A program made the translations under genes and the position numbers. Source: Parcubacteria group bacterium (GTDB lineage Bacteria; Patescibacteriota; Minisyncoccia; Moranbacterales; UBA2206). Taken from it: DNA of 64,000 nucleotides. This document shows, one piece after another, positions 1-64,000 of the stretch. Positions within the stretch are counted from its first letter, which is position 1; every line of letters begins with the position of its first letter. Location: NCBI GenBank assembly GCA_041674205.1, contig JBAYWF010000003.1, positions 47,221-111,220 on the forward strand, written 5' to 3'. The notes beneath the pieces were generated by a model. That model was not told the origin of the DNA. It was given only the letters and a program-made list of their open reading frames with translations, and did not search any database.

Positions 1-43
1 TTTTTTCATATTTTTATTTAAATAATTTTTATCCTAGGAACGA

Positions 44-670
44 TTATTCAGCCGCGCCATCCTTCGCCTCGACTTTCTGTCCGCGCAAAGCTTGGATGTC
101 AGGCCGCACGGTCTTCAACATATAATTGCGGATGTCCGCCGCGTCAGCGCGTACGGTTTTCATCATAGCCCTAGCTTCAACCAATCCGCTCTTGAACTCG
201 CCATCAGACTGTCCACAAACCAGATTTTTCGTATCGCCTATCTTTGCGGCTTGCGCGGCATAGTCATCGGAAAATTTCTGGATTTTTTCCTTCAGCACCG
301 CCAAATCAGACTGGATTTTCGATACGTCATATCCCTTATCCTCCAATTTCGCCATAAATTTTGAAATTCTGTCCACCATATTGCCATAGACCGACATATG
401 CTTCTCTTTCCGATTCCCAATATTGGCGGATCCGTTATCGATCCTTTCCTGGATGCGGGCGCATCGTTGTTCGCGCGTCTCCTCCCGGTTCTGTTGCCTC
501 TCCTCTTTCCGATCTCCGATGGCGGTTTTTTTCTCCGCTCGCACTTCTTCCCTCTTTTCCTGCCTTGCCTGCCGATCCGGATTTTGCGTTACGACTTCCT
601 CCTGGGCGAAAGCCACGCCGGACATCGCCATTGAGGCGGCCACCAGCGAAACTAATAGGCTTCTTTTCAT
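44..670 (-). CDS. hypothetical secreted protein with charged Arg/Glu/Lys-rich region
   Basis: 208-aa ORF; N-terminus MKRSLLVSLVAASMAMSGVAFA resembles a Sec signal peptide; rest is low-complexity charged sequence; no catalytic motif recognised. Confidence 0.5.
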   Translation of the reverse strand: MKRSLLVSLVAASMAMSGVAFAQEEVVTQNPDRQARQEKREEVRAEKKTAIGDRKEERQQNREETREQRCARIQERIDNGSANIGNRKEKHMSVYGNMVDRISKFMAKLEDKGYDVSKIQSDLAVLKEKIQKFSDDYAAQAAKIGDTKNLVCGQSDGEFKSGLVEARAMMKTVRADAADIRNYMLKTVRPDIQALRGQKVEAKDGAAE

Positions 671-808
671 AATTTTGTTTTTTATCCGGCCGGACGACCG
701 CTTCGCGACGCCGACTGGATGATTTGTTTAATGATTATCTTTTTTGCCAGACGCACGCAAGTCCGCCCGGCAAACCCTGCCTATATGATAGCATAATCCC
801 AGCTCGGT

Positions 809-2155
809 TCAAACGCTTTTACCGCGCAGTCCGATCAGCTTTATCGTAAGCCAAATAACCAACACCCCGTCCGCGGCTATTCCTCCCAGCACCATCGCCC
901 AGGCGATGGAAAGGTACCCGAAACCGAAAAGGTAAACAAACAGATATGCCAGCGGGACCGCCACGAAAAATATCCTGACCAGGTTGGCTACCAATCCCGG
1001 AACTCCGGTTCCGATTCCCTGCAACGCCCGGGTAGCCGTCATCATAATCGCCATTAATGGAAAAGTCAGGACATCCACCCGCAGATACCCGCCGCCCAAC
1101 GCCAGCAGATTTTCATCCGCCGTGAAGATACGCAAAAAAATCTCCGGCCAAATGAAAAAAATGATCCCGATCGATGCGGAAAAAGCGGACGATATCCCAA
1201 TCGCGTACCAAACAATGTTCTTCAACAGATCATAGCGCTTAGCGCCGTAAAACATTCCGGTCAAGGTCAGCAGAGCGACGGAAAAACCGACGGGCAGCAG
1301 GATCGCCACGCTCTCCAGGCGCGAAACCAGTCCGAAAGATGCCACGTAGTCAGTGCCGAAATGGGCCATCAGCCTGTTCAAAAAAACCACATACATCGAA
1401 ATGAGCACTATCATAAAAGCCGACGGGACCCCGATGGAAAAGTTTTCCCGGATTATTTCCCAGGAAAAGCGAAAATAGAGCGGATCCAATTTGATATATG
1501 ATTTTTTCTTAAGATAATAGATGGAAACGACGAAGGCGGAAAAGGTGGCGATGAGCGTCGCCAACGCCGCCCCCAAAACTCCCAGATGGAAACCGTAGAT
1601 AAGGATCGGGTCCAAAATGATATTCACCGCCAGACTGAAAATCTGGATTTTCATCGACAACAAAGTATCGCCCTCGGAAGAAAATAGGCTGTCGATGGTG
1701 AAAGCTGGGAACATGAATAATGTCCCAATAAAAATGATCTGCAAATAACTGACTGCCAATTCCAAAACGTCCCCGGACGCTCCGAACAAAACCAGCGTCG
1801 GACGTAGAATAAAAAAACCTGAGGCGGAAACCACCAGAGCGGTGGCGACGGAAATCGCGACCGCGTGCAAGGCGGAATTTTCAGCCTTCACCTTGTCCTC
1901 AGCCCCTAAAAAACGCGCGACCATCGAACCCATTCCGGTGCTTATGCCGGAGTTGATCGCAATCAGGATAAAAAACAGCGGGGAGGCGAATGACAAAGCC
2001 GCGATAGCTTGAGCGCCCAGCCGGCCGACAAACGCGGTATCGGCTACGCTATAGGCCGTCTGGACCGCCATACTGACCAAGACCGGACCAGCCAGCACGA
2101 ACAAAGCCCTCTGGGGGCTGGCGATGAATTCCTTGAGACGGTTATTGTTTTCCAT
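809..2155 (-). CDS. MATE family multidrug/oligosaccharidyl-lipid efflux transporter
   Basis: 12-TM protein; N-terminal block LAGPVLVSMAVQTAYSVADTAFVGRLGAQAIAAL is typical of NorM/DinF MATE transporters; start moved to internal ATG (MENNNRLKE) at 2155. Confidence 0.85.
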   Translation of the reverse strand: MENNNRLKEFIASPQRALFVLAGPVLVSMAVQTAYSVADTAFVGRLGAQAIAALSFASPLFFILIAINSGISTGMGSMVARFLGAEDKVKAENSALHAVAISVATALVVSASGFFILRPTLVLFGASGDVLELAVSYLQIIFIGTLFMFPAFTIDSLFSSEGDTLLSMKIQIFSLAVNIILDPILIYGFHLGVLGAALATLIATFSAFVVSIYYLKKKSYIKLDPLYFRFSWEIIRENFSIGVPSAFMIVLISMYVVFLNRLMAHFGTDYVASFGLVSRLESVAILLPVGFSVALLTLTGMFYGAKRYDLLKNIVWYAIGISSAFSASIGIIFFIWPEIFLRIFTADENLLALGGGYLRVDVLTFPLMAIMMTATRALQGIGTGVPGLVANLVRIFFVAVPLAYLFVYLFGFGYLSIAWAMVLGGIAADGVLVIWLTIKLIGLRGKSV

Positions 2156-2218
2156 AATTGGATCATACCAAACAAAAAAGACCTTGCAAATATCATACAA
2201 AGTCTTTTTCGGAAAATT

Positions 2219-3535
2219 CTATTTTCTTTTTATTTCATCCATAGCTACCGGCATGAATTTTTTCAAAACTTCCGGAATCTTAATCGAACCGTCGGCTTGC
2301 TGGTGATTTTCCAAAATAGCGATAAATATCCGCGGGCTTGGCAAGGCAGTATTGTTCAGCATATAAACAAATTTCTTATTGCCTTCCTTATCGGAATATT
2401 TTACATTCAAACGACGCGCTTGCCAATCCGTAAAAATACTAGCCGACCCGGTTTCGCCATAACGACCGAGTCCCGGCATCCAAGCTTCAAGGTCATATTG
2501 GCGATATTTTCCAGCACCCAAGTCCCCCGTGCAAATTGCCAGTTGCCGATAGGGCAAGCCCAATTCCTCATGCATTTCACGGGAAATCGCTATCATTTCA
2601 TCTTGCAATTTCTCCGCTTCCCCATTGTCAGCTTCGCACAAAATGACTTGTTCCACTTTCATAAATTCATGCACGCGATACATACCCTTGGTGTCTTTGC
2701 CATAACTGCCGATTTCACTGCGATAACATTGCGAATAACCGCACAGCCGCATTGGCAATTGGTCTGCTTGCAAAACCTCGTCGGAATAATAAGCCAGCAA
2801 GGACGGTTCAGCTGTCCCGACCAAAAATTTATTATTCTTGCTGATTTCGCCGGTCACTTCTTTTTCAGAAGAGGCCACTTTATAAATCTCATCGATTTCT
2901 TGGTTATATTCCAAGCCTTTGAAATAGCCGCTGCCAAACAAAGAAAATTCTTTCACCAAAGTTGGTACGATCATCGGAGCATATCCCCTGACCATCATCT
3001 TGTTGATCGCATACATCATAAAACCCATCATCAAAGACACGCCTTCGTTCTTCACATAATAGCCCCGGTAGCCACCAACCTTCGCACCTCTTTCCAAATC
3101 AAGAATGTCCAAATCCTTGCCAAGCTGAATGTGGTCTTTTGGCGTGAAATCAAATTGCGGAACATTATCACTGCGATAGATTTCCACGTTATCATCTTCG
3201 CTTTTTCCGATCGGCGTATCGGAAGAAACGACATTCGGCACCCTAACCATCAAAGTTTCGAATTCATTTTTTATTTTTTTATATTCCGGTTCGACAGCGG
3301 CGATTTTTTCCTTGACTTTCTTGCCCTGTGCGATAACGATTGACTTATCGGCAGCGGATTTAATTTCTTCATTCAGCTTATTTTTTTCGCCGCTCAAACT
3401 TTCAATTTCCTGCAGCAATGCCACTCTTTTTTCGTCCAATACCAATAATGCATCCAGATCCAAATCTATACGCTTCTGAGCGATAACTTTTCTTATCTCT
3501 TCCGCATTTTCCCTGATGAATTTGATGTCCAACAT
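2219..3535 (-). CDS. serS: seryl-tRNA synthetase
   Basis: 438 aa; N-terminal coiled-coil arm MLDIKFIRENAEEIRK... then class II aaRS core; length and motifs match SerS. Confidence 0.95.
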   Translation of the reverse strand: MLDIKFIRENAEEIRKVIAQKRIDLDLDALLVLDEKRVALLQEIESLSGEKNKLNEEIKSAADKSIVIAQGKKVKEKIAAVEPEYKKIKNEFETLMVRVPNVVSSDTPIGKSEDDNVEIYRSDNVPQFDFTPKDHIQLGKDLDILDLERGAKVGGYRGYYVKNEGVSLMMGFMMYAINKMMVRGYAPMIVPTLVKEFSLFGSGYFKGLEYNQEIDEIYKVASSEKEVTGEISKNNKFLVGTAEPSLLAYYSDEVLQADQLPMRLCGYSQCYRSEIGSYGKDTKGMYRVHEFMKVEQVILCEADNGEAEKLQDEMIAISREMHEELGLPYRQLAICTGDLGAGKYRQYDLEAWMPGLGRYGETGSASIFTDWQARRLNVKYSDKEGNKKFVYMLNNTALPSPRIFIAILENHQQADGSIKIPEVLKKFMPVAMDEIKRK

Positions 3536-3605
3536 AAAATAATCCTTAGCTTTGTTATATTGCCTAGTCTATACCAGTTTTTTAAAAAAATCAAAAACAT
3601 CCGGA

Positions 3606-4235
3606 CTATGCACGCTTTTTCATAATGACCTTTCTATAGATGCCATATTTGGAAAAAAATTCCCGCATCAACATCGTGATTGAAAACGATACGCCGATCG
3701 CCAATTCGAAATTGAAAAACATCAAGGCATAGAAGGAAAACGCTCCGGCAAACGCCGCCATAATATACGTCGATTCATGTTTGAAAGCATAAGGCGTGTC
3801 GCCCATCACCGCGTCCCGGATCACACCCCCGCCGAATCCGGTCACCATACCCATAAAAACCGAAACGAGAAAGGCGATGATGCTCCAGGATGGATCAGCC
3901 GGAAAAAGATGCTTATGCGCGATGGAAGTCCCAATGATTACGAAGGTCGCCAAGCCGATAGAATCCAACAGACGGAACCAGGAATAACCTTTTTTGAAAA
4001 CATGCGGAACCGCATAGGTCGCCACCGAACCGAAAAATGCCACCAAGAGATAGTTCGAATCCTCCAGGTAGAAAAGCGGCACCCGGCCGATTGCCAGGTC
4101 GCGGAATGTCCCGCCTCCGACTGCCGTAATGGCGCCCAAAATGACCACACCGAAAATATTTAATTGCCTTCCCCTGGCCTTGAAAGCTCCGCCGATCGCA
4201 AAAGCCAAAGTTCCGAGAAGATCAAGATAATACAT
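3606..4235 (-). CDS. UPF0126/TRIC-like membrane protein (duplicated glycine-transporter domain)
   Basis: 209 aa polytopic membrane protein with two repeats of the G-rich UPF0126 helix (GTLAFAIGGAFKA ... GIGLATFVIIGTSIA). Confidence 0.65.
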   Translation of the reverse strand: MYYLDLLGTLAFAIGGAFKARGRQLNIFGVVILGAITAVGGGTFRDLAIGRVPLFYLEDSNYLLVAFFGSVATYAVPHVFKKGYSWFRLLDSIGLATFVIIGTSIAHKHLFPADPSWSIIAFLVSVFMGMVTGFGGGVIRDAVMGDTPYAFKHESTYIMAAFAGAFSFYALMFFNFELAIGVSFSITMLMREFFSKYGIYRKVIMKKRA

Positions 4236-4788
4236 ACTGGTTGAAAAAATTCACAAAATAAACCGCGGATGCGCCATAAACTATGCCCAGAATCGCGCCC
4301 GCTATCACATCGCCTGGATAATGCATCCCATTATGCAATCTGGCATAAGCCATAATCAAAGCCCAAACGGCGGCAACCGGCCAGACAGCCGGGAAAAAAT
4401 ATACGATAACCGACAGCGGAGCCAAATTGGCCGACATATGGCTTGATGGGAAAGATGAATCGCTGAGCATCCGGCCGATAGGAAAAATCTTGTCCGGATG
4501 GGCTATATAAGGCCGGATTTTATTGAAATATTTACGTAACAAACGCTTGAATATTCCTTCGGTGATAGCGAAATGCAAGCTGGCCGCCACTATCATAGTT
4601 ATCGATATGATTTTTCCGTTTTCCGCGAAGAAAAATACGGCGATCGTAGCCAATGTCCAAAAAACCGCCAGATACAACATCCGACTTACGAAATCCGTCA
4701 CACGGTCGACTGCCGTTCCCCGTCCCCACCGGTTAAAAAATTTTACGATATCCAATCCCATTTGTTTTATATTTTTTATATTAATCAA
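4222..4788 (-). CDS. PAP2 superfamily phosphatase (membrane)
   Basis: PAP2 signature motifs KxxxxxxRP (KIRPYIAHP), PSSH (FPSSHMS) and SRxxxxxHxxxD-like HYPGDVIAGAILG. Confidence 0.75.
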   Translation of the reverse strand: MINIKNIKQMGLDIVKFFNRWGRGTAVDRVTDFVSRMLYLAVFWTLATIAVFFFAENGKIISITMIVAASLHFAITEGIFKRLLRKYFNKIRPYIAHPDKIFPIGRMLSDSSFPSSHMSANLAPLSVIVYFFPAVWPVAAVWALIMAYARLHNGMHYPGDVIAGAILGIVYGASAVYFVNFFNQYVLS

Positions 4789-5770
4789 AAAATTTGATCA
4801 AATACCTTTTTGGTTGCAATTCCCGTTTTATTTCATCCTTCCATCCCGGTTCAATATCGGAAACCCTTTTTATTCCTCCGCCATACCGGCAAAGCGGATC
4901 GATAACCCTGGACTTGCAGTAGACTTCCGCGTCATAATCATCAGGATTGTTTTCATAGCCCTGGCTATTATTCAGATTTTTCCATAAAGAAGCCAGTCTC
5001 GCATCTCCAGCCAAGCGACGGTTTATTTTGCCGATGACTTCATCGTCCGTAGTGTATAAATCATCTTTCGTAACATAGCCCATATCCAAAGCATATCTCA
5101 AATAATCCCCTAGCCGGCGAAACATTACGGCACTCGTTATTCCGGAATAATAATTATCGTTCAGGATATGGAATAGTTGGGCATATCCATACGCCAAATC
5201 AAAATCCTTAATTATCCACTTCCCGTCCTGGACGATAAAGTTTTCCAAAATATTCCCAATTTTCCCCATATCCGCCACTTTATACGCCAGCAATCCCCGC
5301 AGGGAATAATCGATCCTATCGGCGCACAAATCAGGCAATTGGTTTTCCAAAAGCGGGAAATTTTTTTCATCCATAATATATCCCGCATCAAATCCGTATT
5401 TCTCCAAAATCTTAGGTATGCTTGAGTTTAGGACATATTCCGTGAAATAGTTGTCCTGGTGGTTTTGTTCTTTTTCCGAGCCTTCGGACAGGGCGTAATC
5501 TACCGCGTGGGAAAAAGCCGAATGGGACACATCATGGATCAATCCGGAGACCTGCTCCTCGATCGGCGCGCCGAATTTCCGCAATAACAGATATACTCCC
5601 ACTGAATGCTCAAACCGCGTATGTTTGCTGCCCGGGTGGTACGGTTCGAAGTAACCGGCCAAGCTGATTTCCTTCAGTCTTTGCAATTCGTAACTGTTTA
5701 TCAGCTCTAAAATCACCGGCTCATCGATCAGCGCTTGTCCGTAAATTTTATCTTGATAGACCATAACCAT
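4781..5770 (-). CDS. HD-domain phosphohydrolase (dNTP triphosphohydrolase-like, COG1078-type)
   Basis: HTRFEHSVGVYLL ... LIHDVSHSAFSH matches the H..H...HD metal-binding pattern of dGTPase/SAMHD1-like HD hydrolases. Confidence 0.7.
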   Translation of the reverse strand: MVMVYQDKIYGQALIDEPVILELINSYELQRLKEISLAGYFEPYHPGSKHTRFEHSVGVYLLLRKFGAPIEEQVSGLIHDVSHSAFSHAVDYALSEGSEKEQNHQDNYFTEYVLNSSIPKILEKYGFDAGYIMDEKNFPLLENQLPDLCADRIDYSLRGLLAYKVADMGKIGNILENFIVQDGKWIIKDFDLAYGYAQLFHILNDNYYSGITSAVMFRRLGDYLRYALDMGYVTKDDLYTTDDEVIGKINRRLAGDARLASLWKNLNNSQGYENNPDDYDAEVYCKSRVIDPLCRYGGGIKRVSDIEPGWKDEIKRELQPKRYLIKFFD

Positions 5771-5788
5771 TTTTTTACTTGTTGCTTG

Positions 5789-6460
5789 TTATATTATTCC
5801 TTTTATTTCCTGATTGAATCTCTTGAAAAAACCATGCATAAATTCCTGTCTTCCCTTAGCGATTTTTTTGCCTTCCTTGGTCAGGATTTTTTTATAAATA
5901 AATCTTAGTTTCTTATAATATTCCAAAAGCGACGAATCTTCCCTGGTATATGAATAGTCCTTGCCATCATCAGCTAATCTTTTTTCGTTTCCCGTATACA
6001 AATTGTTCGAACCGGCACTGCCAGCAAACAAGAAAGCGCGCGCAGCCCCGATCGCGCCGATTGAATCGATCTTATCCGCATCAAAAATAACTTTGGCTTC
6101 TAACGTTGTTGGTATATGGCTATTGCGGGAGCGATGCGCCTGGATGCAATGAAAAATATTTTCAATTTGATCCTGACTTAATTTATATTTTTTCAAAATA
6201 TCCTTCGAGATTTCCGCGCCTTTCTCCGCATGGCAAATCTTGCCTTTGTTGGCCATTTCTTCTTTGCGACCGATATCATGCAAAAGCGCGGCCGCTTCGA
6301 CGATGAACAAATCAGCTTTCTCTTTTTTACCGATATGCAACGCCAATGCCCGCACCCGCTCCACGTGCGTCCAATCATGGCAGCCGCTCGCTCCGACAAA
6401 ATATTTTTTGGCTTCGGTTTCGATTTTAGAAATCAATTCTTTTTTTTGAATCTTATCCAT
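5789..6460 (-). CDS. HD-domain metal-dependent phosphohydrolase
   Basis: HDWTHVERV ... LLHDIGR HD motif; 223 aa. Confidence 0.75.
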   Translation of the reverse strand: MDKIQKKELISKIETEAKKYFVGASGCHDWTHVERVRALALHIGKKEKADLFIVEAAALLHDIGRKEEMANKGKICHAEKGAEISKDILKKYKLSQDQIENIFHCIQAHRSRNSHIPTTLEAKVIFDADKIDSIGAIGAARAFLFAGSAGSNNLYTGNEKRLADDGKDYSYTREDSSLLEYYKKLRFIYKKILTKEGKKIAKGRQEFMHGFFKRFNQEIKGII

Positions 6461-6465
6461 ATAAT

Positions 6466-6828
6466 TTATTTTTTCACTTTTTTGGCCATCCGGCAGCCCC
6501 TCGCAAACTCCGCTTTCTCCATATTGAAAACTTCCAGCACTTTATATTTTCCTCTGGTCCACACTTCACCGTCTTGCATAAAATGCGTAACTTCCACCAA
6601 TTCCACGTTGGCCACCGGCTGGGAAAAAGATCCGCCCTTGTCCACAGTCTTGATCAAAGACACTTCGCCTTCAAACCAATAGATGCGTTGTTCTTTTTTG
6701 AGAAAATCATAAATTTTGCCGGCTTTCAATTTTTCCGGCACGCATTCCTCGCCTTTCCTTCTGCCTTTTTTGAACTCCGCGATATCGCGCAGCGCCAGAT
6801 CCGGATTGAATTCCACCTTGACACCCAT
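6466..6828 (-). CDS. hypothetical protein (possible small beta-barrel PUA/ASCH-like fold)
   Basis: 120-aa ORF in operon context between HD and PAP2 genes; no confident motif. Confidence 0.4.
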   Translation of the reverse strand: MGVKVEFNPDLALRDIAEFKKGRRKGEECVPEKLKAGKIYDFLKKEQRIYWFEGEVSLIKTVDKGGSFSQPVANVELVEVTHFMQDGEVWTRGKYKVLEVFNMEKAEFARGCRMAKKVKK

Positions 6829-6846
6829 AAAAAATTATTTGAATAT

Positions 6847-7395
6847 TTATTCTGATTCCCTGTCTTTAATATATCGCCTAACCAGATAAACCGCAACTTG
6901 CACGTAAATCAGGCCGAGCAACGCCCCGCCCAGGACATCCGACGGATAGTGCATACCGTTATGCATCCGGGAAAGTCCAGTCAGGACGGCGAACACGGCC
7001 ACGGCCTTCCAATATCTCCGGCAGAAATAGGCCAGCACGCCCAAAGTCGAAACTACGCTGGACATATGGTTGGATGGGAAAGAAGTGCTGACGCTCCGCG
7101 TTCCCAAAGGGGAAATTTCCTGGGGATACGCGATATATGGCCTCTCCCTCACTCCCAAATATTCGGGCACGACGACTTTTAAAAAACCTTCGCTGACGGA
7201 ATAATGCAAAGCCACGGAGACAAGAAGAGCTAAGATGAATTTGCGGAAATTGATTCTGTCCCCGGACAGACTGAACGATCCGGCCGCCAGGAACAGCGCG
7301 ATGAAAAGACCGTTATAACTGACGATGACCGAAAGCTGGTCGGCGACCGTCCCCCGCCCCAAATGGTTGAAAAATTCCGCGATTGCAAAATCCAT
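6847..7395 (-). CDS. PAP2 superfamily phosphatase (second paralog)
   Basis: KxxxxxxRP (RERPYIAYP), PSNH (FPSNHMSS), HYPSDVLGGALLG motifs. Confidence 0.75.
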   Translation of the reverse strand: MDFAIAEFFNHLGRGTVADQLSVIVSYNGLFIALFLAAGSFSLSGDRINFRKFILALLVSVALHYSVSEGFLKVVVPEYLGVRERPYIAYPQEISPLGTRSVSTSFPSNHMSSVVSTLGVLAYFCRRYWKAVAVFAVLTGLSRMHNGMHYPSDVLGGALLGLIYVQVAVYLVRRYIKDRESE

Positions 7396-7420
7396 CGATA
7401 AATAAACTATGGAGAAAAAA

Positions 7421-8020
7421 TTAAGATTTCAAATATTTTTCAATAAATTTTTTTATGCCGTTCGTCCGATGGCTTATCAGATCCAACTCCTCGTTGCTAA
7501 GCTCGGCGTAATTTTTGCCAAATCTTGTCACGTGCAATACCGGATCATAACCGAAGCCGTTATCGCCTTTCATCCCATCCACGCCATCCACGATAAAACC
7601 TTCGGTTGCGGTTTCCAAGAACCATTCTTCTTCGCTTTGCGGATCATAGGTCGCCACTACTCCGATATATCGGGCGCTGCGCTGATCCTTGGGAATACCC
7701 TTTAATCTCTCAAGCAACTTCAAGCATCTCTCATGATCGGTGCCCGCATGCCAACGCTTGGCATGGATGCCGGGCTCGCCACCCAGCGCGTCCACGAAAA
7801 GCCCCGTGTCATCCGCTATAGCCAATATCCCGGACATTTCCGCATATTCCCTGGCTTTCTTTTGGGCATTATGCAACAAATTATCACCGTCTTCCTCCAC
7901 ATCGAAATCGATGCCCACGTCGGACAAAGCCAAAACCTCGGCATCCACGCCTGATTCCCGAAAGACCCTTTTGTACTGCGCCAATTTATTCCGATTGTTC
8001 GTCCCAATTAAAATTTTCAT
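7421..8020 (-). CDS. rdgB: non-canonical purine NTP pyrophosphatase (ITPase, RdgB/HAM1 family)
   Basis: MKILIGTNNRNKLAQYK ... ADDTGLFVDALGGEPGIHAKRW is the Ham1/RdgB signature. Confidence 0.9.
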   Translation of the reverse strand: MKILIGTNNRNKLAQYKRVFRESGVDAEVLALSDVGIDFDVEEDGDNLLHNAQKKAREYAEMSGILAIADDTGLFVDALGGEPGIHAKRWHAGTDHERCLKLLERLKGIPKDQRSARYIGVVATYDPQSEEEWFLETATEGFIVDGVDGMKGDNGFGYDPVLHVTRFGKNYAELSNEELDLISHRTNGIKKFIEKYLKS

Positions 8021-8044
8021 ATTTTATCCATATCTCCGCGTTTT

Positions 8045-8512
8045 TTAAATCCACCCTAATTCTTGATACATTTCCTGGCTTGGAGGCGTAAGCGGAATAT
8101 TTTTCAAATCATTCTTCCTGACCCATTTCGCCTCCGCCAGATCATCGCCTGGCCGGAGCTCTCCATCCGCATAATCACATAAATATTCCAAAAAATAAAA
8201 ATGGATCATTTCTCCCTGTTTGCCGATAGCTTCACCTTGTCTTGGCTCGGAACGATATTCCGGAACGATATTCCGTATATTTTCAATTTCAATTCCTAAT
8301 TCTTCCTTTATTTCCCTTCTTAACTCATTTTTAAAATAAATATTTTCCAAATCACCTTTCGCATATAGCTCCTGCGCCAACTCAAAATCATTTGCGCCGC
8401 CGCCCGGAGTGTGCCAAACATCAGGATAAGGAGCGGCGCCCTTAGCCTTTTTACCCAGGATTATTTCATCCCCTTTCCGGACTATGCCGCAAACGATATA
8501 TCGATAATCCAT
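8045..8512 (-). CDS. Nudix hydrolase
   Basis: Nudix box GGGANDFELAQELYAKGDLENIYFKNELRREIKEELGIE (Gx5Ex7REUxEExGU). Confidence 0.85.
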   Translation of the reverse strand: MDYRYIVCGIVRKGDEIILGKKAKGAAPYPDVWHTPGGGANDFELAQELYAKGDLENIYFKNELRREIKEELGIEIENIRNIVPEYRSEPRQGEAIGKQGEMIHFYFLEYLCDYADGELRPGDDLAEAKWVRKNDLKNIPLTPPSQEMYQELGWI

Positions 8513-8516
8513 AGGG

Positions 8517-9965
8517 TTATTTTTCCTTCATCGCCGGGAAAATGACGGTTTCACGGATCGATTTATCCATCAGGAAAGAAAAGACCCGTTCGCTCATACC
8601 GAAACCGAAAGCCGGCGGCATGCCGATTTCCAAAGCTTCGACGAAATCGTCATCGATCATTTGCGCTTCAACATCTCCGGCTTCGCGCATTTCCATTTGC
8701 TGTTCGAATCTTCGCTTCTGATCGATTGGGTCATTAAGTTCCCCGAAAGCATTGCACAACTCGCTCTTGCCAGCCACTATTTGAAAACGCAAAACTTTCA
8801 TCGGATTTGCCGGATCGGTCTTGGCCAAAGGCGAAATCTCCAAAGGATGGCCTACCAAAAAACAAGGCTGGACCAATTTTTGCCTGACGGTTTTTTTGTA
8901 AAGCGTGTCAATCATACGCCCCTTGCCATAGCCCGGTTCGTATTTTATGCCCAATTCGTCCGCTTTCGCCCTCAATCCCTCCAAAGATACGTTTTGGCTC
9001 AAATTGATGCCTGTTTCTTTTTCAAATTCAGTAAAATAATCCACGATTGGAAAATCTTTTGACCAATCGACTTCCGCCCCTTCGTATTTATGGACATAAC
9101 CGCCCAAAACGTTGAAGGCGATTTCTTTGTATAATTTTTGCGCGAATTCCATTCCCTTGGACATATCGGAATAGGCCCAATAAAATTCCATATGGTCGAA
9201 TTCCTGCAGATGATCGCGGTCCATACCCTCATTGCGGAAAACGCGCCCGATTTCGAAGACCCGTTCATATCCGCCCACCAGAAGCCTTTTGAGCGGAAGC
9301 TCCAGCGAAATACGCAAATAAAAATCCTGATCCAAGGCATTGTGATGCGTCACGAACGGTTCAGCGTCAGCTCCGCCCGGAGTATGTTCGAACACTGAAG
9401 TTTGCACCTCCAAAAATCCTTCATCCACTAAATTTTTCCTGATAGTCTGCCAGAAAACGTTTTTCTTGCGGAACAGCTCCCGCGTTTCCGGATTGGCCAG
9501 CAGATCCAAATACCTTTTGCGCAACAGTTCTTCCTCATCCTTGATGCCGAAATGCTCGGTCGGAATCGGCCGCATATTTTTCGACAGCATCGTCCAGTCG
9601 TGGACCTCCAAAGTTTTCTCTTCCTGTTTGGTTTTGAAAAGCTTTCCGGTCACCTGCACGAAATCCCCCAGCTCGACGTTTTTGGCGAATAATTTATATT
9701 TCGCCTCATCGATATTGTTCTTATTCAAAAACAATTGGATCTTGCCTGAACCGTCTTCGATATGGGCGAAAGTCGAGCCGCCCATCGGCCGGAACGACCG
9801 CACGCGCCCCACCAAGGTCAGTTCTTTTTCCCCCAATCCGTCGAATTTATCCAGAGCCTCGGCATTGGCCATATCGCGCCGGGTTTTTTCCGGATAGGCT
9901 TCCATTCCGAACGCCCGAATATTGTTTAATTTGTCCAATTTTGTCTGCAGGATATCTTCCCTCAT
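8517..9965 (-). CDS. lysS: lysyl-tRNA synthetase (class II)
   Basis: 482 aa; N-terminal OB anticodon-binding domain then class II core with FEIGRVFRNEG motif 2. Confidence 0.95.
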   Translation of the reverse strand: MREDILQTKLDKLNNIRAFGMEAYPEKTRRDMANAEALDKFDGLGEKELTLVGRVRSFRPMGGSTFAHIEDGSGKIQLFLNKNNIDEAKYKLFAKNVELGDFVQVTGKLFKTKQEEKTLEVHDWTMLSKNMRPIPTEHFGIKDEEELLRKRYLDLLANPETRELFRKKNVFWQTIRKNLVDEGFLEVQTSVFEHTPGGADAEPFVTHHNALDQDFYLRISLELPLKRLLVGGYERVFEIGRVFRNEGMDRDHLQEFDHMEFYWAYSDMSKGMEFAQKLYKEIAFNVLGGYVHKYEGAEVDWSKDFPIVDYFTEFEKETGINLSQNVSLEGLRAKADELGIKYEPGYGKGRMIDTLYKKTVRQKLVQPCFLVGHPLEISPLAKTDPANPMKVLRFQIVAGKSELCNAFGELNDPIDQKRRFEQQMEMREAGDVEAQMIDDDFVEALEIGMPPAFGFGMSERVFSFLMDKSIRETVIFPAMKEK

Positions 9966-10107
9966 CGTAGTGTTTCACAATTAGTATTTAGCACCCGTCA
10001 TTGATTGAATTCTACCGTAAAGAGCGGATAAAATCAAATATGGCGTAAACAAAACCGGGCCTGGACATCGCCCTGGACCCGGTTTACGATTTCAAAAAAT
10101 AATCCGG

Positions 10108-10563
10108 TTATTTCACATCCAGAATCCTATATCTCACTTTACCGCCCGGCGTATCGATTTCAACCTCATCGCCTTTTTTCTTGCCGATGAACCCCTTGCC
10201 CAGCGGAGACTCGTTGGAAATTTTCATTTCCGCCGGACTGGCTTCGTTGGAACCGACGATTTGAAATTCCATATCAGACCCGTTGAAATGGACGATCACT
10301 TTCGATCCCATCTGTACAGAGTCCGTAGTCTGGTCGCGGGTCACCACAGTTACTTCCTTGAGCATAAAATCCAATTCGGCCACGCGCGCCTCGTTTTCCG
10401 CCTGTTGCCTCTTGGCTTCGCTATATTCGGCATTCTCGCTCAAATCACCCTGCTCTTTAGCCTCTTTGATAGCATTGGCGATTTCCTGACGCACCGTCGT
10501 CTTCCTATGCTCCAATTCCTCTTTGATTTTCTTTAAACCTTCTTCAGTTACGAATTTCACCAT
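10108..10563 (-). CDS. greA: transcription elongation factor GreA
   Basis: MVKFVTEEGLKKIKEELEHRK ... GDLSENAEYSEAKRQQ N-terminal coiled coil plus FKBP-like C-domain. Confidence 0.95.
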   Translation of the reverse strand: MVKFVTEEGLKKIKEELEHRKTTVRQEIANAIKEAKEQGDLSENAEYSEAKRQQAENEARVAELDFMLKEVTVVTRDQTTDSVQMGSKVIVHFNGSDMEFQIVGSNEASPAEMKISNESPLGKGFIGKKKGDEVEIDTPGGKVRYRILDVK

Positions 10564-10597
10564 ATCAATGTCATTAAAAAATTATCCTATGTTGCCT

Positions 10598-10626
10598 AAT
10601 AAAATTTACTGTCCTCGGGGGACAGT
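10598..10626 (-). terminator. intrinsic terminator candidate downstream of the PBP2 gene
   Basis: 7-bp stem ACTGTCC/GGACAGT with short loop, T-run following on the minus strand. Confidence 0.5.
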
Positions 10627-10708
10627 AATTTAAAATATCAAGACTATTATAACAGCTGTAAAATTATTGTCAATCCGGGCTTTTTCAGGCCTATCCAGGC
10701 CTCCCAAA

Positions 10709-12592
10709 CTACTTGCCGCGGTTGAAATAATAATCATACACTTCCTTGGTAACCGGCACTCCGGAAGAATGCCCTTCTCCGCCGCCTTCCGCGATGATAG
10801 CCAAAGCGATTTCAGGATTGTCATATGGAGCGAATGAAACGAACCAACCATGGGTTTTTCCTTCGCCTCCGAATTGCGCCGTGCCGGTCTTCCCCGCCAC
10901 CTCGACGGACAAATCCTTGAGTGGCTGGGCTGTTCCGTCAGTCACGGTCTTGCGCATACCTTCCCGGATAACCTGCATAACCGATTTATCGATAAAATCT
11001 TTTCTGATTATACTAGGATTAATATATTCGGATTGGCCGTCGCTCTTTTTAATTTGGCTGACTATCTTAGGAGAATACAATGTCCCGCCATTAGCCAGGG
11101 AGGCCGTGTAATTCGCCAATTGCAAAGGCGTAGCCGTTATATAACCCTGGCCAATTGAAGCGTGGTATGAATTACCGATAAACCATTTTTCCTTGAATTT
11201 ATCCGATTTCCACTGTTCGTCCGGAATGAATCCAGTTGACTCCCCAGGCAAATCGATGCCTGTCGGGCTGCCGAAACCGAAAAGATTGTCATACTTTTTC
11301 ATCCGGCCCATGCCCAGCCCGGCAATGTTGCCATAGCCGCCTCCTATGGAATAGAAAAAAATATCATTACTTTCCGCGATAGCCGTCCTGACATCGCTTG
11401 CGGCGTGCGCTTTCCAGTCACCAAACCGGAAAGTGCCAATATTGATGCTGCCGCCCATCCCATCGATGATTGTCGACGGGCTGATCGTACCTTCCGAAAG
11501 GGCGGCGGCGGCGATAGACATCTTTAAAGTCGATCCAGGAGGATATTCGCCGTCGACAGCCCGGTTCAGCAAAGGCAGGTCCTTGTCCGAAATGATAGCC
11601 TGATATTCGTCATTGGAAATCCCTCGCGCGAACAAGTTATTATCATAATTCGGAAAACTGACCATAGCCAGCACCCCGCCGTTCCTCGGATCGATGGCTA
11701 CGGCGGCGGCGGTCCGAGTACCGGTCGTTTCCAAGATATTCGCCATGCTGTCGTACAATTTTTTTTGCAATCCCGCGTCGATATTCAAGACCAGGTCATT
11801 CCCTGCTTGCGGATTGATGATGCCCAAATTCTTTTTCATATTTCCCATCGAATCGACTTCGACCTGTTTGGCACCGGGCACTCCGCGCAATTCTTTTTCA
11901 TATTTTTTTTCCAAAGCCGTTTTCCCGATATAGTCCGTCATGACATAGCTGGTATCACGGTTCATTTCCTCCCGGGTTATCTTGCCATCATAGCCGATAA
12001 TCGTAGAAAATATATTGCTATCCTCATAATTCCGGATGGCAGTATTATCCACCGATATCCCCGGCAAATCTTTGGCTTTTTCCGCTAGAAGCAAAGCTTG
12101 CTCCTGGGTGATATTTTCCGCCAATAGGATCGGATCGGATGATTTCCGATTCTGGCTCTCGATCGCAGTTTCCACATTCCCTTTTTCCAATTTCAAGATT
12201 TCCGCCACTTGCCCGGCTATCCCGATTCTCAGCCCAGGTTCATCCGGCAAATCGATTGGTACGATAACCGCATCGATACTCGGGATATTTCCGGCTAAAA
12301 CCTGTCCGCCCCGATCTAATATTTTTCCTCGCGGAGCTTTGATTACGATCGAGCGGATCCGATTACCTTTGGAAACATCCGAATAGTATCCGCCTTTGAC
12401 GATATCCAGATACGCCACCCTAGTCATCAAGGCTCCGATAAAAAAAATCATAACGAACCACAGGACATCGAGTCCTTGCCGCTTGAAAGGCGTTTCCATG
12501 ACCGCCTCCTCTTTTTCGGTAACGGTCATTATGGAATCTTCGATTTCCATCCCCTTAGCCATCCGCCGCCGATTGAAATACTGATCGAACAT
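10709..12592 (-). CDS. mrdA: penicillin-binding protein 2 (peptidoglycan D,D-transpeptidase)
   Basis: 627 aa, N-terminal TM anchor, STLK (SxxK) active-site motif, and KTGT; sits downstream of mreBCD. Confidence 0.9.
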   Translation of the reverse strand: MFDQYFNRRRMAKGMEIEDSIMTVTEKEEAVMETPFKRQGLDVLWFVMIFFIGALMTRVAYLDIVKGGYYSDVSKGNRIRSIVIKAPRGKILDRGGQVLAGNIPSIDAVIVPIDLPDEPGLRIGIAGQVAEILKLEKGNVETAIESQNRKSSDPILLAENITQEQALLLAEKAKDLPGISVDNTAIRNYEDSNIFSTIIGYDGKITREEMNRDTSYVMTDYIGKTALEKKYEKELRGVPGAKQVEVDSMGNMKKNLGIINPQAGNDLVLNIDAGLQKKLYDSMANILETTGTRTAAAVAIDPRNGGVLAMVSFPNYDNNLFARGISNDEYQAIISDKDLPLLNRAVDGEYPPGSTLKMSIAAAALSEGTISPSTIIDGMGGSINIGTFRFGDWKAHAASDVRTAIAESNDIFFYSIGGGYGNIAGLGMGRMKKYDNLFGFGSPTGIDLPGESTGFIPDEQWKSDKFKEKWFIGNSYHASIGQGYITATPLQLANYTASLANGGTLYSPKIVSQIKKSDGQSEYINPSIIRKDFIDKSVMQVIREGMRKTVTDGTAQPLKDLSVEVAGKTGTAQFGGEGKTHGWFVSFAPYDNPEIALAIIAEGGGEGHSSGVPVTKEVYDYYFNRGK

Positions 12593-12594
12593 AT

Positions 12595-13134
12595 TTATCT
12601 TTTTATCACTACCCGGTTATTTTGATAAGCGAAAATCTTGTCCAGTTTTTTAAGCGGCCAATACAGAATCGCGAATACGCCTAAATTATACAACAGTTTT
12701 AAAAAAAATCCCTGGCCAAAAAACTCCGGGATATGCCGGAATAATCCGCTTGGCTGCCCGTCTATTCCCGCAGCGAATCCGATAATCGCCTGATTAACCG
12801 TCGTTCCGACCAAAACCAGGATAATCAGCATAAAAAATTTCCAAGCGAACTGTGGTACCAGGAACCGCTTGCTAAGGGAATTTATGATGAAAGCCACCGC
12901 GACGAACGAGAACACGTTCAGTCCGACCGGCTGGAAAGACGCGATGTCCGCCATCAACCCGCCCAGGATCGCCCATTTCAAAACCGAATTGAAATCGGCC
13001 CGCGCTATCCAAACCATAATGATAATCAGCGTGACATCCGGAACCGACCGGCCCGTAAAAAAAATCGGCAAGAATGAGACCTGCACGATAGTCGCTAAAA
13101 AAAGAATCAGGCTGATTGCGATATTTTGCATCAT
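12595..13134 (-). CDS. mreD: rod shape-determining protein MreD
   Basis: 179-aa polytopic membrane protein immediately after mreC, overlapping it by 4 nt. Confidence 0.7.
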   Translation of the reverse strand: MMQNIAISLILFLATIVQVSFLPIFFTGRSVPDVTLIIIMVWIARADFNSVLKWAILGGLMADIASFQPVGLNVFSFVAVAFIINSLSKRFLVPQFAWKFFMLIILVLVGTTVNQAIIGFAAGIDGQPSGLFRHIPEFFGQGFFLKLLYNLGVFAILYWPLKKLDKIFAYQNNRVVIKR

Positions 13135-13940
13135 TGGTTTTTTACGGCAAAAACAAGATCCAGTTTTTGGTATCTTATCCTAGGTATCACGATGGCCTGC
13201 TGGAACAGCTTGTCAGGTGAAGCTTTTATTTCTTGGATCCGGCCGATCAGAAGACCTTTCGGAACTTCTCCGCCCAAACCGGAAGTTATGACCGTATCGC
13301 CTTCGTTCAAAGCGTCCGTCTGCGCCACCATATCCATAATCAGACCCAGTCCGTATGTCCCTTTGATCAACCCCCGGGCGCTGGTTTCAAGGTCGTTTAC
13401 ATTTACCGCGCTTTCGGAATCGGTCAGCAACCTGACCTTTGAACTGTCGGGACCGACCTCATCCACTTTCCCGACCAAAATCCCGTTGGAAACGATGACC
13501 GGCATACCAGTCCGGATCCCGTCCGAACCGCCCTTGCCGATCATCAGCCAACTGCCTAAGCCTTGCGGATCTTGGCCGATAACGAAACACGGTTCCAAAT
13601 CGAACTTATCCCTCGGCGCCAATTTCAATTGCTCGCGCAACATCTCATTTTCTTTCTTAGCTTCCTGCAGCGATACCACTTCGGAAACCAAAGAATCGTT
13701 TTCCCGTATCAGCCTTTCATTGTCGCTTTTCATTTCTCCGATCGAGCCTAGGAAAGAAAAAGTTTCATCCACGCCCCGGCCGAGCATATAGAAAGATTTC
13801 TGGAACGGATAGGCGACTTCTAAAAAAATAATCCTGACCGGATCGAATATCCCCTTCGGATTCCAAAAAACCAGCAAGAAACAAATTGCTGATATAATAA
13901 ATAATTTTATTATCTTGGATGAAAAATACTTTCTTGGCAC
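13131..13940 (-). CDS. mreC: rod shape-determining protein MreC
   Basis: N-terminal TM, coiled coil (LQEAKKENEMLREQLKLA), then beta-rich domains; follows mreB. Confidence 0.85.
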   Translation of the reverse strand: MPRKYFSSKIIKLFIISAICFLLVFWNPKGIFDPVRIIFLEVAYPFQKSFYMLGRGVDETFSFLGSIGEMKSDNERLIRENDSLVSEVVSLQEAKKENEMLREQLKLAPRDKFDLEPCFVIGQDPQGLGSWLMIGKGGSDGIRTGMPVIVSNGILVGKVDEVGPDSSKVRLLTDSESAVNVNDLETSARGLIKGTYGLGLIMDMVAQTDALNEGDTVITSGLGGEVPKGLLIGRIQEIKASPDKLFQQAIVIPRIRYQKLDLVFAVKNQ

Positions 13941-14026
13941 AATAAAAATTTTCAGTTTTAAATTTTAAATCAATTTAAAATTATCAAATTAATAAATTTT
14001 TAAAATTTCGTCATTCAGATTTCATT

Positions 14027-15112
14027 TTAAATCAATGATCTTTCATGTTGGTTTTCCATCAGCACGCCCTTCAAGGCTTCCAAATCCTCAAGGACGATAC
14101 CCGTACCGCGCACTACCGCCGTCAACGGATCCTCCATCATGCGCACCGGCATATCGGTCTGATCGGCTACCAGACGGTCCAAGCCGCGGATCAGGCTTCC
14201 GCCGCCTGCCAATATTATCCCGCGTTGCATGATGTCAGCCAGCAACTCCGGAGGGGTTTCTTCGATCGTTGATTTTATATTATTGACGACGATGCGGATC
14301 GAACGGGAAAGGGCTTCGCGCACTTGGGTATCGTCTATGATAATCTCTTTGGGCAAACCTGTCACCAAATCCCGGCCGCGCACCGGCATCTGCATCTTGT
14401 CTTTTAGCGGACAGGCACTACCGATGGCGATCTTGGTATCTTCAGCGGTTTTTTCCCCGATTAAAAGATTGAATTCATCCCGGCAATAGCGGATGATATC
14501 CTCGTTCATTTCATCTCCGGCGATACGCAAATTCCGCGAGGTCACCACTCCGCCCAATGAAATGACCGCGATGTCCGTCGTCCCGCCTCCGATATCCACG
14601 ATCATATTGCCTGCCGCGTCCTGCACCGGCAAACGGGCGCCGATCGCCGCCGCCATCGGTTCATCGATCAGATAGGCTTCACGCGCGCCGGCATTCATAG
14701 TCGCGTCAATCACCGCGCGTTTCTCGACTTCCGTCACGTCCGACGGTATGCCGATCACCACCCTTGGACGCGGAAATAAAGTGAAGCTGTCGCGATGGAC
14801 CTTGTCGATGAAATACTTAAGCATCTGTTCGGTCACTTCGAAATCACTCACGACGCCATCCACCAAAGGACGCGTCGCCACGATATGCCCGGGAGTTTTC
14901 CCGACCATTTTCTTCGCTTCTTTTCCGATCGCTAAAACTTGGCCGGTCTTTTTGTTAACCGCCACCACCGACGGTTCGTTGATAACGATCCCCTTGCCTT
15001 TGACATATACCAAAGTGTTCGCCGTACCCAAATCGATGCCGATATCCTTGGACAGATTGCCGAATATTTTGCCTGTCAGATCTTTGAATATATTTTTAAA
15101 TTTATTCCCCAT
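14027..15112 (-). CDS. mreB: rod shape-determining protein MreB (actin homolog)
   Basis: IGIDLGTANTLVYVKGKGIVINEPSVVAV actin-fold phosphate-1 motif; 361 aa. Confidence 0.95.
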   Translation of the reverse strand: MGNKFKNIFKDLTGKIFGNLSKDIGIDLGTANTLVYVKGKGIVINEPSVVAVNKKTGQVLAIGKEAKKMVGKTPGHIVATRPLVDGVVSDFEVTEQMLKYFIDKVHRDSFTLFPRPRVVIGIPSDVTEVEKRAVIDATMNAGAREAYLIDEPMAAAIGARLPVQDAAGNMIVDIGGGTTDIAVISLGGVVTSRNLRIAGDEMNEDIIRYCRDEFNLLIGEKTAEDTKIAIGSACPLKDKMQMPVRGRDLVTGLPKEIIIDDTQVREALSRSIRIVVNNIKSTIEETPPELLADIMQRGIILAGGGSLIRGLDRLVADQTDMPVRMMEDPLTAVVRGTGIVLEDLEALKGVLMENQHERSLI

Positions 15113-15305
15113 AATATGAAAACGAAATCCGTTCTTATTTAAGAATTTTTTGAATCAGGTTTGATTTTTCCCTCTTTCCAAGTCCGATGCCGGGCCGGAT
15201 TGCCCTTTCCAACTCCGACAGGCCTCTGTCTATCATACTTCACTAGGCATCCATTGTCAAAAACAAAAAACGGCCAACCCGAGCCGACCATTTCCCGATA
15301 AGATG

Positions 15306-16430
15306 CTATTTTATGAATTTAAACACATCCCGCAAGGTCACCGCTATCATCAAAAGTATCAGCAGCATAAAGCCAACCGTATGCATCGACTGTTCCGCTT
15401 TTTGGCTGATAGGACTGCCCTTGACCTTCTCAATCAAGATGAACATAATCCGTCCGCCATCCAAGGCCGGAATCGGCAACGCGTTGATTATAGCCAGATT
15501 TATGCTGAGCATCGCCGCAAATTGCAATATATGGACGAATCCCAGAGCCGCCACCTGCTTAGTCAGGATCGCGATACCGATCGGACCGGAAACATCCGCC
15601 CCAACTCCGTGTCCGGTAAAAATACTCGCCAAAATTCCACCCAGCGACACCAGGATTAATATCGTCAAATCATATACCGCGATCGCCCCCTTCCAAACAG
15701 CCTGATACGCCGGATATTTGACGACGACCGTCTGAACCAGACTGACTCCGATCACCCCTTGTCCGTCTTTTTCTTCAGGCGTCGCCCTTATCGGAATGAT
15801 TTCATCCCCCCGCTTGACATCAAAACCCACTTCTTTATTACTATTTATCTTGTTGAAATTTTGAAAATCGGATATGTTGCCGAACACGACCCGGCCATCG
15901 GACGATTTGATGATTTCGTCGCCGATTTTCAAGCCGGCCCTTTCCGCTGGCGATCCAGGCATAATCTGGCTGATTTGGATTTTCGAACCAGGCACGTCGG
16001 TTCCGGCGTTATAATCGATCGCCTCCGGCGCCCCGATCATCAGGCTAAGTGAAATAGCGAACCAGGCGAAAACCAGATTCATCACCACGCCAGCGGCCAA
16101 AATCTTAATCCTCGGCCAGGCTTTTTTAGCGGCAAAACTATCCGGTTCAGCCACGCCGCTTCCATCCTCACCTTTGATTTTCACAAAACCACCCAACGGT
16201 ATCCAATTGATCGAATAGACCGTATGCTTCGATTCGATATCTTTGTTCCCCCAAACGAACTTGAACTTGCCAGTTTCTTCATCCCGCACGAAACCGGCCA
16301 TCCGCGGAGGAAAACCAAAACCGAATTCATCCGCTTTGACTCCGTTCCGGCGAGCCGTTACGAAATGGCCGAGCTCATGCACGAAAATCAGGACACCCAG
16401 GATGACTATGAATAATATTATCGTTACCAT
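15306..16430 (-). CDS. rseP: RIP metalloprotease RseP (site-2 protease, M50 family)
   Basis: HELGHF HExxH in first TM, PDZ domain in middle, LDGG motif near C-terminus. Confidence 0.9.
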   Translation of the reverse strand: MVTIILFIVILGVLIFVHELGHFVTARRNGVKADEFGFGFPPRMAGFVRDEETGKFKFVWGNKDIESKHTVYSINWIPLGGFVKIKGEDGSGVAEPDSFAAKKAWPRIKILAAGVVMNLVFAWFAISLSLMIGAPEAIDYNAGTDVPGSKIQISQIMPGSPAERAGLKIGDEIIKSSDGRVVFGNISDFQNFNKINSNKEVGFDVKRGDEIIPIRATPEEKDGQGVIGVSLVQTVVVKYPAYQAVWKGAIAVYDLTILILVSLGGILASIFTGHGVGADVSGPIGIAILTKQVAALGFVHILQFAAMLSINLAIINALPIPALDGGRIMFILIEKVKGSPISQKAEQSMHTVGFMLLILLMIAVTLRDVFKFIK

Positions 16431-16447
16431 TTATTTTTTTAATCAGA

Positions 16448-17005
16448 TTAAACCGTCATTATTTCTTCTTCCTTTTTGACCCTGATTTCTTCCACTTTTT
16501 TGTTGTATTCGTCGATCGCTTCTTGCAATTTATCCTTGCCGGCAAATTTGTCGTCTTCACCCATCAATCCTTCTTTTTCCATTTTTTGGATTTCATCCCA
16601 AGCGTCCTCCCGCTGCTTGCGGATAGCGATCCGGGCATCCTCCGCTTTTTGATTCAGGACTTTTACCAAATCTTTTCTCCTTTCTTCGGTCAGGGCCGGA
16701 ATATTGATCCGGATAACCTGTCCGTCATTATTCGGATTTAAGTTTAATTGCGATTCGCGGATGGATTTCTCGATGCCTGCCAAACTGCCTTTGTCCCAAG
16801 GGGAAATCATAATAGTTCTCGGTTCCGGAACCGAAATGCTAGCCACTTGTTTCAAGGGTGATTTAGCGCCATAATAATCCACCATCAAGCCGTCCACCAT
16901 CGTCACTGAAGCCCGGCCGGTCCTCAATTGCCCCAACTCCTCTTTGAAATGTTCGATTGATTTCTCCAGTTCCGGTTGTTTTTTGTCGATTATCTCCTTA
17001 TACAT
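16448..17005 (-). CDS. frr: ribosome recycling factor
   Basis: 185 aa; MYKEIIDKKQPELEKSIEHFKEELGQLRTGRASVTMVDGLMVDYYG is canonical RRF. Confidence 0.95.
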   Translation of the reverse strand: MYKEIIDKKQPELEKSIEHFKEELGQLRTGRASVTMVDGLMVDYYGAKSPLKQVASISVPEPRTIMISPWDKGSLAGIEKSIRESQLNLNPNNDGQVIRINIPALTEERRKDLVKVLNQKAEDARIAIRKQREDAWDEIQKMEKEGLMGEDDKFAGKDKLQEAIDEYNKKVEEIRVKKEEEIMTV

Positions 17006-17035
17006 ATCGGTAATTATATAAAAATTATTATTTGG

Positions 17036-18091
17036 CTATTTTTTCCTCAAGCCTAGATATAGGACATCCGGCTCGGTCGAATATTTCATGACGCTGATAT
17101 TTTTCGTGGTTTGCAACTGGAAAGGGATCCAATTCACTCCGCCGTCCAGCGACTTATATGTCGCTTGCGCCGCCCCATATGCGATTTCATCCGAATTGGC
17201 CGGATTGATAGCCAGCGCTTTCACCGGAAAAGCGTTCGCGTCACCTAGCGGCTTCACCGTTTCCCAACTGGATCCGGCATCCTTGCTCCTGAATATCCCC
17301 GCCTGGCCGGCCGCATAAATCCAATTGGCGTTCAGCGGATCGGTTTCAATCACCCCGATACCATGGTTGACGGCATCATTTTCTATCCCTTCGATGGAAT
17401 TGCCGCCGTCCCTACTCCGCAGGATGCTGCCGCTTAACAGATTGAGATATAGCAGGTCGCTACTCGCGCTGTCAATCGCGATTTTCAAAACCGGACTGCT
17501 GGACGCGTAAATATTTTTCCAAGAAACTCCGGCGTCGACACTTTTGATTATTTGGTTGTCGCTCGTGGTGGCATACAAGATGCTGGGATTTTTTTTATCC
17601 AAAGCCAGGGAAATGACCAATGGTCCGTTGGAAGGAGCGGTATAGATTTCATTCCATTCATCGCCACCATTTATACTCTTGAATATTTTTCCCCGGTCCT
17701 GCCAAACTCCGCTCGCGTATATTACGCGGCTATCCGCCGGATCGATCGCCAATCCATAAGCTTTATCAGCTTCAAACGGGACAAGACTCCAATTATCCCC
17801 GGCATCATCGGTTTTCAAAATTCCATTCTTGAGTGTCCCGACCAGGATGCTTTTGGCATCAAACGGATTGGACGCCACACTGACGACATCCACCGCGTCC
17901 AAATTCACCGCTTCTCCGGTTTTACCTTTGAATTCCCAGCTTCGCCCCCCGTCAACCGATTTCAGGATACTGCTGCTTTTTATGGCGACAGGTTGCGCTT
18001 CCTTGACATCCGGTTCGGCCGGAGCCGAAGAACAGCCAGCTAAAGATATGGCTACGAAAGGCAACAATGCAAATATCAGATATTTATTCAT
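17036..18091 (-). CDS. BNR/Asp-box repeat lipoprotein (sialidase/Ycf48-like beta-propeller)
   Basis: start moved to MNKYLIFALLPFVAISLAGC (lipobox LAGC); at least six S-x-D-x-G-x-S/T-W Asp-box repeats (SVDGGRSW, SINGGDEW, SVDAGVSW, SKDAGSSW, SLDGGVNW). Confidence 0.75.
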   Translation of the reverse strand: MNKYLIFALLPFVAISLAGCSSAPAEPDVKEAQPVAIKSSSILKSVDGGRSWEFKGKTGEAVNLDAVDVVSVASNPFDAKSILVGTLKNGILKTDDAGDNWSLVPFEADKAYGLAIDPADSRVIYASGVWQDRGKIFKSINGGDEWNEIYTAPSNGPLVISLALDKKNPSILYATTSDNQIIKSVDAGVSWKNIYASSSPVLKIAIDSASSDLLYLNLLSGSILRSRDGGNSIEGIENDAVNHGIGVIETDPLNANWIYAAGQAGIFRSKDAGSSWETVKPLGDANAFPVKALAINPANSDEIAYGAAQATYKSLDGGVNWIPFQLQTTKNISVMKYSTEPDVLYLGLRKK

Positions 18092-18147
18092 TGAATTGAT
18101 TATAGCATAAAATACAAAAAATCCCACCCGGGGATTTTTATAACGTG

Positions 18148-18220
18148 TGCGCCCACCAAGACTCGAACTTGGGACCGTTTGCTTAAAAGGCAACTGCTCT
18201 ACCGACTGAGCTATGGGCGC
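18148..18220 (-). tRNA. tRNA-Lys (anticodon UUU)
   Basis: minus-strand sequence GCGCCCATAGCTCAGTCGGTAGAGCAGTTGCCTTTTAAGCAAACGGTCCCAAGTTCGAGTCTTGGTGGGCGCA folds as a cloverleaf (7-bp acceptor, GCTC/GAGC D-stem, CCAAG/CTTGG T-stem, TTCGAGT T-loop); anticodon loop CTTTTAA; no encoded CCA; one G-A mismatch at the top of the anticodon stem. Confidence 0.85.
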
Positions 18221-18351
18221 AAAATGACAATTTCAAAATTCAGATCTCAACCCTATATTTTAAATTTACTCAAAACAATAACTAGTTATCAAAAAGATAA
18301 CCTTTTGCCATTATAGCATCCTTTCCAAACCCGTCAATACTTCTTCCTATC

Positions 18352-18852
18352 TCAGCGGTTCAACCGCTTGTGGATGAAAAACATAAAGGCCATCGGGATG
18401 ATCATCCAAGCCAAATGGGCGTTTTCCGTGGCCAGATACCCATATGCCATCGGAGATACGTATTCCAGCGCCACGTTCTTGGGAGCCATCCATAAAACAA
18501 GGCTGAGTAAGAAAACCACTTCCAAAAAACTCATCACGAACACGCGCCACAAAAAACCGGAGCCTGATCCGGAAATATATATTTCAAACAATTGTTTGCT
18601 GATCAAGGTCAGGATTATGATGGCTGCTAAAAAGAAAACCAACTCATAGACATAATCCGTAAAGTATTTGGCGGGCACGCTCATCGTGACCGCGAAAGCC
18701 ACATAAATATTGATGAGGATCGTAATCAGCTTGTAACGCCCGATGAACATCCCGAAAACGAAACTCAGGATAGCAACCACGATAAACAAGGATATGTCCT
18801 GCGTCAATTGGGGCGACACGCCGAAACCCACTAATATTTTGCCGATATCCAT
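18352..18852 (-). CDS. hypothetical polytopic membrane protein
   Basis: 166 aa, 4-5 predicted TM helices; directly downstream of the SPFH gene (18-nt gap), probably co-transcribed. Confidence 0.5.
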   Translation of the reverse strand: MDIGKILVGFGVSPQLTQDISLFIVVAILSFVFGMFIGRYKLITILINIYVAFAVTMSVPAKYFTDYVYELVFFLAAIIILTLISKQLFEIYISGSGSGFLWRVFVMSFLEVVFLLSLVLWMAPKNVALEYVSPMAYGYLATENAHLAWMIIPMAFMFFIHKRLNR

Positions 18853-18868
18853 CGTTATGTTTTAATCT

Positions 18869-19660
18869 TTATTTGTTTAGGATATTTTCCTTTGCCATAA
18901 ACTGCCGGATGTCATTCACCGTCGACATAAATTGCGCCGGGAAAATGATAGTGGAATTTTTCTCCACGCTGATTTCCGCCATAGTCTGCAAGTTGCGCAA
19001 TTGCAACGCGATCGGATGGGCCGCCATCACATCCGCCGTCTCAGCCAGTTTCTGGCTGGCCAGCAATTCCCCTTCCGCCGCGATAATTTTGGCCCGCTTT
19101 TCCCTTTCCGCCTCGGCTTGTTTGGCCATCGCCCTTTGCATATTTTCCGGCAGCTCGATATCTTTGATTTCCACCACCGAAACGACTACGCCCCAAGGTT
19201 CGGTGCTGGCATCCAAGACCGCGCCGATTTCCTTATTGATCGCATCCCGCTCCGACAAGATTTCATCCAACTGGAAACGGCCGACGATGTTGCGCACGGT
19301 CGTCTGGGCTATCTGGTTGATGGCGTTCATCACGTCCGCGATCGCCACGATGCTTTTTTCCGCGTCCACGATCTTATAATAAGCCACTGCGGAAACGTCC
19401 ACTGAAACGTTATCCTTAGTGATAATTTTTTGAGCAGGGATCGGCAAAGTGATGGTTCGGAAGTCGATTTTCCGCATCTGATCGACATATGGAATGATCC
19501 AGTTCAAACCAGGCTGGCGGCTGGAAATTATTTTCCCGAAACGAAATACGACTCCGATTTCATATTGTTGCACCACCCGGAAACCAGGCAAGATGAAAAA
19601 CGCGAAAATTACAAGCAACAATGGGAATGAACCGGCGATGAACGCAATCATAAAATTCAT
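18869..19660 (-). CDS. SPFH/band-7 (stomatin-prohibitin) family protein
   Basis: N-terminal TM then RVVQQYEIGVVFRFGKIISSRQPGLNWIIPYVDQMRKIDFRTITLPIPAQKIITKDNVSVDVSAVAYYKIV SPFH domain. Confidence 0.9.
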   Translation of the reverse strand: MNFMIAFIAGSFPLLLVIFAFFILPGFRVVQQYEIGVVFRFGKIISSRQPGLNWIIPYVDQMRKIDFRTITLPIPAQKIITKDNVSVDVSAVAYYKIVDAEKSIVAIADVMNAINQIAQTTVRNIVGRFQLDEILSERDAINKEIGAVLDASTEPWGVVVSVVEIKDIELPENMQRAMAKQAEAEREKRAKIIAAEGELLASQKLAETADVMAAHPIALQLRNLQTMAEISVEKNSTIIFPAQFMSTVNDIRQFMAKENILNK

Positions 19661-19861
19661 TTAGTTTATTATGTTTTTATTATAGAACTATTTGCCGAAT
19701 AAACAAGGCGTCCTGATCCGGTTTTTGCAGTTAAAAAAATAGGAGCCGCACTTCCAGCTCAGCATTGCCGGCTGTCCTGGTTTTCAGGTGCACGCATATG
19801 GCACGAAATGGCTGTTTCCGAATACCCGCTAGCCATCTGTAGACGTTTTAGGTTTTCTATT

Positions 19862-20467
19862 TCAGGCACCGAACTCACCCTGGACAGCGGCCGGCTTTCT
19901 CCTGAAAAAACAAACACTCCAAACGCTGATATTCGCAACCAATATCACTGCCGGATATGCGATCGTCACAAGATTATAATCGGCGATAGAAATAATCGCC
20001 AGGACATTGATTGCCGCCATCATAAACCAAAAGGAGAGCGTTTCACTCCAAGGATCCGCGAAAGATTTCCTGATTGTCGGAGCATATCCCAATCCATCGA
20101 TAATCGCGACCATCAGCACCGCCAACAACGGGCTTTCCAACAGCCACCAGATGATGACAGCCAACAAGGCCGCGGCAAAGACGGCCGTATCGCCCCGGGT
20201 GATGTTTTTCGTGCCATACTTTAACGACAACAAACCGACTGCAGCGACTAAAACCGTGTCAGCGGCAAAACTGAAAGCCGCGTAGTTTCCGCCGCTATGC
20301 CAAATCGCCGTTGCCGCCGTCCCTTCCGTAATCACCCAGACCACCCAGGTGTATAGATGCGGTTTCGTCTTATTGCGGAAAATATCCCGGAAATACGGGA
20401 TATACGCATATACGGTCAAAGCCGTCGCGAGCAACGAAGCTGCTAATTTGAAATCCGGATTACCCAA
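19862..20467 (-). CDS. hypothetical integral membrane protein
   Basis: 201 aa, about 6 TM helices; no motif recognised. Confidence 0.45.
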   Translation of the reverse strand: MGNPDFKLAASLLATALTVYAYIPYFRDIFRNKTKPHLYTWVVWVITEGTAATAIWHSGGNYAAFSFAADTVLVAAVGLLSLKYGTKNITRGDTAVFAAALLAVIIWWLLESPLLAVLMVAIIDGLGYAPTIRKSFADPWSETLSFWFMMAAINVLAIISIADYNLVTIAYPAVILVANISVWSVCFFRRKPAAVQGEFGA

Positions 20468-20544
20468 TGCTTATTAGCGGAAAAATAATTAATTGCGCGT
20501 TATTTCCATATTGATCCGGGTTGCCCTCCTGTGCGCTGGCGCTA

Positions 20545-21366
20545 TCAGGACTTAGCTCCTTCACTCCGTGTATTTTTAATTATCTGGCTTAATTTTTTAT
20601 GCAATTCCTGAGAAGCCGCTAGGAATGTAAAATTATCCTCGGCCCTATCCAGATGATTTGCATAATCAATCGGATTTCCAAAAAAATCGGTATAAATTCC
20701 ACCTGCCTCTTCGATGACAACTTGCTGGGCGACATTATCCCAAATTTTGCTGGTGCGGTTCAGGAAAGCCCCATATTTTCCTTTGGCAACCATCGCCACA
20801 TCAAAAGCGCTGTTGCTTGTCCTGAGATTACGGATGTTTAAAACAATTTCCGCCAATAGTTCGCATTCGTTCCTCGTAAACTCCGGATTTTCTTGATGGC
20901 CATCGATACCGTATGCCACCAAAGAATTTTTCAAATCAGCCTCCCGGCTAATCACAATTTTTTCTCCGTTGCAATATGCGCCGTGGCCTTTTTCCGCGAC
21001 ATAGATTTCCGAATAACTCGGCAAGGCGATGCCACCCGCGACCGGCACATCGTCCTCCAGCAATCCGACCATTATCCCATACAAAGGGACTCCGCTGGCA
21101 AAATTGCTCGTGCCGTCGATTGGATCGACAACCCAAGTCAGATTGGATTTCTTATTTATGACTCCGGCTTCCTCATCGATGATATTATGCGTTGGAAACC
21201 GTTCTTGTATTTTTTCCACTATCGCTTGGCCGATTTTCAAATCAGTCTCCGTCAGAATCTGGTTATTATCCTCCATCTTCGCAACCCCGGACACCTTGCC
21301 GAAGCTATTCCTGGCTATCCCAGAAACCTCCTCTAAAATTTCAACTATGAAATCACCGTATCCCAT
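20545..21366 (-). CDS. inositol monophosphatase family protein (SuhB/CysQ-like), core-genome copy
   Basis: WVVDPIDGTSNFASGVPLYGIMVGL metal-binding motif; about 75% aa identity to the cassette copy at 39709-40515. Confidence 0.9.
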   Translation of the reverse strand: MGYGDFIVEILEEVSGIARNSFGKVSGVAKMEDNNQILTETDLKIGQAIVEKIQERFPTHNIIDEEAGVINKKSNLTWVVDPIDGTSNFASGVPLYGIMVGLLEDDVPVAGGIALPSYSEIYVAEKGHGAYCNGEKIVISREADLKNSLVAYGIDGHQENPEFTRNECELLAEIVLNIRNLRTSNSAFDVAMVAKGKYGAFLNRTSKIWDNVAQQVVIEEAGGIYTDFFGNPIDYANHLDRAEDNFTFLAASQELHKKLSQIIKNTRSEGAKS

Positions 21367-21413
21367 ATAATTAAAACTTAAATATTTACTCTTCCCTTAT
21401 ATATCGAAAACAC

Positions 21414-21683
21414 CTACTCCTGGACTCTTTCGTATCCGGTTTTTGCCAGCCATCGCTTGAAAGGTTCGGCCTTGGGAGAAGGGATTGATTGGATAATACG
21501 GAAAATTCCTTCTGTATTCGCACAATCAGTTTCACGCATTTTTCCATCAACAGCTAACATTTTCAACTGTAGACAAATTGTCGACGGTTCAAATCCATCC
21601 TCATCTTTTACTCTAATTTTCATCTTAAACCAATAATCACGAGAATTGACGCTGTCCGTAAGCGCCTCGACCACATCCACCAC
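21414..21683 (-). pseudogene. truncated Bro-N domain (phage antirepressor) fragment
   Basis: C-terminal half of a Bro-N domain (NTEGIFRIIQSIPSPKAEPFKRWLAKTGYE); in-frame stop two codons upstream of the Met, N-terminal half missing; sits in an AT-rich gene-poor stretch. Confidence 0.55.
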
Positions 21684-21944
21684 CGAAAACCACCATTCAC
21701 CCTAATAAATCTTCTTTCTGATCTCCTTGCCCTTAAAAATCACAATTTGAGTATTTTCCAATATATTATTTATTTTTTTCATATTTTTTTGTTAGCTTGC
21801 TATAGTGATATAATACCACTATACGCAGCTGGCTGTCAACTTATCTCAAAAAAATTCCGACTTTTGTTGCTTTTGAAAGGCTAAGTCGCGATTCAGCCGT
21901 TCAGTTTGAAGATTTAGTCCCGAGAACTAATCATAAAATCTGGG

Positions 21945-22226
21945 TTAAAATACACCGCCTTCGACGCCTTGGCTTTCAAGATATTCCTTCTCATTTTCAT
22001 TTATAAACAAAAAGGCATTGTGTTCATGGGTAATCATTCCACCGATCATCTCTCCACTTCTTTCAAAATAGCGGATACCCCTGTTTGCCTCAATTCTACG
22101 CCCAAACCAAGCGTTTGGCAAAATAAAAAAGCTGTCTCTCAGCTTTCGGTTAAAAAAATAAGGACCTGCCAATCGAACTAGACTGGCAGGTCTTGGAAAA
22201 GAAGGGCGGATCCCATAGTTGATCAA
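21945..22226 (-). CDS. hypothetical small protein (doubtful)
   Basis: 93-aa ORF in AT-rich noncoding-looking region; no motif; could be spurious. Confidence 0.2.
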   Translation of the reverse strand: MINYGIRPSFPRPASLVRLAGPYFFNRKLRDSFFILPNAWFGRRIEANRGIRYFERSGEMIGGMITHEHNAFLFINENEKEYLESQGVEGGVF

Positions 22227-22235
22227 GCGCGAATT

Positions 22236-22733
22236 CTACTTCTGCTGATTCAACTCTTCCTGCAACCTTTCATCCGCCGCTACGACATCCGCCGCAGCGT
22301 ATTGCCTGGCATCATGCAATCTGATAGCCACATTCTTGTCAGTCAGCGCTAAAATCTGAGCCGCCAAATAGGCTGCGTTTTTAGCCCCATTGATGGCTAC
22401 AGTAGCCACGGGCATACCTGGCGGCATTTGAACCGTAGAAAACAATGCATCTACTCCAGTCAAGGCCGATCCATCCAGAGGCACACCGATAACAGGTTTG
22501 ATCGTCTCGGCCGCCACCGCCCCAGCCAAATGGGCCGCCATACCCGCACCGCAAATGAAAATTTGACACCCCGCAGCTTCCATATCATCCACTAGCTGTC
22601 GGGTACGCTCAGGCGTGCGATGAGCGCTGGCTATATGCATTTTGCAACTGACCCCCAGTTGATCCAACACTTCCTTCGCCGGCAACATCTTTTTCTTGTT
22701 AGACTCACTCCCCATCAAAATCAACACTTTCAT
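22236..22733 (-). CDS. purE: N5-carboxyaminoimidazole ribonucleotide mutase (PurE family)
   Basis: MKVLILMGSESNKKKM...HRTPERT... canonical PurE; start moved to ATG at 22733, preceded by a perfect AGGAGG Shine-Dalgarno. Confidence 0.9.
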   Translation of the reverse strand: MKVLILMGSESNKKKMLPAKEVLDQLGVSCKMHIASAHRTPERTRQLVDDMEAAGCQIFICGAGMAAHLAGAVAAETIKPVIGVPLDGSALTGVDALFSTVQMPPGMPVATVAINGAKNAAYLAAQILALTDKNVAIRLHDARQYAAADVVAADERLQEELNQQK

Positions 22734-22960
22734 AAGCCACTTCCTCCTTTTGCACGCAGGCATTTAAGATTGAAAAACGGTAATCAAACACTTTGGTTAA
22801 ATTATCTCTTCTTTTCGATGCGGATCCCCTCCATTTTTAAGGTTCTAATAAAAAAACGGCTGCTCTCTTGAGCTTGTAGCGATTTTTCGTAAATTAAGCC
22901 TAGCTTATTGCCCGGCAAAAAGCAAGACTATCCAAGCACAGTATTGTAAATATTTTGAGA

Positions 22961-23002
22961 TGCAAAAAAAATTTAAACGGCCAAATCACGATCCAGCCGT
23001 TT
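22961..23002 (-). terminator. intrinsic terminator downstream of the Pif1-like helicase gene
   Basis: AAACGGC(14-nt loop)GCCGTTT stem followed by T8 on the minus strand. Confidence 0.55.
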
Positions 23003-23102
23003 AAAAAATATGGAAAAATCCGTTTGAGATGTCAGTTTGGAAAATCAAGTAGGCGCCGACTACGAACGCGGAAAAACAAAGTCAACATCCTGGCGCGACA
23101 CT

Positions 23103-24389
23103 TTATGCGGGCTTCTTTTTCAATTGTCCCAACTCAGTCAGGTTGCGGGCGTTGTTTCTTGAAGATTCGGCCAAGAGTTTGTCGAGAGCGAAGACTTTCG
23201 GATTGACTTGCAGGGCGCGGTCATTGATGCCCAAAAGTTTGATGCCGGCCAGCGTGCGGACGCGTGAAAGAGCGACATAGCCCATACCGTATTCGAAAGA
23301 TTTGCTGAGATCCATTTCCACCGCGTCCAAGGTCATACCCTGGCTTTTGTGGACGGTGATCGCCCACGCCAAGCGGAGCGGAATTTGCGAAACGGAAGCC
23401 AAAGATTCGTCGTTTTCTTCAATCATCCACTTCTCCGGCGTCGCCACGATGGCTTTGCCGGACACCGTTCGCACGATCGGCATCCCTTTCTTATCAAAGC
23501 CCTCCACTTCTCCCAAAGTGCCATTGACATAGCCGCGGTCAAAATTGTTTTTTACGAACATCACGATCGCACCTTTTTTAAGCGCTAAATTTTCCGGCGC
23601 CAGACACCCTTTCTTCACCGCGGCGACCAGATATACATTACCGCTCTCCGTCATCCGGAACAACTTGGCTTCGCTTTTTATTTTCGCCAATTCCGCGGCA
23701 TTGATGGCGTCCACATTGGCATTATGGGTGAAAAGCCGCGTCGGTCTGAGAGTGTTTTCGATTTCAATGTTAGTGCGCGAAATCAAAAGTTTCTTGGTTT
23801 TTTCGTCGCACGATCGGGTTCGGATGTCATTCAGGATTTTAAGCATCTCCCGATCCTCTTGGCGGTGCTGCTCTTCCAGATAACAAACCTTCGGATCCAT
23901 TTCCCGCCAGGCGTCGGATTCGATGACGAAGCGCGCTTCCTCTCTGAATTTGGTGACCGGCGGCAACTGGAAAAAATCCCCGCACAGGATGACTTGCAAT
24001 CCGCCGAAAGCCAGGAAAGGCTCTTTGAAACTTTTACAAATATTATTGACGATGTCCAACTGATGGGCGTGCAACATCGAGATTTCATCGATGATCAAGA
24101 CTTTGGTTTTTTTGAAGCGCTCTTGCTGATAACCTCTTTTTTTGAGCTTATCGAAATCAGCCTCGTTGAAAGTTTCACTGATGCCCATACCCGACCAACT
24201 GTGGATCGTCTGCCCGTCCATATGGGTGGCGGCGATGCCGGTGGAGGCCGTCACGGCCACTCCGATATTCCGGCTTTTGAGATAATCGATATATTGTTTC
24301 AAAAGATAGGTCTTGCCGGAGCCGGCCGGACCGGTCAAAAAGACATTATATCCGAGTTTAAGAATTTCAAGGGCGGTTTTTTGTTTCAT
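23103..24389 (-). CDS. Pif1/RecD-like SF1B DNA helicase
   Basis: Walker A LTGPAGSGKTYLL, AAA_30/PIF1 layout, 428 aa. Confidence 0.8.
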   Translation of the reverse strand: MKQKTALEILKLGYNVFLTGPAGSGKTYLLKQYIDYLKSRNIGVAVTASTGIAATHMDGQTIHSWSGMGISETFNEADFDKLKKRGYQQERFKKTKVLIIDEISMLHAHQLDIVNNICKSFKEPFLAFGGLQVILCGDFFQLPPVTKFREEARFVIESDAWREMDPKVCYLEEQHRQEDREMLKILNDIRTRSCDEKTKKLLISRTNIEIENTLRPTRLFTHNANVDAINAAELAKIKSEAKLFRMTESGNVYLVAAVKKGCLAPENLALKKGAIVMFVKNNFDRGYVNGTLGEVEGFDKKGMPIVRTVSGKAIVATPEKWMIEENDESLASVSQIPLRLAWAITVHKSQGMTLDAVEMDLSKSFEYGMGYVALSRVRTLAGIKLLGINDRALQVNPKVFALDKLLAESSRNNARNLTELGQLKKKPA

Positions 24390-24557
24390 CCCGCGCTGCT
24401 TTTCCAGTATGATTTATATTTCTAAATTATCCTGGAAAACATACAATAATTAATTCCCCGCCCATAGAACGGCTTTGCGACACGATCAATTTGGAAAACC
24501 AGCGCGGGATCCCATTCCTTCCAGTCCGCGCTCCCTTTCGCTTTTTCCATTGCGGAT

Positions 24558-25664
24558 CTAGATGCCTTGGTTTTTCAATTTTTCCAACAAATCTTTCTGT
24601 TCGCGGCTCAAGCTTTTCGGAACCTTGACCACCACCGTCACCAATTGGCTGCCCACGCCGCGGCCATTCAGTTCCGGCACGCCTTCACCCTTGACGCGGA
24701 AGACCTCGCCGGATTGCGTGCCAGCCGGAATTTTCAAAATCAAGCTGCCTTTGACGGTTTCGATTTCAATTTTACCGCCCAATGCCACCACGGAAAAAGG
24801 CACGGATTCGGTGCTCAAAATATCCTGGCCCTTGCGTTTGAATTTCCTATGCGGCAAGACGCGCAGATTGATATATAAATCGCCGGCTGGCGCGCCTTTC
24901 TCACCCGCCTCGCCCTGGCCTTGCATCGACATCGTCTGGCCATCGGCGATTCCGGCCGGTATATCCAATTGGATCTTTTGCTCCTCTTTGACCCTTCCGT
25001 CGCCTCCGCACTTGGAACATTTTTTCTCATAAATCTTGCCTTCCCCATGGCATTCTGGACATTCCGACACTTGCGAAAAACTGCCGAACAAACTGCGCCG
25101 CATCGTTTCCACCTGGCCTGAACCCTTGCAAGTCGGGCAAGTTTTCATATCGGCATGGGGTTCGCCGCCGGTGCCGTGGCAACGATCGCACGCTACCCGT
25201 TTATACAAATCCAAATTTTTTCTGATCCCGGTTACCATTTCCGCAAAAGTTATTTCCACATCCACCTGGATATCGGCGCCGCGCGAACGCCGGCGCGCCC
25301 GGGAACCGCCTCCGAAAATATTGGAAAAAATATCATCAAAACCTTCTCCGCCGAATTCAAAACCGCTGTTCTGTCCGCCGAAGCCTTGGAAGCCGGAAAA
25401 ATCAAAACCGCCGAAGCCTTGTCCGCCGAAGCCGTTGCCGGCGCCGCTGCCGCCTTCGAAAGTTTGTCCGAATTGGTCATACTGCTGGCGTTTGCTCTGA
25501 TCCGATAAAACCTGGTAGGCTTCATTTATCTCTTTGAACTTAGCTTCATCCCCGCCTGACTTATCCGGGTGGTGCTTATGCGCCAATTTCCGATAAGCCT
25601 TTTTGATTTCATCATCCGTCGCACCCTTGGAAACCCCTAAAATATCATAATAATTCTTCGCCAT
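24558..25664 (-). CDS. dnaJ: molecular chaperone DnaJ
   Basis: J-domain ([31 protein letters not shown]), G/F-rich linker, four CxxCxGxG zinc-finger repeats; start moved to MAKNYY (ATG 25664). Confidence 0.95.
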
Positions 25665-25765
25665 ATATTTTAAATACGCTTTATTCTTACCAATCCAATC
25701 TAGCACGGAAACAACAAATTAGCAATCCCTCATCAAGAGTGCTAAGGACTCGGTTCCAACTTCCC

Positions 25766-26833
25766 TCATTCGATAATCTCCATTTCAACCGGAACCCGTA
25801 TGATGCGTACCAATCCGGTCCTTCTGAAAATCCAAAATGCCGATCCAGCCAACAGAATCCAAATCGGACTCAAGGCCGAGCCTAAAGACAAAACCGTCAG
25901 GAACAATCCGATGGCCATTATGGCCGGCAGTGAAGATGTTTTCCCCGGAGCCACCGATTCCGAGCTGAAATATTGGTCGATTTTCCGGTTTACGATGCCC
26001 GAAAAAACATCCGCGATTTTTTCATCACCGGTCAGATCGCTACCGTAAATTTCTGAAAATTTACGCCTTCCTTCCTGCAAGATCAAGATTTGCTGTTCCC
26101 GCCCCAGTTCCACGCTGGTATTCGCGGCTTTTTTCAAAGTTTCATCTTTCAATATTTTCTTTTGCGCGTCCGTCAAACCAGGGTTGGATTTTTCAATCGC
26201 CTGATCGATCTGGATGTCCATAGCGCTCGAAATTACCACGTCATTCCCCTGCCCTTCCTGTATCTGCGATATGAATTGATCGACTGTCAACCCCTCCTGG
26301 CTGATATCCTTTAAATCCGGATTCAGCAACGTCAAAATTTTGGAAGTCAGATTTCCCGAAATTGAGCTTACGCGGAATTGCGGAACGATGCGGTCCGCGT
26401 CAAAATTTTTCGCCGAAGCGTAATATTGGCTGGCAATCATAAAAGAAACCGCCAACAGGACTAATGTGTTGCCGGCGCGGATGGATTTCCATAGGCTTAC
26501 CCAGATATTCAGTCGCACATCGTCCATTATCCTGGTTATCCCCCAAGCCAAAAAAACATAAGCCGCGAAAACCGCATTCAAATGTCCAAGGCTGTGCACG
26601 AAAATGAAACTCAACAAAATGGAAGCTGAAAACAGCCATTGCAATATTTCAGTCCGCTTGATAACGATGGCATTCAGATATGCCAGCACGAAGTAGGCCG
26701 AAAAGAAGCTTACTGGCACCGCCCAGATGCCAGCCCCCGGAACATTCACCGCCCGATCGACCGAACGCCAGGCCAGAAAAGAAACTATCAGAAAAAGAGC
26801 CGCCAAAACATATTTTAGGATTTTTGTTTTCAA
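25766..26833 (-). CDS. hypothetical membrane protein
   Basis: 355 aa; N- and C-terminal TM clusters around a hydrophilic central region; no motif. Confidence 0.45.
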   Translation of the reverse strand: MKTKILKYVLAALFLIVSFLAWRSVDRAVNVPGAGIWAVPVSFFSAYFVLAYLNAIVIKRTEILQWLFSASILLSFIFVHSLGHLNAVFAAYVFLAWGITRIMDDVRLNIWVSLWKSIRAGNTLVLLAVSFMIASQYYASAKNFDADRIVPQFRVSSISGNLTSKILTLLNPDLKDISQEGLTVDQFISQIQEGQGNDVVISSAMDIQIDQAIEKSNPGLTDAQKKILKDETLKKAANTSVELGREQQILILQEGRRKFSEIYGSDLTGDEKIADVFSGIVNRKIDQYFSSESVAPGKTSSLPAIMAIGLFLTVLSLGSALSPIWILLAGSAFWIFRRTGLVRIIRVPVEMEIIE

Positions 26834-26842
26834 ATTTGGGAA

Positions 26843-27292
26843 TTATTTATTAGAAAAACGATAGACATTCGTTTTGCGGCGCTCGAACCCGATCGACTGG
26901 TAGAGCTGGTTGGCGATTTTCCTCTGCGGCCGGCTGGTCAGATCGATATATTTCATCCCTAGGGCCCGGCTTTTATCCAAAAGGATCTGCATTATTTTCC
27001 GTCCCAACCCCTGGCCGCGGTATTCTTCATCAACAACGACATCTTCGATGCTGCCGCAAAAAGAAAATATTTTCCGAAGCGGTATCAATGTCCCCATACC
27101 GACCAGGACGTTTCCCTGGGCAGAATCGCGTATCGTCATTATTATCCCGGAATGCATGACCTCCTTGATTCTTCTATAATCCACCGCGGCAGCCTCCGGA
27201 TTTAATTGCTTCAGCAACCCGTTCACCGCCGAGATATCCGCCGCCTTGATATCGTTTTCCCCGATCAAAAATTTGGCTGGTATTTTTTTCAT
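26843..27292 (-). CDS. GNAT family N-acetyltransferase
   Basis: VDEEYRGQGLGRKIMQILLDKSRALG acetyl-CoA binding motif A (Q/RxxGxG/A). Confidence 0.85.
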   Translation of the reverse strand: MKKIPAKFLIGENDIKAADISAVNGLLKQLNPEAAAVDYRRIKEVMHSGIIMTIRDSAQGNVLVGMGTLIPLRKIFSFCGSIEDVVVDEEYRGQGLGRKIMQILLDKSRALGMKYIDLTSRPQRKIANQLYQSIGFERRKTNVYRFSNK

Positions 27293-27437
27293 CTTGTTTC
27301 CGGCTAAATATTAGCTTTGCCTGAATTCTACAATAAAATCACCGCACACACAAACGGCGGAATTCCGGGAAAATTAAAAGGGAGGCATCGGATGAATCCG
27401 ACCCTCCCTAGGTTGATCTTTCTGGGGCTGCCCTTTT

Positions 27438-27809
27438 TTACTTTTTAGGAATAAAATACAACAGCAGCTCCCCAATCCGGAGACTGGACGACATTCTATC
27501 CAGAAACTCTCCGAAATTGAGCTTTCCGCCTTCGCGCATTTCTAAGACATACTTATCAATGCGCCCCTCTGAGTCACGCTCTTCTTGGATTGAAAGTTTT
27601 ATCGACCTCGCAAAAGCGTCCTCTATTTCTTTTTGCAAAACGGAGATATCGTCCGTGAAAGAGTTCTCCACATTTAGGATAATTTTTACATCCATTCCCT
27701 GTGAAAAAATTTTAGCATACTTCATATTGCCATCGTTAAATATCACTCTGACATATCTGCCCTTAGGAGAATTAATATCTCCTTTCACTGTTGCCGTATT
27801 CATACGCAC
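27438..27809 (-). CDS. hypothetical protein
   Basis: 123-aa ORF, no motif recognised. Confidence 0.4.
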   Translation of the reverse strand: MRMNTATVKGDINSPKGRYVRVIFNDGNMKYAKIFSQGMDVKIILNVENSFTDDISVLQKEIEDAFARSIKLSIQEERDSEGRIDKYVLEMREGGKLNFGEFLDRMSSSLRIGELLLYFIPKK

Positions 27810-27899
27810 CCCCGTGCTGATAAATTTTTAAAAAACACTCTCATTAAGTAACTGTGATTTATACCGCAAAAAAACCTTCCTGTCAATAGGTACTACAAA

Positions 27900-28196
27900 T
27901 CAAAAGACACCTTCGGTCAAAAAACCGTAAAAGACGTACAAAAACGCGCAATTTTGCAGAATCAGCAAAGGGATCCCGATGATGAAATACCATTTCCGGG
28001 TTTTGTGGCGGAAAGCGAACATCCCGGCATAAACCCCGATACTGCCGAAAACCGTAGCCATAAAAAACAACAAGCCTTCGGAAATCCTTTCCGCGCCCGC
28101 TTTCCGCGAGTTGAGTTTGTCAAAAAGCATAATCAAAAAAGCGGCGGCGTTGATCGCTAGGAAGAAAATTATGACGCCTAGGGAAACGGGATCCAT
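27900..28196 (-). CDS. DUF1294-like small membrane protein
   Basis: 98 aa, two TM helices flanking KLNSRKAGAERISEGLLFFMATVFGSIGVYAGMFAFRHKTRKWYF, resembling the DUF1294 core. Confidence 0.55.
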   Translation of the reverse strand: MDPVSLGVIIFFLAINAAAFLIMLFDKLNSRKAGAERISEGLLFFMATVFGSIGVYAGMFAFRHKTRKWYFIIGIPLLILQNCAFLYVFYGFLTEGVF

Positions 28197-28210
28197 CGGA
28201 GTTGTTATAT

Positions 28211-30007
28211 TTATCTTTTTAGAACCGCCAAAAAAGCGTCCGACGGGATGCTTACGCGGCCGATGCTTTTCATTTTCTTTTTTCCTTTTTTCTGTTTTTC
28301 CAAAAGTTTCCTTTTACGCGTGATGTCCCCGCCATACAGTCCGCTGGTCACGTCCTTGCGGAAAGCCTGGATGCTTTCGCGCGCGATCACTTTGCCACCG
28401 ATAGTCGCCTGCAGGGCGATTAGAAAATTCTGTTTCGGAATCGAGTTCTTCAGCTTCTCCACGATCGCCTTGCCTTCCGAATTGGCCTTTTCCCTCGGCA
28501 CGATGCGCGAAAAAGCGTCGAATTTTTCCCCCGCCACCAGGATATCAAGTTTCACCAGGTCATTCGGCCGGTAATCCTTGATTTCATAATTCATCGAAGC
28601 ATATCCGGAAGAAGCGCTTTTCAAATCATCATGCAGATTGGTGATGACATCCGTCAAGGGGCAATCGAACGTCAAGATGATCCGCTCACTGTCGATATAT
28701 TCCGTATTCGAATATTGCGCCCGCGTATTGCGCATCACTTCCATAATCGAACCCAGATACGCGGCTGGCGAAATGATGTCCAGCTTGGCATAGGGTTCAT
28801 ATATATTGTCGATCACCGACGCGTCCGGCATTTCGGTAGCGGAATAAATTTTTATCCGTTCAGTTTTCCCTTTTATTTCCACTTCATACACGACGCTCGG
28901 CGTGGTGATGGTCGGACTGATTTCAAATTCCCGCTCCAGCCTGGATTGGATGATTTCCAAATGCAGCATCCCCAGGAACCCGCAACGGAAACCGCGCCCC
29001 AAGGCCTGGCTCGACTCCGGCTCGAATTCAAAGGCCGCGTCATTGAGCTTCAACTTGTCCAAGGCGTCGCGCATAAAATTGTAGTCGTCGCCCTCGATCG
29101 GATAAAAAGAAGCATACACCATCGGCGTCACTTTCTTGTAGCCTGGCAAACTTTCCACCTTGCCGCGGTACCCGGCCAAGGTGATCGTATCGCCCACCCG
29201 GCAATATTCCACGCTTTTGAAACCGGTAGCCAGATAGCCGATATCGCCGGCCGTCAGATTGCCTATCTTTTGCATATCCGGTTTGAAATAACCCACTTCC
29301 ACCACATCGCTGTCGGCCATTCCCGCCATCATCGCCACTTTGTCATCACGTTTCACACTGCCATCCAACACCCGCACATACGCCACCACGCCTTTGTACG
29401 TATCGTATTTCGAATCGAAAATAAGCGCCCGCAACGGTTTGCCGGCATCGCCCTTCGGATACGGTATGGTCTTGACGATTTCTTCCAAGAGTTTGTCCAC
29501 GCCCAAACCGGTTTTGCCGGAAACTTCAAAAATATCTTCTTCTTTGCAACCCAGGACATGGATGATTTCTTTCTTCACTTTCGGCGCGTCGGCGTTCGGC
29601 AAATCCACCTTATTGACCACGGGAATGATTTCCAAACCTTGCTCGATGGCCAGATACAGATTGGACAAGGTCTGTGCCTGCACGCCCTTGGTCGCATCCA
29701 CCAGAAGCACCGCGCCCTCCACCGCCGCCAAAGACCGCGAAACCTCGTAGCCGAAATCCACGTGTCCCGGCGTATCAATCAGGTTCAAGACATATTTTTC
29801 GCCGTTGAGTTCGTAATCCATCCGCACCGGCTGCAGCTTGATGGTGATGCCGCGCTCCCGCTCCAAATCCATCTGATCCAAGAGTTGCGCCTTCATATTC
29901 CTTTGTTCCACGGTGTGGGTCAGCTCTAAAAGCCGATCCGAAAGGGTCGACTTGCCGTGGTCTATGTGGGCGATGATACAGAAATTCCTAACGTTCTTTT
30001 GGCTCAT
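28211..30007 (-). CDS. lepA: elongation factor 4 (LepA)
   Basis: MSQKNVRNFCIIAHIDHGKSTLSDRLLE ... 598 aa translational GTPase with LepA C-terminal domain. Confidence 0.95.
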   Translation of the reverse strand: MSQKNVRNFCIIAHIDHGKSTLSDRLLELTHTVEQRNMKAQLLDQMDLERERGITIKLQPVRMDYELNGEKYVLNLIDTPGHVDFGYEVSRSLAAVEGAVLLVDATKGVQAQTLSNLYLAIEQGLEIIPVVNKVDLPNADAPKVKKEIIHVLGCKEEDIFEVSGKTGLGVDKLLEEIVKTIPYPKGDAGKPLRALIFDSKYDTYKGVVAYVRVLDGSVKRDDKVAMMAGMADSDVVEVGYFKPDMQKIGNLTAGDIGYLATGFKSVEYCRVGDTITLAGYRGKVESLPGYKKVTPMVYASFYPIEGDDYNFMRDALDKLKLNDAAFEFEPESSQALGRGFRCGFLGMLHLEIIQSRLEREFEISPTITTPSVVYEVEIKGKTERIKIYSATEMPDASVIDNIYEPYAKLDIISPAAYLGSIMEVMRNTRAQYSNTEYIDSERIILTFDCPLTDVITNLHDDLKSASSGYASMNYEIKDYRPNDLVKLDILVAGEKFDAFSRIVPREKANSEGKAIVEKLKNSIPKQNFLIALQATIGGKVIARESIQAFRKDVTSGLYGGDITRKRKLLEKQKKGKKKMKSIGRVSIPSDAFLAVLKR

Positions 30008-30118
30008 ATAGTCTCCATCTTAGCCTAGAATCGGAGAATAATCAAGGATTTGGGACAAGCGGATCGGAATAATCTTTAAAGCTTAACTTCCCTGCGCATA
30101 TTACGGTTTTTTTATCTT

Positions 30119-31219
30119 TTATTTTTCAACACGCTTTAAAACTTTGACAATCCCCGCATATGCGTCGACTTCTATCAAATCCCCATCATGCAGGACTTGG
30201 GTCGCATTCTTAGTGCCCACGATACAAGGAATATTGAATTCCCGAGATACGATGGCGGCGTGGGAAAGCATGCCACCCTGGTTGGTGACTATGGCAGCTG
30301 CTTTTTTGCAAGCCATCATCAATTCCGGTCCGGTTGTCTCGACAATCAATATTTGTCCGCTTGCCATCGAACCTATGATTTCAATCCTTTCATTCTCATC
30401 CACGTCAAGAATATCGCTTTTGAGAACCTTTGCCGTTCCGCGAACCCTGCCCTTATTCGCGATATGGCCAACGATAGTGTTTTCTCCTGTTTTATCTTCC
30501 ATATTCCGTATGATTTTTTTAGCATCTTCGCCAAATAAAATCCGCATTTTATTATCAAGGAAGATTGCGACATAAGCTGTCCGCCTATCCCCTAATTGCT
30601 TCTGAACGACTTTTTCACCTTTAAAAAGCAGCAGGACCTCTTCAATGGAATAAAGTTGCAGGTCATTGGACGGTACGGTAAATTTTTTTGAAAGCTTGGC
30701 TATAAGCCTATGGAAATAACTGCTTTTTTCAAAAGACATCCTATTGATGAATCCCTTGGCTCTCAATCTGAAATCTCCAAAATCACCGAAGTTTTTTTCA
30801 ATATTGTTTTGCGCCCCATCGGCATAAAAAAATTCAGTTTTGGAATAAAAGAAATAAAACTGGGCTACGAGTTCTAGAAATTTTTTAACATCCTCCTGTT
30901 TTATATTTTGAGTTTCGATTTCCAACGTGTTTTTGAAGAAAATTTCCGATCTTTCCATATATTCCTCGAAGTTTTTTCTAAATCGTCCTATATCCGGTTT
31001 GCTTTTATAAAATCTCCCGCCTTCGCTAAGGGCAAGTCCTAGTTTTTGTTTGGAAATATATCTATCAAGTGTTTCGCCATCGAAAACCGCCAACAGATCC
31101 ATTGATCGGTAAAACTCAGAAAACAGCTCGAGCCCTAAAAAATAAGGCGCGCTGACTTTCCCGCCAAAAAGCCTTTGATAATTATCAAGGTCTATTTTAT
31201 TAATATTTTTTTCAACCAT
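30119..31219 (-). CDS. PEP-utilising enzyme mobile (phosphohistidine swivel) domain protein with uncharacterised N-terminal domain
   Basis: C-terminal about 90 aa ILIVETTGPELMMACKKAAAIVTNQGGMLSHAAIVSREFNIPCIVGTKNATQVLHDGDLIEVDAYAGIV is a PEP-utiliser swivel domain with the phospho-carrier His; N-terminal about 270 aa unassigned; AT-rich. Confidence 0.7.
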   Translation of the reverse strand: MVEKNINKIDLDNYQRLFGGKVSAPYFLGLELFSEFYRSMDLLAVFDGETLDRYISKQKLGLALSEGGRFYKSKPDIGRFRKNFEEYMERSEIFFKNTLEIETQNIKQEDVKKFLELVAQFYFFYSKTEFFYADGAQNNIEKNFGDFGDFRLRAKGFINRMSFEKSSYFHRLIAKLSKKFTVPSNDLQLYSIEEVLLLFKGEKVVQKQLGDRRTAYVAIFLDNKMRILFGEDAKKIIRNMEDKTGENTIVGHIANKGRVRGTAKVLKSDILDVDENERIEIIGSMASGQILIVETTGPELMMACKKAAAIVTNQGGMLSHAAIVSREFNIPCIVGTKNATQVLHDGDLIEVDAYAGIVKVLKRVEK

Positions 31220-31257
31220 ATATGAATATCATTAAAAAAAATAATCGTTTTTGTATT

Positions 31258-31695
31258 TTAGTTGTTAGCATTTGCCAGATAATCGCCTATGATTATTTTA
31301 TGATCAAACGCAAGTTCGTCCGGCAAGCCATCCAGCGGAAACCATTCGTATCCAAGGGCGTCATCACCGGCTTTTGGACTGCCTGAAATTGTCACAGCAT
31401 ATGCCATATCTATGACTTGTTTGGGATGCCTATTCGGTTTGCCGTAAACCCCGATAAGCTTGATCGACTCGACTGCGACGCCTAATTCCTCTTTGACTTC
31501 CCTTATGACGGATTCCTCCGTCGATTCATCCCATTCCACATATCCGCCAGGCAAAGCCCAAAAACCTTTGAACGGATTCGCGCCTCTCTTGATAAATAAA
31601 ATCCTATCATCTTTTATGATGACCGCGTCAATCGAAACGCCTCGATTGTTGAAGCGACCGCATTCAGGACATTGTTCATCGTTTGATAATTCCAT
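31258..31695 (-). CDS. Nudix hydrolase with N-terminal CxxC zinc ribbon
   Basis: CPECGRF ... GFWALPGGYVEWDESTEESVIREVKEELGV Nudix box. Confidence 0.85.
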   Translation of the reverse strand: MELSNDEQCPECGRFNNRGVSIDAVIIKDDRILFIKRGANPFKGFWALPGGYVEWDESTEESVIREVKEELGVAVESIKLIGVYGKPNRHPKQVIDMAYAVTISGSPKAGDDALGYEWFPLDGLPDELAFDHKIIIGDYLANANN

Positions 31696-31726
31696 TTTGT
31701 TTAAATAAAAATTATAGATTCGCAGA

Positions 31727-31987
31727 TCACAGAAACCAGTAATTGATGATGCCGAACGTGGTTATAATGGTAAAAATAATCGTCGTAATCAAAATCCCGA
31801 TTTGCCCGGCTTGTTTCCAGGCCTTCCATGATGAATATAGCCAAAACGGCTGGGCAAGCAAATTCATTATTAATCCATATTCCGGAAATTTTAACGAAGT
31901 CGCTATTTGCGCGCCGATAGTCAATCCGGGAAGGGCGAATTGGGCGACCTTATTGAATAATTTTCCTTTTGTTGCCGCTTCGTTCAT
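31727..31987 (-). CDS. small hypothetical membrane protein
   Basis: two TM helices; start moved to MNEAATKG (31987) because an attC-like L'/R' motif occupies the upstream part of the longer ORF. Confidence 0.4.
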   Translation of the reverse strand: MNEAATKGKLFNKVAQFALPGLTIGAQIATSLKFPEYGLIMNLLAQPFWLYSSWKAWKQAGQIGILITTIIFTIITTFGIINYWFL

Positions 31988-32157
31988 AAAATTTTTTAAA
32001 AATATTTTGTCTGACGCATCTGCATATCTGAAGTTTAATCCCGACTTTATCACCCAAATCTTAACATGATTAGGGACGCTTGTTAATAGACTGATTTGGA
32101 ATATTCACCAGGCTACGGGATTAAATTCAGGTGGAGCCATTAAGAATTTTAGCTTTT

Positions 32158-32570
32158 TTATATTTCGTTTTCTATGTTTCTAAAATAATTTTTTGCCTCC
32201 AACAATGATAAATTTTCTACCATATTTGATTTATTGACCCATTTAGCTTTAACGATGTCTTTAGCCGTAGGATGGATATGTTCTTGCTCGGATTTGAAAA
32301 GAAACATATAAGTATCGATAATGACCGGATTATCGTTAGCTGCTCGTCTCTTGTAGTTGGGCAATGTTTTTATCAAGGTCAGCTTTTTAATTCCTGCTTC
32401 TTCATAAATTTCCCGTTTCGCCGCATCAATGATATCTTCACCTTTTTCAATGCCTCCTTTTGGAAATCCCAAGCATCAACATCTTTCATTAAAACTAAAA
32501 CGACTTGATTTTTATTATTTACAACTATTCCTCCAGCACTATCAATTATTTTATAGTCGGTTTCATTCAT
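32158..32570 (-). pseudogene. Nudix hydrolase interrupted by a -1 frameshift in a G-run
   Basis: ORFs 32379-32570 and 32158-32472 together encode ...VLVLMKDVDAW | GFPKGGIEKGEDIIDAAKREIYEEAGIK; restoring one G in the GGG run at about 32468-32470 gives a contiguous Nudix box. Confidence 0.7.
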
Positions 32571-32707
32571 AGAGATTGATAAAAATTTGGGTGAAAGAAA
32601 TTTATCCTCTTGATTATTATTTCCCGAAAGCGAAAAAAAGTTTAGATCAAGATGGATTCCTATAACCGCGTATACAGGTGTTATGCGCTGTCGTAATTTT
32701 TTTCGTG

Positions 32708-33157
32708 TTAAAGCAGCCCCTCATTGATTAACTGGAATGATGATTTGCCGGTATGCTTTTTCGTAATCACCTCGCCTGGGTTTTTCAAAATGTCTTTTAT
32801 ACGATCGACTTGTTTTGGTGAAGTATTGCGTGGGATGTCCTTAAAGGCAAAATATTTTATTTTATCAGCCTCTGGATTCAGAACGATTTCTCCGCCGATG
32901 ACTTTGCAGATGTATTGGAACACAATCTCATCCTTATCTGGCTTGCTGTATACGCCTGTTAGCCGCTCAACAACCGTGTTGAATCCAGTCTCTTCTTTTA
33001 CCTCTCGAACGACGCATTCCCAAGGTGTCTCACCATGTTCAAGGGTGCCTCCGGGGAGATTCCACAAATCGCAATCAGTCCTATGGCAAAATAAAATACG
33101 GTTTTCATCGTCGAATATAGCCGCGAATACGCCAATTGTGAAAGTCGGTTTGGACAT
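32708..33157 (-). CDS. Nudix hydrolase
   Basis: WNLPGGTLEHGETPWECVVREVKEETGF Nudix box. Confidence 0.85.
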   Translation of the reverse strand: MSKPTFTIGVFAAIFDDENRILFCHRTDCDLWNLPGGTLEHGETPWECVVREVKEETGFNTVVERLTGVYSKPDKDEIVFQYICKVIGGEIVLNPEADKIKYFAFKDIPRNTSPKQVDRIKDILKNPGEVITKKHTGKSSFQLINEGLL

Positions 33158-33190
33158 TGTTTATTAGATAAAAAATTACGATCACATACA

Positions 33191-33340
33191 ACGTATGCGC
33201 ATCATCCGAAGTTGCACCATGGATTATTGATTAAATTTGTTAATATCGCTTTACTTGATTATATCACTAAACTTGCCATTTCGTCAGCGCAATTTGAGAG
33301 AAGAAATTTTGCACTCCTTGAAATATAATTACGCAAAATT
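33191..33340 (-). repeat. conserved about 150-bp intergenic module (copy 1), shared with 39503-39651; carries a promoter-like TGACGA-18-TATAAT on the minus strand
   Basis: about 85-90% identity to the 39503-39651 copy over GAAGTTGC.C..TGGATTA.TTGATTA.TTTGTTAATATCGCTTTACTTGATTATATCACTAAACTTGCC.TTTCGTCAGCGCAATTTG. Confidence 0.8.
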
Positions 33341-33403
33341 CCTGACTCGTCGTAACTATCATTAAATCGAAATCTGGACGTAGCCTAATAAGCTGTTTTG
33401 TAA

Positions 33404-34024
33404 CTATTTATTTTTGGCGATTAAAAAAATAATTCCCGTGTTTACATATTCTTGTATGGGATTTTCTTCAAGGACAAAATCCAGTATCTCAAATTTATGC
33501 TCAGAAAGCATGTCTTTTATTTCTTTTTCGCAGTAGTAAGAATAGAATTTTTTTGCGTTATCATATCTGTCGTCCGTGATTACTTTTTCGCCACTGCCTT
33601 TTTTTAAATTTATATATAATACGCCACTGGCTTTAAGCACCCTTTTCATTTCCTTCAGTGCTTTTAAGGCATCAACTTTATTCAGATGCAATAATGTGGC
33701 GCTGCACCAGACGCCATCGAACGATTTGTTCTTAAAATTTAAATCTAACATATTCATCACATGGAACTTGGCATCTGGGACGGATGATCGGGCTTTATCG
33801 ATCATTTTTTGAGAAAGGTCGATTCCAGTCGTAACGTATTTGTTAGAAGCAAAAAAATCCGTATCGCGACCAAAGGCGCAACCGATATCCAAAACGCTTC
33901 CATTTTTAGGCAGATACGAAATGAATTTGTCGAGCCAATCTTTGTTTTGCAAGTTCGTCGTGTTTTTAATGTATTCGTCGACATTTTGATCGTAGAAATT
34001 AATAGTATTTTTAATATAATCCAT
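33404..34024 (-). CDS. class I SAM-dependent methyltransferase
   Basis: motif I VLDIGCAFGRD and methyltransferase type-11 spacing. Confidence 0.85.
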   Translation of the reverse strand: MDYIKNTINFYDQNVDEYIKNTTNLQNKDWLDKFISYLPKNGSVLDIGCAFGRDTDFFASNKYVTTGIDLSQKMIDKARSSVPDAKFHVMNMLDLNFKNKSFDGVWCSATLLHLNKVDALKALKEMKRVLKASGVLYINLKKGSGEKVITDDRYDNAKKFYSYYCEKEIKDMLSEHKFEILDFVLEENPIQEYVNTGIIFLIAKNK

Positions 34025-34393
34025 AGATAATTACAAAAAGTTTATTGAGCGGAACCAGATATGCGGCGTTATGCGATGTGGCAAAAGCCGACTCCGATAA
34101 GAAAAAATTGGAAGATTGATTAAAAGTCGGGCTCTCTCTTCAAGTTTTTGCTACTTCTTTATTATATATCAACAGAAGAAAAGGGCAAAAATTCGGGTAA
34201 AAAATGAAATTCAAGTCCAGAAAATACAAGAGGGAATTTCATTTTTTCCTCATATTCGGTGTTGTGCGATGTAAATTTTTTATCTCAATATTTATTGAAC
34301 TAAACTCTGTTTTATTACTAAGAAAATTTGATTTTTGTTTTGGATTTTGGGCAGATGGGTCAGGGGTGAATGCCCAAAATTCAAAACTCCTTA

Positions 34394-35026
34394 TTAAGTT
34401 TTGTTCATCAATCTCAATATTTCCTTTGGGTTATTTGCCACCCTTGTATTACCAACCATACTTTTATCAAGTCCCCAGCCATAATCTACTAATATAATAT
34501 TATCATCATTTATACCAGCTTTTTTTGAAACTTCGTAATCAATAGCTCTATCGCCTATGGATACGATTTCATCTGATGAATAGTTATTCTCTTGTATCAA
34601 ACCTATCATCATATCGCTCTTGCGGGTTTTTTGGTCTGCTCCGCAATAAATTTTTTCGAATAAAATTGTTAGGCCAAATTTTTCTATTTTAGGCAGAATT
34701 TCATTACTATGGGAAGCAGACACCAGATATAATTTATATTTTGTAGCAAGCTCCTTTATCACATTTTCTATATCCTCAAAAACACCATGCTCCATTTTGA
34801 CAATTTCTCTTAAATAAATAGAATTGGCTTCTTCAAAATCTTTCTCTTGGATGCCTAAATTTTTCAAACACTCTTTGTAATTATAGCCATAAACAACCCT
34901 AAATTCTTCCAATGTTTTTGGGCAAGAAACTTTGAAGCGCCTACAAATCATTTTATAAACTTCAAAGACGCTCACAAAAGAGTCTATTATCACACCGTCA
35001 TAATCAAATATAATCGCTTTTATCAT
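34394..35026 (-). CDS. HAD-IA family hydrolase (phosphatase)
   Basis: MIKAIIFDYDGVIIDS motif I DxD, motif II S/T, C-terminal GDRAIDYEVSKKAGI motif IV. Confidence 0.85.
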   Translation of the reverse strand: MIKAIIFDYDGVIIDSFVSVFEVYKMICRRFKVSCPKTLEEFRVVYGYNYKECLKNLGIQEKDFEEANSIYLREIVKMEHGVFEDIENVIKELATKYKLYLVSASHSNEILPKIEKFGLTILFEKIYCGADQKTRKSDMMIGLIQENNYSSDEIVSIGDRAIDYEVSKKAGINDDNIILVDYGWGLDKSMVGNTRVANNPKEILRLMNKT

Positions 35027-35167
35027 AAAAAATACAAATTAAATAGTTTACGTAGCCTCAGCGGAGAAAACACCTTTTCCCCCTCTATAAATAAATTAAA
35101 AATCAAATTTTCTGTCCTTAATTAAATCACAAATCTAAAAATTACCACCAAGATAAAAAAATTATTT

Positions 35168-35244
35168 CGCCGAACGTTTCGCAATATCCGACGTTCGCCT
35201 TAGCGAATGTGGCTTTAGCCCTTGCGGATATTGAGTGTTAGCTG
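35168..35244 (-). repeat. attC-like palindromic site (R'' CAGCTAAC - AC - L'' TCAATATCCGC ... L' GCGAATATCCGAC-like ... R' GTTCGGCG)
   Basis: 9-bp L''/L' complementarity CAATATCCG/CGGATATTG, inner palindrome CGAACGT/ACGTTCG; lies between the IMPase-3 and HAD cassettes. Confidence 0.55.
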
Positions 35245-35329
35245 ATGTATTAAAAATTCTTTTCGCTTTTGTCGTTAGACAAAAGATTTAATTGGGGCAA
35301 ATTTATTTTTTTAATCCTTCCGCTGTGTT

Positions 35330-36157
35330 TTATTTCTTTACAATTCCCAACAACTGCTTAACAATTTTAGCGTTACCTGCAACATAATCTCCTTCATAAA
35401 CATCGCATTCTTTTCCGTCTAAATTAGTCATTATCGCACCGGCTTCAGCGGCAATAAGGCTGCCGGCTGCAACATCCCATGGTTTTTGTTTCAATCTGAT
35501 TAAACCGTCAATTCGACCGCATGCCAAATAACAAAACTCGGCAGCCATTCCACCTTTTCCAAATGTTTCATCAACAATGTGGGTGCTGTCGTAAAATCCA
35601 AAATATTTAACATTGGGAATTGAATTCATTATTCTTTTATCAAGTCCACCAATTTCATCATCTTCACTTCCAGGATAAGTTGAGTAAGTTATAATTGCTT
35701 TTGATAAATCATAGGCTTTGCTTGTGTGTATAGGTTCATTGTTTAAGGTTGCGCCCTTTCCTTTCTCAGCAACAAACATTTCATCTGTTTTTGGTAAATA
35801 GATGACTCCCAAAATAATTTCGCCTTTATATTCTAGCCCAATGGACACCGAAAAAGTATTTCGCTTAGCAATGTAGTTATTTGTACCATCAATTGGATCA
35901 ATAATCCATTTATATTCTGAAATTAACACACTTTTACCTAGTTCTTCACCTAAAAAAGCATGCTTGGGAAAAGATACTTTAATTATTTCAACAATTTTTT
36001 GTTCTGATGCTCTGTCTATTTTTGTTGTCGGATTAGCATGTACGTCATATTGAATTTCGTCAGATTTTACATTGTCAATATTTTCCATCAAAAATCTTCC
36101 AGCTTCTTTGGCTGCTTTTATTGCGGTTTGTCTGAGATTGTTTTCGTTGTTTGTCAT
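35330..36157 (-). CDS. inositol monophosphatase family protein (third, divergent paralog)
   Basis: WIIDPIDGTNNYIAKRNTFSVSIGL metal-binding motif; 275 aa. Confidence 0.85.
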   Translation of the reverse strand: MTNNENNLRQTAIKAAKEAGRFLMENIDNVKSDEIQYDVHANPTTKIDRASEQKIVEIIKVSFPKHAFLGEELGKSVLISEYKWIIDPIDGTNNYIAKRNTFSVSIGLEYKGEIILGVIYLPKTDEMFVAEKGKGATLNNEPIHTSKAYDLSKAIITYSTYPGSEDDEIGGLDKRIMNSIPNVKYFGFYDSTHIVDETFGKGGMAAEFCYLACGRIDGLIRLKQKPWDVAAGSLIAAEAGAIMTNLDGKECDVYEGDYVAGNAKIVKQLLGIVKK

Positions 36158-36228
36158 GGCCTTGGATTAAAAAAATAAATTTGCCTAGATTGAATGCCCG
36201 CTAAGGCCGAAAATAATTTTTTAATATT

Positions 36229-36357
36229 TCAGCTAACGTATCCAAATATCTGAAGTTTGCTGGAGTGTAACGAAAGCAAATTTGGGAGAGAAAATTTTTC
36301 TTACCTTTGAAATTTAAAAGTGAAAAATTTTTGAACCAGATATTTGGTGTTGTCTGA
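36229..36357 (-). repeat. attC-like site (R'' CAGACAAC - AC - L'' CCAAATATCTG - 78-nt centre - L' CAGATATTTGG - ATAC - R' GTTAGCTG)
   Basis: perfect 11-bp L''/L' inverted repeat about 85 nt apart; R boxes fit RYYYAAC/GTTRRRY loosely; stop codon of upstream Nudix 12 nt before R''. Confidence 0.65.
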
Positions 36358-36386
36358 TGTTTTGTCTGCCGTCGTTTTTAAAATCA

Positions 36387-36833
36387 CTAAGCCGCCCAGC
36401 CGAACTCGCCATAATGCACATTCTTGTTAATATTCTCTAGGGCAAGTTTTACTTCTGGTAAAATGTTGTTCGGAAGACCGTCCATATTATACCATTTAAG
36501 CTCGTCACATTTATCAAGTTCCATATTGGTAATATTACCAGCCCATTTTTCAGTACGAAGATAAATATCAAAATATTCGCGATCAGATGCTAATCGATGC
36601 ATAACATGAACCACCTCGAGGTCTTCCGGACTTACCTTAATCCCAGCTTCTTCACTGGCTTCTCGGATAATGCATTGTTTCGTTGTTTCACCACCATCAA
36701 GATGTCCTGCCACCAAGCTATAATTGCCGTCTTGATAGCCAGTGTTGAAGCGTCTGAGAAGTAAAACTTGCCCGTCCTTAATCAGCACAAGGTAGGCGGC
36801 GACGTATGGTTTAAATCTTTCTTTATCAGACAT
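36387..36833 (-). CDS. Nudix hydrolase
   Basis: GNYSLVAGHLDGGETTKQCIIREASEEAGIK Nudix box. Confidence 0.85.
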   Translation of the reverse strand: MSDKERFKPYVAAYLVLIKDGQVLLLRRFNTGYQDGNYSLVAGHLDGGETTKQCIIREASEEAGIKVSPEDLEVVHVMHRLASDREYFDIYLRTEKWAGNITNMELDKCDELKWYNMDGLPNNILPEVKLALENINKNVHYGEFGWAA

Positions 36834-36869
36834 AGTAATGTTGGATTATTAATTAGGCTGACAAAATTT

Positions 36870-37094
36870 CAGATAACGATTAAGAATATCTGAAGTCCTG
36901 CGCTTTTGCTTCTATGCACAAAATCTTAAATATTCCTGACATTTTGTTAATTTTATTATACCCCAAATTACAGCAAAACTGAAAAGCGCGGGATCTGCCT
37001 GCCTGCCTGCCGGTAGGCAGGGGAGAGAAAAATCTATCCCCCTTTTAGTTTTAATTGTGGTAAATTTTTAGAACCTCATATTTGGTGTTCTGCG
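36870..37094 (-). repeat. attC-like site (degenerate; R'' CGCAGAAC ... R' GTTATCTG) with internal GC hairpin CCTGCC/GGCAGG
   Basis: same ACATC-R''-AC-L'' ... L'-spacer-R'-AAA layout as neighbouring sites but weaker L pairing. Confidence 0.45.
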
Positions 37095-37102
37095 ATGTTT
37101 AA

Positions 37103-37624
37103 TTAAGCGGCTTTTAACAACCGCAACATTTTTGTAGGCCATTCAGTATTGCCCCGTTCTATTTCTTCGTGGAAAAATTTTATCATGAGCTGTTTTGGCT
37201 CGTCGGAAAAATCACAATGCTCAATTTCAGGCCAAACTTCTTTATACCACAATCCAATATTGTCATGGCGTAAATTGCACGCACCGCCGTTTGGATCGCG
37301 TTCAATAAACAAAATCCGATTTATATGGTTAGTGACTGAAGCACCAAGACACTGGATGCAAGGCTCAAGCGTACTGTAAAGAGAAATAGCCTTACCATGC
37401 TTCCAAGCTTCACTCAAAAGCTGACTATTTTTTATTATCAAACTATTTTCAGCATGATTGACGAAGGATTTTTGTTTATTGATTTCGTTGCCAGCAGTGT
37501 CAACGATTTTTTCATCAATAGCCAAAACAGCACCCACGGGATAATTGCCAGCCTTGTAAGTTTCACGGGCAATACTGATGGCCGCCTCAAAACATTGTTT
37601 ATCAAATAGACTTAATTCTTTCAT
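37103..37624 (-). CDS. CMP/dCMP-type zinc deaminase family protein
   Basis: HAENSLI (HxE) and TLEPCIQC (PCxxC) zinc-binding motifs of the cytidine/deoxycytidylate deaminase fold. Confidence 0.75.
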   Translation of the reverse strand: MKELSLFDKQCFEAAISIARETYKAGNYPVGAVLAIDEKIVDTAGNEINKQKSFVNHAENSLIIKNSQLLSEAWKHGKAISLYSTLEPCIQCLGASVTNHINRILFIERDPNGGACNLRHDNIGLWYKEVWPEIEHCDFSDEPKQLMIKFFHEEIERGNTEWPTKMLRLLKAA

Positions 37625-37691
37625 GAGATGTAGCTTAATTCAATTTCACTTAACGTTTAGGAATATCAGAAGTTTTTGGCTCTCTTTATTA

Positions 37692-38297
37692 TTATTTGGG
37701 ACACTTTTCGTAGAATACCTTAAAACTTTTTTCTTCGCCATATTTCGTACTCATGCCATTGAGCAATTTTTGAAGGTCTATATCGAAAAATTTTCTATGC
37801 GAATAAGCAGGGTCGCCAAGCGTAACAACAACATTTTTATTTTTTACAGTGACAGAATCTACCACGCAGCTATGGCCATAATTGACCCCGCTTCCAGGTT
37901 TAGCGTAAGCAGCCATGTTAAACGAAACAATAATGTCATTACCAGCTTTTAAGTTTTCGCATAGAAAATTTTTTATGTCGCCTATCTTCGAAGGGTAATG
38001 ACGCTCAACAGCCAGAGATATTTTATGCTTCTTCAAAAATTGCGGTATTTTATAGACCCACGTGCCATAGCCAAGTCTGTCTTGCGGCAGTTTTCCCGCA
38101 ACTTTCATTTTTATATTGAACAATCGTTGATCTTCTGGGGCAATAACAACGCCCAAATCTTTGGCCATTTCATCCTGCGAAATCAAATTCAACCCGCGGC
38201 GCAACATTACCCATTGAATACAGCAAGGCAAGCAACAATATTTTTGCTGGGTAAGCGGGATATAACTTGGCATTATGCGGACTTTATTTGTTGTCAT
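37692..38297 (-). CDS. putative papain-fold cysteine peptidase (C39-like)
   Basis: candidate catalytic Cys in LTQQKYCCLPCCIQWV (Gln upstream as oxyanion residue) and His in NYGHSCVVDSV, resembling the C39 HFVVL motif; weak. Confidence 0.35.
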   Translation of the reverse strand: MTTNKVRIMPSYIPLTQQKYCCLPCCIQWVMLRRGLNLISQDEMAKDLGVVIAPEDQRLFNIKMKVAGKLPQDRLGYGTWVYKIPQFLKKHKISLAVERHYPSKIGDIKNFLCENLKAGNDIIVSFNMAAYAKPGSGVNYGHSCVVDSVTVKNKNVVVTLGDPAYSHRKFFDIDLQKLLNGMSTKYGEEKSFKVFYEKCPK

Positions 38298-38394
38298 AAA
38301 ATTCCCTGGATAATAATTTCAAAATCTGAAGCGTGCAGCATTTTAATGGGACGTAGTGGGATCAGATTACCATATCCTGCGATACAAGCCTATT

Positions 38395-38799
38395 TTAACT
38401 CTCAACTTCTCGCAGGAACTCTTTTAGAGGTTCTACTATGTCGGTCAAATCGACATATTCAATGATTTTATCAGCGACCCCCTTGGCAGTGTCCCGAAGC
38501 TGGACCCCTTTATTGATTATTATGATGATCTTTTTGCCGGCACCAAAGGCGATTCCCGCCTCAAGAGCCCGTCCGGTAGATGAGGTTGATAGGTCGATCA
38601 ATAAAGCATCGCACTCAAGGACTTCTTCCTTGGCGCGATCCATCAATTCCCGTGGATCATAAAACATCTTTTGATAATTTTCAACGTCACGGATAAAACA
38701 AAAGTCATCGAACCCGGCTTCTTTTACCAAGTTGCACAAGTTTTCTATTTCGGATTTATTTTCACCCTCTTTGAAGGGGGCGGTGATAAAAATTTTCAT
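38395..38799 (-). CDS. nucleoside 2-deoxyribosyltransferase-like (PF05014/DUF4406-type Rossmann) protein
   Basis: N-terminal KIFITAPF (cf. KIYLAGPF) and C-terminal DALLIDLSTSSTGRALEAGIAFGAGKKII with the conserved Glu. Confidence 0.6.
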   Translation of the reverse strand: MKIFITAPFKEGENKSEIENLCNLVKEAGFDDFCFIRDVENYQKMFYDPRELMDRAKEEVLECDALLIDLSTSSTGRALEAGIAFGAGKKIIIIINKGVQLRDTAKGVADKIIEYVDLTDIVEPLKEFLREVES

Positions 38800-38827
38800 A
38801 GCGAGAGAGTTAAAAATAGACTTATTT

Positions 38828-38916
38828 CACATAACGTTTCTCGATATCCGACGTTTCAATGAAGTGAAACGAATTGAAATGTGGCTTTAGTCCTCGCGGA
38901 TATTGAGTGTTAGATG
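38828..38916 (-). repeat. attC-like site (R'' CATCTAAC with embedded TAA stop - AC - L'' TCAATATCCGCG ... inner hairpin CGTTTCA/TGAAACG ... L' CGGATATCGA - GAAAC - R' GTTATGTG)
   Basis: R'' is a perfect RYYYAAC; L''/L' 9-bp complementarity; stop codon of Nudix 38910-39488 lies inside R''. Confidence 0.65.
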
Positions 38917-39461
38917 ATGTTTTTGTGTGACACTATTCCACTTAGATATAATAACAATGGCATCAGAGAAGTGCCATCACTAATCTCATTATTAGCGATC
39001 AGTTCTTTTACTTCACTTAATGAAAGCCAATGGATTTCCTTGACTTCGTCTGTGTCGATTTCGGCCTGCTCGCCAGTTTCAACATTACCTAAAATTATGT
39101 GAACATTTTGATTCGACATTCCGTTCGAAGGATTGTAAGAGTAAAGAAGTTTTAATGCCCTCGCTTTAAAACCAACTTCCTCCATTACTTCTCGTTCAGC
39201 GGCTAATAAAATATCTTCACCATTTTCAACGCCACCAGCAGGCAATTCCCATTCAATCTTTTGCGTGGTATAGCGCAAAGACTTGATAAAACAAATTTCG
39301 CTTTTGGCGTTTAGCAATAATACGGCTATTGACTCCTTCGGGTAATCAAGTTGATGATATTTTTCTATAATTTTTCCAGAAGGCATTAAAACTTTGTCGA
39401 TATATAGATTTATCCATTGGCTTTCATAGATTGGTTTTCGATCTAATCGTTTTGGTAGCAT
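38910..39461 (-). CDS. Nudix hydrolase (ADP-ribose pyrophosphatase-like)
   Basis: WELPAGGVENGEDILLAAEREVMEEVGFK Nudix box; start set to ATG MLPKRL (39461); longer ORF begins with GTG at 39488. Confidence 0.85.
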   Translation of the reverse strand: MLPKRLDRKPIYESQWINLYIDKVLMPSGKIIEKYHQLDYPKESIAVLLLNAKSEICFIKSLRYTTQKIEWELPAGGVENGEDILLAAEREVMEEVGFKARALKLLYSYNPSNGMSNQNVHIILGNVETGEQAEIDTDEVKEIHWLSLSEVKELIANNEISDGTSLMPLLLYLSGIVSHKNII

Positions 39462-39496
39462 ATATTTATAATTTAGAGAGTGTCGCACAAAAATTT

Positions 39497-39681
39497 CATC
39501 TAACGTATCGGCACATGCGAAGTTGCGCCGTGGATTAATTGATTATTTTGTTAATATCGCTTTACTTGATTATATCACTAAACTTGCCGTTTCGTCAGCG
39601 CAATTTGGGTTAAAAAAAATTTGCATTCCTTATAAAATCTAATTGCGCAAATTTTTTGAACCGCATGTGCCGTGTTATCGG
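39497..39681 (-). repeat. attC-like site containing the conserved promoter module (R'' CCGATAAC - AC - L'' GGCACATGCG ... L' CGCATGTGCC - GATAC - R' GTTAGATG)
   Basis: perfect 10-bp L''/L' complementarity with a sequence unlike the L boxes of other sites (covariation); R' is a perfect GTTRRRY. Confidence 0.65.
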
Positions 39682-39708
39682 ATGTAAAATTTTTTTAATT
39701 CACTTTTA

Positions 39709-40515
39709 TCAAATAGATTGGGATTTAACAACCTCCAATAACTTTGCATGCAGGGCTGGAGACGACGCAAGAAAGGTGAAATTGTCTTGTGGTTGAGAAA
39801 GGGCATTTGAATAATCAATCGTATTTCCGAAAAAATCTGTATAAATTCCGCCCGCTTCCTCAATAATTATCTGCTGGGCAACATTATCCCATATTTTGCT
39901 CGTGCGATTTAAAAAAGCACCATAATTTCCTTTGGCTACCATAGCAATATCAAAAACACTATTACTGCTTCTTAAGTTTCTAATATTCAAAACTATTTCA
40001 GCTAGCAGCGCACACTCATCTCTTGTAAACTTCGGATTTTCTTGGTGACCATCAATTCCATACGCTACAAGCGCTTTTTTCAAATCGCCTTCTTTGGTAA
40101 TGCAGATTTTTTCGGAATTACAATATGCTCCTTGCCCTTTCTCGGCCACATAAATTTCGGAAAAGTTTGGCAAAGCTAGTCCACCAGCAATCGGAACATT
40201 ATTTTTTAACAATCCAAGCATTATCCCGTACAGCGGCGTTCCGTTGGCGAAGTTGCTAGTGCCGTCAATTGGATCAATGACCCATGTAAAAACTGACTTT
40301 TTATCAATCACTCCAGCTTCCTCATCAATGATGTTATGCTCCGGAAATTTGGCTTGGATTTTTCCAATCAATAATTTACCGATTTCTAAGTCAGTTTCCG
40401 TAAGTACCTGATTATTATCATCTTCCTTGGTGATGCCAGCAACTTTGCCAAAACTTTTTCTTGCAACGTCAGAAGCTTCTTTCAGAGATTGAGTAATGAA
40501 ATCCTTGTATTCCAT
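39709..40515 (-). CDS. inositol monophosphatase family protein, cassette-borne paralog of 20545-21366
   Basis: WVIDPIDGTSNFANGTPLYGIMLGL; lower GC than the core copy; flanked by 35-bp inverted repeats 39672-39708 / 40521-40556. Confidence 0.9.
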   Translation of the reverse strand: MEYKDFITQSLKEASDVARKSFGKVAGITKEDDNNQVLTETDLEIGKLLIGKIQAKFPEHNIIDEEAGVIDKKSVFTWVIDPIDGTSNFANGTPLYGIMLGLLKNNVPIAGGLALPNFSEIYVAEKGQGAYCNSEKICITKEGDLKKALVAYGIDGHQENPKFTRDECALLAEIVLNIRNLRSSNSVFDIAMVAKGNYGAFLNRTSKIWDNVAQQIIIEEAGGIYTDFFGNTIDYSNALSQPQDNFTFLASSPALHAKLLEVVKSQSI

Positions 40516-40548
40516 AATGTTAAAAAAGTGAATTAAAAAAATTTTATT

Positions 40549-40633
40549 TCCGATAACTCGTTTATGCGCGAAATTTGTTTCGTATAATGCTCGATAATTT
40601 GTTTGTTATGCTAAATTATTGCGCGTTATCCGG
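40549..40633 (-). repeat. attC/attI-like boundary site between murJ and first cassette (CCGGATAAC ... GTTATCGG)
   Basis: R''-like CCGGATAAC-GC-GCAATAATTT and R' GAGTTATCGG separated by about 70 nt, immediately after the murJ stop. Confidence 0.4.
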
Positions 40634-40689
40634 ATTTATTTTAATCCCTAAAACTTGCCTGCCGCTTTTTTCTAGAGTATGTACATCTG

Positions 40690-42339
40690 TCACATCCGAC
40701 TCACTTCATCCGTGCTTTCTAAAATGACTTTATTGCCTTTGAATATCTTGCGGGTCAGGGAATTTCTGAACAAGACGTATTCTTCCAGCTTCAAGAAATG
40801 GCTGATGCCGGTAAAAATCACGAATCCCAGGGCCAGCGGAACGGTCAATTGGGTGAAAACTCCCAAAAAAGTATCCAAATCGACCACCGAAGCGACCGCG
40901 TATTTCGCGCCTTGTATCCCGAGGCCGGCCGCGAAGGAAGCGAAAGCGATTTTCGATACCGACAGGATGATGTTTTTATCATCCAAACTCTCGAAGCGAG
41001 CGCGCAAGAAAAAAAGTAACAGCATCATCTGCACCACGTTGGCCAAAGAAAACGCGATCGCCAAACCGACGATCTGGACGCGGCCGATGAGCATTATGAC
41101 CGCCAGGATATTCACGGCCTCCGTAGCGATGGCGATATAGAAAGGGGTCTTGGTGTCTTGCAAGGCATAGAACGAACGGGCCAGGAGCTGCACCGCGCTT
41201 TGCGCGAACAGGCTGAGCGCCAAGATGCCCAAACATTGGAAGGTCAGGATCGTATCGTTCCAATCGAATTTTCCGGCTCCCAACACGACCCGCACGATCT
41301 GCGCCCGCAAGACGACCATAAACACACTGAGTGGGATGACGAAAAACATTATCTGGCGGAAAGTTTCCGAAAAAGCCCTTATGAAATTTTCCTTCTCGTC
41401 ACGCGCGGCATACGTTGACAAGACGGGAAAAACCGCGATAGCGAAAGATATCCCGAACACGCTGAGCGGCACGCTGGCCAAGTTTTGGGAAAAATTGAAC
41501 ACCGCCAAACTGCCGGCGGCCAGCGTCGAAGCGAAGACCGTGATCACCATCAGATTGAACTGGTTGATCGCGATGCCGGTCATCCGCGGCAGCATCAGGG
41601 TGAAAACCTTGCGCACATTCCGGTTTTGCCAGGCCGCCGCCAATCCCCATCGGTGGACATAGCCCAATTTCCGCACCGTCGTATATTGCAGGACCATATG
41701 CATCAAGGCGCCGAAGACCACGCCCCACGCCAGCCCGATCGGCCCCATCAGCCGGACAAACACGGTGATGCCCAGAATGATGCCGATATTATACAGGAGC
41801 GGCGCGATCGAATACACTAGAAAATGTTTCATCGAAGTCAGGACACCACCCATAATCCCGCTGACACCCAATAAAATCGGGCTTAAGAACATTATCCTGG
41901 TAAACAGGACCGCGCTTTCCATCTTTTCCGGGGAAAAACCCGGAGTGATGATCCGCATCAAAAGCGGCGCGGCGATCGCACAGGCCAGCGAAATGATGAT
42001 GATTAAAAACAAAGACAGGTTCATAATCCCGTTGGTCAGCCGCCAAGCTTCGTCATTATCCCCGTCCTTGCTTCGCAATCCGGTGAAAACCGGAATGAAA
42101 GCGGCGCTCATCGAACCCAGGATAAGCAAGCTATAAATCAGATCCGGAATCCGGAAGGCCGCATAATAGACATCCAGCGTGTCCCCCGCTCCGAAATTCG
42201 AAGCCAGCAGGCGATCGCGCACAAGCCCGAGCAGATTGCTCACAAGGCCCGCGACCGTGATTACGAAAGCCGCCGAAATGACCGATTCGGTCGGCCGGGA
42301 TTTCAATATGAAATTAGCTTTGAAAATTTTATCCATCAT
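40690..42339 (-). CDS. murJ: lipid II flippase MurJ (MviN)
   Basis: 549 aa, 14 TM; N-terminal SAAFVITVAGLVSNLLGLVRDRLLASNFGAGDTLDVYYAAFRIPDLIYSLLILGSMSAAFIPVF is canonical MurJ. Confidence 0.9.
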   Translation of the reverse strand: MMDKIFKANFILKSRPTESVISAAFVITVAGLVSNLLGLVRDRLLASNFGAGDTLDVYYAAFRIPDLIYSLLILGSMSAAFIPVFTGLRSKDGDNDEAWRLTNGIMNLSLFLIIIISLACAIAAPLLMRIITPGFSPEKMESAVLFTRIMFLSPILLGVSGIMGGVLTSMKHFLVYSIAPLLYNIGIILGITVFVRLMGPIGLAWGVVFGALMHMVLQYTTVRKLGYVHRWGLAAAWQNRNVRKVFTLMLPRMTGIAINQFNLMVITVFASTLAAGSLAVFNFSQNLASVPLSVFGISFAIAVFPVLSTYAARDEKENFIRAFSETFRQIMFFVIPLSVFMVVLRAQIVRVVLGAGKFDWNDTILTFQCLGILALSLFAQSAVQLLARSFYALQDTKTPFYIAIATEAVNILAVIMLIGRVQIVGLAIAFSLANVVQMMLLLFFLRARFESLDDKNIILSVSKIAFASFAAGLGIQGAKYAVASVVDLDTFLGVFTQLTVPLALGFVIFTGISHFLKLEEYVLFRNSLTRKIFKGNKVILESTDEVSRM

Positions 42340-42343
42340 AAAT

Positions 42344-44746
42344 TTATCTTTGCGTGAACGCGGCGCCTACGAATTTATCCGTCTTGAGATCGGATTCGAT
42401 TTTTATATTATTATTTTCCCGCCTGACCTTTTCCGGATAATTCCAAACCATCTTATAGTTGTCCGGATAGGCGATTTCCGCCGTGAACGCGCTGCCCAAG
42501 CTGCCGGCTTGTTTTTGGGCCAAAAGCGAATACGTGTCCGCCGGTTTGCCTGCACCATCCATACTGAGTTTGAACGGCAACAGATATTTATATTTTATGA
42601 CCACCGTTTCTTGCGGACTGACATAGACCCAGTTGGCAAAAACGGTCTTGCCCGAATCCGCATAAATCCTGGTTCCGCTTTCTTCATCGATTTCCAGCGA
42701 ATCCTCCTCCATCCGCACTTGGGCGTCTTGTTTGAAAGCCAAAGCGCGGTAATCCAAAGGCGGCGTGTCGTATTCGCGCGTCTGCCCCTCAGCTGAAAGC
42801 AAGACGGAGCCTTCCGGGACATAGACCCGCATATAATCCGCGTTGACTTTATTCCACCAATCATGTTCCAAACTGCCTCCCCTATGATGGCGAGTTACGG
42901 TCAAGGTGTCAACCACCGATCCGTCCGGTTGGATTTCCGCCTGATGCTCGATTTTTTCATCGACCACCCCGTCCGTTTTATACCCGTTGATATTCGTATT
43001 GACCACGCTCACATAATCCTTTTGCGTATCCAATATCTCGCCCGACCAGCCCTGCCCGGATAATACTTTTTCAATTTCATAATTTTTGGAATAAATCAAA
43101 ATTTGTTTTTCATCCAAACTCTCCGACAAGACGTCCATAGTCCGGGCGATATCGGAAAAATTCCTGGCGTTGAAAAGTTTGTCCAAAATTTTCGGCGCCA
43201 GATCGGCCAAAATCTGTTTGGGCTTGTTCAGCTCCTTATCATAGTCCACCTCCACTTCGTATTGGATCTTTTCTATGAAATTGTCCTTATCCACCGTCAC
43301 GCCGTATTCCGGCAACTCGATAGGCCCGGTGATTTCCAGCATCTTTTGCATCACGGTCGGCGTCATCGCGATCACGCCGTCCACGGTCGGACCGCCGGTC
43401 TTCTCATAGAACCAGGCGGCCTTCTCAGCCGACTTGGGAAAATCCGGAAACCAATTGCTGTCATGCAAACTCCAAGCCGCCGAAATTTTCTGGATCGGCA
43501 CCGGCGGAATGACTTTTTCCCGCAGCTGGCCGTCCGGATTATATATCCCGTCGATAAAAAATTTCCTCACGTTGCCATTGGAAATATCCAGCACTCCATA
43601 GGTGCCGATGAAACCTCCCGTAGCGCGCATCTCCTGGTTGTTTTGGAAAAGAAACAGGTATTTGCGCATCCCGTTACCGCCCAGCACATCCGTAAAAATC
43701 TGGCTGTTGCCGATAAATTCAGCCAAGAAAAGGTTCGTTTCCGGCAGCTGGCTTTTCAATTCGACAAATTGCGCCTGGCGATCTTCGGGAATATCGTCAA
43801 GATTGACCTTGTCCAAATTATCCTGGACATCCTGCATCAAGATGGAAATTTCTTTCAAATTCTTGTCAGTATCCTGGAATATCCGCAAAAAAGACACGGT
43901 CGGACCGGCATCGCCAGCCAACGGATTCTTGATCGCGTCCAGCGACTGCATAATCCCGCTAGCCAAAATTCCAATCCGGGAAACGTCCTTCCCGACCTGG
44001 GCGATATGGTCGCCGGAGGAAATTTTTGAAAAAAACGGGATGAACCGGGAGGTTTCGACCAAGATTCCGCCCAGACTGTTTATGTCCTGGGATATTTTCC
44101 CGAATTTATCATAGGCCTGGCTGAATTCCAAAGAAGATTTTTGGAAATCACGCCCGGCGATGCCGTCCCTGGCCATAGCCAGATCCGCATACGCATCCTG
44201 TCCGATACCTAAAACATCTTTCTTGACCCCCATGCCCTTATTGAAAAAACCCGTACCCGCGATTACCAAAAATATGGCCGCCGCCACTCCCGCGAAAGAA
44301 AAAAATACTTTTTTATATCGCCGGCTAGGGACATCCTTTTTTTGATCGTGCGCACCGGAAAATACCGTCCGCTTGGCCGCCGCACCCCCGGCATAATCCG
44401 CAAAAATCCGGTCCGGTCCGGCCGCCAAAAAACGCGGTTCGACATTCCTTTTGATTCCTATCTTTACGGCGCCATCCGGAACGGCCGGATGTTCCGGCAC
44501 GTTTTTTTCCCGCCGGACAGGCGCCGGCCGCGATATGGCGCTCCCAGGACGCCGGATATCCCCGAAAGTTGTCCGCCTGGCGGCACCATCCCGGAACATT
44601 CGCGATTGCGAATCAGAGCCTGCCGTCTTTCCAGCCATTCCCATCGGCGAACCGCCGGTTTGGTTAGCCGGCCGGACATCCGACATCCGAAGATTTATTT
44701 TATTTCCCCCCGTCCAGGAACGGGTTTTATTTTTGTTTTCCATCAA
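42344..44746 (-). CDS. DUF4012-like membrane-anchored protein with Arg/Gly-rich cytoplasmic N-terminus
   Basis: 800 aa; single TM near residue 170; motif NNQEMRATGGFIGTYG resembles the DUF4012 NxELRxTGGFIGSY core; sits upstream of glycosyltransferases. Confidence 0.55.
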   Translation of the reverse strand: MMENKNKTRSWTGGNKINLRMSDVRPANQTGGSPMGMAGKTAGSDSQSRMFRDGAARRTTFGDIRRPGSAISRPAPVRREKNVPEHPAVPDGAVKIGIKRNVEPRFLAAGPDRIFADYAGGAAAKRTVFSGAHDQKKDVPSRRYKKVFFSFAGVAAAIFLVIAGTGFFNKGMGVKKDVLGIGQDAYADLAMARDGIAGRDFQKSSLEFSQAYDKFGKISQDINSLGGILVETSRFIPFFSKISSGDHIAQVGKDVSRIGILASGIMQSLDAIKNPLAGDAGPTVSFLRIFQDTDKNLKEISILMQDVQDNLDKVNLDDIPEDRQAQFVELKSQLPETNLFLAEFIGNSQIFTDVLGGNGMRKYLFLFQNNQEMRATGGFIGTYGVLDISNGNVRKFFIDGIYNPDGQLREKVIPPVPIQKISAAWSLHDSNWFPDFPKSAEKAAWFYEKTGGPTVDGVIAMTPTVMQKMLEITGPIELPEYGVTVDKDNFIEKIQYEVEVDYDKELNKPKQILADLAPKILDKLFNARNFSDIARTMDVLSESLDEKQILIYSKNYEIEKVLSGQGWSGEILDTQKDYVSVVNTNINGYKTDGVVDEKIEHQAEIQPDGSVVDTLTVTRHHRGGSLEHDWWNKVNADYMRVYVPEGSVLLSAEGQTREYDTPPLDYRALAFKQDAQVRMEEDSLEIDEESGTRIYADSGKTVFANWVYVSPQETVVIKYKYLLPFKLSMDGAGKPADTYSLLAQKQAGSLGSAFTAEIAYPDNYKMVWNYPEKVRRENNNIKIESDLKTDKFVGAAFTQR

Positions 44747-45867
44747 ACTTTATTCGAGTATATTGCTAAAGTTTCCTCGGCCATTTTTTTCCAGCTATAT
44801 TTCTTAGCCTGGACATAGCCCTTCCCGATCAATTCGTCCCGCAATCCCGCGTCGCTGACGATTCTCCGCATCGCTTCAGCCATCGCCCCGACATCCTTGC
44901 CGTCAAAAAAATGCGCGCTCCCGCCCAAGACTTCCCGCATACAAGGATGATCCGAGGATATGACCGGCACGCCCTTGGACATCGCCTCGAGCGGCGGCAA
45001 ACCGAACCCTTCGTATAAAGATGGAAAAACATTGGCGACCGAGCGATGGAACAGAGTGTCCAATTCGTAATCCGAAACATCCGAAAGGAAAATGATATCT
45101 TCCGCCTGATGTTTCCTAACCGATTTCCGCAACTGCCCGTAAAAATAGTCGTCCTTGCCCACCAACACCAACTGGAAATCTTTTTTTTCTCCGAACGCCC
45201 GGGTGAAAGCCAACACCAGCCTGTCCAGGTTTTTATGCGGATACGCGTTGCCGACATAAATCAGATACGGCTTTATTATACCATATTCTTGCAAAATTTC
45301 CTGGCCATTTCTCCGGCTGAACATACAGAAATCCTCGCACGCTTCATAGGTCACGGTTATTTTATTTTCGACGGACCGGCCGTATTTTTTCACGACGTCA
45401 TCTTTGGTAAATTGCGAAATGGCGATGATATTTTCCGCCCGCATTATCGCCGCCCGAATGACCAGCAGGTACGCGAAAAACTTCACCCGGTAGAAAACCG
45501 GATGCAGCGTGCTGTTTTTGACGGTGGGAAAATGCACCAGCGTCAAATCATGGATAGTCACGATGAATTTTTTGAAATATAACAAAGGGACGTTGAAGTG
45601 GGGAAAATGCATCAGATCCAATCCATACCTGCGCACCATCAGCGGGAAAAATAATTGTTCCCTGAAAGTATACCACCGGTAATCCGCCAAGACTTTTTTG
45701 AAGTTCGGATTCTTAGGCTGGTATTCCTCGAAATTTTCCCGTTGGAGGAAAATCCAATATTCATTGGCCGGATCTATTTTTTCCAAATTCTCCACCAGCT
45801 TCTGGGTATAGCGCCCCAAGCCCTTTTGCCTTATGCCGAAAAAACGCGCGTCGATTCCGATTTTCAT
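44743..45867 (-). CDS. glycosyltransferase family 4
   Basis: EGFGLPPLEAMSKGVPVISSD EX7E motif of GT-B retaining GT4 enzymes. Confidence 0.85.
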   Translation of the reverse strand: MKIGIDARFFGIRQKGLGRYTQKLVENLEKIDPANEYWIFLQRENFEEYQPKNPNFKKVLADYRWYTFREQLFFPLMVRRYGLDLMHFPHFNVPLLYFKKFIVTIHDLTLVHFPTVKNSTLHPVFYRVKFFAYLLVIRAAIMRAENIIAISQFTKDDVVKKYGRSVENKITVTYEACEDFCMFSRRNGQEILQEYGIIKPYLIYVGNAYPHKNLDRLVLAFTRAFGEKKDFQLVLVGKDDYFYGQLRKSVRKHQAEDIIFLSDVSDYELDTLFHRSVANVFPSLYEGFGLPPLEAMSKGVPVISSDHPCMREVLGGSAHFFDGKDVGAMAEAMRRIVSDAGLRDELIGKGYVQAKKYSWKKMAEETLAIYSNKV

Positions 45868-45946
45868 AGCCTAATTATACCACCAAAAACGGCTTGGGAC
45901 TATGCGCGCAAAAACCGAAACCAGGAATTCCGGCCTATGCCGGCTC

Positions 45947-47110
45947 CTACAGTTTATGGATCATCTTCAAAAAATCTTCCGCGGTCCTCAACCAGTTGAA
46001 ATTCCTGGCCTGGGCCAGGCCTTTGCCGACAAGATCATCACGCAATCCGCTGCCTGCCAGCACTTCTTTCATCGCCCGGTATAATTCATCCGGCTTGTGC
46101 GGATCGACCATAATCCCCCCTTTGCCGACGATTTCCGGCAATGAAGAATTGTTCGATGTGATGACCGGCACCCCGCAAGCCATCGCTTCAAGCGGCGGAA
46201 AACCGAAACCCTCGAAAATCGACGGATAGACGAAGAGCGAAGCCAGGTTCATCACGAATTCCTTATCCTCTTCATCGATGAATTTCGCGACTATTATTTT
46301 GTCCCGGTACCGGGAAGCGTTGATTTCGGCGAATATCTCCCCGTTCAGCCAGCCGTCCGATCCCGCGATGACCAATCTGTATTTCGCGATTTCCTCCTGA
46401 TTGGCGTCCGACGCGTCCCGTTGCAATTGGTTATAGGCCGCGATGATGGCCGCGATGTTCTTTCTCGGCTCGATCGTTCCTAAAAAAAGGATAAACTTGT
46501 AGGGCAAGCCGTATTTTTCCTTGACGCGGACCAGCTCGCCGTTATTGCGGTCCAAGACCTTGAATTTTTCCGAAAGGCCGCTATGGGCCGCCCGGATTTT
46601 TTCCGGCTTGATCCGGAAGAGGTTCGCGACGTCTTGCGCCGTAGAATCGGAAACCGCGATGACCCTGTCGGCCCGCCGGCACATTTTCTGCGGATTTATG
46701 AAGACGTGCCATAATCTTCTTTTCCAGGAAAAAGTTTCGGGATATCTGGCGAAAGACAAGTCGTGGATAGTCAAAATCAATTTGGTTTTCCGGCTCACGC
46801 TGCCGAAGATGATATTGGGCATAAAAAAAATATCCGCCCCTCCGATCATTTTGTCTATCTTCGGCCAGTCCAGATACCAAAACAGGAAATTCAAAAGTTT
46901 GTTCGGCCAAGCGAACCTTTTCAGGCTGACATTCGGAAATTCCTTGATCCAGGAAAAATCGACCGCCTCGGATCTGAACGAATTGAAAAAAAGCACATAT
47001 TCGTTGCGCGTATCAAGCTTGAACAGGTTAGTCAAAAGATTGAAGGTATATTCCTCCACCCCGGTATTCCTTCCTTGCGTCAAACATCGAACATCGATTC
47101 CGATCCGCAT
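45947..47110 (-). CDS. glycosyltransferase family 4
   Basis: EGFGFPPLEAMACGVPVITSNNSSLPEIV; start moved to MRIGIDVRCL (47110). Confidence 0.85.
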   Translation of the reverse strand: MRIGIDVRCLTQGRNTGVEEYTFNLLTNLFKLDTRNEYVLFFNSFRSEAVDFSWIKEFPNVSLKRFAWPNKLLNFLFWYLDWPKIDKMIGGADIFFMPNIIFGSVSRKTKLILTIHDLSFARYPETFSWKRRLWHVFINPQKMCRRADRVIAVSDSTAQDVANLFRIKPEKIRAAHSGLSEKFKVLDRNNGELVRVKEKYGLPYKFILFLGTIEPRKNIAAIIAAYNQLQRDASDANQEEIAKYRLVIAGSDGWLNGEIFAEINASRYRDKIIVAKFIDEEDKEFVMNLASLFVYPSIFEGFGFPPLEAMACGVPVITSNNSSLPEIVGKGGIMVDPHKPDELYRAMKEVLAGSGLRDDLVGKGLAQARNFNWLRTAEDFLKMIHKL

Positions 47111-47145
47111 AAGCCTGCAGTTTAAAGATAAATGCCGTCCGGTTT

Positions 47146-47751
47146 TTATTCCAAATAGTGTTTCAACATCACCGCCCAAAATCCAAGGAAAATCCCCAAG
47201 GCCGCCGATGCCAAAAGGATGGCCAGCGCGCCGATCCGATCCTGGATGATGACCGGATCCTGCGCCACGATTTCAAACCAAGCGGCCTCGTTCTGCTTCT
47301 TGTTCAGCAGTTTGATGTTTTTCGTGATGGTTTCCGGTATCGCCGCGGAAATTTTTTCCGCCGATTTTCCATCTTTCGCGGAAAAAGAAACCGCTACGAT
47401 TTGCGCGGAAAGCTTCTCCGCCGTGAAACTTTTGGCCAGCCGGCGCATAGTGAAACTATCCGTCCCGATTCCGGCTTTCCCATAGATATCCACCACGGTC
47501 CGCGGATTTTTCAGCCACTCCACGACGGTTTCGGCGAATTTTTCATCGGCCTGCAAGCGGTAGAAATCATCATAGCGGTAATCGGCGGTCTGTTGGATGC
47601 CGCCGCGGGTGATGTTGAGCGCCAGCGAAGCTGAATATGAAACCGGGCGCAAAGCGAAATACGCGAAACTGCCCAGCACGATCACGATGATCACGCCGAA
47701 AAACAATCCGCCATTCTTCCTGAAAATTTTGAAATATTCTTTCAGTTCCAT
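47146..47751 (-). CDS. Wzz-like polysaccharide chain-length determinant (co-polymerase) protein
   Basis: N-terminal TM after MELKEYFKIFRKNGGLFFGVIIVIVL, periplasmic segment, C-terminal TM; Wzz-type topology. Confidence 0.6.
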   Translation of the reverse strand: MELKEYFKIFRKNGGLFFGVIIVIVLGSFAYFALRPVSYSASLALNITRGGIQQTADYRYDDFYRLQADEKFAETVVEWLKNPRTVVDIYGKAGIGTDSFTMRRLAKSFTAEKLSAQIVAVSFSAKDGKSAEKISAAIPETITKNIKLLNKKQNEAAWFEIVAQDPVIIQDRIGALAILLASAALGIFLGFWAVMLKHYLE

Positions 47752-47802
47752 ATTTTTATTTAAATATTGATAATCCCTCTGGACCGGCAGGAATCCCGAA
47801 AC

Positions 47803-48906
47803 TCAATTCGATTCTTTGAATTTCCCGTATTCACTCTCTATATATTCCTTTATTCTAGCCTTAAAAAGGCTTTTGTCAAATTTCTCGGCCTGCGCACGGA
47901 TATAGGCCGGATCATAGTCGGCATCATTGAATTTGCCGATCGCCTCGACGATGGCTGGCACGGTCTGTTCTTCAAAAAACAAGCCCATTTTCCCCTCTTC
48001 TATATGTTCCGGGATATCACCCCCGCGGAAAGCGATTATCGGACGGCCTGAAGCCATCGCTTCGATAGCCACTATGCCGAAATCCTCCTCTTGCGGGAAA
48101 ATGAACGCCCGGCACTGCGCATAATATCCGGGCAATTCTTCGTCCGAAACGCGCCCTAGGAATTCGATATTGCCTTCCGCCATTTCTTTCAATTTCTGAT
48201 ATTCCGGACCCCGGCCGATTATCTTCAACTGCAAGCCCGTCCGGTTGAAAGCCTGGACCACGAGATCCAATTTTTTGTACGCCATAAACCGTCCGACCAG
48301 GAGGAAATAGTCCCCGCGCTCCGCGCTGGTATAAAATCTCGTGATATCGATTGGCGGATTGATTACCGCGGAATCCCTTTTATAATATTTTTTTATCCTG
48401 CGCGCGATGAAATTGGAATTGGCGATAATCTTGTCCGGCCGATCGGCGCTGACACGGTCCCATATCCGGACATAGTTCATCACCAGCGGTATGAACCTTT
48501 TTATAATCGAAGGGAAATAGAAATCTTCGGTATATTTCTGGCAATCATCCCAAGCGAAACGCATCGGGGTGTGCATATAACAGACGTGCAGCGTTTCCGG
48601 ACCGGTGATGATGCCTTTGGCGAAACTGGATGAATCCGACAAGACGACATCATAGCCGGAAAAATCGAACTGTTCGATGGCCATCGGCATAAATTGCGGA
48701 AAAACCCGGTGCTTCTTCCGGGAAAACGGGATGTTCTGCAAAAAAGACGTCCGGATGTCCTTGCCTTCGAAAAAACCGTGCATCAGTTTTTTGTCATAGA
48801 CCAAGGTGTGGATCGGAGCGTCCGGAAAAACCTCCGTGAAACATTCCAGAACCTTTTCCGCCCCTCCGACTTGGACCAGATAATCGTGAACCAGTGCGAT
48901 TTTCAT
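47803..48906 (-). CDS. glycosyltransferase family 4
   Basis: MKIALVHDYLVQVGGAEKVLE N-terminus and EDFGIVAIEAMASGRPIIAF EX7E motif; start moved to 48906. Confidence 0.85.
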   Translation of the reverse strand: MKIALVHDYLVQVGGAEKVLECFTEVFPDAPIHTLVYDKKLMHGFFEGKDIRTSFLQNIPFSRKKHRVFPQFMPMAIEQFDFSGYDVVLSDSSSFAKGIITGPETLHVCYMHTPMRFAWDDCQKYTEDFYFPSIIKRFIPLVMNYVRIWDRVSADRPDKIIANSNFIARRIKKYYKRDSAVINPPIDITRFYTSAERGDYFLLVGRFMAYKKLDLVVQAFNRTGLQLKIIGRGPEYQKLKEMAEGNIEFLGRVSDEELPGYYAQCRAFIFPQEEDFGIVAIEAMASGRPIIAFRGGDIPEHIEEGKMGLFFEEQTVPAIVEAIGKFNDADYDPAYIRAQAEKFDKSLFKARIKEYIESEYGKFKESN

Positions 48907-48970
48907 ATTTGTTGAATTCGTCGCGATCGACTTTTTCCGAGAGCCGGTGTTTGATTTCAATAACTTCATC

Positions 48971-49156
48971 TTAAACCCGTGAAGGCCTTCTGTTGACTTC
49001 GGCTAGTTTCAATTTCATTCCGCCGATAACTTCCAATATCAAATCGACCTTTTCTGTCAGGCCGGCACATTGCTCGATAGCGATCGCGCCTTGGCTTTTT
49101 ATCTCCTCAAACATCGCCAAGATATGATCTTCCGGATAATTTTTCTTACTTTTCAT
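48971..49156 (-). CDS. small hypothetical protein
   Basis: 61-aa ORF between the GT4 and histidine-kinase genes; no motif. Confidence 0.3.
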   Translation of the reverse strand: MKSKKNYPEDHILAMFEEIKSQGAIAIEQCAGLTEKVDLILEVIGGMKLKLAEVNRRPSRV

Positions 49157-49285
49157 GTTTTTTATTCCTATCTCTCAGCGATTTTCATGAATCAATTATA
49201 CTTCTTTCAAATTTCGATGTCAATCAGCCAAAAAACCCGGAAAAAATTCCGGGTCCGGTCCGGTTTTTCCATTCCGGCAAGCGGA

Positions 49286-51127
49286 TCATCCGACCTGCTT
49301 TGCGATTTCTTTCGGGGTTATGATCGGCAGTTCCACGATGAATTGCGAACCTTTACCTTCGCCTTCCGACTCCACCCAGATGCGCCCGCCGTTGCCTTCG
49401 ATGAAGCCTTTGCACAGATACAAACCCAGTCCGGTGCCGCCGGCATTCAGGCGGCTGGTATCCAAGCCTCTCGAAAATTTAGCGAAAAGATGCGGGATTT
49501 CCTCTTTGGGAATGCCGATGCCGGTATCGGAAATGGTGATCCTGACCACCGGCCCGCTGATGTTTATGCTTTTTTCCTCCGGATTGCTGGTGACTGGCGG
49601 GACATAGCCGGATTTTTCCGCCTGTGTCAGAGCCAAGGTGACGCCGCCCGCCGGGCAATATTTCACCGCGTTATCCACCAGATTGGAAACCGCCTCGCGG
49701 ATGACCTTGCCGTCGATGGTGAGCTCCGGCAATGGGGTTTCCGGTTTTTCATATTTCAAATACAGGCCGTTATCCTTGGCTTTGATGAACAAGGTGTCCA
49801 TCACCTCCTGGCAGAGGTCTTCGATTTTCCATTTGGCGAAATCATATTTCATACCGCCGGATTCGATTTTGGAAGCGGCGAAAAGATCCTCGATCAAAAG
49901 ACCCATATTCTTGATGACAGTCAGGGTTTTGCCCAGCGCGTCCTTCTGCCCGGAAGATATTTCCCCATAGGAGCCTTCTTCGACCATCGACACATACCCC
50001 CGGATGCTGGTAAGCGGTCCGCGCAGGTCATGGGAAGCTCTCGCGATGAAGTCGGTTTTGGCCTGGTCGAGTTTTTTGAGTTCGACGTTAGCTACCGCCA
50101 GTTTGTCGGAAGTTTTCTGCAACTCGTCTTTCTTTTCTCCGAGTTCTTTGTTGGCGATGAACAGTTTCACGTTCTTGACGTTGATCTCCCGGTTGGCGGT
50201 TTGCAGTTCTTCCTTCTGTTCCACTTCTTTCTTGACCGATTTGATGAGATAGTAGCCGAAGACAAAAGACAAAAACAAAGTGATGCCGGTCAGGACCCGG
50301 TTGGTGTTGTTCCTGATAAAAGCGAATTGGGAAGCGATCAGGATGACCTGGGTGGCCACTAAGGCCTGGGCTCCCAGGAGCTTGATGTTGAAAGCTTTGA
50401 ATTTAACGATGAGGTATCCAAGGAAAAGAATGAAAACTGTCATTCCAAATAAGCCATATTGTTCAATCTCAAAAGCATACAGATAACCTTTTTCATCAAG
50501 ATAGCTAGCTAGAAATCCCGCAATAAAAAAAGAAAGGAAAAATAATAATAATCCTATAGAAGCATACCTAATTTTTTTCCTTTCATCTCCCCACGCTTTT
50601 CGATAGCCAAAAAAAGAAAAAATTATAGTTAAAAAAGCAAAGAATAATTCCAAAAAAAATATATAATAATCATAGATTTTTACAATCCCCGGACCAACCA
50701 TTGGCTCACAAATAGGCATATAAAATCCACTAGAATTTTTCAAATTAAACAAAATCGCCGGCATAATTATCATAGCTAGAAATATTTTAAATCCAATATT
50801 AATATCCTTTTTGTTGATAAAAACATAGATAAAATAAAAACACAAAAGAAAAAGCAAGGGATCTAAAATTCCAAGCAGAGACCAGAAAAACATAATCAAA
50901 CTACTATCCACATTTGTCCAAATAATAAGATTGAAAAATGTCCACAAGAAAAAAACAGCTGAAAGGGACAAAAGAATTTTACTCGCCAAATTCCTACTTC
51001 TATAAAAAACAAAAAAACCAAATAGCAAAGCAATCAATGCTGTTGGGATATGTGAGTAGTATAAAAGATGCGGAACTGAGTTAGAAAAAACTAAATATAA
51101 TGGAGCAGGTATGTCAGTACAAAACAT
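49286..51127 (-). CDS. sensor histidine kinase with large polytopic N-terminal membrane domain
   Basis: HisKA H-box ASHDLRGPLTSIRGYV; HATPase_c N/G1/G2 boxes (DNAVKY, DTGIGI, GGTGLGL); about 10 N-terminal TM helices; no response regulator adjacent. Confidence 0.85.
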   Translation of the reverse strand: MFCTDIPAPLYLVFSNSVPHLLYYSHIPTALIALLFGFFVFYRSRNLASKILLSLSAVFFLWTFFNLIIWTNVDSSLIMFFWSLLGILDPLLFLLCFYFIYVFINKKDINIGFKIFLAMIIMPAILFNLKNSSGFYMPICEPMVGPGIVKIYDYYIFFLELFFAFLTIIFSFFGYRKAWGDERKKIRYASIGLLLFFLSFFIAGFLASYLDEKGYLYAFEIEQYGLFGMTVFILFLGYLIVKFKAFNIKLLGAQALVATQVILIASQFAFIRNNTNRVLTGITLFLSFVFGYYLIKSVKKEVEQKEELQTANREINVKNVKLFIANKELGEKKDELQKTSDKLAVANVELKKLDQAKTDFIARASHDLRGPLTSIRGYVSMVEEGSYGEISSGQKDALGKTLTVIKNMGLLIEDLFAASKIESGGMKYDFAKWKIEDLCQEVMDTLFIKAKDNGLYLKYEKPETPLPELTIDGKVIREAVSNLVDNAVKYCPAGGVTLALTQAEKSGYVPPVTSNPEEKSINISGPVVRITISDTGIGIPKEEIPHLFAKFSRGLDTSRLNAGGTGLGLYLCKGFIEGNGGRIWVESEGEGKGSQFIVELPIITPKEIAKQVG

Positions 51128-51169
51128 TTATATTTTTACCTTTAAATAATTAAGTTTCAAATTATTATA

Positions 51170-51667
51170 TTATACATTCATGTATTTTTTATTTTTTTTG
51201 AAATATTCTGGATTTTTCCAATCATTGCCCGTAATTATCTTGCGGCAATTCTTTGATCCACAAAGACAGGGCATCTTATATTCCGGGTCAGTCACTGAAA
51301 ATCCATAGTCATGCGTTAGTTCTTCTCCAGATTTAACATTCTTTATTAAAATCAAACTTCCTTTTTTGTCGTATCCCATATTTGGTTCACAACTATGATT
51401 ACCGAGCCATGCTATCGGCATATAATTCATATTGGGAACTGCATAAAAACCATCTTGGACTTGAGTCCCAAAATGGCCTACAACTTCTTTTGTTATTCTG
51501 TCTAATTTTTCATATACATCCTTACCAAAAAACTTATCAGAATATGAGAAATCATGATCTATAATAATTGTACCTTTTTTTAATGATCTTAAGGCAAACA
51601 AACCTGCTTCACCAGGAAGCATTTTTGATGGCTTAACTCCTATTATTACAGGGGGGAATTTAAACAT
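51170..51667 (-). CDS. SET-domain protein (putative protein-lysine methyltransferase)
   Basis: GLFALRSLKKGTII, NHSCEPN, ELTHDYG and post-SET CLCGSKNCRK are the four SET-domain signature blocks. Confidence 0.8.
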   Translation of the reverse strand: MFKFPPVIIGVKPSKMLPGEAGLFALRSLKKGTIIIDHDFSYSDKFFGKDVYEKLDRITKEVVGHFGTQVQDGFYAVPNMNYMPIAWLGNHSCEPNMGYDKKGSLILIKNVKSGEELTHDYGFSVTDPEYKMPCLCGSKNCRKIITGNDWKNPEYFKKNKKYMNV

Positions 51668-51671
51668 ATTA

Positions 51672-52454
51672 TTATTTTATTAATTTAATTTTTAGATTAA
51701 AATTATTCGCACAATCAATTATATGTTTATTTACACCTGGCGGATAACTCCACCAATAAAAATCCTCATCATCAGTTTGATCTTCCGGATATAAACGCAC
51801 TATCAATGGCCTTAACCCAAATTCTTTCTCCACTCTTTCAATATTCGGCAAAACTATCTTTTCCACAAATCCAGCTTCTCCTTTTTCCCTGTCATCGAAA
51901 GAAAAAGTCTCAAACAAAATTCCGTGAGCAATCAGATGAAGCATCGTGTAATAATAATAACCTGAAACATCTTGAACTTTTTTTCTCCATTCCGGATTGT
52001 CATATATTTCCATTTCATAGCCGGAAATTTTGCAAAGATTGTGATGGAAATCAACCAGTTTTTCTCCATTTTTCAAAACACACTCATTCAATTTCTTTTT
52101 TTCATTCGTATGGAAATCCATCACATCGACAGTCGCTTTTTCGCCATTTTCCAATGTCACACGCAAACGCCCAAGCCCTTTCTTTTCTTCATTAAAAGAA
52201 ACGAAAATATCCTCGCTCTCCTCCCAAGCCAATGGCTCCGCCCCGACATATTTGGCGCATTGGTAGAGAAACACAAAACCATTATCTGGCGAAGCGACTT
52301 GCCGGTTCAAAACCGCCCTCGGCATATCTTTAAAGGGCGGCAAGAACTTATCCCCCAACTCCTCCTCGATCCTCTTCCTCAGCTCGACATCCGCCCAGCG
52401 TTTTTTCAGTTCTTCCCTGGCTTCGTCCAAGGACACATAGATACCATCCGCCAT
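51672..52454 (-). CDS. hypothetical protein, co-transcribed upstream partner of the SET-domain gene
   Basis: 260 aa, 4-nt gap to the SET gene, no motif recognised. Confidence 0.5.
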   Translation of the reverse strand: MADGIYVSLDEAREELKKRWADVELRKRIEEELGDKFLPPFKDMPRAVLNRQVASPDNGFVFLYQCAKYVGAEPLAWEESEDIFVSFNEEKKGLGRLRVTLENGEKATVDVMDFHTNEKKKLNECVLKNGEKLVDFHHNLCKISGYEMEIYDNPEWRKKVQDVSGYYYYTMLHLIAHGILFETFSFDDREKGEAGFVEKIVLPNIERVEKEFGLRPLIVRLYPEDQTDDEDFYWWSYPPGVNKHIIDCANNFNLKIKLIK

Positions 52455-52575
52455 AATTTTACCCTTAAGATTTTCCGCTTTTTATGATTCCATTATACCA
52501 CAAACCCCCGGAATTGATAAAAGACACCGCGACCCGCGCGATGCCTTTTTTTTGTTGCCATATATATATGAGCTC

Positions 52576-53484
52576 TCACTTTTTGTGGTCTATCTTGAAG
52601 CTCGGCGAGGTAACGGAAACCTTGGGAAATTCATTGACCGTGATGCGGATTTTAGCCTTGTCCGTATCTTTTTTGATGATATCACGGAAAGGCTTGTCCT
52701 CCATATCCCAGCCCTTGGTTCCGTCGTTTTTTGTTGAAGATGCCAAGGTATACCAGCTTCCTCCCCCATTCAAGGAATATTCGATCTTGACCGTGGTGCT
52801 TTTGGGGACATTGGTCGTGTCCCAATCGATCGAATGTTCGCGATCGGTTTTCCAGGTGCCGCCGACCGGATCCTTGATGACGATTGACATCTTGGGCGGA
52901 GGCGGAACATATTTCTTGACCGTGAGATTGGCATATTCGTCAGTGTCATCCCTGTTAGAAATATATTTCTGGCCGCTGTCATGACTGATGATTTTGGCAT
53001 AGATATAATACTCGCCCAAATCATCAGGAGTCCGCAAAGGTTCTCCGTCCGAATCTTCGGTTTTCCGGTCTTGTAACATTTCGCCGCCTTGGATTTCATC
53101 GATCCAATCGGAAGCGATGTATTCATCATCACTATCACCGAAGATATAGTCACGAGACCTGTAATAACTGGTTTCCACATCCCTGGCTGGATCGTCTCCG
53201 GTATTTTCCAGTTCGATATGGATATGATAGCGGACGTCCGGCTCCTTAGACAGCTGGTGCTCGGAATAGCGATTACTGTCATCGGAGAGTTCAAGGTGCT
53301 TGACTTTGACGCGGGCGTCAGAAGCGCAATCATCTTCTCCGCCACATTCAGCATCAGGATTTTTTCCGATATCCCACAATAGCTGCCTTACCTCCTGATT
53401 AAGATTGTTTGCCCAGACGTTAGGAACGTTAAACGAAGCAAACAGCAACACGAAAACCATATGACCAACGAAACGTTTTAGCAT
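52576..53484 (-). CDS. hypothetical secreted acidic protein
   Basis: start moved to MLKRFVGHMVFVLLFASFNVPNVWA (signal peptide) preceded by GAGGAGG; Asp/Glu-rich. Confidence 0.5.
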   Translation of the reverse strand: MLKRFVGHMVFVLLFASFNVPNVWANNLNQEVRQLLWDIGKNPDAECGGEDDCASDARVKVKHLELSDDSNRYSEHQLSKEPDVRYHIHIELENTGDDPARDVETSYYRSRDYIFGDSDDEYIASDWIDEIQGGEMLQDRKTEDSDGEPLRTPDDLGEYYIYAKIISHDSGQKYISNRDDTDEYANLTVKKYVPPPPKMSIVIKDPVGGTWKTDREHSIDWDTTNVPKSTTVKIEYSLNGGGSWYTLASSTKNDGTKGWDMEDKPFRDIIKKDTDKAKIRITVNEFPKVSVTSPSFKIDHKK

Positions 53485-53540
53485 TTTTCCTCCTCGAATC
53501 AATTCTGATTTGATTTTTTGTCATATCCGCTACATAGCCA

Positions 53541-53933
53541 TTATGGTATCGGGACGAATTTAACTCTGTACAACACAGGCAATATCCGCTGCAAAATGCT
53601 TGAGATTTGCGGATAACGCTCCAATATGTAGACAGGGAGGCCTGTGTTTTCAAGCAGATTGCAGAAATGACAGGCAACCTCAGGATCGACTCCTTGCGTA
53701 TTGAAAGCCTTTTTTGCTTCCCAAGCCTGGATTGGAGTAAATTTAACTATTTCAGAGCCTGGGATTGATAGATATACTTGGGATTTCTCTTCCACCCAGG
53801 AACGCATCCTATCCATTGAATTGCAGTCGAAGCATTCACATTCAGGCTCTCCAGGATTGTATTTATCCCAAAAAATGACACACACCGAATTGCTTCCCTT
53901 ATCGAACCAAAAAATCACATGAACATTCGACAC
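53541..53933 (-). CDS. hypothetical Cys-rich protein
   Basis: 130-aa ORF with CECFDCNSMD and CHFC motifs. Confidence 0.35.
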   Translation of the reverse strand: MSNVHVIFWFDKGSNSVCVIFWDKYNPGEPECECFDCNSMDRMRSWVEEKSQVYLSIPGSEIVKFTPIQAWEAKKAFNTQGVDPEVACHFCNLLENTGLPVYILERYPQISSILQRILPVLYRVKFVPIP

Positions 53934-54125
53934 TTCTAGACCGCTTTATACAGAAAAAAAATGTCGATTAAAATGCAAAGCGTATGGAATTTCCGTACCA
54001 GGAAAACAACCCGGTGCATTTTTCATTCGTGTAATAGTATGAGACTCGACTCCATCTTTAACATCGTATTCGTTAGATAAATGTGGAGTTTCTCCAAGAT
54101 AACCCTCGTAGTCATTTAGACTATA

Positions 54126-54350
54126 TCAATTATCTGGCATATGCTTCTTTCTCAATTCATCAAACTTATTCCAGAAATCATCCGGATCACAGTTTGAATC
54201 TTGGGATATGTCTTGAATTTTTTTAGCAAGATCATTCAGAAGATTAGGCATCATGCCATCATTACTCGAACTTGAAAACGCATTAATCGCCATTGCAAGT
54301 CCACAAAAAAACAGACCAACCGTAAAAATCAATACCTTTCCTAGCCTCAT
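54126..54350 (-). CDS. small secreted protein
   Basis: 74 aa, signal peptide MRLGKVLIFTVGLFFCGLAMA. Confidence 0.4.
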   Translation of the reverse strand: MRLGKVLIFTVGLFFCGLAMAINAFSSSSNDGMMPNLLNDLAKKIQDISQDSNCDPDDFWNKFDELRKKHMPDN

Positions 54351-54382
54351 TTCTTTCGTCTCCTTCTTTGAATCGATTGATT

Positions 54383-55069
54383 TTAATCCAGCTCACCTTT
54401 AGTTTCCAAGCCGAATCTGCCTCTTAGATATTCAATGAAAACATCCTCCTTGCCAATATCATCATAATATTCAACAGCAATCACATAATGTTGCCAACCT
54501 CCGACCCAAAAACGCATTATGATTCCCATCCTGGAATATTCAATGCTGCCCATATCCTCTTCGAATTGCCCTTCGAGAAGTCCTATTGTTTCATGATTTT
54601 TGAATTTTTCCGACATGATTTGCAAATATGAAATGGAAACACGACCTTTTGGATTGTTGTCTGATAAGTTTTCTGGCACTCCAAACAGATCCTCCCTCCT
54701 TTTTCTTATTTTATACACATCATATCCGTGCAATTGCATTGATGATTCTTTTCTATACAAAGAAACCTCGATGCCAATCTTCTTGAAAAAATCAATAAGC
54801 ATTTGGATATTAATTTCTCGCGAATTATATCTGACACCTATTATATCTTTTCCAAAATTATTCAATTTTTCTACAAAGAAAATTTCATAGATACTTTTTG
54901 GCATCCTCATATTATCCGGTACCCAACAAAGAAAAACATCATGAATAAATTTGCCCAGGGATCCATACTCCTCTATAATCTCCGCCTTGACCGACAAAAC
55001 CTCGAAACCTTCCGGAGCAAATGCCTCACTCCAAAATCCAATTTTATTTGATTCAGTACATATCTTCAT
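54383..55069 (-). CDS. hypothetical protein
   Basis: 228-aa ORF, no motif. Confidence 0.45.
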   Translation of the reverse strand: MKICTESNKIGFWSEAFAPEGFEVLSVKAEIIEEYGSLGKFIHDVFLCWVPDNMRMPKSIYEIFFVEKLNNFGKDIIGVRYNSREINIQMLIDFFKKIGIEVSLYRKESSMQLHGYDVYKIRKRREDLFGVPENLSDNNPKGRVSISYLQIMSEKFKNHETIGLLEGQFEEDMGSIEYSRMGIIMRFWVGGWQHYVIAVEYYDDIGKEDVFIEYLRGRFGLETKGELD

Positions 55070-55190
55070 ACGTTTTCTCCCGATGTGTTAGTTATTATCC
55101 TCTATTCAGAGCTTACTTGACCGGTATTAGATTGTCAAAGGATAACGGGGTCAGGAGCCTTTTTTATGGGCAGGTAATCAGGGTCAGGAT

Positions 55191-55325
55191 CTTTTTAAGC
55201 CGTCCTCCTTGTTTTAGCGTTGAAATCAGACCTAGTTTTTTAACTATCTTTTTTATCCAACTATCATCCCCGAATGGCCGGTTTTTTTAATGGAATATCC
55301 GGTTGTTTCAATTTTTTCTTATTCA
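55191..55325. repeat. about 135-bp direct repeat, copy A (partner at 57831-57965)
   Basis: about 92% identity over ...TTTTAAGCCGTCC.CCTTGTTTTAGCGTTGAAATCAGACCTAGTTTTT.A.CTATCTTTTTTATCCAACTATCAT...GGAATATCCGGTTGTTTCAATTTTTTCTT. Confidence 0.85.
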
Positions 55326-55528
55326 CCTTTTTGTTTTTTGCATAATTTTTATTTGAATAAAAGGCACCTGACCCCATTGTTTCGGAAGATTCAATCTTAG
55401 GAGCTAACCTTCGGGATTAGAGCTATATACATTTGACAGAAAAAGACTGGAAGTGTTACATTACGCTTAATATTACTTTCTTATTAACACGCTATGCCTT
55501 GTTTAACCCGTGTCCTAAAAAATAAAAT

Positions 55529-56536
55529 ATGTTAAGCAAGAAAAATGGATTCAACTCTAATGTAACTTTCGAGCGAATATCCTCTTTGACAAAATATCAG
55601 GTCACAAAAAAAATTGGCGTGCGACGTGATGAGTTGGCTTTTTCGGAAGCTATTGAGCTTGCTAAAGATATTACGGAATATCAAAACCAACTGCGATCTA
55701 TCGGAATTCCAATTCCACCAATCGACGAACTGGATGTAAAATACTTTCCAGAAACTGAAAAAGCTTCAATCGCCCTTTTAACACCTTGGGCTGGCGAAGA
55801 TGTTGAGTCAGTTATTCTTTCATTAGATACGGAACAAGACAAAAAAACAATAGAGTGGATTATAAAAGAAATGTGCCGTATAACATTACTAGCCTGCACC
55901 AAAAGAACAAAGGATGGGGAGTTATCTGTCGGCATTGACGCAAAGACAAATAATTTCACTGTAGCAATAGACAATTCCGGCAGGCGGACTATGTCTTATG
56001 TCGATCAATATCCTCCCCACTATTGGAAAAATGGAGTGCCTCTTTTGGAGTGGGTACCCCTAAAATCCCCTCTTGGCAAAGAATTGAATCGATTTAAATA
56101 TTTTGACTGGCGCGGTGTTTTTCTGACGCTAACATCCCAGTTGTGCCGAATTAGCCCATCGCTTAAAAAACAAGTGGAAGTAATCGCCCTTGATGAATTC
56201 AAGAAATGTTTCGCAGAATCTGAATTTAAAGAGTTCCATAATCAATTCATCGAGCTTCCTTGGATTATTTTCCGTAAAATGTTAGAAAAAAATAAATTAA
56301 CCCAAGCTGAACAGATAATTATGCAGTGCGTTTATGATAAAGTATTTGGCGTCAGATATAGCTTCTACACGCTTCGTGAAATAGCATTGGAGATGGCTAT
56401 GCGTCAATTAATTTCCCTGGATGAATTGCATAAATTATTTTTTGATTTATATTTTGAAGATGAAGAGTTTATGCCAGAACGATGGAAAAGCATCCAGGAA
56501 CGATTGTGTCGATTCGTTAGACGCCCCCTCCCATAA
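55529..56536 (+). CDS. hypothetical protein
   Basis: 335-aa ORF, one of only three plus-strand genes; no motif. Confidence 0.5.
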   Translation: MLSKKNGFNSNVTFERISSLTKYQVTKKIGVRRDELAFSEAIELAKDITEYQNQLRSIGIPIPPIDELDVKYFPETEKASIALLTPWAGEDVESVILSLDTEQDKKTIEWIIKEMCRITLLACTKRTKDGELSVGIDAKTNNFTVAIDNSGRRTMSYVDQYPPHYWKNGVPLLEWVPLKSPLGKELNRFKYFDWRGVFLTLTSQLCRISPSLKKQVEVIALDEFKKCFAESEFKEFHNQFIELPWIIFRKMLEKNKLTQAEQIIMQCVYDKVFGVRYSFYTLREIALEMAMRQLISLDELHKLFFDLYFEDEEFMPERWKSIQERLCRFVRRPLP

Positions 56537-56569
56537 GTTAGAATTAATTTTTAAATTTACTAAATATCT

Positions 56570-57034
56570 ATGGCAAACTACATAAAATGGATCCGGGAAA
56601 GAGTTGGTCACGACCCGATAATACTAAACGCTTCTGCAGCCTTTGTTCTGAATGATGAAAATCAAGTTCTTTTATTGCGCCGCTCTGATCGCAATGAAGA
56701 AGTTTGGGGAGTGCCAGGCGGCATGATGGAAATAGGTGAATCAGCGGAGGATACGATGAAACGAGAAGTATTGGAAGAAACAGGGCTAAACGTAAAAGTT
56801 GAAAAATTTCTTGGAGCCTATACTAAAGACAGGTTTGACTCTTACCCGAATGGGGACAGGGCATATGTGATCCTTTTTGTTTTTGTGTGCCGCGTGATCG
56901 ATGGGGCACCTATCGCTAATAATGAAGAGGCGGCGGAACTGCGCTACTTTGATCCAGATAATTTTCCATCAACCTTCAGACATAAACAAGTTTTGGAAGA
57001 TTATAAATCCAACTTAAGCGGAATAATCAGATAA
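56570..57034 (+). CDS. Nudix hydrolase
   Basis: WGVPGGMMEIGESAEDTMKREVLEETGL Nudix box. Confidence 0.85.
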   Translation: MANYIKWIRERVGHDPIILNASAAFVLNDENQVLLLRRSDRNEEVWGVPGGMMEIGESAEDTMKREVLEETGLNVKVEKFLGAYTKDRFDSYPNGDRAYVILFVFVCRVIDGAPIANNEEAAELRYFDPDNFPSTFRHKQVLEDYKSNLSGIIR

Positions 57035-57065
57035 AGATAATTAAAAACAATTCTATATAAATAAA

Positions 57066-57107
57066 ATGAGCTTTGGTTGTCATACCAAAGCTCATCACTT
57101 TTCTTCC
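57066..57107. terminator. bidirectional intrinsic terminator between convergent Nudix and NMNAT-like genes
   Basis: perfect 12-bp stem ATGAGCTTTGGT/ACCAAAGCTCAT, 6-nt loop, T-rich tracts on both sides. Confidence 0.7.
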
Positions 57108-57112
57108 CCATT

Positions 57113-57721
57113 TTAAAATGATTGTTCTTGCTTGGTACGGTAGACTTCTTCCATCCTAGCCGGACCATTGATTCGCAAGAAAACTTCATAAGCTCCCTGT
57201 GGAATAAATTCTTTCCACGATTCTCCGCCTTCCATAACCTTTTTTATGATTCTTGCATTATGCAGTTTAAAAGGAGGAGAAACGGATTCATAATTTCGTC
57301 CTAGGAGCTCTGGAAATATCTTACCTCTCAACGCGTCAATACTTGCGTCGCCATCTTTTTTTTCTGGCCGTACAATCATGAATTCCGCAGGAGGATATCT
57401 CACGTTGAATTCTTTATCAAAGTACGGTCTTTTTGAAATATCACAGCTGATACGATGGTTCAGCTTACGACCTACTGTCCAGGCGTCCCACATCTCCTTT
57501 ACCTCATTGGGTGTAAAAGGATTTTTGCCTGGCGCATAAGATGTTTTTTCCGATGCTTTAATGTACTCCTCCCACCTTCCGATATCGAACCATTCTGGTT
57601 TTGGCGTGTTGTATACTACGCATATAGTAACAAATTGCCATTTATTGAGAATGGTCTCTACCGTACAAACATGGGCAATCGTGGGAGGCTGAAAGCGTCC
57701 CTGAAACAAAGCGTATTTCAT
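57113..57721 (-). CDS. cytidylyltransferase-like nucleotidyltransferase (NMN/NaMN adenylyltransferase NadM-like)
   Basis: N-terminal ALFQGRFQPPTIAH fits the GxFxPxHxGH nucleotidyltransferase motif of NadM-type NMNATs. Confidence 0.55.
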   Translation of the reverse strand: MKYALFQGRFQPPTIAHVCTVETILNKWQFVTICVVYNTPKPEWFDIGRWEEYIKASEKTSYAPGKNPFTPNEVKEMWDAWTVGRKLNHRISCDISKRPYFDKEFNVRYPPAEFMIVRPEKKDGDASIDALRGKIFPELLGRNYESVSPPFKLHNARIIKKVMEGGESWKEFIPQGAYEVFLRINGPARMEEVYRTKQEQSF

Positions 57722-57821
57722 TGATCCTCCTTTGTGTTTTGGGGAAGAAGGTGGATATTTAAAGTATTATATGTTTGCCTATAGTTGTCAATATGACGTT
57801 TGATTCTAAAAAATAATGGGG

Positions 57822-58049
57822 TTAAGCATATTTTTTAAGCCGTCCCCCTTGTTTTAGCGTTGAAATCAGACCTAGTTTTTCAGCTATCTTTTTTATCCAA
57901 CTATCATTTACGAATAGCCGGCCTTTTTTAATGGAATATCCGGTTGTTTCAATTTTTTCTTCTTCATTTTTTTTGCAAAGTATTCCGAGGTATTCCTGCC
58001 ATAACCGAAGCTTAGCATGTTTTTTACGGCATCTGACCTCTTTATTCAA
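57822..58049 (-). CDS. small ORF whose 3' end lies in direct-repeat copy B (doubtful)
   Basis: 75-aa ORF; homologous frame in copy A is disrupted. Confidence 0.2.
   Translation of the reverse strand: MNKEVRCRKKHAKLRLWQEYLGILCKKNEEEKIETTGYSIKKGRLFVNDSWIKKIAEKLGLISTLKQGGRLKKYA
57831..57965. repeat. about 135-bp direct repeat, copy B
   Basis: see copy A at 55191-55325. Confidence 0.85.
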
Positions 58050-58080
58050 TCGGGGTGCTATGGCATGTTTTGACTGGAAT

Positions 58081-58110
58081 GAAGCGAAAAACCGGTTTTA
58101 GCCGGTTTTT
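58081..58110. terminator. intrinsic terminator after the coiled-coil repeat gene
   Basis: AACCGG TTTTAG CCGGTT hairpin with T-runs on both strands. Confidence 0.5.
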
Positions 58111-58126
58111 TTGAAGTTTACGTTTT

Positions 58127-58648
58127 CTATTTAGCTCTTGCCAACACCAGTTTTTCCAGCTTGACCAATCTTTTCTCAAAAGCCTCCATCTTCTCCGTTT
58201 GATCGATTTTTCCAAGATTCTTTTTCATCTCTTTGAACTCAGATTTCAGATACCGGATCTCGTCATCGATATTGAAGAGATATTCTTTAACCACCTTGAA
58301 GTTTTCATTGGTTTGATCGCGAAATTCAAACAATCCCTTGAAATTTTCATTGGTTTGATCGCGAAATTCAAACAATCCCTTGAAATTTTCATTGGCTTGA
58401 TCGCGAAATTCAAACAATCCCTTGAAGTTTTTGCTTGTCTCATTCCTGAATTCAACCATCTCTCCTTTGAATTCCACAAATTCTTCATTATTGTCATCTA
58501 TTTTTTTATTCAAAGAAGAAAACTGCTCCAAAACCAAAACCAGCTTGGAATTCATATCTTCCAGAACGACGGTCTGCTGATCGCGTTTTGTTTTTTCGAT
58601 TTTCTTTTTCATGCTCCATATTTTAACAAATCGCCTCTGGACAGTCAA
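58127..58648 (-). CDS. coiled-coil protein with tandem 14-aa repeats
   Basis: NFKGLFEFRDQ(A/T)NE repeated 3.5 times, encoded by 42-bp tandem DNA repeats at 58294-58446. Confidence 0.5.
   Translation of the reverse strand: MTVQRRFVKIWSMKKKIEKTKRDQQTVVLEDMNSKLVLVLEQFSSLNKKIDDNNEEFVEFKGEMVEFRNETSKNFKGLFEFRDQANENFKGLFEFRDQTNENFKGLFEFRDQTNENFKVVKEYLFNIDDEIRYLKSEFKEMKKNLGKIDQTEKMEAFEKRLVKLEKLVLARAK
58294..58446 (-). repeat. 42-bp tandem repeat, about 3.6 copies, in-frame within CDS 58127-58648
   Basis: GAAATTCAAACAATCCCTTGAAATTTTCATTGGTTTGATCGC repeated near-perfectly. Confidence 0.9.
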
Positions 58649-58805
58649 ACTTCCGGTTTGAGCCGGTTCTCAGGCATAATTTTCAGGCGGATAATTGGAG
58701 CCAGGCGCCGCAACCTGCGCGATGCCTTGGGAATACCTCCTCATAACAAAGCTTTCTTTTTTTGGCCATTGTTGTTATATTGATTCTATTATTGATAATT
58801 ACCCA

Positions 58806-59294
58806 ATGGAGAAAAACATCATTAAAATCGCCATCGTTATCCGCGACAAAGAAAACCCGGAAAATGTCCTTCTCATTAAGGAAAAGGTTGAAAAAAGCAG
58901 CGTTGCGAAATGGAATATTATAAAAGGAACTTGCGAGACGCAGAAAGAGGATATTTTTGAGGCAGCCGTAAGAGAATGCTTCGAGGAAGCGTCGGTCCAT
59001 ATCAGGATAGAATCTTCCTTGGGCTGTTTTTTTGTTTCAAAAGAAGATGGGTCAACCAGCATCCAATTCAATTTTCTGGCAAGCATCGGCTCGGGGAATA
59101 TCGGAATCCAGGATAAAAATTTCCAAAAGAAGCTAGGTGAAAACATATCGGAAGTGCGATGGTTCGACAAATCAGAAATAGCTGGAATGGATGACTCTGA
59201 ATTTGTTTCACCCCGCACGAAACTTCTTCTCGACAATTGGATGAACGGCCGGACATATCCGCTGGACAGCATATCCGTTATGGAAGAAAAGTAG
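58806..59294 (+). CDS. Nudix hydrolase
   Basis: GTCETQKEDIFEAAVRECFEEASV Nudix box; start moved to MEKNIIKIAIVIR (ATG 58806). Confidence 0.8.
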   Translation: MEKNIIKIAIVIRDKENPENVLLIKEKVEKSSVAKWNIIKGTCETQKEDIFEAAVRECFEEASVHIRIESSLGCFFVSKEDGSTSIQFNFLASIGSGNIGIQDKNFQKKLGENISEVRWFDKSEIAGMDDSEFVSPRTKLLLDNWMNGRTYPLDSISVMEEK

Positions 59295-59381
59295 GAAAAA
59301 AATTATCCTCAAAGGCTGAAGATGTTCAGTCACAACTGTCCGAAATATCCACCGCCATATTTAAAGCACTTTCGGAATATA

Positions 59382-59774
59382 TCACACCCTTTCAAATTCC
59401 TCCTTTATCCATTCCGGGTAAACGCCTTCCAGGACCATATTCTTGTCGATCCAACCATATCCCGTATGTTCGCCGCTCAACTTCAATTCGCCGCCGGCAT
59501 ATTTAGCCAAGAAAGTTATGCCTACCAGATGCAAACCGTCTTTCACGAAACCCCATACTCGCGAAGGACGCCCTATTTCGATATTGATACCCAATTCTTC
59601 CCTGACTTCCCTTTTCAAACTTTCTTCCGCGCTTTCGCCGAATTCCATCCTGCCGCCCGGGATATCGATCCCATTGGGATTTATTTCTTCGGTTCCGCTT
59701 TTATACAAAACCAGATATTTCCCGTCATCGTTTTTTATCAACGCTTTCGTGGCAACGCCGAATTTTCTTTCCAT
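59382..59774 (-). CDS. Nudix hydrolase
   Basis: IPGGRMEFGESAEESLKREVREELGI Nudix box. Confidence 0.85.
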   Translation of the reverse strand: MERKFGVATKALIKNDDGKYLVLYKSGTEEINPNGIDIPGGRMEFGESAEESLKREVREELGINIEIGRPSRVWGFVKDGLHLVGITFLAKYAGGELKLSGEHTGYGWIDKNMVLEGVYPEWIKEEFERV

Positions 59775-59813
59775 TTTTTATTCTAAACCGTTTTAACGCG
59801 GATATTTTTTTAT

Positions 59814-60512
59814 TTATAACTTCCTTTTCAAATACGCATCGATTTCTTTTTCAAAAAAATCAGCCACCTCGGCAAGCGTCGCCGGCTCGATCATTTGCGT
59901 TCCATCAATTTCCGTATTTGAAATATCCTGGGTGTATAGGAGCTGCGCCAAAAAAAGCTTTTCATTGAACAATTCCCCATATGCCTCACTTGATTTTTGC
60001 ACGATATCTTCAAGTTTCGTGATTCTCTTTTTCAAAATCACATACAAATCGACGTAGTCCCGCCAAGCGTTTCGCCTATTCATAGCGTAGGCTTTAGTAA
60101 GCGCCACGCCAAGCGAGGAAATAATCCGCAAAGGGGCATCCGGAAATTCAAGCACGTATTTTTCCAAATCAAAAGGATAGAAAATAAAAGATATTTTTAT
60201 ATCATATTCCGTTATAAACGTGAATTCGTCAGCATTGTTCACTAGCACCTCTTTAACGCGCATTTCTTTTTTAATTTTTGCCGGAAAAGACGCCGGGATT
60301 TCCTTGGCACAAAAAATATCAAAATCATAGGACACCCGATGGCCTAATTGAAGAGCCAGCGCCGTTCCGCCCGATAGATAGCCCAAGGAGCGGAAAGTTG
60401 AAAGTTTTTGAAAAATATTTTCCCTTTCCTGATCAAGGATTTCGAGGTGGAGTTTTTCCATATATGTTTTTAATATATTGCTGGCCGTTTTTGACTTTGA
60501 CACCCAAAACAT
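59814..60512 (-). CDS. AbiEii/AbiGii-family nucleotidyltransferase toxin (DUF1814)
   Basis: YLSGGTALALQLGHRVSYDFDIF matches the GGTAL...R.S.D.D(F/I) core of AbiEii toxins; 232 aa; true start may be the internal MEKLHLEIL. Confidence 0.65.
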   Translation of the reverse strand: MFWVSKSKTASNILKTYMEKLHLEILDQERENIFQKLSTFRSLGYLSGGTALALQLGHRVSYDFDIFCAKEIPASFPAKIKKEMRVKEVLVNNADEFTFITEYDIKISFIFYPFDLEKYVLEFPDAPLRIISSLGVALTKAYAMNRRNAWRDYVDLYVILKKRITKLEDIVQKSSEAYGELFNEKLFLAQLLYTQDISNTEIDGTQMIEPATLAEVADFFEKEIDAYLKRKL

Positions 60513-60744
60513 GTTCGAATAGGTGCAGGACGGACGGCGCGTAGATACCCTTGGCAGGTATTTGGAATTCTTGGCTTATCACATCCCGACCATATTTTTG
60601 AAAAAGTTTCCGCACATCCCGCATCGATCCCAAAGCCAGCGTTTGATGGATAATCAAATGGCGATCCTTGGAAAAATCCAAAACGGCTTCGTTTTTTTTC
60701 AGAAACCAAAAAAGCTTATCCACCTTTAATTTAAGTGCTTCCAT
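60433..60744 (-). CDS. hypothetical small protein, candidate cognate antitoxin of the AbiEii-like gene
   Basis: 103-aa ORF immediately upstream of and overlapping the toxin gene; no motif. Confidence 0.35.
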   Translation of the reverse strand: MEALKLKVDKLFWFLKKNEAVLDFSKDRHLIIHQTLALGSMRDVRKLFQKYGRDVISQEFQIPAKGIYAPSVLHLFEHVLGVKVKNGQQYIKNIYGKTPPRNP

Positions 60745-60794
60745 ACTCGTATATTAGCACAAAACAAGCCAAAAATCAAATCAAAAAGCGCTTT

Positions 60795-62099
60795 TTACAA
60801 CCAGCCTAATTTTTCCAAAAACTCCCGGTCTTTCTTGACGAATTTCATCCCGATATCGGACCGGTAGAACATTTTCGGGATGACGATTTGGTTTATCAGG
60901 TCATAGGTCTTGTCGCGGGCTTCCTCGATCGTTTTTCCGGAACCGGTCACGTGGAGCACGAAGCCTGTCTTGCCAGAAATGTAGTGTTTATCCTGCCCAT
61001 CTTCTTTTTTCCGGGAAACCTCTTCCAAATGGATATGTTTCCAATCATTTTCGTCGAAAGTGTCTTTGAAATTGATTTCCAAACCTTGCGAGGAATATTT
61101 CTGCACGTTCACTTCATATGGGAACGGCGGCACCGCCACCAAGGCCACGATCCCGTATTCCTTTTTGTATTTCAAATCATAGGGCTGGCCGTCCGCGATG
61201 GCTTTCAGGAATTTCCCCCAGGGCGACAGGTGCAGTTCGTCCTGCAATTGCAAAGCTGGAAAACCGAAACGCGCCGTCAATTCCAGCGGATGGGCGCCAT
61301 CTTCGTTGATGATGCAATTGACATCTACATCCCCGCGGAAATTGCCTTTGATCAAAGCCGGTTTCAACTTGTCCAGCAGTTCCTTGAACAGCCGGTTATC
61401 TTCATTGTCGTCATACCACATCAATGTCCCCATCTCGAAAGTTTTCGGCCCGAGATTGCCATTGAACAGCCCCTTGTGTTCGAAGTTGATTTCGATCGGA
61501 CCCGCCCAGTCGGTGCCGTTGAAGTAGCGTCCCACGCCGACTTCCACCCCTTTGACTTTTTTCTGCAAATCGATCGACGCGCATTCTTCCCGGTTGTTTT
61601 CATTGTAATTCCGGAGCATCGAAACGACATCCTTCCCGCTTTTCAAACGCCCGACATAGTTGAAAGTCTTGTCGATGTGGCCGTTTTGTTTGACGACCCA
61701 AGGCCCTTCGTTTTTCTGGACGAAACCGATCACCTCCTCGACACTGCCGAAATTGGTGGACGGGATGATGTTGACTTCGGAAAGGGAGAGGATCTTTTGC
61801 CCGTATTGGCGGTCGTGCTCCAGCCGGTCGCCCATCGCGCTGCCGCCGACCACCGAATAGCCCTTGGCCCGCAAATCGTCCTGGATTTGGCCGAACCCGA
61901 CGCAATCGAACACGATGAGTCCGTCGCTCCCCACCCAGCCCAGCTCGGATTCCCAGTCAGCTATTTTTTCCAACATCCCGTCATAAGCGTGGGCATATTC
62001 CGCCTCTTCGATGAAAATTTTCACTTGGTTCCCCTCTTGTTGCAAACGATAGGCCAGATCGGCGCCGGAAAAATCTTTGGATATTAACAATACGTTCAT
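60795..62099 (-). CDS. PurD-like ATP-grasp protein (phosphoribosylamine-glycine ligase family, divergent)
   Basis: 434 aa; N-terminus MNVLLIS... and C-terminus VTGSGKTIEEARDKTYDLINQIVIPKMFYRSDIG parallel PurD, but the GGREHA substrate loop is replaced by KDFSGADLA. Confidence 0.65.
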   Translation of the reverse strand: MNVLLISKDFSGADLAYRLQQEGNQVKIFIEEAEYAHAYDGMLEKIADWESELGWVGSDGLIVFDCVGFGQIQDDLRAKGYSVVGGSAMGDRLEHDRQYGQKILSLSEVNIIPSTNFGSVEEVIGFVQKNEGPWVVKQNGHIDKTFNYVGRLKSGKDVVSMLRNYNENNREECASIDLQKKVKGVEVGVGRYFNGTDWAGPIEINFEHKGLFNGNLGPKTFEMGTLMWYDDNEDNRLFKELLDKLKPALIKGNFRGDVDVNCIINEDGAHPLELTARFGFPALQLQDELHLSPWGKFLKAIADGQPYDLKYKKEYGIVALVAVPPFPYEVNVQKYSSQGLEINFKDTFDENDWKHIHLEEVSRKKEDGQDKHYISGKTGFVLHVTGSGKTIEEARDKTYDLINQIVIPKMFYRSDIGMKFVKKDREFLEKLGWL

Positions 62100-62124
62100 A
62101 AGGATATTTTTAAAAATTTGATTA

Positions 62125-63042
62125 TCAGAAATTCATACTGAGGAAAACCGCGCCTTCGACGATGAGGCCGATAGCCAGGATCTTGTGCGCCAATCCAACG
62201 GCCGTCATCGACTCCCGGCCCAGTTTCGGAAAAAACAAGGTTAGTAGGATGCCGAATAGGAAAACGAAGGCCGGCTGGAACCCGTTGACCGTCATTACCA
62301 GCGCGATCGGCGCCAGCAGGGTCGCATAGGCGAAAACTCCGTCGGCCACGACGAAAATTATCTCATTGAACGCGTTCAGCGACATCACGCCCCAGCTGTT
62401 CATCCGAAGAACCTGCAGAAATTGCTTGCGATAGGATGAAATTGAAAAATACAGGATCGCGCCCAACAGCACGCTTCCGAAAAAGTCCCAAAAAATCGAA
62501 GTCCAGAAACCGTCCTCCACCGCGATCATTTTGAAAATCACCCCGCCGACCGCATAGAGGAATGAGGCCAACAGCATTAGCGCGGCCACTCTTTTTTTGA
62601 ATTTGAGCTTGCCTTCGATGAAATTCAGCGACAAGATGATCGTGCCGGCGATTATCAATCCGCAAGAAATTATTTGGGCGAGCGTCAAGGTTTCTCCCAG
62701 GAAAAAATAGCCCAGGATAAAACCGAAAATCGGGATGGTCTGGTAGTATGGGATGACGATCGAAGCTTCGTCGTCCTGCAAGGCTTTGAAATACAAAATG
62801 ATGCAAACCACCGTCAGCATCCCGTTCAAAGTCAGCACCGCGATCGTCGTCAAATCCAGGGAAAAAACTCCCGGATCGATAAAATAGATTATCGGCAGGG
62901 TCACGACCGAAAACAAAGACGAAAAAAGGATGAGCGCGCCCGATTCGCCGCCTTTGAAATATTTCTCGATCAGATATTTATCGATGTGGTTGGAAACGGC
63001 ATACAATACCGGACCGACGAGAGCGATGAGAAACCAGCTCAT
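62125..63042 (-). CDS. EamA/DMT superfamily transporter
   Basis: 10-TM protein with duplicated EamA-like halves; start moved to MSWFLIALVG (63042). Confidence 0.75.
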   Translation of the reverse strand: MSWFLIALVGPVLYAVSNHIDKYLIEKYFKGGESGALILFSSLFSVVTLPIIYFIDPGVFSLDLTTIAVLTLNGMLTVVCIILYFKALQDDEASIVIPYYQTIPIFGFILGYFFLGETLTLAQIISCGLIIAGTIILSLNFIEGKLKFKKRVAALMLLASFLYAVGGVIFKMIAVEDGFWTSIFWDFFGSVLLGAILYFSISSYRKQFLQVLRMNSWGVMSLNAFNEIIFVVADGVFAYATLLAPIALVMTVNGFQPAFVFLFGILLTLFFPKLGRESMTAVGLAHKILAIGLIVEGAVFLSMNF

Positions 63043-63133
63043 AGATATATAGCAAAAAGGTCTTAACACTCAAATATTACCACATCCAAGCCAAAACATC
63101 AAAATAAAAAAGGCTTGCCGGAATCCGACCGCG

Positions 63134-64000
63134 CTATAAATATTTCTTTCCCTTCAATCTCTCCGGCAGATAGTCTTGTCCGGCATCCTCGGGATTTTCA
63201 AAATCCGGGGTATATTTGTAGTTTTTGCCGTAGTCCAAGTCCTTCATCAGCTTTGTCGGCGCATTGCGCAGATGGATCGGCACCGGTTCGGCAGGAAAAT
63301 CTTTCGCGTCCTGCCTGGCTTTTTCATAGGCGACATACAGGGCGTTGCTTTTTTTCGATTTGGCCATATACACCGCCGCCTGCGCCAGGTTCACTCCGCA
63401 CTCCGGCATCCCGATATAGCGGCAGGCATCATAGGCGCTGATGGCCTGCTCCAGCGCGAATGAATTGGCGATGCCAATGTCTTCGGAAGCGAAACGGATG
63501 ATCCTTCGCGACACATAGAGCGGATCTTCCCCGCCCTCCAGCATCCGCGCCAGCCAATACAAGGCGGCGTCCGCGTCGCCGCCGCGCATACTTTTGTGCA
63601 AAGCCGAAATTATATTATAGTGTTGTTCCCCCGCCCGGTCATAGAGCAGGCTGGTTTTTTGCAAGGCTTCCTTGATTTCGTTTTTCCCGATCATTATCTT
63701 TCCGATCGCATCTTTTTTTCCGATCGATGCTGCCAGTTCCAAGACATTCAACGCCGTGCGCGCGTCACCATTGGAAAGTCCGGCCAGAAAATCCAAATCC
63801 TCTTCCGCGATCCCTATCTTCATTTTTCCCAAACCCCGCTCTTTGTCCGCCAGCGCCCGGACGGCCAATTTTTTCACATCCGCCGCCTCCAGCGGTTCCA
63901 AAACGAAAACCCGGGTCCGCGACAAAAGCGCGTGGTTGACTTCGAAGCTCGGGTTTTCCGTGGTCGCGCCAATCAAAATCAAAGTACCGTCTTCCACATA
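63134..64000 (-). CDS. rarA: replication-associated recombination protein A (RarA/MgsA AAA+ ATPase), C-terminal portion; continues beyond window
   Basis: MgsA_C helical domain SALHKSMRGGDADAALYWLARMLEGGEDPLYVSRRIIRFASEDIG; ORF open at the window edge. Confidence 0.85.
   Translation of the reverse strand, partial: YVEDGTLILIGATTENPSFEVNHALLSRTRVFVLEPLEAADVKKLAVRALADKERGLGKMKIGIAEEDLDFLAGLSNGDARTALNVLELAASIGKKDAIGKIMIGKNEIKEALQKTSLLYDRAGEQHYNIISALHKSMRGGDADAALYWLARMLEGGEDPLYVSRRIIRFASEDIGIANSFALEQAISAYDACRYIGMPECGVNLAQAAVYMAKSKKSNALYVAYEKARQDAKDFPAEPVPIHLRNAPTKLMKDLDYGKNYKYTPDFENPEDAGQDYLPERLKGKKYL

Follow-up and report, generated by a model that had tools for sequence, protein, structure and literature searches.

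Several described systems offer parallels for the locus considered here. The closest are sedentary chromosomal integrons and CALINs, i.e., integrase-free clusters of attC sites (Cury et al. 2016, PMC4889954), with which it shares a same-strand array of single-gene cassettes, an imperfect palindrome after each cassette with invariant AAC...GTT triplets and an inner stem conserved in structure and variable in sequence, a GTT crossover, stop codons that in some cases lie inside R'', an attI-like start of the array, related genomes with a divergent recombinase gene beside attI, and strain-variable cassette content. Classical IntI integrases, the archaeal ones included, need an IntI-specific domain of ~43 aa (PMC9668308), published lists of integron-bearing phyla omit Patescibacteria (PMC8618304), and the cassette functions reported as enriched are defence, toxin-antitoxin, VOC enzymes, and AMR (PMC10661359). 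A second set of parallels comes from Xer/dif systems, of which we compared the single-recombinase XerS/difSL and XerH/difH, archaeal XerA, the hairpin integration of CTX phage, and the Acinetobacter pdif modules (PMC7399989). Unlike IMEX elements and pdif modules, the present locus and its relatives are arrays of single-gene cassettes, each with its own hairpin site. The cargo, in turn, recalls the Nudix housecleaning hydrolases (MutT, NudE, and ADP-ribose pyrophosphatases) together with IMPase and HAD phosphatases. We propose, with a probability of about 0.7, that positions 30052-40686 of the 64-kb stretch of DNA analysed (the window) are an integron-like, CALIN-like cassette array that carries accessory nucleotide/sugar-phosphate enzymes and is partly decaying.

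The insertion between murJ and lepA

The host is a Moranbacteria-related Parcubacteria genome, i.e., that of a tiny-genome CPR bacterium. The insertion, of ~10.6 kb, has a GC content of ~0.36 against ~0.5 in its surroundings (0.32-0.45 for array genes and 0.51-0.52 for flanking genes). All array genes lie on the minus strand, and the rest of the window is also one-stranded. The murJ-lepA block is a strain-variable insertion: in one sister Moranbacteria genome (L006) the site is empty, with only a 45-bp gap between murJ and lepA, and another sister (L005) has a different, small 5-gene array at the same site, its homology to the window running from murJ through the attI-like site and stopping at ~40555. 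The fall in GC, along with a homologue of one cassette on a contig binned as Melioribacteraceae, could also be read as an assembly or binning chimera on a Parcubacteria backbone. We give this reading a negligible chance: both junctions were mapped and run on into conserved flanks, NCBI, JGI, and ENA all place these proteins together on one contig of 318 kb, and L005, assembled independently (a Logan SRA run), has that entry site next to murJ as well, with cassettes and then lepA after it.

Cassette genes and their recurrence in other arrays

Genes were assigned with Pfam gathering scores, NCBIfam equivalog cut-offs, and PDB sequence matches. In array order, all on the minus strand, they are as follows:

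39709..40515, minus strand, cassette 1: IMPase-family phosphatase (IMPase2), 268 aa; Inositol_P PF00459, 169 bits; 73% amino acid identity to the non-array IMPase at 20545-21366
38910..39488, minus strand, cassette 2: Nudix hydrolase, 192 aa; PF00293, 68 bits; Nudix box intact; stop codon inside the R'' box
38395..38799, minus strand, cassette 3: NDT-like protein, 134 aa, a weak assignment; Nuc_deoxyrib_tr PF05014, 23.1, below gathering (28.8)
37692..38297, minus strand, cassette 4: C39-like protein, 201 aa, a weak assignment; Peptidase_C39_2 PF13529, 21.9, below gathering (24); no match in the PDB sequence search
37103..37624, minus strand, cassette 5: CDA-fold nucleoside or tRNA-adenosine-type deaminase, 173 aa; dCMP_cyt_deam_1 PF00383, 55 bits
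36387..36833, minus strand, cassette 6: Nudix hydrolase (Nudix4), 148 aa; PF00293, 60 bits; 34 members in its 90% cluster
35330..36157, minus strand, cassette 7: IMPase-family phosphatase, 275 aa; PF00459, 193 bits; 30% identity to the other two window IMPases
34394..35026, minus strand, cassette 8: HAD-IA hydrolase, 210 aa; HAD_2 PF13419, 94 bits; TIGR01549 31.4, over its cut-off of 23.3
33404..34024, minus strand, cassette 9: class I SAM-dependent methyltransferase, 206 aa; Methyltransf_25/11 PF13649 and PF08241, 76 bits each
32708..33157, minus strand, cassette 10: Nudix hydrolase, 149 aa; PF00293, 75 bits
32158..32570, minus strand, cassette 11: frameshifted Nudix gene, a 63-aa N-terminal ORF (32379-32570) and a 104-aa C-terminal ORF (32158-32472); PF00293, 47 bits on the latter
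31727..32053, minus strand, cassette 12: small membrane ORF, no Pfam family; its true start is probably near 31987, giving 86 aa
31258..31695, minus strand, cassette 13: Nudix hydrolase, 145 aa; PF00293, 73 bits
30119..31219, minus strand: PEP-utilizer mobile-domain protein, 366 aa; PF00391, 89 bits; the last gene of the insertion

The frameshift in cassette 11 is seen directly, with frame 0 reading ...VDAWDF and frame 2 GFPKGGIEKGE.... The PEP-utilizer gene (GC 0.395) lies within the segment missing from L006, and a search for an attC beside it detected none. This gene and the small membrane ORF had been omitted from the gene list of the first-pass annotation.

Five of these cassettes, namely, Nudix4, IMPase2, the NDT-like and C39-like genes, and the small membrane ORF, are found again in other arrays beside other neighbours, with 82-95% DNA identity and homology limited to the single cassette, ending at the GTT or the attC end. 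IMPase2 is 88.6% identical to positions 2903-3798 of locus L004, where the match limits are the cassette ends, and the Nudix4 homology (87% both in L001, where it adjoins a recombinase, and in another array, L089) spans exactly GTTATCTG to its attC end. For the NDT-like cassette, identity is 95% to the copy in L005 and 82% to that in L092, and its neighbours differ there. L095 6973-7612 matches the C39-like cassette at 84.6% and continues with a different Nudix gene; L005 10513-10813 matches the small membrane ORF at 92% and lies directly after the NDT-like cassette. The array genes are true cassettes of a mobile pool.

Putative recombination sites and the associated recombinase

The sites occupy the gaps between the genes, having been detected by pair scans, covariance models, motif counts, and repeat searches:

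40546..40637, minus strand: attI-like entry site, directly past the murJ stop; ends in TTTCGCGCATAAACGAG followed by TTATCGGAAAT
39493..39685, minus strand: intact attC-like site, 193 nt; pair scan, L box 11/11; duplex energy -23.1; covariance model matches both halves
38824..38920, minus strand: intact attC-like site, 97 nt; covariance model R1 60 bits, E 2e-12; pair scan agrees
after the NDT-like cassette (38395..38799), minus strand: truncated 5' half-site
37640..37676, minus strand: attC-like 3' half without a matching 5' half, in an intergenic gap; repeat family D1, covariance model 11.7 bits
36863..37101, minus strand: composite/degenerate attC region; 5' half 37060-37101 and 3' half 36863-36899, with non-complementary L boxes
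36226..36360, minus strand: intact attC-like site, 135 nt; pair scan 11/11
35164..35248, minus strand: intact attC-like site, 85 nt; covariance model R1 57 bits, E ~1e-11
34041..34275, minus strand: two partnerless 5' half-sites (34201-34275 and 34041-34082) that flank an ORF-less stretch
33188..33310, minus strand: 3' part of an attC; repeat D4, the type seen at 39493-39685, with 87% identity to it; also matched by L095 at 87%
32652..32694, minus strand: attC-like 5' half; motif count and covariance model
32001-32037, minus strand: 3' half-site preceding the small membrane ORF; repeat search and covariance model

Each unit consists of a single small gene and, after it, an imperfect palindrome with the layout ACATC-N4-AAC-A-[variable 11-nt L'']...loop...[complementary L']-AAAC-GTT-N4-GAAAT, and the cassette borders coincide with the invariant GTT; the first cassette begins at the GTT of the attI-like site. 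The wording "array" of the first-pass annotation holds: the motif count, pair scans, and covariance model agree that attC-like sites occur only here within the window, the motif GTGTTN4GATGT is confined to the array at a count reached by 0 of 100 shuffles, and four intact pairs stand against about 0.2 expected. Across 1.1 Mb of loci, the pair scan found 87 pairs (6 in 0.5 Mb of shuffled sequence), a second scan of loci and shuffled sequence gave 119 and 21, and the covariance model matches are all intergenic. Since about two thirds of the roughly 12 sites are half or degenerate (about 8, beside 4 intact) and one Nudix gene is frameshifted, the array is partly decaying.

The L-box sequence varies from site to site with complementarity kept, although the sites were selected for complementarity and pairing statistics are hence circular on that point. 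In the site at 36226..36360, comparison with the L001 copy reveals compensatory L-box changes (CCAAAT/ATTTGG and AAGAAT/ATTCTT), and the 3' half at 36863-36899 matches L' of the Nudix4 attC in L001. CTX phage integrates into dif as a folded hairpin; the L boxes, variable yet self-complementary, suggest that the present sites, like those of integrons and of the CTX phage, work as folded hairpins and would be used in single-stranded form. They differ from classical attC in their extra ACATC and GAAAT flanks, the GGTTC and AACTTC elements, and a CCCAAAT loop motif. On the coding strand, the 3' arm holds their extra unpaired bases, a polarity that we take to be opposite to that of canonical attC sites such as attC-aadA7. 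A further difference is that some loops carry promoter-like elements: the loop of 39493..39685 has CTGACG-18-TGnTATAAT at 39598-39569, which is also found in 63 metagenome loci, and the same element, a conserved part of attC loops, recurs at 33287-33258 within 33188..33310. Promoter-like sites overall are not enriched (40 versus 34±6). Transcription from promoters within attC loops is probable for at least some of the cassettes.

A search of the 64-kb window for an integrase or recombinase gene found none; by extension from a sister genome, the gene would lie elsewhere on the 318-kb contig. In L001-L003, the Nudix4 cassette adjoins a 270-aa tyrosine recombinase that has Pyrococcus abyssi XerA and VchIntIA as its closest matches, at about equal distance (145 versus 154 bits), passes the NCBIfam XerA model, and, in contrast to integron integrases, is without the roughly 43-aa IntI-specific domain. 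The conserved site CGTATAGAAACGAGTTN4GAAAT lies 81-172 nt upstream of the recombinase start in 29 of 33 CPR loci (controls have at least 7 mismatches). It is an imperfect, dif-like palindrome of roughly 11+7+11 bp at the point where cassettes begin, and its placement beside the recombinase gene is the difSL/xerS arrangement. Its sole match in the window is the attI-like site, at 40570 with 4 mismatches, which also resembles the L001 site between recombinase and first cassette. Many CPR loci have attC-like sites upstream of the recombinase, and divergent to it. With 6224 matches at E<1e-30, the family is very large, and its conservation is high; it belongs to the "Cand" Xer-like group of Smyshlyaev et al. 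(PMC8138268), and in L087 has a housekeeping context, beside miaA; it may be primarily a chromosome-dimer Xer recombinase. The enzyme that accompanies such arrays in relatives is short and Xer-like, not an integron integrase of the classical kind. With no intI in the window and relatives' recombinase devoid of the IntI-specific domain, the array is not a classical integron. We postulate that the short Xer/IntI-like tyrosine recombinase of the lineage acts in trans to move the cassettes.

An origin by local duplication, as a common genomic island or operon of paralogous metabolic genes whose palindromes are terminators or REP-like repeats, would accord with the one-stranded genes, the degenerate state of most sites, and the lack of a nearby recombinase. 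This origin is very improbable and largely refuted by the data: identity among the Nudix paralogues is no more than 25-38%, single cassettes turn up elsewhere beside other neighbours with homology ending at GTT, the L006 site is empty, 29 of the 33 CPR loci link this family of sites to the recombinase gene, and terminator-like sites are not enriched (7 versus 7.9).

Cargo functions and Nudix enrichment

The cargo observation is confirmed, and the interpretation first placed on it is partly supported. The claimed genes were all recovered in place, and Pfam upheld the assigned families for most ORFs: the five Nudix genes (one frameshifted), two IMPases, HAD, SAM methyltransferase, and deaminase score above gathering, and the NDT-like and C39-like proteins below it. 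The Nudix box is kept in all five Nudix genes, and the IMPase and HAD proteins have their catalytic motifs. The contrast drawn with usual integron cargo also stands, in that nearly all genes here have a Pfam family against about 24% of environmental cassettes, which are enriched in other functions (PMC10661359). At the family level, the cassette 2 Nudix is NudE/ADP-ribose-pyrophosphatase-like (top NCBIfam NudE, 63 bits, below the cut-off of 169); the closest PDB relatives of the deaminase are TadA enzymes (TadA equivalog model 49.5, below 150); and the top PDB sequence match of the NDT-like protein is 4jen, a CMP N-glycosidase (E 0.05). Because no array protein reaches an NCBIfam equivalog cut-off, a point of difference from the named housecleaning hydrolases, the substrates and the proposed housecleaning or scavenging role are family-level predictions. 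The cargo would most likely serve a nucleotide-scavenging episymbiont as an accessory set of enzymes that hydrolyse or modify nucleotides and sugar phosphates.

The cassettes could instead serve in anti-phage defence or in conflict. Effector and immunity modules commonly include Nudix, deaminase, NDT/SLOG-like, and methyltransferase domains; chromosomal integrons are known as stores of defence systems, and integron cassettes are reported as defence-enriched (PMC10661359; bioRxiv 10.1101/2024.07.02.601686). In PADLOC, four Nudix proteins match PDC-S07, a candidate single-gene system (E 5e-9 to 3e-16), and the methyltransferase matches the mad2 methyltransferase domain; the pool around the same attC type includes DNA methylases, MutH-like nucleases, and Bro-N/KilA-N proteins. 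These PADLOC matches are at the level of generic domains, and the HAD, deaminase, NDT-like, C39-like, and PEP-utilizer proteins have none (the scan left out the two IMPases). The identity of IMPase2 to the genome's core IMPase points to ordinary metabolism, and no multi-gene defence architecture is visible in the array. We consider a defence role unlikely and favor accessory metabolic enzymes.

The literature search found neither a description of several divergent Nudix genes carried as mobile cassettes nor any paper documenting the "known expansion" of Nudix genes in CPR bacteria that the first-pass annotation had invoked. Its suggestion that such genes circulate as cassettes in the lineage is partly supported: five of the cassettes recur in other arrays, and the pool is not dominated by these enzymes. 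Nudix genes make up 5/13 array ORFs versus 2/62 elsewhere in the window (Fisher p=0.0013), and a second Nudix-rich array (L089/L090) has five, plus one methyltransferase, among 9 genes. Twenty other arrays with 80 ORFs have two, and a metagenome survey around one attC type has three among 150 ORFs, which also include MFS transporters alongside the DNA methylases, MutH-like nucleases, and phage-like Bro/KilA-N proteins. The enrichment is real in this array and one other and is not a trait of the lineage pool, whose Nudix rate (about 2-3% in the two surveys) equals the genomic background of 2/62.

An insertion between murJ and lepA and its genes

The block of genes between murJ and lepA is a strain-variable insertion. 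The LepA protein of the window clusters at 90% identity or more with proteins of Candidatus Moranbacteria; in one such relative (L006, GCA_030679995.1; LepA at least 90% identical), murJ is followed by 45 bp and then by lepA, and another (L005) has a different array, made up of five genes, in this interval. By junction alignment, the inserted block measures about 10.6 kb (about 30052-40686) and runs from the murJ stop to the conserved lepA leader CTTGATTATTCTCCG. Homology between the window and L005 extends from murJ through a ~90-nt site ending ...AAACGAG|TT and is lost exactly there, near window position 40555. The GC content per kilobase is 0.32-0.41 at 30-41 kb, against about 0.45-0.54 on both sides, and by gene it is 0.32-0.45 in the array, against 0.52 in murJ and 0.51 in lepA. 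The - strand carries nearly all genes of the window, with negative GC skew throughout. Rfam and tRNA scans recovered tRNA-Lys (18147-18220) only, with none near the array that could serve as an integration target, and a phage DNA search gave no match.

Genes of the inserted block (bits are Pfam scores)
30119-31219: PEP-utilizer mobile-domain gene
31258-31695 (-): Nudix hydrolase
31727-32053: small membrane ORF, no family
32158-32472 (-): Nudix hydrolase (Nudix2), Pfam match within the frameshifted gene 32158-32570
32708-33157 (-): Nudix hydrolase (Nudix3)
33404-34024 (-): SAM methyltransferase families
34394-35026 (-): HAD phosphatase (HAD_2, PF13419, 94 bits)
35330-36157 (-): IMPase-family phosphatase (Inositol_P, PF00459, 193 bits)
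36387-36833 (-): Nudix hydrolase (Nudix4)
37103-37624 (-): deaminase (dCMP_cyt_deam_1, PF00383, 55 bits)
37692-38297 (-): C39-like peptidase, weak assignment (PF13529, 21.9; gathering score, 24)
38395-38799 (-): nucleoside 2-deoxyribosyltransferase-like (NDT-like) gene, weak assignment (PF05014, 23.1; gathering score, 28.8)
38910-39488 (-): Nudix hydrolase (Nudix5)
39709-40515 (-): IMPase-family phosphatase (IMPase2; Inositol_P, PF00459, 169 bits)

Translations and Pfam searches recovered, each in its place, all of the gene families that a first-pass annotation had named from the sequence alone. The Nudix, IMPase, HAD, methyltransferase, and deaminase assignments score above the Pfam gathering thresholds, and those of the NDT-like and C39-like genes fall below; the small membrane ORF and the PEP-utilizer mobile-domain gene had been missed. 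All five Nudix genes of the array possess the Nudix box (GX5EX7REUXEEXGU) and match PF00293 above threshold, with a directly visible frameshift in one of the five (32158-32570). Both IMPase genes display the DPIDGT motif, as WIIDPIDGT and WVIDPIDGT. The HAD protein belongs to the HAD-IA subfamily (TIGR01549, 31.4 versus a cut-off of 23.3), with the DxD motif in its N-terminal FDYDGV, and the deaminase shows the zinc motifs of the CDA fold (HAEN and EPCIQC). The closest solved relatives of the latter among PDB sequences are TadA-type enzymes; it stays below the TadA equivalog cut-off. The HAD-IA subfamily model was in fact the only NCBIfam model passed: none of the array proteins reached an equivalog cut-off (e.g., mutt, 45.8 versus 97.9; NudE, 63 versus 169), and the IMPases received no NCBIfam assignment to the SuhB, HisN, or CysQ type. 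The NDT-like protein gave a marginal match among PDB sequences to a CMP N-glycosidase (E, 0.05), and a member of its cluster is named "nucleoside 2-deoxyribosyltransferase" by JGI; the C39-like protein has no match among PDB sequences. The Nudix genes of the array are mutually only 25-38% identical and are therefore not local duplicates, which rules out tandem or local duplication as their origin.

A second low-GC stretch (GC, 0.31-0.42) occupies positions 50000-60000 of the window, to which all + strand genes of the window are confined. It holds two Nudix genes (56570-57034, +; 59382-59774, -), a SET-domain gene (51170-51667), and several ORFs without a family; no attC-like pairs were detected in it. 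In L089, a locus with a Nudix-rich array of its own, a SET-domain gene likewise lies just past the array.

attC-like sites and independently mobile cassettes

The gene block is a cassette array in the integron-like sense. Its intergenic gaps hold two repeat families, which are the halves of imperfect palindromes laid out on the coding (-) strand as ACATC-N4-AAC-A-[11-nt L'']-GGTTC...loop...AAC-TT-C-[L']-AAAC-GTT-N4-GAAAT. The 5'-half motif has eight copies in the window, all within 32678-39685, and its total match count was reached by none of 100 shuffles. Sites were detected with pattern, duplex, and covariance-model scans of our own. A first strict pair scan, which demanded complementarity between the N4 segments of R'' and R', gave one site; this requirement was dropped, since in R' the N4 is already part of the following cassette. 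With both flanks and L''/L' complementarity required, four intact sites emerge, versus ~0.2 in shuffles.

Intact attC-like sites
35164-35248
36226-36360
38824-38920
39493-39685

About eight more sites consist of single halves or of composites with mismatches; they follow the NDT-like, C39-like, deaminase, HAD, methyltransferase, Nudix3, and Nudix2 genes. These degenerate sites, together with the frameshifted Nudix gene, indicate that the array is partly decayed. Across all loci, paired sites number 87, versus 6 in shuffles of half the sequence, and a second scan gave 119 versus 21; we take our support from this excess, as the 96% pairing of L boxes is circular, the sites having been selected for complementarity. 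The AAC and GTT are invariant in 24 of 24 aligned sites, and the L boxes vary widely from one site to the next, yet each site is self-complementary: the window copy of the Nudix4 attC-like site has CCAAAT/ATTTGG, and the copy in L001, a CPR locus sharing this cassette, has AAGAAT/ATTCTT. A covariance model built from the 24 sites after loop trimming, which served as support only, scores the two short-loop sites whole, at 57-60 bits, and splits the long-loop ones into halves; within 30-41 kb, each of its best 13 - strand hits lies in a gap between genes. The Rfam scan of the window returned no attC-type family.

Most of the attC-like sites share a loop motif, YCNCCCAAAT(T), between two small sub-hairpins (e.g., window 36270-36290 and 39600-39612), so that the loop is not simply variable. 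At the lepA side of the insertion, too, the sequence reads ...GTCCCAAATC, immediately ahead of the conserved lepA leader. On the coding strand, they also show extra unpaired bases in the 3' arm (e.g., window 36226-36360), where a 4-nt spacer (AAAC/ATAC), versus 1 nt, is accompanied by a TT bulge before L'. Canonical attC sites such as attC-aadA7 carry the extra base of that strand in the 5' (L'') arm, so that the polarity of the attC-like sites may be inverted relative to them.

Two attC loops of the array contain a strong promoter-like element of the extended -10 type, CTGACG-18-TGnTATAAT (39569-39598 and 33258-33287, both -), just upstream of Nudix5 and Nudix3, respectively, and pointing at the next cassette. 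The same attC type, with a conserved ~100-nt loop and the element, is found in two other loci (L021 5245-5443 and L060 8948-9137), and the 19-mer GTTTAGTGRTATAATCAAG from the loop of the 39493-39685 type matches 63 metagenome contigs (L098-L160). Promoter and terminator scans showed no overall enrichment. A classical integron drives its cassettes from the promoter Pc in or near intI; here, in contrast, the promoter-like elements lie inside two attC loops.

Five cassettes of the window recur elsewhere with other neighbors, and each time DNA homology is limited to the cassette.

Recurrence of window cassettes in comparison loci (identity to the window copy)
Nudix4: L001-L003, 87%, first cassette beside a recombinase gene
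Nudix4: L089/L090, 86.7%, in another array
IMPase2: L004, 88.6%, alongside acetyltransferase, Aminoglyc_resit, M23, and SLOG genes
NDT-like: L005, 95%
NDT-like: L092/L093, 82%
C39-like: L095/L096, 84.6%
Small membrane ORF: L005, 92%, directly after the NDT-like cassette there and 6 kb from it in the window

Taken by their sequence distribution, the cassettes behave as independent mobile units. On the upstream side of Nudix4, identity between the window and L001 sets in exactly at GTTATCTG, so that the apparent crossover lies, as it does in integrons, at the invariant GTT or right next to it. The origin of one cassette can be tentatively traced: the IMPase2 protein is 73% identical to the product of a nonarray IMPase gene (20545-21366, -), the third IMPase-family gene of the window, and the L004 copy of the cassette likewise has 73% DNA identity to that gene. 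Hence, the IMPase2 cassette was probably recruited from the core gene of a related lineage. A syntenic counterpart of the nonarray gene is present in L006.

A short tyrosine recombinase and the attI-like entry site

The Nudix4 cassette of L001-L003 is oriented divergently to the gene for a 270-aa tyrosine recombinase. This protein passes the NCBIfam model NF040815 (recomb_XerA_Arch, "site-specific tyrosine recombinase/integron integrase"; 222.8 versus 220) and fails the integron-integrase model TIGR02249, which it matches in two pieces (206.6 versus a cut-off of 265). Its best match among PDB sequences is VchIntIA (154 bits), followed by the P. abyssi XerA (145 bits). The alignment with VchIntIA (7-181/8-185 and 192-270/239-317) skips IntIA residues 186-238, with ~43 aa missing, implying that the IntI-specific domain is absent from the recombinase. 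It belongs to a very large family, conserved throughout Patescibacteria (6,224 hits at E<1e-30, at about 60-65% identity), which equates to the group of Xer-like enzymes designated "Cand" by Smyshlyaev et al. (PMC8138268).

Searching the GTDB species genomes for the recombinase yielded 80 loci. In the CPR loci, attC-like sites lie upstream of the recombinase gene, on the opposite strand, and a conserved site is present 81-172 nt upstream of its start codon in 29 of 33 loci with at most 6 mismatches (controls, at least 7). The consensus of this attI-like site, CGTATAGAAACGAG|TTN4GAAAT, is an imperfect palindrome of ~11+7+11 bp whose left arm is often directly repeated upstream. Its sole match in the window, at 40570, is the entry site of the array (40546-40637), which starts the array and adjoins murJ rather than a recombinase gene. 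No tyrosine recombinase was found in the window by Pfam searches of the + strand and of low-GC candidates at 49-59 kb or by tblastn with the L001 recombinase. In a sister member of the Moranbacteria (L087 8029-10000; GCA_016182385.1, a 318,080-bp contig), the recombinase gene adjoins miaA and is preceded by a small array with attC sites, comprising a cation-efflux gene and a 93-aa ORF. Two further elements of that array are a GC-rich hairpin unit without an ORF and, abutting dnaE, a truncated attC. In about half of the CPR recombinase contigs (L007-L037, L046, and L074), the contig end falls less than 700 bp ahead of the start codon and coincides with the attI-like site or lies just beyond it, which suggests that variation of the first cassettes within populations interrupted the assembly.

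The window array resembles a sedentary integron or a CALIN in its workings: the latter is defined by at least two attC sites, imperfect palindromes (R''-L''...L'-R') with AAC/GTT and one per cassette, and the window array has four intact sites of this kind besides the halves and composites. It differs from a classical, complete integron in lacking an adjacent intI with the IntI-specific domain around patch III. A parallel may also be drawn with elements exploiting Xer/dif, including the hairpin integration of the CTX phage. Putting these observations together, we propose that the integron-like platform of this lineage would consist of an Xer-type recombinase and a dif-like attI and that the window array is probably a secondary one, with its own copy of the entry site and cassettes but no recombinase. 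More broadly, we give roughly even odds to the reading that CPR/Patescibacteria, and apparently Flavobacterium too, carry a widespread, undescribed form of integron-like gene capture, a living intermediate between Xer/dif and integrons, in which the recombinase is a short Xer-type enzyme without the IntI-specific domain, the attI is a dif-like site beside its gene, and the window block is a secondary, recombinase-less array.

The Flavobacterium homologs of the short recombinase are 37-46% identical and have no IntI insertion (L038 12944-20599, L059 13145-20691, and L081 11469-17505; also L044, L047, L048, and L062). Here, the recombinase gene is followed, on its own strand, by an attI-like site (…CTATAAACTAG|TTAC…) and an array of small same-strand ORFs, an orientation opposite to that in CPR, and each ORF ends in an attC-like site of ~140 nt (N4-AAC-A-GCGGTTTGGCGCAA…GCCGCGGCAC-GTT).

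The IntI-specific insertion has been seen as the key step in the origin of integron integrases. In the CPR loci, the enzyme that appears to handle the hairpin-bounded cassettes lacks it. If the link to the recombinase is true, it bears on an open question about integrons, the origin of single-strand hairpin recombination from Xer-type recombinases, and metagenome searches with the usual integron detectors would overlook an entire class of cassette arrays, as these tools require the IntI domain. Escudero et al. (2016; PMC4792948) describe integron integrases as an instance of a smooth transition in the evolution of tyrosine recombinases. Patescibacteria are not among the phyla in published lists of integron carriers (PMC8618304), and IntegronFinder 2.0 reported almost nothing in Bacteroidetes (PMC9024848); our literature search, of incomplete coverage, on integrons in Patescibacteria/CPR and integron-like elements in Bacteroidota found no description of such arrays.

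Cargo of the arrays

The usual view of ultra-small episymbiotic bacteria is of a static, streamlined genome. The present array shows them exchanging ordinary small enzymes as single-gene cassettes. The first-pass annotation was right in setting its cargo apart from that usual in integrons: nearly every array gene encodes a recognizable small enzyme, whereas about 24% of integron cassettes have Pfam hits, with enrichment in defense, toxin-antitoxin, VOC enzyme, AMR, and secreted-protein genes (PMC10661359). Nudix genes account for 5 of the 13 array ORFs, versus 2 of 62 elsewhere in the window (p=0.0013), and the L089/L090 array combines five Nudix genes and a methyltransferase among nine genes. 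Single arrays can thus stack many divergent Nudix hydrolases. A Nudix set common to the two arrays is ruled out, as Nudix4 is the only shared member and the remaining Nudix proteins of L089/L090 are at most 34% identical to those of the window.

The cassettes of the lineage at large show another composition. Pfam searches of 80 ORFs, drawn from 20 further CPR arrays, identified five SAM methyltransferases, two Nudix, two HD, and one each of IMPase, histidine phosphatase, SLOG, MsrA, MsrB, SDR, Vut_1, DNA methylase, and others. Of 182 ORFs that neighbor the conserved loop element (attC type of 39493-39685) in the 63 metagenome contigs, 3 have a Nudix box (L111, L121, and L125); Pfam searches of 150 of these ORFs gave four N6_N4 DNA methylases, three each of MutH-like, MFS, Nudix, and methyltransferase proteins, Bro-N/KilA-N proteins, and flanking housekeeping genes. 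With Nudix at about 2-3% of the cassette pool, which equals the genomic background, the Nudix-rich makeup belongs to particular arrays and not to the cassettes of the lineage generally. A literature search on Nudix expansion in CPR found no relevant report.

Judged by family membership, the cargo most likely comprises accessory enzymes hydrolyzing or modifying nucleotides and sugar phosphates in a scavenging episymbiont. The cassettes could instead be defense genes, as PADLOC matches four of the Nudix proteins to PDC-S07 and the methyltransferase to mad2, but these matches are at the generic domain level only, and we consider a defensive role improbable. As accessory nucleotide and sugar-phosphate enzymes, the cassettes provide a concrete set of such functions in organisms obliged to scavenge nucleotides.

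The locus sharing the IMPase2 cassette, L004 (Ga0172380_10011157; MFA7421873.1), is a 9.3-kb contig that is binned as Melioribacteraceae and carries a CPR-type array including this cassette, reflecting either a binning error or cassette transfer across phyla. Its array also contains genes for a GNAT acetyltransferase and an Aminoglyc_resit (PF10706) protein, the latter of which may be a resistance-type cassette of this system.

What the first reader, a model, noticed from the sequence alone, without database searches (positions are those of the whole stretch)
31990..40690. Integron-like gene-cassette array with attC-like covarying palindromes; no integrase in view
From about 32 kb to 40.7 kb, about 12 small genes, all on the minus strand, are separated by 70-300-bp intergenic elements that share one architecture. 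Read in the direction of transcription, each element runs: stop codon, ACATC, an R'' box of the form NNNNTAAC, a 2-nt spacer AC, a 10-12-nt L'' box, a variable centre of 30-170 nt, the L' box, a spacer ATAC or GAAAC, an R' box GTTANNTG, AAA, and then the next ORF.

The L''/L' pairs are perfectly complementary within a site but differ between sites. Examples are CCAAATATCTG/CAGATATTTGG at 36229-36357, GGCACATGCG/CGCATGTGCC at 39497-39681, and CAATATCCG/CGGATATTG at 38828-38916 and 35168-35244. This covariation means secondary structure is being conserved, not primary sequence.

The R boxes approximate the integron 1L/1R cores RYYYAAC/GTTRRRY. CATCTAAC, GTTAGATG and GTTAAGT fit them perfectly. 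The stop codon is embedded in R'' at 38910.

These properties are the defining ones of integron attC sites, and the low-GC island lies inside a 52%-GC backbone. No tyrosine recombinase is present in the window. The array abuts murJ on its promoter-proximal side, so it looks like a CALIN (cluster of attC sites lacking an integrase) or an array whose intI lies elsewhere. Integron-type cassette arrays are essentially undescribed in small-genome CPR-like bacteria.
Basis: partly seen in the sequence, partly recalled or inferred. Interest (0 to 1): 0.9.

Follow-up and report, generated by a model that had tools for sequence, protein, structure and literature searches.

The report
Integron-like cassette array in Patescibacteria
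A 10.6-kb island in a Candidatus Moraniibacteriota (CPR) genome is an array of mobile gene cassettes built like an integron, from a family common in CPR metagenomes whose recombinase lacks the extra domain thought necessary for integron-type recombination.

Summary
Window 30035-40684 is a low-GC island inserted between murJ and lepA; five related genomes have murJ directly next to lepA. On the minus strand it carries small genes separated by elements of one design: ACAT-R''-AC-L''...L'-GAWAC-R'-AAAT.

Across 117 metagenomic copies the L arms covary strongly. R'' of each site complements R' of the preceding site, not its own, in 52 of 91 consecutive pairs against about 6 by chance. That is the footprint of cassettes that circularise by a crossover at or near G|TT. 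Homologous ORFs travel with their downstream hairpin.

In 18 metagenomic loci and 4 independent further contexts, a ~270-aa tyrosine recombinase lies divergently next to such arrays, behind a double-stranded attI-type site. The window's first "attC" is this attI-type site. The recombinase gene itself is missing from the 64 kb.

The recombinase resembles VchIntIA and archaeal XerA about equally and lacks the IntI-specific I2 domain. The sites differ in geometry from class 1 attC sites, and a home-made class 1 attC model does not detect them.

Verdict: an integrase-less, partly decayed array of an apparently undescribed, I2-less integron variant. No paper in the searchable library reports integrons in Patescibacteria.

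The parts
30035..40684 (-). Whole island: attI-type site plus cassette array and decayed distal part, inserted between the murJ stop codon and the lepA promoter.
   Evidence: L001 and L002 (about 87% nt identity in the flanks) and L003-L005 have murJ directly followed by lepA. Junctions are ...GGATGTGACAGA|TGTACAT and ...GTCCCAAATCC|TTGATTATTC. GC is 0.32-0.41 in the island against 0.49-0.54 in the flanks.
40546..40575 (-). attI-type double-stranded site AATTTCGCGCATAAACGA|GTTATCGG|AAAT. The presumed crossover is at G(40557)|TT.
   Evidence: It matches the consensus NANTTCGYATAWAAACNA-GTTRNNNG-AAAT that lies 60-130 bp upstream of the recombinase gene in more than 15 loci; L066 has AAGTTCGCATATAAACGAGTTATCGGAAAT. 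Its right arm complements the R'' of site B 8/8.
40605..40617 (-). Upstream direct-repeat-like copy of the attI left arm (AATTTAGCATAAC).
   Evidence: A second copy (AAGTTCGYATAAY) sits about 40 nt upstream of the attI core in L066, L093, L111, L132, L133, L148 and L150. Read directly from the sequence.
39504..40556 (-). Cassette 1: inositol-monophosphatase-family gene (39709-40515) plus site B (39493-39685, 193 nt; its last 11 nt belong to cassette 2).
   Evidence: Pfam Inositol_P, 2.6e-49. R'' CCGATAAC is the reverse complement of the attI R' GTTATCGG. L'' GGCACATGCG and L' CGCATGTGCC pair perfectly. The same cassette is 83% identical in L006, and homology starts at R'.
38835..39503 (-). Cassette 2: NUDIX gene (38910-39488) plus site C (38824-38920, 97 nt).
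   Evidence: Pfam NUDIX, 1.2e-18. R'' CATCTAAC is the reverse complement of B's R' GTTAGATG (8/8). CPR site model R1 scores 52.7 bits, E = 2.9e-11.
37654..38834 (-). Two-ORF segment: a nucleoside-2-deoxyribosyltransferase-like gene (38395-38799) and a C39-like gene (37692-38297). It ends in the 3' half-site D (37643-37674) and has no R''/L''.
   Evidence: Weak Pfam hits, both below the curated cut-offs. The half-site AACTTCTGATATTCCTAAACGTTAAGTGAAAT was found by regex.
36877..37653 (-). Cassette with a cytidine/dCMP deaminase gene (37103-37624) plus chimeric site E (5' half 37071-37098, 3' half 36866-36897).
   Evidence: Pfam dCMP_cyt_deam_1, 6.4e-15. The L arms of the two halves match at only about 6 of 10 positions (sequence). 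The fold shows no L stem.
36237..36876 (-). Cassette: NUDIX gene (36387-36833) plus site F (36226-36360, 135 nt).
   Evidence: R'' CAGACAAC against E's R' GTTATCTG matches 7/8. The L arms pair perfectly. ORF plus site F are homologous to L069 and L088 up to the end of R'+AAAT.
35175..36236 (-). Cassette: second inositol-monophosphatase-family gene (35330-36157) plus site G (35164-35248, 85 nt).
   Evidence: Pfam Inositol_P, 9.4e-57. R'' CAGCTAAC is the reverse complement of F's R' GTTAGCTG (8/8). R1 scores 56.5 bits, E = 3e-12.
33192..35174 (-). Composite segment: HAD hydrolase gene (34394-35026), 5' half-sites H1 (34248-34272) and H2 (34052-34079), SAM methyltransferase gene (33404-34024), and 3' half-site H' (33181-33213).
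   Evidence: Pfam HAD_2, 1.4e-26, and Methyltransf_25, 3.7e-21. Half-sites found by regex. H2's L'' matches H's L' at only 7 of 11 positions.
32571..33191 (-). NUDIX gene (32708-33157) followed by 5' half-site I (32664-32691).
   Evidence: Pfam NUDIX, 9.9e-21. Half-site read from the sequence.
30035..32570 (-). Decayed distal part without intact sites: NUDIX gene 32158-32570 (frameshifted here), degenerate 3' half J (32004-32035), 108-aa membrane ORF (31727-32053), NUDIX gene (31258-31695), PEP-utilizer-domain gene (30119-31219).
   Evidence: Pfam hits. The 108-aa ORF is a site-flanked cassette in L126, 77% identical. The whole stretch is absent from the empty-site relatives.
39547..39607 (-). 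61-nt promoter-like module inside site B (CTGACG-18-TATAAT with an extended -10 TG). It is repeated at 33236-33296 inside the H' element.
   Evidence: Both score 10 of 12 hexamer positions. The two copies are near-identical. Function is inferred only.

Best explanation
Window 30035-40684 is the integrase-less remnant of an integron-like cassette platform of a kind that is common in Patescibacteria (CPR).

Composition. The platform has a double-stranded attI-type site and a co-oriented array of cassettes. Each cassette is usually one ORF followed by an imperfect palindrome: ACAT-R''(8)-AC-L''(10-12)-centre(30-170 nt)-L'(10-12)-GAWAC-R'(8)-AAAT.

Proposed mechanism. A ~270-aa tyrosine recombinase related to IntI and to archaeal XerA, but lacking the IntI I2 additional domain, excises cassettes as circles. 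It does so by recombining two R' boxes at or next to G|TT, and it inserts cassettes at the attI-type site. In intact platforms its gene lies divergently next to that site. The palindrome most likely acts as a folded single strand that rebuilds a two-arm core site, probably on the bottom strand as in integrons.

State of the window copy. The attI-type site and about 7-10 cassettes remain, encoding IMPase x2, NUDIX x5, a deaminase, HAD, a methyltransferase and others. The recombinase gene is gone and half of the sites are truncated or chimeric. The array can now move only through a recombinase supplied in trans, if at all.

Shown versus inferred:
- Shown: site architecture and covariation, cassette-wise complementarity of the R boxes, cassette boundaries, presence or absence of the island, and the linkage of recombinase, attI and array in related loci.
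- Inferred: catalysis by that recombinase, the single-stranded substrate and strand choice, and the exact cleavage position.
For: 1. Architecture and specificity. Motifs are confined to the island and to one strand.

2. Covariation. In 117 unique copies picked by a pattern that did not demand pairing, L''/L' form 9.07 of 10 Watson-Crick pairs, against 5.81 +/- 0.13 with shuffled partners. There are 54 distinct L'' sequences. Nine of 10 L pairs show compensatory changes; 0 of 500 shuffles reach the observed score.

3. Cassette signature. R''(n) is the reverse complement of R'(n-1) at all 5 variable positions in 52 of 91 consecutive pairs. Random pairing gives a mean of 5.8 and a maximum of 16 in 2000 permutations. 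Within a single site the figure is 25 of 205. In the window the matches are 8/8, 8/8, 7/8 and 8/8.

4. Boundaries. Of 18 alignments of shared ORFs, 11 carry the complete downstream hairpin and stop 12-16 nt after the G of R'. None carries the upstream hairpin.

5. Mobility. Relatives have an exact empty site. The IMPase cassette recurs in L006 in another array.

6. Platform. A conserved recombinase lies in 18 of 118 pattern-hit loci (10 of the 27 loci of at least 8 kb) and was divergent from the site-bearing strand in all 13 checked by hand. Four independent contexts chosen through the protein alone also show the attI-type site. The attI right arm complements the first R'' 8/8 in 10 of 18 cases and 7/8 in 3 more.

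7. Recombinase. It carries the catalytic motifs. Its best PDB match is VchIntIA (E = 9.5e-46) in two stretches that skip residues 203-240, followed by XerA at 4e-45. TIGR02249 matches in two stretches below its cut-off, and NF040815 scores around its cut-off. It is 32% identical to IntI1, with a 51-position gap that spans the I2 region.

8. Fold. The bottom strand is more stable than the top strand in 120 of 120 sites, by 3.2 kcal/mol on average.

9. Cassette properties resemble those of integrons: median 750 nt, 89% co-oriented ORFs, diverse and mostly unannotated proteins.
Against: - Nothing here is experimental. No recombination product, such as a circular junction, was observed.
- The window, plus 9 kb beyond its left end, holds no recombinase, so activity at this locus is unproven.
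- Half of the window's sites are incomplete.
- A class 1-derived attC covariance model finds none of the sites, and the CPR model finds no class 1 attC.
- No extrahelical-base bulge occurs in the first 10 bp of the L stem. The surplus unpaired bases lie on the ' arm (2-nt against 5-nt spacer), whereas canonical attC sites carry them on the '' arm.
- The recombinase lacks I2, which published work treats as the device that makes single-strand attC recombination possible and safe (PMC7790495).
- R''/R' complementarity across the ORF is symmetric. On its own it does not say which box is cut; that rests on the boundary analysis.
- Some long sites contain promoter-like modules and a conserved CCCAAAT motif that have no counterpart in integrons.
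Confidence: 0.8

Rival explanations
1. Canonical integron remnant (CALIN). The sites are ordinary attC sites served by a genuine IntI with the I2 domain, encoded elsewhere in the genome. The ~270-aa recombinase next to related arrays is incidental.
For: The overall attC-like layout holds: R/L boxes, AAC...GTT, and the ORF-attC cassette order. CALINs are common in bacteria (PMC9024848). The rest of the 318-kb contig could not be searched.
Against: No I2-bearing integrase lies in any of the roughly 125 loci with such sites. The only recombinases found are the ~270-aa family and one Xer-like gene. The ~270-aa gene sits in a fixed divergent position behind an attI-type site whose right arm pairs with the first cassette. 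The class 1-derived attC model fails on 553 kb that hold more than 200 sites.
Confidence: 0.07
2. Xer/dif hijacking (IMEX-like). The ~270-aa enzyme is the cell's single Xer-type chromosome-dimer resolvase and the adjacent site is its dif. The cassettes are hairpin-forming IMEX-like elements that pile up at dif, as CTX phage does at dif1.
For: The attI-type site resembles dif: TTCGCATATAA against the XerC arm GGTGCGCATAA, and TTATGTGAAAT against the XerD arm TTATGTTAAAT (dif sequence from memory; site). The recombinase is as close to XerA as to IntI and lacks I2. In XerS and XerH systems the site lies next to the gene (own knowledge). The family is very large and highly conserved.
Against: In L132 the platform lies about 6 kb from dnaA, not at a terminus. 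The window shows no GC-skew turn across 64 kb. L093 also encodes an ordinary XerC/D-like protein. The right arm of the site varies freely at 4 positions and tracks the first cassette, which is integron-like behaviour. This rival differs from the best explanation mainly in what else the enzyme does, not in how the array is built.
Confidence: 0.1
3. pdif-type modules. Each half-element is an independent double-stranded Xer-like site, and genes move as modules flanked by inverted sites, as in Acinetobacter plasmids. No hairpin is involved.
For: Half-sites alternate in orientation. Inner arms travel with the module. One ORF (the methyltransferase, 33404-34024) lies between a 5' half and a 3' half.
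Against: The 5' half has only about 3 nt between its arms, against 6 in the 3' half. That is too short for a double-stranded tyrosine-recombinase core, so it can only supply complementary strands. The L arms are perfect complements only 30-170 nt apart in 76 of 117 copies. Homologous ORFs carry the whole downstream palindrome and nothing upstream. Direct, not inverted, R' boxes bound the cassettes.
Confidence: 0.02
4. Lineage-specific intergenic repeats, such as a terminator/promoter pair or REP/MITE-like elements, that spread with local gene duplication and involve no site-specific recombination.
For: Some centres contain promoter-like sequences. The array holds many NUDIX and IMPase paralogues.
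Against: The motifs are absent from the other 53 kb of the window, including all housekeeping intergenic regions. Cassette-wise R-box complementarity, precise cassette boundaries, the empty site and the recombinase linkage have no explanation under this model. Terminator-like and promoter-like counts do not exceed shuffles.
Confidence: 0.01

Closest known systems
Integrons (IntI + attI + attC cassette arrays; sedentary chromosomal integrons such as the Vibrio cholerae superintegron, and class 1 mobile integrons)
   Same: - A divergent tyrosine-recombinase gene, an adjacent double-stranded attI with extra upstream repeat copies, and a co-oriented array of mostly one-ORF cassettes, each ending in an imperfect palindrome with R and L boxes.
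- ...AAC and GTT... cores, with the cassette boundary at or near G|TT, so that the rest of each R' belongs to the next cassette.
- Structure is conserved, not sequence.
- Cassette proteins are diverse and mostly of unknown function.
- Chromosomal site sets are fairly homogeneous, as with VCRs.
   Different: - The recombinase is about 65 aa shorter and lacks the I2 additional domain.
- The spacers are 2 nt (R''-L'') and 5 nt (L'-R'), not about 5 and 5-6.
- There is no bulged base in the L stem.
- The ACAT and AAAT flanks are conserved.
- The centre carries a conserved CCCAAAT motif and sometimes a promoter-like module.
- The two kinds of site are not detected by each other's home-made covariance models.
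- The host phylum is Patescibacteria.
CALIN (cluster of attC sites lacking an integrase; IntegronFinder terminology)
   Same: The window holds at least 4 complete sites and several half-sites with no recombinase within 64 kb. Partial decay fits the view of CALINs as degraded integrons (PMC9024848).
   Different: An attI-type site is still present at the head of the array. The sites are not canonical attC sites.
CTX phage and other IMEX elements exploiting Xer at dif
   Same: A folded single-stranded hairpin that mimics a two-arm Xer-type core would be recombined by an I2-less Xer-like enzyme with a double-stranded chromosomal site. Elements can stack in tandem.
   Different: Here the units are single promoter-poor genes rather than phages or islands. 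They form long arrays, carry R boxes matched to their own cassette, and sit beside a dedicated recombinase gene that in at least one genome is near dnaA, not at the terminus.
Archaeal XerA/dif and single-recombinase Xer systems (XerS/difSL, XerH/difH)
   Same: The recombinase has the size and end-to-end alignment of XerA (4a8e, E = 4e-45; NF040815 at about its cut-off). The target site lies next to the gene.
   Different: Those systems resolve chromosome dimers at one site. No cassette arrays or hairpin partner sites are known for them.
pdif modules of Acinetobacter plasmids
   Same: Genes are bracketed by Xer-like half-sites whose inner arms move with the gene.
   Different: pdif sites are complete 28-bp double-stranded sites in inverted pairs kilobases apart. 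Here the two halves form one short palindrome, and one half lacks a full central region.

Membership tests
Integron (sensu Messier & Roy 2001; Cury et al. 2016) | An integrase of the tyrosine-recombinase family carrying the IntI-specific additional domain (I2 helix, around patch III). | tested here: not met
   The window has no recombinase at all. The recombinase linked to the same sites elsewhere aligns to VchIntIA in two blocks that skip residues 203-240 and to IntI1 with a 51-position gap spanning the I2 region. TIGR02249 scores 188-251 bits against a cut-off of 265. NF011946 scores 119-171 bits against a cut-off of 435.
Integron | attC sites: imperfect palindromes with R''/R' (RYYYAAC/GTTRRRY) and L''/L' boxes, conserved in structure rather than sequence. 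| tested here: met
   R'' consensus is CRNMYAAC and R' is GTTRKNYG. The L helix is 92.7% paired, 9 of 10 pairs show compensatory changes, and there are 54 distinct L'' sequences.
Integron | Canonical attC geometry: spacers of about 5 nt on both sides and extrahelical bases on the '' arm of the L box. | tested here: not met
   The spacers are 2 nt (AC/AG/AA) and 5 nt (GAWAC). The first 10 L pairs have no bulge. The surplus bases are on the ' arm. Compare the 12 class 1 attC sites extracted.
Integron | Detection by an attC covariance model. | tested here: inconclusive
   IntegronFinder's own model is not available here. A substitute built from 12 class 1 attC sites (R2) finds canonical sites, including a held-out lnu(F) attC at E = 8e-7. 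It finds nothing at the window's sites or in 553 kb of CPR loci. R2 loses sensitivity above about 72 nt, and the CPR sites are at least 85 nt long.
Integron | Cassette equals ORF plus downstream attC, bounded by crossovers in R' (G|TT), so that R'' matches the R' at the start of the same cassette. | tested here: met
   52 of 91 pairs are perfect cassette-wise, against 5.8 expected. Homology blocks include the downstream hairpin and end at R'. The resolution is a few nucleotides around G|TT.
Integron | An attI site next to a divergently transcribed integrase gene, serving as the insertion point of the newest cassette. | tested here: met
   In related loci the attI-type site lies 60-130 bp from the recombinase start. 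The gene was divergent from the site-bearing strand in all 13 pattern-hit loci checked by hand, and the further contexts show the same layout. The right arm matches the first cassette's R'' 8/8 in 10 of 18 cases. The window has the site but not the gene.
Integron | Recombination of attC as a folded bottom strand with a single strand exchange. | not testable with these tools
   Only indirect hints are available. The bottom strand is more stable in 120 of 120 sites. The 5-nt spacer plus C gives a full-length central region only on the bottom strand's 5' arm.
CALIN | At least 2 attC sites clustered with no integron integrase nearby. | tested here: met
   Four complete attC-like sites and at least 7 half-sites lie in 8 kb. 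No recombinase lies in the 64 kb or in 9 kb beyond. This is conditional on accepting the sites as attC-like.
Xer/dif chromosome-dimer resolution system or IMEX | The recombination site lies at the replication terminus, and the recombinase is the cell's dimer resolvase. | tested here: not met
   The L132 platform is about 6 kb from dnaA. Cumulative GC skew falls steadily across the window. L093 has an additional XerC/D-like gene. The evidence comes from few genomes, so it is suggestive, not final.
pdif modules | Complete 28-bp XerC/XerD sites (11-6-11) in inverted orientation flanking each module. | tested here: not met
   The 5' half-sites have only about 3 nt between their arms. The two halves form a 55-360-nt palindrome. 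Cassettes are bounded by directly repeated R' boxes.

The most novel reading that the evidence does not exclude
Patescibacteria harbour a widespread, distinct lineage of integron-type gene-capture platforms. Its recombinase handles hairpin (attC-like) cassette sites without the I2 additional domain.

Two origins are possible. It may be a surviving pre-I2 stage, the Xer-like ancestor recombining single-stranded elements that Escudero et al. postulated (PMC7790495). Or it may be an independent solution in which the asymmetric 2/5-nt spacer and the fixed ACAT/AAAT mismatches replace extrahelical bases as the structural landmarks.

Either way, integron-like cassette capture would extend to ultra-small episymbiotic bacteria. 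It would also escape current integron finders, which require the IntI-specific domain.
Probability: 0.55. Interest if true: 0.92.

Novelty: new variant of a known kind. Interest (0 to 1): 0.86.

Why it matters
Integron integrases are defined by the I2 additional domain. Published work attributes single-stranded attC recombination, and avoidance of a lethal second strand exchange, to that domain.

Here the system has every organisational hallmark of an integron, but its recombinase lacks I2 and its sites lack the canonical bulges. That makes the origin of integrons from Xer-like enzymes directly testable with natural proteins and sites.

It also points to a route of gene gain and loss in CPR bacteria, whose tiny genomes are usually discussed in terms of reduction. 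A 10.6-kb block of nucleotide-housecleaning genes (NUDIX, IMPase, deaminase, HAD) is present in one strain and absent from its 87%-identical relatives.

In practice, integron surveys that rely on the IntI-specific profile, and possibly on canonical attC models, would miss the complete platforms of this family. At least 118 metagenomic stretches match one narrow site pattern, and more than 7,000 proteins match the recombinase at E <= 1e-30; that protein count is not specific to this family.

Tried and rejected
- Rfam at gathering and E <= 10 thresholds gave nothing relevant in the island. I do not know whether Rfam holds an attC family, so this is uninformative.
- Exact-protein look-ups of MurJ, the 314-aa EamA protein and cassette-1 IMPase failed. 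MatE and LepA succeeded and identified the source contig.
- I first read element A as an attC with bulged L arms. I dropped that once the attI consensus appeared.
- I considered a mirror model with the crossover in R'' and the hairpin upstream of its ORF, because R-box complementarity is symmetric and the surplus bases lie on the ' arm. The cassette-boundary analysis rejected it.
- CPR model R1 cannot bridge long centres, so sites B and F score only as halves.
- The class 1-derived attC model is weak for long sites, so its negative result is soft.
- The Cury et al. supplement with attC alignments is not held.
- A loose regex for the first R'' gave false hits inside genes and was replaced by a strict one.
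- Promoter-like and terminator-like scans do not exceed shuffles overall.
- I made no structure prediction of the recombinase, because the sequence alignments to 2a3v, 4a8e and IntI1 already locate the missing segment.

Full report
**What is in the window.** Between 30 and 41 kb all sizeable ORFs lie on the minus strand, and GC drops to 0.32-0.41 from 0.49-0.54 in the flanks. In order after murJ (40690-42339), Pfam gives the following:
- an inositol-monophosphatase-family gene
- NUDIX
- a weak nucleoside-deoxyribosyltransferase-like ORF
- a weak C39-like ORF
- a cytidine/dCMP deaminase
- NUDIX
- a second IMPase
- a HAD hydrolase
- a SAM methyltransferase
- NUDIX
- a frameshifted NUDIX
- a 108-aa ORF
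- NUDIX
- a PEP-utilizer-domain protein
- lepA (28211-30007)

ACATCNNNNAAC[AG]C occurs 8 times in 64 kb, 7 of them in the array and all on one strand. A full-site pattern matches 3 times against 0 in 100 shuffles.

Complete sites are B (39493-39685), C (38824-38920), F (36226-36360) and G (35164-35248). D is a 3' half only. E has 5' and 3' halves that do not pair. H1, H2 and I are 5' halves. H' and J are 3' halves. Rfam gave nothing relevant.

**The island is an insertion.** MurJ relatives identify the organism as Candidatus Moraniibacteriota, a CPR/Parcubacteria lineage. In the two closest genomes (L001 and L002, about 87% nt identity in the flanks) and in L003-L005, murJ is followed directly by lepA. 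Window 30035-40684 is therefore one 10.6-kb insertion with exact junctions. It is larger than the finding's range.

Two more distant relatives, L006 and L007, carry arrays of the same elements next to murJ in the opposite orientation. Both arrays run into contig ends. L006 holds the window's first cassette gene at 83% nt identity, and homology starts at the R' box while the upstream hairpin differs.

The window is 100% and 99.995% identical to ENA contig k141_432123 (318 kb, sample ERZ27247358).

**Cassette signature.** In the window the 8-nt R'' of each site is the reverse complement of the R' of the preceding site, across the ORF, rather than of its own R':
- A to B, 8/8
- B to C, 8/8
- E to F, 7/8
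- F to G, 8/8

This is expected if cassettes circularise by a crossover inside R', so that the bases after G|TT belong to the next cassette.

To test it at scale I scanned public metagenomes with a strict site pattern. A structure-based scan of all loci found 281 sites against 26 in shuffled sequence. The consensus is ACAT | CRNMYAAC | A[C/G/A] | [C/G]GNATAT[C/G][C/T]G ... complement | [G/C][A/G][A/T]AC | GTTRKNYG | AAAT, with a median length of 115 nt.

Over 91 consecutive site pairs, R''(n) matched the reverse complement of R'(n-1) at all five variable positions in 52 cases. Random pairing gave a mean of 5.8 and a maximum of 16 in 2000 permutations. Within single sites the figure was 25 of 205.

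**Structure conservation.** The scan pattern did not require L''/L' pairing, so its 117 unique hits make an unbiased sample. They form 9.07 of 10 Watson-Crick pairs, against 5.81 +/- 0.13 with shuffled partners. Seventy-six are perfect, there are 54 distinct L'' sequences, and all four pair types occur at several positions.

On a 60-sequence ungapped alignment the L helix is 92.7% paired, with compensatory changes at 9 of 10 pairs, and no shuffle or slid register comes close. The inner R positions are mostly unpaired within a site, as the cassette-wise rule predicts.

A covariance model built from these 60 non-window sites finds G (56.5 bits, E = 3e-12) and C (52.7 bits, E = 2.9e-11). It finds halves of F and B, and nothing else in the 64 kb.

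**Which side of the ORF owns the hairpin.** R-box complementarity across the ORF is symmetric, so I compared homologous ORFs in different loci. Of 18 alignments covering an inter-site ORF, 11 include the whole downstream hairpin and end 12-16 nt after the G of R'. None includes the upstream hairpin, and the alignments start 1-20 nt before the upstream R'.

Cassettes are therefore ORF plus downstream site, bounded at or within a few nucleotides of G|TT, as in integrons. Across 88 cassettes the median length is 750 nt, 78 have the longest ORF co-oriented with the site, and the median coding fraction is 0.82. Seventy-five cassette proteins hit 33 Pfam families (NUDIX x3, Ham1, a DNA methylase, GNAT, APH, MBL, glyoxalase and others), and most have no hit.

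**The recombinase and the attI-type site.** A box-II regex found a conserved ~270-aa tyrosine recombinase ([27 protein letters not shown]...IKSPL) in 18 of the 118 loci, which is 10 of the 27 loci of at least 8 kb. It was on the strand opposite the sites, transcribed away from them, in all 13 loci I checked by hand.

Between the gene and the first cassette lies a double-stranded site, NANTTCGYATAWAAACNA-GTTRNNNG-AAAT. An upstream extra copy of its left arm is often present.

Four contexts reached through the protein alone (L132, L133, L148, L150) show the same site. In L132 the platform lies about 6 kb from dnaA.

The right arm of this site is the exact complement of the first downstream R'' in 10 of 18 loci, and matches 7/8 in 3 more. 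It therefore behaves as the insertion point.

The window's element A (40546-40575, AATTTCGCGCATAAACGAGTTATCGGAAAT, with an extra copy at 40605-40617) is this attI-type site. The recombinase gene that should precede it is missing, because the murJ stop codon lies only about 115 nt upstream. tblastn with the CPR recombinase, IntI1 and a Xer-like protein finds nothing in the window or in 9 kb beyond its left end.

**What kind of recombinase.**
- NCBIfam: the best matches are NF040815 ('site-specific tyrosine recombinase/integron integrase', XerA type; 217-250 bits, cut-off 220) and TIGR02249 (integron integrase; 188-251 bits in two stretches, cut-off 265). XerC and XerD models score lower.
- PDB: VchIntIA (2a3v) is best at E = 9.5e-46, but in two blocks that skip its residues 203-240. 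Pyrococcus XerA (4a8e) follows at 4e-45 in a single block, and XerD scores 4e-23.
- IntI1: 32% identity, with 51 gap positions that span the I2 additional-domain region. Y220 lies within I2 according to PMC7790495.
- Family size: more than 7,700 proteins match at E <= 1e-30 (the scoring cap was 8,000 candidates). The top 120 are 75-91% identical and about 270 aa long, and sources label them generically as Patescibacteria or Parcubacteria recombinases.

**How the sites differ from canonical attC.** I extracted 12 class 1 attC sites from plasmids.
- Canonical sites have about 5 nt between R'' and L'', a bulged base in L'', and 5-6 nt between L' and R'.
- The CPR sites have 2 nt and 5 nt, no bulge in the first 10 L pairs, fixed ACAT/AAAT flanks that give two mismatches at the end of the R stem, and a possible TT bulge beyond the L stem.
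- A strand-specific CCCAAAT motif occurs in the centre of 99 of 190 CPR sites, against about 3 expected.

A covariance model of the 12 class 1 sites finds canonical attC sites, including a held-out lnu(F) site. It finds nothing at CPR sites in the window or in 553 kb of loci. The CPR model finds no canonical attC. This negative result is soft, because the substitute model weakens above about 72 nt.

With DNA folding parameters, the strand complementary to the coding strand is more stable in 120 of 120 sites, by 3.2 kcal/mol on average. Only that strand carries a full 6-nt stretch between the arms. Both points fit bottom-strand recombination but do not prove it.

**Rivals.**
- A canonical integron with a true IntI elsewhere cannot be excluded for this genome. 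It is contradicted by the constant linkage of the I2-less enzyme and its attI-type site with such arrays.
- A Xer/dif reading (IMEX-like stacking at dif) is supported by the dif-like look of the attI-type site and by the XerA-like enzyme. Against it stand the platform near dnaA in L132, the steadily falling GC skew across the window and a separate Xer-like gene in L093. It would change what else the enzyme does, not how the array is built.
- pdif-type double-stranded modules fail because the central region of the 5' half is too short and because of the cassette boundaries.
- A terminator/promoter repeat fails because the motifs are confined to the island and because of the recombination signatures.

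**Novelty.** Seven full-text searches found no paper on integrons or integron-like platforms in Patescibacteria or CPR. The hits only use IntegronFinder on resistome contigs. Published work defines integron integrases by the additional domain and attributes single-strand attC recombination to the acquisition of I2. It proposes an Xer-like ancestor hijacked by single-stranded elements (PMC7790495; PMC9668308). The system found here fits that hypothetical stage, or is a parallel invention.

I file it as a new variant of a known kind. It works like an integron, but membership in the strict sense fails on the integrase criterion and on site geometry.

**For the window itself.** The array is an integrase-less, partly scrambled copy. 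It is enriched in nucleotide-housecleaning enzymes, and close relatives lack it entirely.

Noticed in passing
window 48908-60795 (to 63134 relative to L001): A second strain-variable, low-GC region is absent from L002, and a larger span is absent from L001. It holds a histidine kinase, a SET-domain protein, several unknown ORFs, two plus-strand NUDIX genes and an AbiEii toxin. It has no CPR-type recombination sites.
   Followed up: partly
window 32158-32570: This NUDIX gene is frameshifted in the window but intact (137 aa) in the otherwise identical ENA contig k141_432123. That is the single 1-nt gap in 21.8 kb, so it is either an assembly error or a population variant.
   Followed up: partly
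window 39547-39607 and 33236-33296 (minus strand): A near-identical 61-nt module sits inside two different long sites. It has a strong promoter-like match: CTGACG, 18 nt, TATAAT with an extended -10 TG. Both copies lie upstream of NUDIX genes. This suggests that some cassettes bring their own promoter.
   Followed up: partly
centres of CPR sites in L014-L131; window sites B, F, H', I; island right end at 30035-30045: A strand-specific motif, (CA)CCCAAATT, occurs in 99 of 190 site centres against about 3 expected. The window island ends right after GTCCCAAATCC. Its function is unknown, and canonical attC sites have no counterpart.
   Followed up: partly
window 40678-40690: The left junction reads murJ-TGA-CAGA|TGTACAT. 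The reverse complement, ATGTACA, could be the first 7 nt of a deleted, convergent recombinase gene. This is speculative.
   Followed up: no
L006:11650-14889 and L007:11700-12571: Related genomes carry arrays of the same site family next to the murJ 3' end, but convergent with murJ, and both arrays are cut by contig ends. The murJ-lepA gap may be a recurrent or ancestral location, and arrays appear to break assemblies.
   Followed up: partly
L087:3380-3560: In this locus the recombinase gene is preceded by an attC-type hairpin (ACATCGCACAAC...GCATTAGGCGAAAT) instead of the usual attI-type site.
   Followed up: no
L132:6192-9200: The array next to this recombinase includes an HNH endonuclease gene and a Y1 (IS200/IS605-type) transposase gene, that is, other mobile elements nested in the array.
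   Followed up: no
window 20545-21366, 8045-8512 and the island: The genome carries many paralogues of NUDIX and inositol-monophosphatase genes. The island holds 5 NUDIX and 2 IMPase genes. The second variable region holds 2 more NUDIX genes. The backbone holds an IMPase at 20545-21366 and a NUDIX gene at about 8045-8512 (seen in L152). Accessory nucleotide-sanitising enzymes seem to be favoured cargo.
   Followed up: partly
L010-L013: Contigs encoding MurJ relatives at 38-57% identity, in CPR-like gene contexts, are labelled Gammaproteobacteria, Bathyarchaeia or Bdellovibrionales in their MAG records. These are probably binning or labelling errors.
   Followed up: no

Follow-up and report, generated by a model that had tools for sequence, protein, structure and literature searches.

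We found that positions 38828-39681 of a 64-kb stretch of DNA, the window, from a Parcubacteria-group (CPR) chromosome probably comprise a Nudix cassette with both of its flanking recombination sites, lying within an integron-type cassette array; this assessment includes the recombination model outlined here. The array follows a box rule, by which the boxes on either side of an ORF pair with each other. Covariation in the hairpins, junctions that can be placed to the GTT triplet, the polarity of the arrays and their association with a recombinase were observed as well.

According to the model, cassettes would enter and leave by a tyrosine-recombinase exchange inside the invariant GTT of the R' box. 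Each integrated cassette would then carry half of its own R-box stem at either end, which would explain why the boxes around an ORF pair perfectly and the boxes within one site do not. Judging by relatives, the enzyme would belong to a Xer-like clade without the IntI insert that reads extrahelical bases, and a 4x1 internal loop on the cut arm would take the place of these bases. That this recombinase catalyses the exchange, which strand is exchanged and that the crossover occurs at exactly G|TT are inferences.

The box rule itself is ordinary integron biology; the system behind it is not. In the literature we found no description of integrons in Patescibacteria/CPR, only resistome surveys. Integron-type gene capture would extend to the candidate phyla radiation, and the arrays would represent a natural experiment on what integrons need, combining a recombinase without a supposedly essential domain with hairpins without the bases that this domain reads. 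The system bears on the open questions of how IntI evolved from Xer-like enzymes and how the recombined strand is selected, which sets the cassette orientation. A third open question, that of how cassettes acquire attC sites, is touched by the independent reassortment of ORF modules and interiors. Integron finders that search for the integrase would miss such platforms or call them CALINs.

Organisation of the array in the window

The partly decayed array spans about 31.3-40.6 kb (about 9 kb) and forms a low-GC island (GC 0.32-0.41 versus about 0.48 in the flanks). It starts at an attI-like site next to murJ, and its distal end is decaying. On the coding (-) strand a cassette consists of TTxxxxG, a short 5'UTR, the ORF, the R'' box CxxxxAAC, a hairpin and G. 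Box coordinates refer to the + strand, and the ORFs run along the - strand.

The attI-like site (40555-40632, - strand; coding strand ...CGCGCATAAACGA|GTTATCGGAAAT) is located directly downstream of murJ and has no recombinase gene attached. It shares ATTTCCGATAAC-TCGTTTAT with a site that precedes the recombinase start by about 80 nt in the related locus L035, and it resembles sites in loci L046, L004 and L126. Cassette 1 (39504-40556, - strand) is composed of TTATCGG, a 5'UTR, an IMPase-family ORF (39709-40515; Pfam Inositol_P), the R'' box CCGATAAC (S1 box, 40550-40557), the hairpin S2 and G. An exact look-up of the IMPase product returned no record. The attC-like site S2 (185 nt; 39497-39681, - strand) has CATCTAAC as left box (39497-39504) and GTTATCGG as right box (39674-39681). 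On the + strand, which is the bottom strand, it reads CATCTAAC-GTAT-CGGCACATGCG...CGCATGTGCCG-T-GTTATCGG, and the covariance model matches this strand only (52.5 bits, E 4e-11). The interior of S2 is 83-85% identical to positions 33190-33340 of the window and to the attC after the Nudix homologue of L125. A promoter-like element, CTGACG-18-TGnTATAAT, is also present in this long interior on the - strand (39569-39598).

Cassette 2 (38835-39503, - strand) contains TTAGATG, a 35-nt 5'UTR, the Nudix ORF from its ATG at 39461 to its stop at 38910 (Pfam NUDIX), the hairpin S3 and G. The stop codon TAA lies inside the R'' box CATCTAAC. The attC-like site S3 (89 nt; 38828-38916, - strand) is bounded by CACATAAC on the left (38828-38835) and GTTAGATG on the right (38909-38916) and reads CACATAAC-GTTT-CTCGATATCCG...CGGATATTGAG-T-GTTAGATG on the + strand, where the model scores 83.7 bits, compared with 12.3 bits on the - strand. 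Sites in L001 and L046 share 93% identity with its interior.

Next to S3 is a decayed stretch (37642-38834, - strand) with an NDT-like ORF (38395-38799), a degenerate site (about 38310-38390) and a C39-like ORF (37692-38297), the Pfam matches of both ORFs being weak. In this stretch GGATAAT...ATCCTGCG replaces AAC...GTT, and a truncated site is represented by its left half only (37642-37703, - strand; 18.1 bits). The adjoining unit (36865-37624, - strand) holds a dCMP-deaminase ORF (37103-37624; Pfam dCMP_cyt_deam_1) and the site S5 (36870-37094), with the box CAGATAAC at 36870-36877. The model accepts only 36865-36958 of S5 (27.6 bits), and the right halves of S5 (37021-37100) and S6 share 75% identity. 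Since the two arms are not complementary, we rejected S5 as one long attC and regard it as composite.

Two further intact units follow on the - strand. A Nudix cassette (36237-36876; ORF 36387-36833, Pfam NUDIX) has the attC S6 (36230-36356; left box CAGCTAAC, 36230-36237; right box GTTGTCTG, 36349-36356; 65.9 bits). An IMPase cassette (35175-36236; ORF 35330-36157, Pfam Inositol_P) has a conserved 68-nt 3' module (35246-35313) and the attC S7 (35168-35244; left box CGCCGAAC, 35168-35175; right box GTTAGCTG, 35237-35244; 70.2 bits); the stretch 35157-35313 is 92% identical to L033. The older, decayed part of the island (31258-35174, - strand) retains only half-sites and fragments. Pfam identified in it, all on the - strand, a HAD gene (34394-35026), a methyltransferase (33404-34024), Nudix genes (32708-33157 and 31258-31695) and a Nudix fragment (32158-32472). 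Site remnants at 34235-34273, 34043-34080, 33180-33340 and 32654-32692 are right-arm motif matches and weak model matches obtained with filters off.

With four intact and at least six degenerate sites between 32.6 and 39.7 kb, counted with the family-specific model, the array falls under the definition of a CALIN (at least two attC sites, integrase absent nearby). Neither tblastn nor Pfam detected a recombinase in the 64-kb window, and Pfam gave no integrase candidate in a second low-GC stretch at 50-60 kb. The ORF 47803-48969 was discarded as an integrase; tblastn against IntI1 was at chance level, and against the CPR recombinases it gave nothing. The recombinase of this array was either lost or never present in cis. 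A scan of viral contigs with the site pattern gave 0 matches and hence no sign of a phage vehicle. PADLOC returned only generic Nudix and methyltransferase matches for ten cassette proteins, so that an anti-phage role is not supported.

Box complementarity, hairpin structure and circularisation

The initial annotation had described each 5' box as the inverted complement of the R'' box of its own ORF, and all boxes were found at their positions. In the four window cassettes, the 5' GTTxxxxG is the reverse complement of the 3' CxxxxAAC of the same ORF, with matches of 8/8 for the IMPase (39709-40515), the Nudix (38910-39488) and the second IMPase (35330-36157) and of 7/8 for the second Nudix (36387-36833). 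Counting variable positions only, own boxes agree at 15/16 and boxes sharing a site at 6/16, which bears out the claim that the latter match less well. The complementarity was also said to extend into the cassette, and it does: 39479-39504 matches the reverse complement of 38909-38934 at 23/26 positions (Nudix), and the inverted repeat 39671-39707 versus 40560-40524 of cassette 1 is 92% over 37 nt. Complementary boxes around each ORF are textbook integron biology.

The rule was scored systematically in 102 model-defined sites with 61 adjacent pairs from the window and related loci. Own pairs matched at 4/4 in 33 of the 61 cases (mean 3.0), whereas pairs within one site did so in only 9 of 102 (9%; mean 1.86); for all left-by-right combinations the share was 6.8% (mean 1.80). 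The excess of own over within-site matches is significant (permutation p<1e-5), and the proposed difference between own and neighbouring boxes thus holds across the family. The rule is broken by the dCMP deaminase cassette (GTTCTGCG versus CACTTAAC) and by the HAD gene (GTTGTGCG versus CGCCGAAC), both of which adjoin degenerate or composite sites. The own-box rule alone leaves strand and polarity unfixed, and the polarity was taken from related loci. Insertion of a hairpin module into a palindromic target was rejected; it predicts complementary boxes within a site, and the boxes are not complementary.

The family model gave 106 matches across loci. The sites are 60-200 nt long, all lie on one strand within every locus, and 23/23 cassette ORFs have one orientation relative to them. 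Their AAC and GTT are invariant, and with R'', R' and L boxes and an imperfect hairpin they qualify as attC sites. The hairpin is made up of an L stem of 11 bp and a loop that varies between 20 and 150 nt, and in the family the complementarity reaches 10-30 nt past the R box. The spacer has 4 nt on one arm and 1 nt on the other (AAC-GWWT versus T-GTT), giving a 4x1 internal loop in which the bottom-strand AAC arm bulges by 3 nt; the L stem is without a bulge. It is 98.8% paired, with compensatory changes at 8/11 pairs, but the paired fractions owe part of their value to selection, since the 4x1 geometry was built into the pattern and the model with which the sites were collected.

In canonical attC sites, extrahelical bases are found close to L'' on the arm that faces the bottom-strand 5'-AAC-3', and both arms have a central spacer of about 5-6 unpaired nt (PMC5027507, PMC2095811). 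Extrahelical L-box bases are absent from the CPR sites, which depart from this pattern. In the attC of aadA1 from R100, our class 1 control, the bulges are on the GTT arm.

It had also been proposed that circularising a cassette in silico should restore a better-paired attC, and we were able to demonstrate this. When the four window cassettes were joined by their own ends, the hairpin gained 12-22 kcal/mol, while foreign ends gained nothing. The folding energies (circularised and integrated, in kcal/mol) were -57.3 and -35.6 for cassette 1, -33.7 and -15.5 for cassette 2, -31.9 and -19.4 for the Nudix 36387-36833 cassette and -32.8 and -17.4 for the IMPase 35330-36157 cassette. For 53 cassettes the fold changed by -10.1 kcal/mol with own ends and by -0.2 with foreign ends (Wilcoxon p=4e-9), a gain of about 10 kcal/mol across the family.

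Junctions and the linked recombinase in related loci

Ten homologous attI sites were found, each with a different first cassette. Across these junctions the attI side is conserved at 1.63 bits per position and the cassette side at 0.31, and the break between the two falls at AAC. What L035 and L034 share is a cassette with its hairpin, its body and the following box, up to the next AAC. Homologues of the window Nudix cassette in five contexts start with GTTxxxxG and end with xxxxAAC. Related contigs thus show alternative neighbours, as the initial annotation had anticipated, and they break exactly at the GTT/AAC triplet. The polarity is canonical, with the attC on the side of the cassette away from attI and the recombinase gene divergent. 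An inversion of the cassettes relative to the sites had been suspected because the bulge is on the 'wrong' arm; the attI junctions, the direction of the recombinase gene and the cassette that L035 and L034 have in common rule this out.

The claim that TTxxxx derives from the cassette's own site with a G|TT crossover is supported by the box statistics, the circularisation and the GTT junctions, but since GTT is invariant the boundary is known to the triplet and not to the exact phosphodiester. Moreover, the Nudix homologues bear four unrelated hairpin interiors, so that the notion of a cassette's 'own attC' is true of the boxes and not in every case of the interior. The same interior can stand between boxes that differ on both sides. 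Among 45 pairs of sites sharing interiors, the flank beyond R' is shared in 0 and the flank beyond R'' in 10. Linkage of interior and flank judged by box identity is mixed (9 versus 4 of the 45 pairs), and only flank similarity is asymmetric. Such interior swaps are not predicted by the integron mechanism alone, in which only the folded bottom strand is exchanged, at R', and replication resolves the product.

In 13 metagenome loci, all 27/27 model matches are upstream of a recombinase in one orientation (about 1e-8 by locus). The arrays occur in only one recombinase cluster (13/22 versus 0/17, p=8e-5). The array-linked enzymes are Xer-like tyrosine recombinases of 260-290 aa, divergent from the array, and in more than 12 loci a conserved attI lies 70-140 nt from the gene, always divergent. 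In L126, a homologue of the window Nudix cassette is about 370 nt from such a recombinase. Against TIGR02249 these proteins score 205-209 bits, under the cut-off of 265, and match in two separate pieces. VchIntIA and IntI1 have about 40 residues (VchIntIA about 199-238) without a counterpart in them, and the domain that IntI carries around patch III is missing. The best NCBIfam match, NF040815 XerA_Arch, is above its cut-off. Among solved structures VchIntIA is nominally top (158 bits), and XerA 4A8E follows in a single stretch (156 bits). None of about 130 loci yielded an IntI bearing the additional domain. Recombinases of candidate phyla form a 'Cand' subgroup of Xer-related enzymes with a presumed Xer function (PMC8138268).

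Alternative readings and relation to known systems

A further proposal, that CPR harbour a widespread, hitherto undescribed integron lineage whose Xer-derived recombinase never gained, or has lost, the IntI insert and which exchanges at both R'' and R', seems doubtful to us. If it were true, ORF modules (box to box) and hairpin interiors would reassort independently, and the lineage would be a living intermediate that links classical integrons with Xer/dif recombination, as well as a natural system in which attC sites attach to new genes. Modular exchange of Xer/dif type is unlikely in our view. Here both strands would be exchanged, one per box, and the mobile unit would be the box-to-box ORF module, moved by an IMEX- or pdif-like hijack of the host Xer; the 11-nt arms ATTTCxxxxAA and TTxxxxGAAAT/GATG would be bound by the recombinase and the interior would be extruded or form an 'overlap' region. 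The Xer-like matches of the recombinase, the Nudix breakpoints at R'' as well as R', the interiors common to sites that differ in both boxes and the attI core AAC-WA-GTTATATG, which looks like a collapsed site, agree with such an exchange. So do AAC-4nt-arm-6/8nt-inverted-arm palindromes upstream of many recombinase genes of the cluster, including the array loci L061, L068, L084 and L086, although neither the window nor L035 has them in its TCGTTTAT-type attI. However, the strong and consistent hairpin asymmetry indicates a strand-specific folded substrate, the L035/L034 cassette is inherited with its interior, and the flank sharing of 0 beyond R' and 10 beyond R'' is one-sided. The single site orientation throughout differs from pdif modules, and no GC-skew switch was found at the window attI-like site (40.5 kb).

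CALINs are common in genomes (PMC9024848), and the cassette anatomy, the box rule, the attI/attC logic and the nominal top rank of VchIntIA would fit an ordinary integron remnant whose canonical IntI is elsewhere and for which the Xer-like gene is a mere neighbour. We consider this very unlikely in view of the lack of a domain-bearing IntI among the loci, the fixed distance range and divergence of the Xer-like gene relative to attI, the restriction to one recombinase cluster and the hairpins without the extrahelical bases that canonical IntI reads. Strongly disfavoured, and the least probable of all, are non-mobile intergenic palindromes (REP-like elements, terminators or mRNA-processing stems) in the absence of site-specific recombination. 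The sites are indeed intergenic hairpins, some interiors and 3' modules have promoter-like or terminator-like elements, and in a transcript the two sides of an ORF could pair through their 20-37 bp of complementarity. Against this stand an ORF module found between differing neighbours with GTT/AAC breaks, a conserved attI followed by ten different cassette ends, the tight linkage of the sites to a recombinase gene and the low GC of the island. Rfam gave no family match over 30-41 kb, and the sites thus correspond to no described RNA motif.

The reading as an integrated integron cassette, put forward in the initial annotation, stands with regard to site-specific cassettes, the GTT boundary and polarity; the recombinase without the IntI domain and the mirrored hairpin depart from it, and the CPR arrays with their linked enzyme are not a canonical integron. 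As in class 1 integrons, the Vibrio cholerae superintegron and CALINs, co-oriented short ORFs are each followed by an imperfect hairpin with AAC/GTT boxes, the cassette boundary is in the GTT of R', and the boxes flanking an ORF are complementary because they form one stem in the circular cassette. An attI next to a divergent tyrosine recombinase is likewise shared, here in the relatives, while the window has the attI-like site only; stop codons often lie within R'', and integrase-less arrays decay. What sets the CPR arrays apart from integrons is a recombinase without the IntI-specific insert, an L box lacking extrahelical bases and an L stem of 11 bp. The spacer surplus is on the bottom-strand AAC arm, making the hairpin asymmetry the mirror image of class 1 attC, and the complementarity goes 10-30 nt beyond the R box. 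Hairpin interiors show high conservation among CPR lineages and are swapped independently of ORF modules.

Short Xer-type recombinases without accessory domains, such as XerS/difSL and XerH/difH, have their cognate site immediately upstream of the gene, and in single-strand integration of CTX phage a folded hairpin may present recombinase-binding duplexes. The array-linked recombinases are likewise of Xer type without an extra domain, and the short enzyme, the upstream cognate site and the folded hairpin resemble Xer/dif systems with a gene-side site, IMEX and CTX phage. The CPR sites differ from the 28-31 bp dif cores in being 60-200 nt hairpins with R and L boxes, in the many tandem cassettes, in the position of the window site at no GC-skew switch and in a crossover outside the palindromic arms. 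The pdif modules of Acinetobacter plasmids have 28-bp XerC/XerD cores in alternating orientation. They, too, are discrete modules of genes with Xer-type sites at their borders, which are shuffled from one replicon to another, but the CPR sites are co-oriented, long asymmetric hairpins and thus not pdif sites. Archaeal integrons share with the CPR arrays the occurrence outside classical bacterial hosts, the origin from MAGs and an attI that is semi-conserved across lineages (PMC9668308). For archaeal IntIs, the IntI-specific additional domain and canonical attC folding were reported (Ghaly et al. 2022, PMC9668308), whereas the CPR recombinases examined are without the additional domain.

Contents of the array and the site family

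Between 30.1 and 40.5 kb of the window, every ORF lies on the minus strand within a low-GC island (GC 0.32-0.41, compared with about 0.48 in the flanks), which is bordered by lepA (28211-30007) and murJ (40690-42339). The island ORFs encode small enzymes, namely five or six Nudix proteins, two IMPase-family proteins, and one each of HAD hydrolase, methyltransferase, dCMP deaminase, NDT-like and C39-like protein. The cargo (31258-40515) is mostly made up of small nucleotide and sugar-phosphate hydrolases, represented by the Nudix, IMPase, HAD, dCMP deaminase and NDT-like genes, and PADLOC gave no specific defence match for it. An additional IMPase-family gene is found outside the array (20545-21366).

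The intergenic repeat reads, on the plus strand, ATTTC-xxxx-AAC, GWWT, an 11-nt arm, a variable interior, the inverted arm, T and GTT-xxxx-GATG. We refer to the CxxxxAAC box 3' of an ORF as R'' and to the GTTxxxxG box as R'. The span 38828-39681 highlighted in the initial annotation is delimited by the left box of S3 and the right box of S2 and thus comprises one Nudix cassette and both flanking attC-like sites. Four window sites are intact (S2, S3, S6 and S7), S5 is composite, and several others are halves or fragments. No recombinase homologue was found anywhere in the 64 kb. The array looks integrase-less, within these 64 kb, and decaying, although a recombinase may be encoded elsewhere on the surrounding 318-kb ENA contig or in the genome. 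Around the attI-like site S1, the cumulative GC skew changes monotonically, which places this site away from a terminus. A second low-GC stretch (50000-60000) carries several ORFs without a Pfam match, a Nudix gene (56570-57034, plus strand), a SET-domain gene (51170-51667) and an AbiEii toxin gene (59814-60512); the attC model has no match there.

A search pattern derived from two window sites was used to scan one-genome-per-species contigs. It matched 43 loci, about 25 of which are true sites, nearly all in Patescibacteria/CPR MAGs and a few in MAGs labelled Gammaproteobacteria or Pseudomonadota. The latter (L004/L040, L009 and L030, with a Xer-like recombinase also in L004) are either misbinned CPR contigs or cases of transfer beyond CPR. 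In a covariance model built from 31 sites, AAC and GTT are invariant and the outer R-box positions are paired within the site only 40-60% of the time. The 11-bp L stem formed by the hairpin arms is 98.8% paired, a fraction that is partly a product of selection because the hairpin geometry was built into pattern, scanner and model alike. This does not apply to the conserved flanks, which were not selected for, or to the covariation, seen as compensatory changes at 8 of the 11 pairs. The model is strongly strand-specific (83.7 vs 12.3 bits for the same site on the two strands) and detected 106 sites in 39 sources, on a single strand within every locus.

Box complementarity and the cassette boundary

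It had been proposed that the box 5' of each ORF is the inverted complement of the R'' box following the same ORF. All the quoted boxes are present at the positions given, and the match across the ORF is 8/8 for Nudix 38910-39488, IMPase 39709-40515 and IMPase 35330-36157, and 7/8 for Nudix 36387-36833. At the four variable box positions, own boxes agree at 15/16 and boxes sharing a site at 6/16. The extended complementarity is likewise real, reaching 23/26 in the cassette of Nudix 38910-39488 and, in that of IMPase 39709-40515, 92% across 37 nt. Two cassettes of the array, carrying the deaminase and the HAD gene, break the rule, and both adjoin composite or degenerate sites.

For 61 pairs of adjacent sites, we scored the box 3' of site n against the box 5' of the following site. 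Such own boxes match at 4/4 positions in 33/61 pairs (mean 3.0), against 9/102 for boxes within one site (mean 1.86) and 6.8% of all left-by-right combinations (mean 1.80). This systematic scoring of own versus neighbouring boxes favours the former (permutation test, p<1e-5). In box-perfect pairs, complementarity continues past the 8-nt box for a median of 13.5 nt, compared with 1 nt in the control (95th percentile 7 nt). Integron cassettes are known for such own-box complementarity, which is one of their hallmarks.

In silico circularisation, as suggested in the initial annotation, was positive for the four window cassettes. Own ends joined between AA and C fold at -33.7 kcal/mol (integrated -15.5) for Nudix 38910-39488, -57.3 (-35.6) for IMPase 39709-40515, -32.8 (-17.4) for IMPase 35330-36157 and -31.9 (-19.4) for Nudix 36387-36833, while foreign ends joined to these cassettes gave no folding gain. 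Over 53 cassettes the change was -10.1 kcal/mol with own and -0.2 with foreign ends (p=4e-9).

Alternative neighbours were found as well. Homologues of the window Nudix protein at 80-88% identity occur in several, mostly short, CPR contigs, and in all five distinct contexts fetched the gene lies between model-detected sites. On the coding strand, similarity starts exactly at GTTxxxxG, the upstream hairpin arms being unrelated, and extends over a 35-nt 5'UTR, the ORF, a 3' extension and CxxxxAAC. In most contexts, with the exception of L129, the two boxes co-vary: GTTAGATG goes with CATCTAAC in the window and in L125, and (A)TTATGTG with CACATAAC in L126, where a 273-aa recombinase with 48% identity to the L035 enzyme is encoded about 370 nt from the cassette.

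The box rule is predicted by either polarity and does not by itself fix which side of an ORF carries its site. Arrays are present in two genome loci and in 13/80 metagenome loci fetched with the recombinase. The 27 model matches are all upstream of the recombinase gene and share one orientation (about 1e-8 by locus), so that the cassette ORFs are divergent from it. Ten loci have a common conserved sequence, WAGTTATATRCGAACTTRTTG..., on the recombinase side of the attI AAC (1.63 bits per position), whereas the opposite side is unrelated (0.31 bits) except for a generic ATTTC and a variable box. Window site S1 (AAC at 40555-40557), followed by murJ and no recombinase, belongs to the TCGTTTAT subtype, which is found beside the recombinase in L035 and L046. 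In a cassette common to L035 and L034, similarity covers the hairpin interior, the R'' box and the body and ends at the AAC of the next site. Together with the recombinase at one array end and an attI followed by varying cassettes, this places the hairpin on the cassette side away from attI. The boundary lies within the GTT of R', as in integrons; because GTT is invariant, it is placed to this triplet and not to a single phosphodiester.

Some further features of these loci were noted. Two contigs start within 4 nt of the attI AAC, and many metagenome contigs (among L044-L090) end at or 100-250 nt from the attI junction upstream of the recombinase (e.g. L054 position 4, L065 position 1), as would be expected if the first cassette varies between co-existing strains or if repeats break assembly. 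In the attI region of L126 (3660-3735), AAGTTCACATAAT occurs as a direct repeat, its two copies spaced by about 45 nt and placed immediately before the crossover, which is reminiscent of the integrase-binding repeats DR1/DR2 of attI1. Some L035 cassettes (3764-4443, 5238-7030) carry their ORF on the opposite strand with its own TTGACA-17-TAATGT promoter, and in the first L035 cassette, which has two genes, terminal inverted repeats of about 63 nt enclose a TrmB-like regulator gene and a 172-aa ORF. At L040 4529-4561, two attC sites whose boxes match (GTTATGTG and CACATAAC) are separated by only 44 nt, counted from GTT to AAC, and enclose an ORF-less 'cassette' with little beyond its terminal inverted repeats.

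The array-linked recombinase and canonical integrons

The best NCBIfam match of the recombinase is XerA_Arch, over the family cut-off. It fails the integron-integrase model (205-209 bits, cut-off 265, match split in two). Two solved structures match about equally, VchIntIA scoring 158 bits over two stretches and XerA of P. abyssi 156 bits over a single one. Residues ~199-238 of VchIntIA (IntI4) have no counterpart in the recombinase, and the same gap appears against IntI1 (a comparison sequence identical to IntI1 of plasmid R100). The missing stretch is the IntI-specific domain, necessary for activity according to Messier and Roy, as cited in PMC9668308. The attC extrahelical bases are specifically recognised by IntI (PMC2095811).

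The array-linked enzymes form one sequence cluster. Of the 22 cluster members with 1 kb or more of sequence upstream, 13 have arrays, against 0/17 outside the cluster (p=8e-5). In other members, some array loci included, the attI position is occupied by a palindrome of the form AAC-4nt-arm-6/8nt-inverted-arm. Candidate phyla are on record as having a 'Cand' subgroup of Xer-related recombinases, presumed to act as Xer (PMC8138268).

Canonical attC sites carry their extrahelical bases on the arm opposite the bottom-strand AAC (PMC5027507). As a control we used the aadA1 attC of R100, located downstream of aadA1 and divergent from intI1; in its bottom strand, the GTT arm shows bulges of single bases. 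In the CPR sites, placed in the same orientation, the L stem is free of bulges and the AAC arm bears one of 3 nt, so the asymmetry is mirrored. The proposed integron cassette reading is supported in that the cassettes are bounded in GTT, as circularisation and alternative neighbours both indicate, but not as a canonical integron, given a recombinase without the IntI domain and a mirrored hairpin. The unusual part is the platform, in which a CPR-wide attC family of mirrored asymmetry is tied to a Xer-like recombinase lacking that domain. No description of this platform was found in the literature searched, whose coverage was incomplete, and an earlier description is possible.

In L091 (13774-19231), two tandem units 3165 nt apart each consist of a 392-aa ORF, a 305-aa tyrosine recombinase and an adjacent AAC...GTT hairpin. 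They may represent a different mobile element using a related enzyme; a third, array-less recombinase is also present in L091.

Reassortment of modules at the box edges

Past R'', four Nudix homologues run into four unrelated hairpin interiors. The L125 interior is 83% identical to that of window site S2, which lies upstream of the Nudix gene and is part of the IMPase cassette. Conversely, 45 site pairs have interiors that are at least 85% identical, but just 9 of them share the R'' box and 4 the R' box, and their flanks resemble each other beyond R'' in 10 and beyond R' in none. The canonical linkage of an ORF to its downstream interior is thus real, yet often broken precisely at R''. The breaks may reflect gene conversion among near-identical interiors, or else occasional recombination of the other strand. 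A third possibility is Xer-like exchange of both strands, with the extruded interior acting as an overlap region.

The long interior of the S2 type is kept at 80-85% across loci (window 33190-33340, L032, L041 and L125). Within S2 (39569-39598, minus strand), a promoter-like CTGACG-18-TGnTATAAT is aimed at the next cassette, which suggests that some attC sites supply a promoter to the downstream cassette. Moreover, conserved non-coding hairpin modules lie between ORF stop and R'' (35246-35313 and 34324-34397), with 91-92% identity to stretches of L033/L041 and L042 whose upstream ORFs differ; this hints at a '3' module plus attC' unit that could be joined to different genes.
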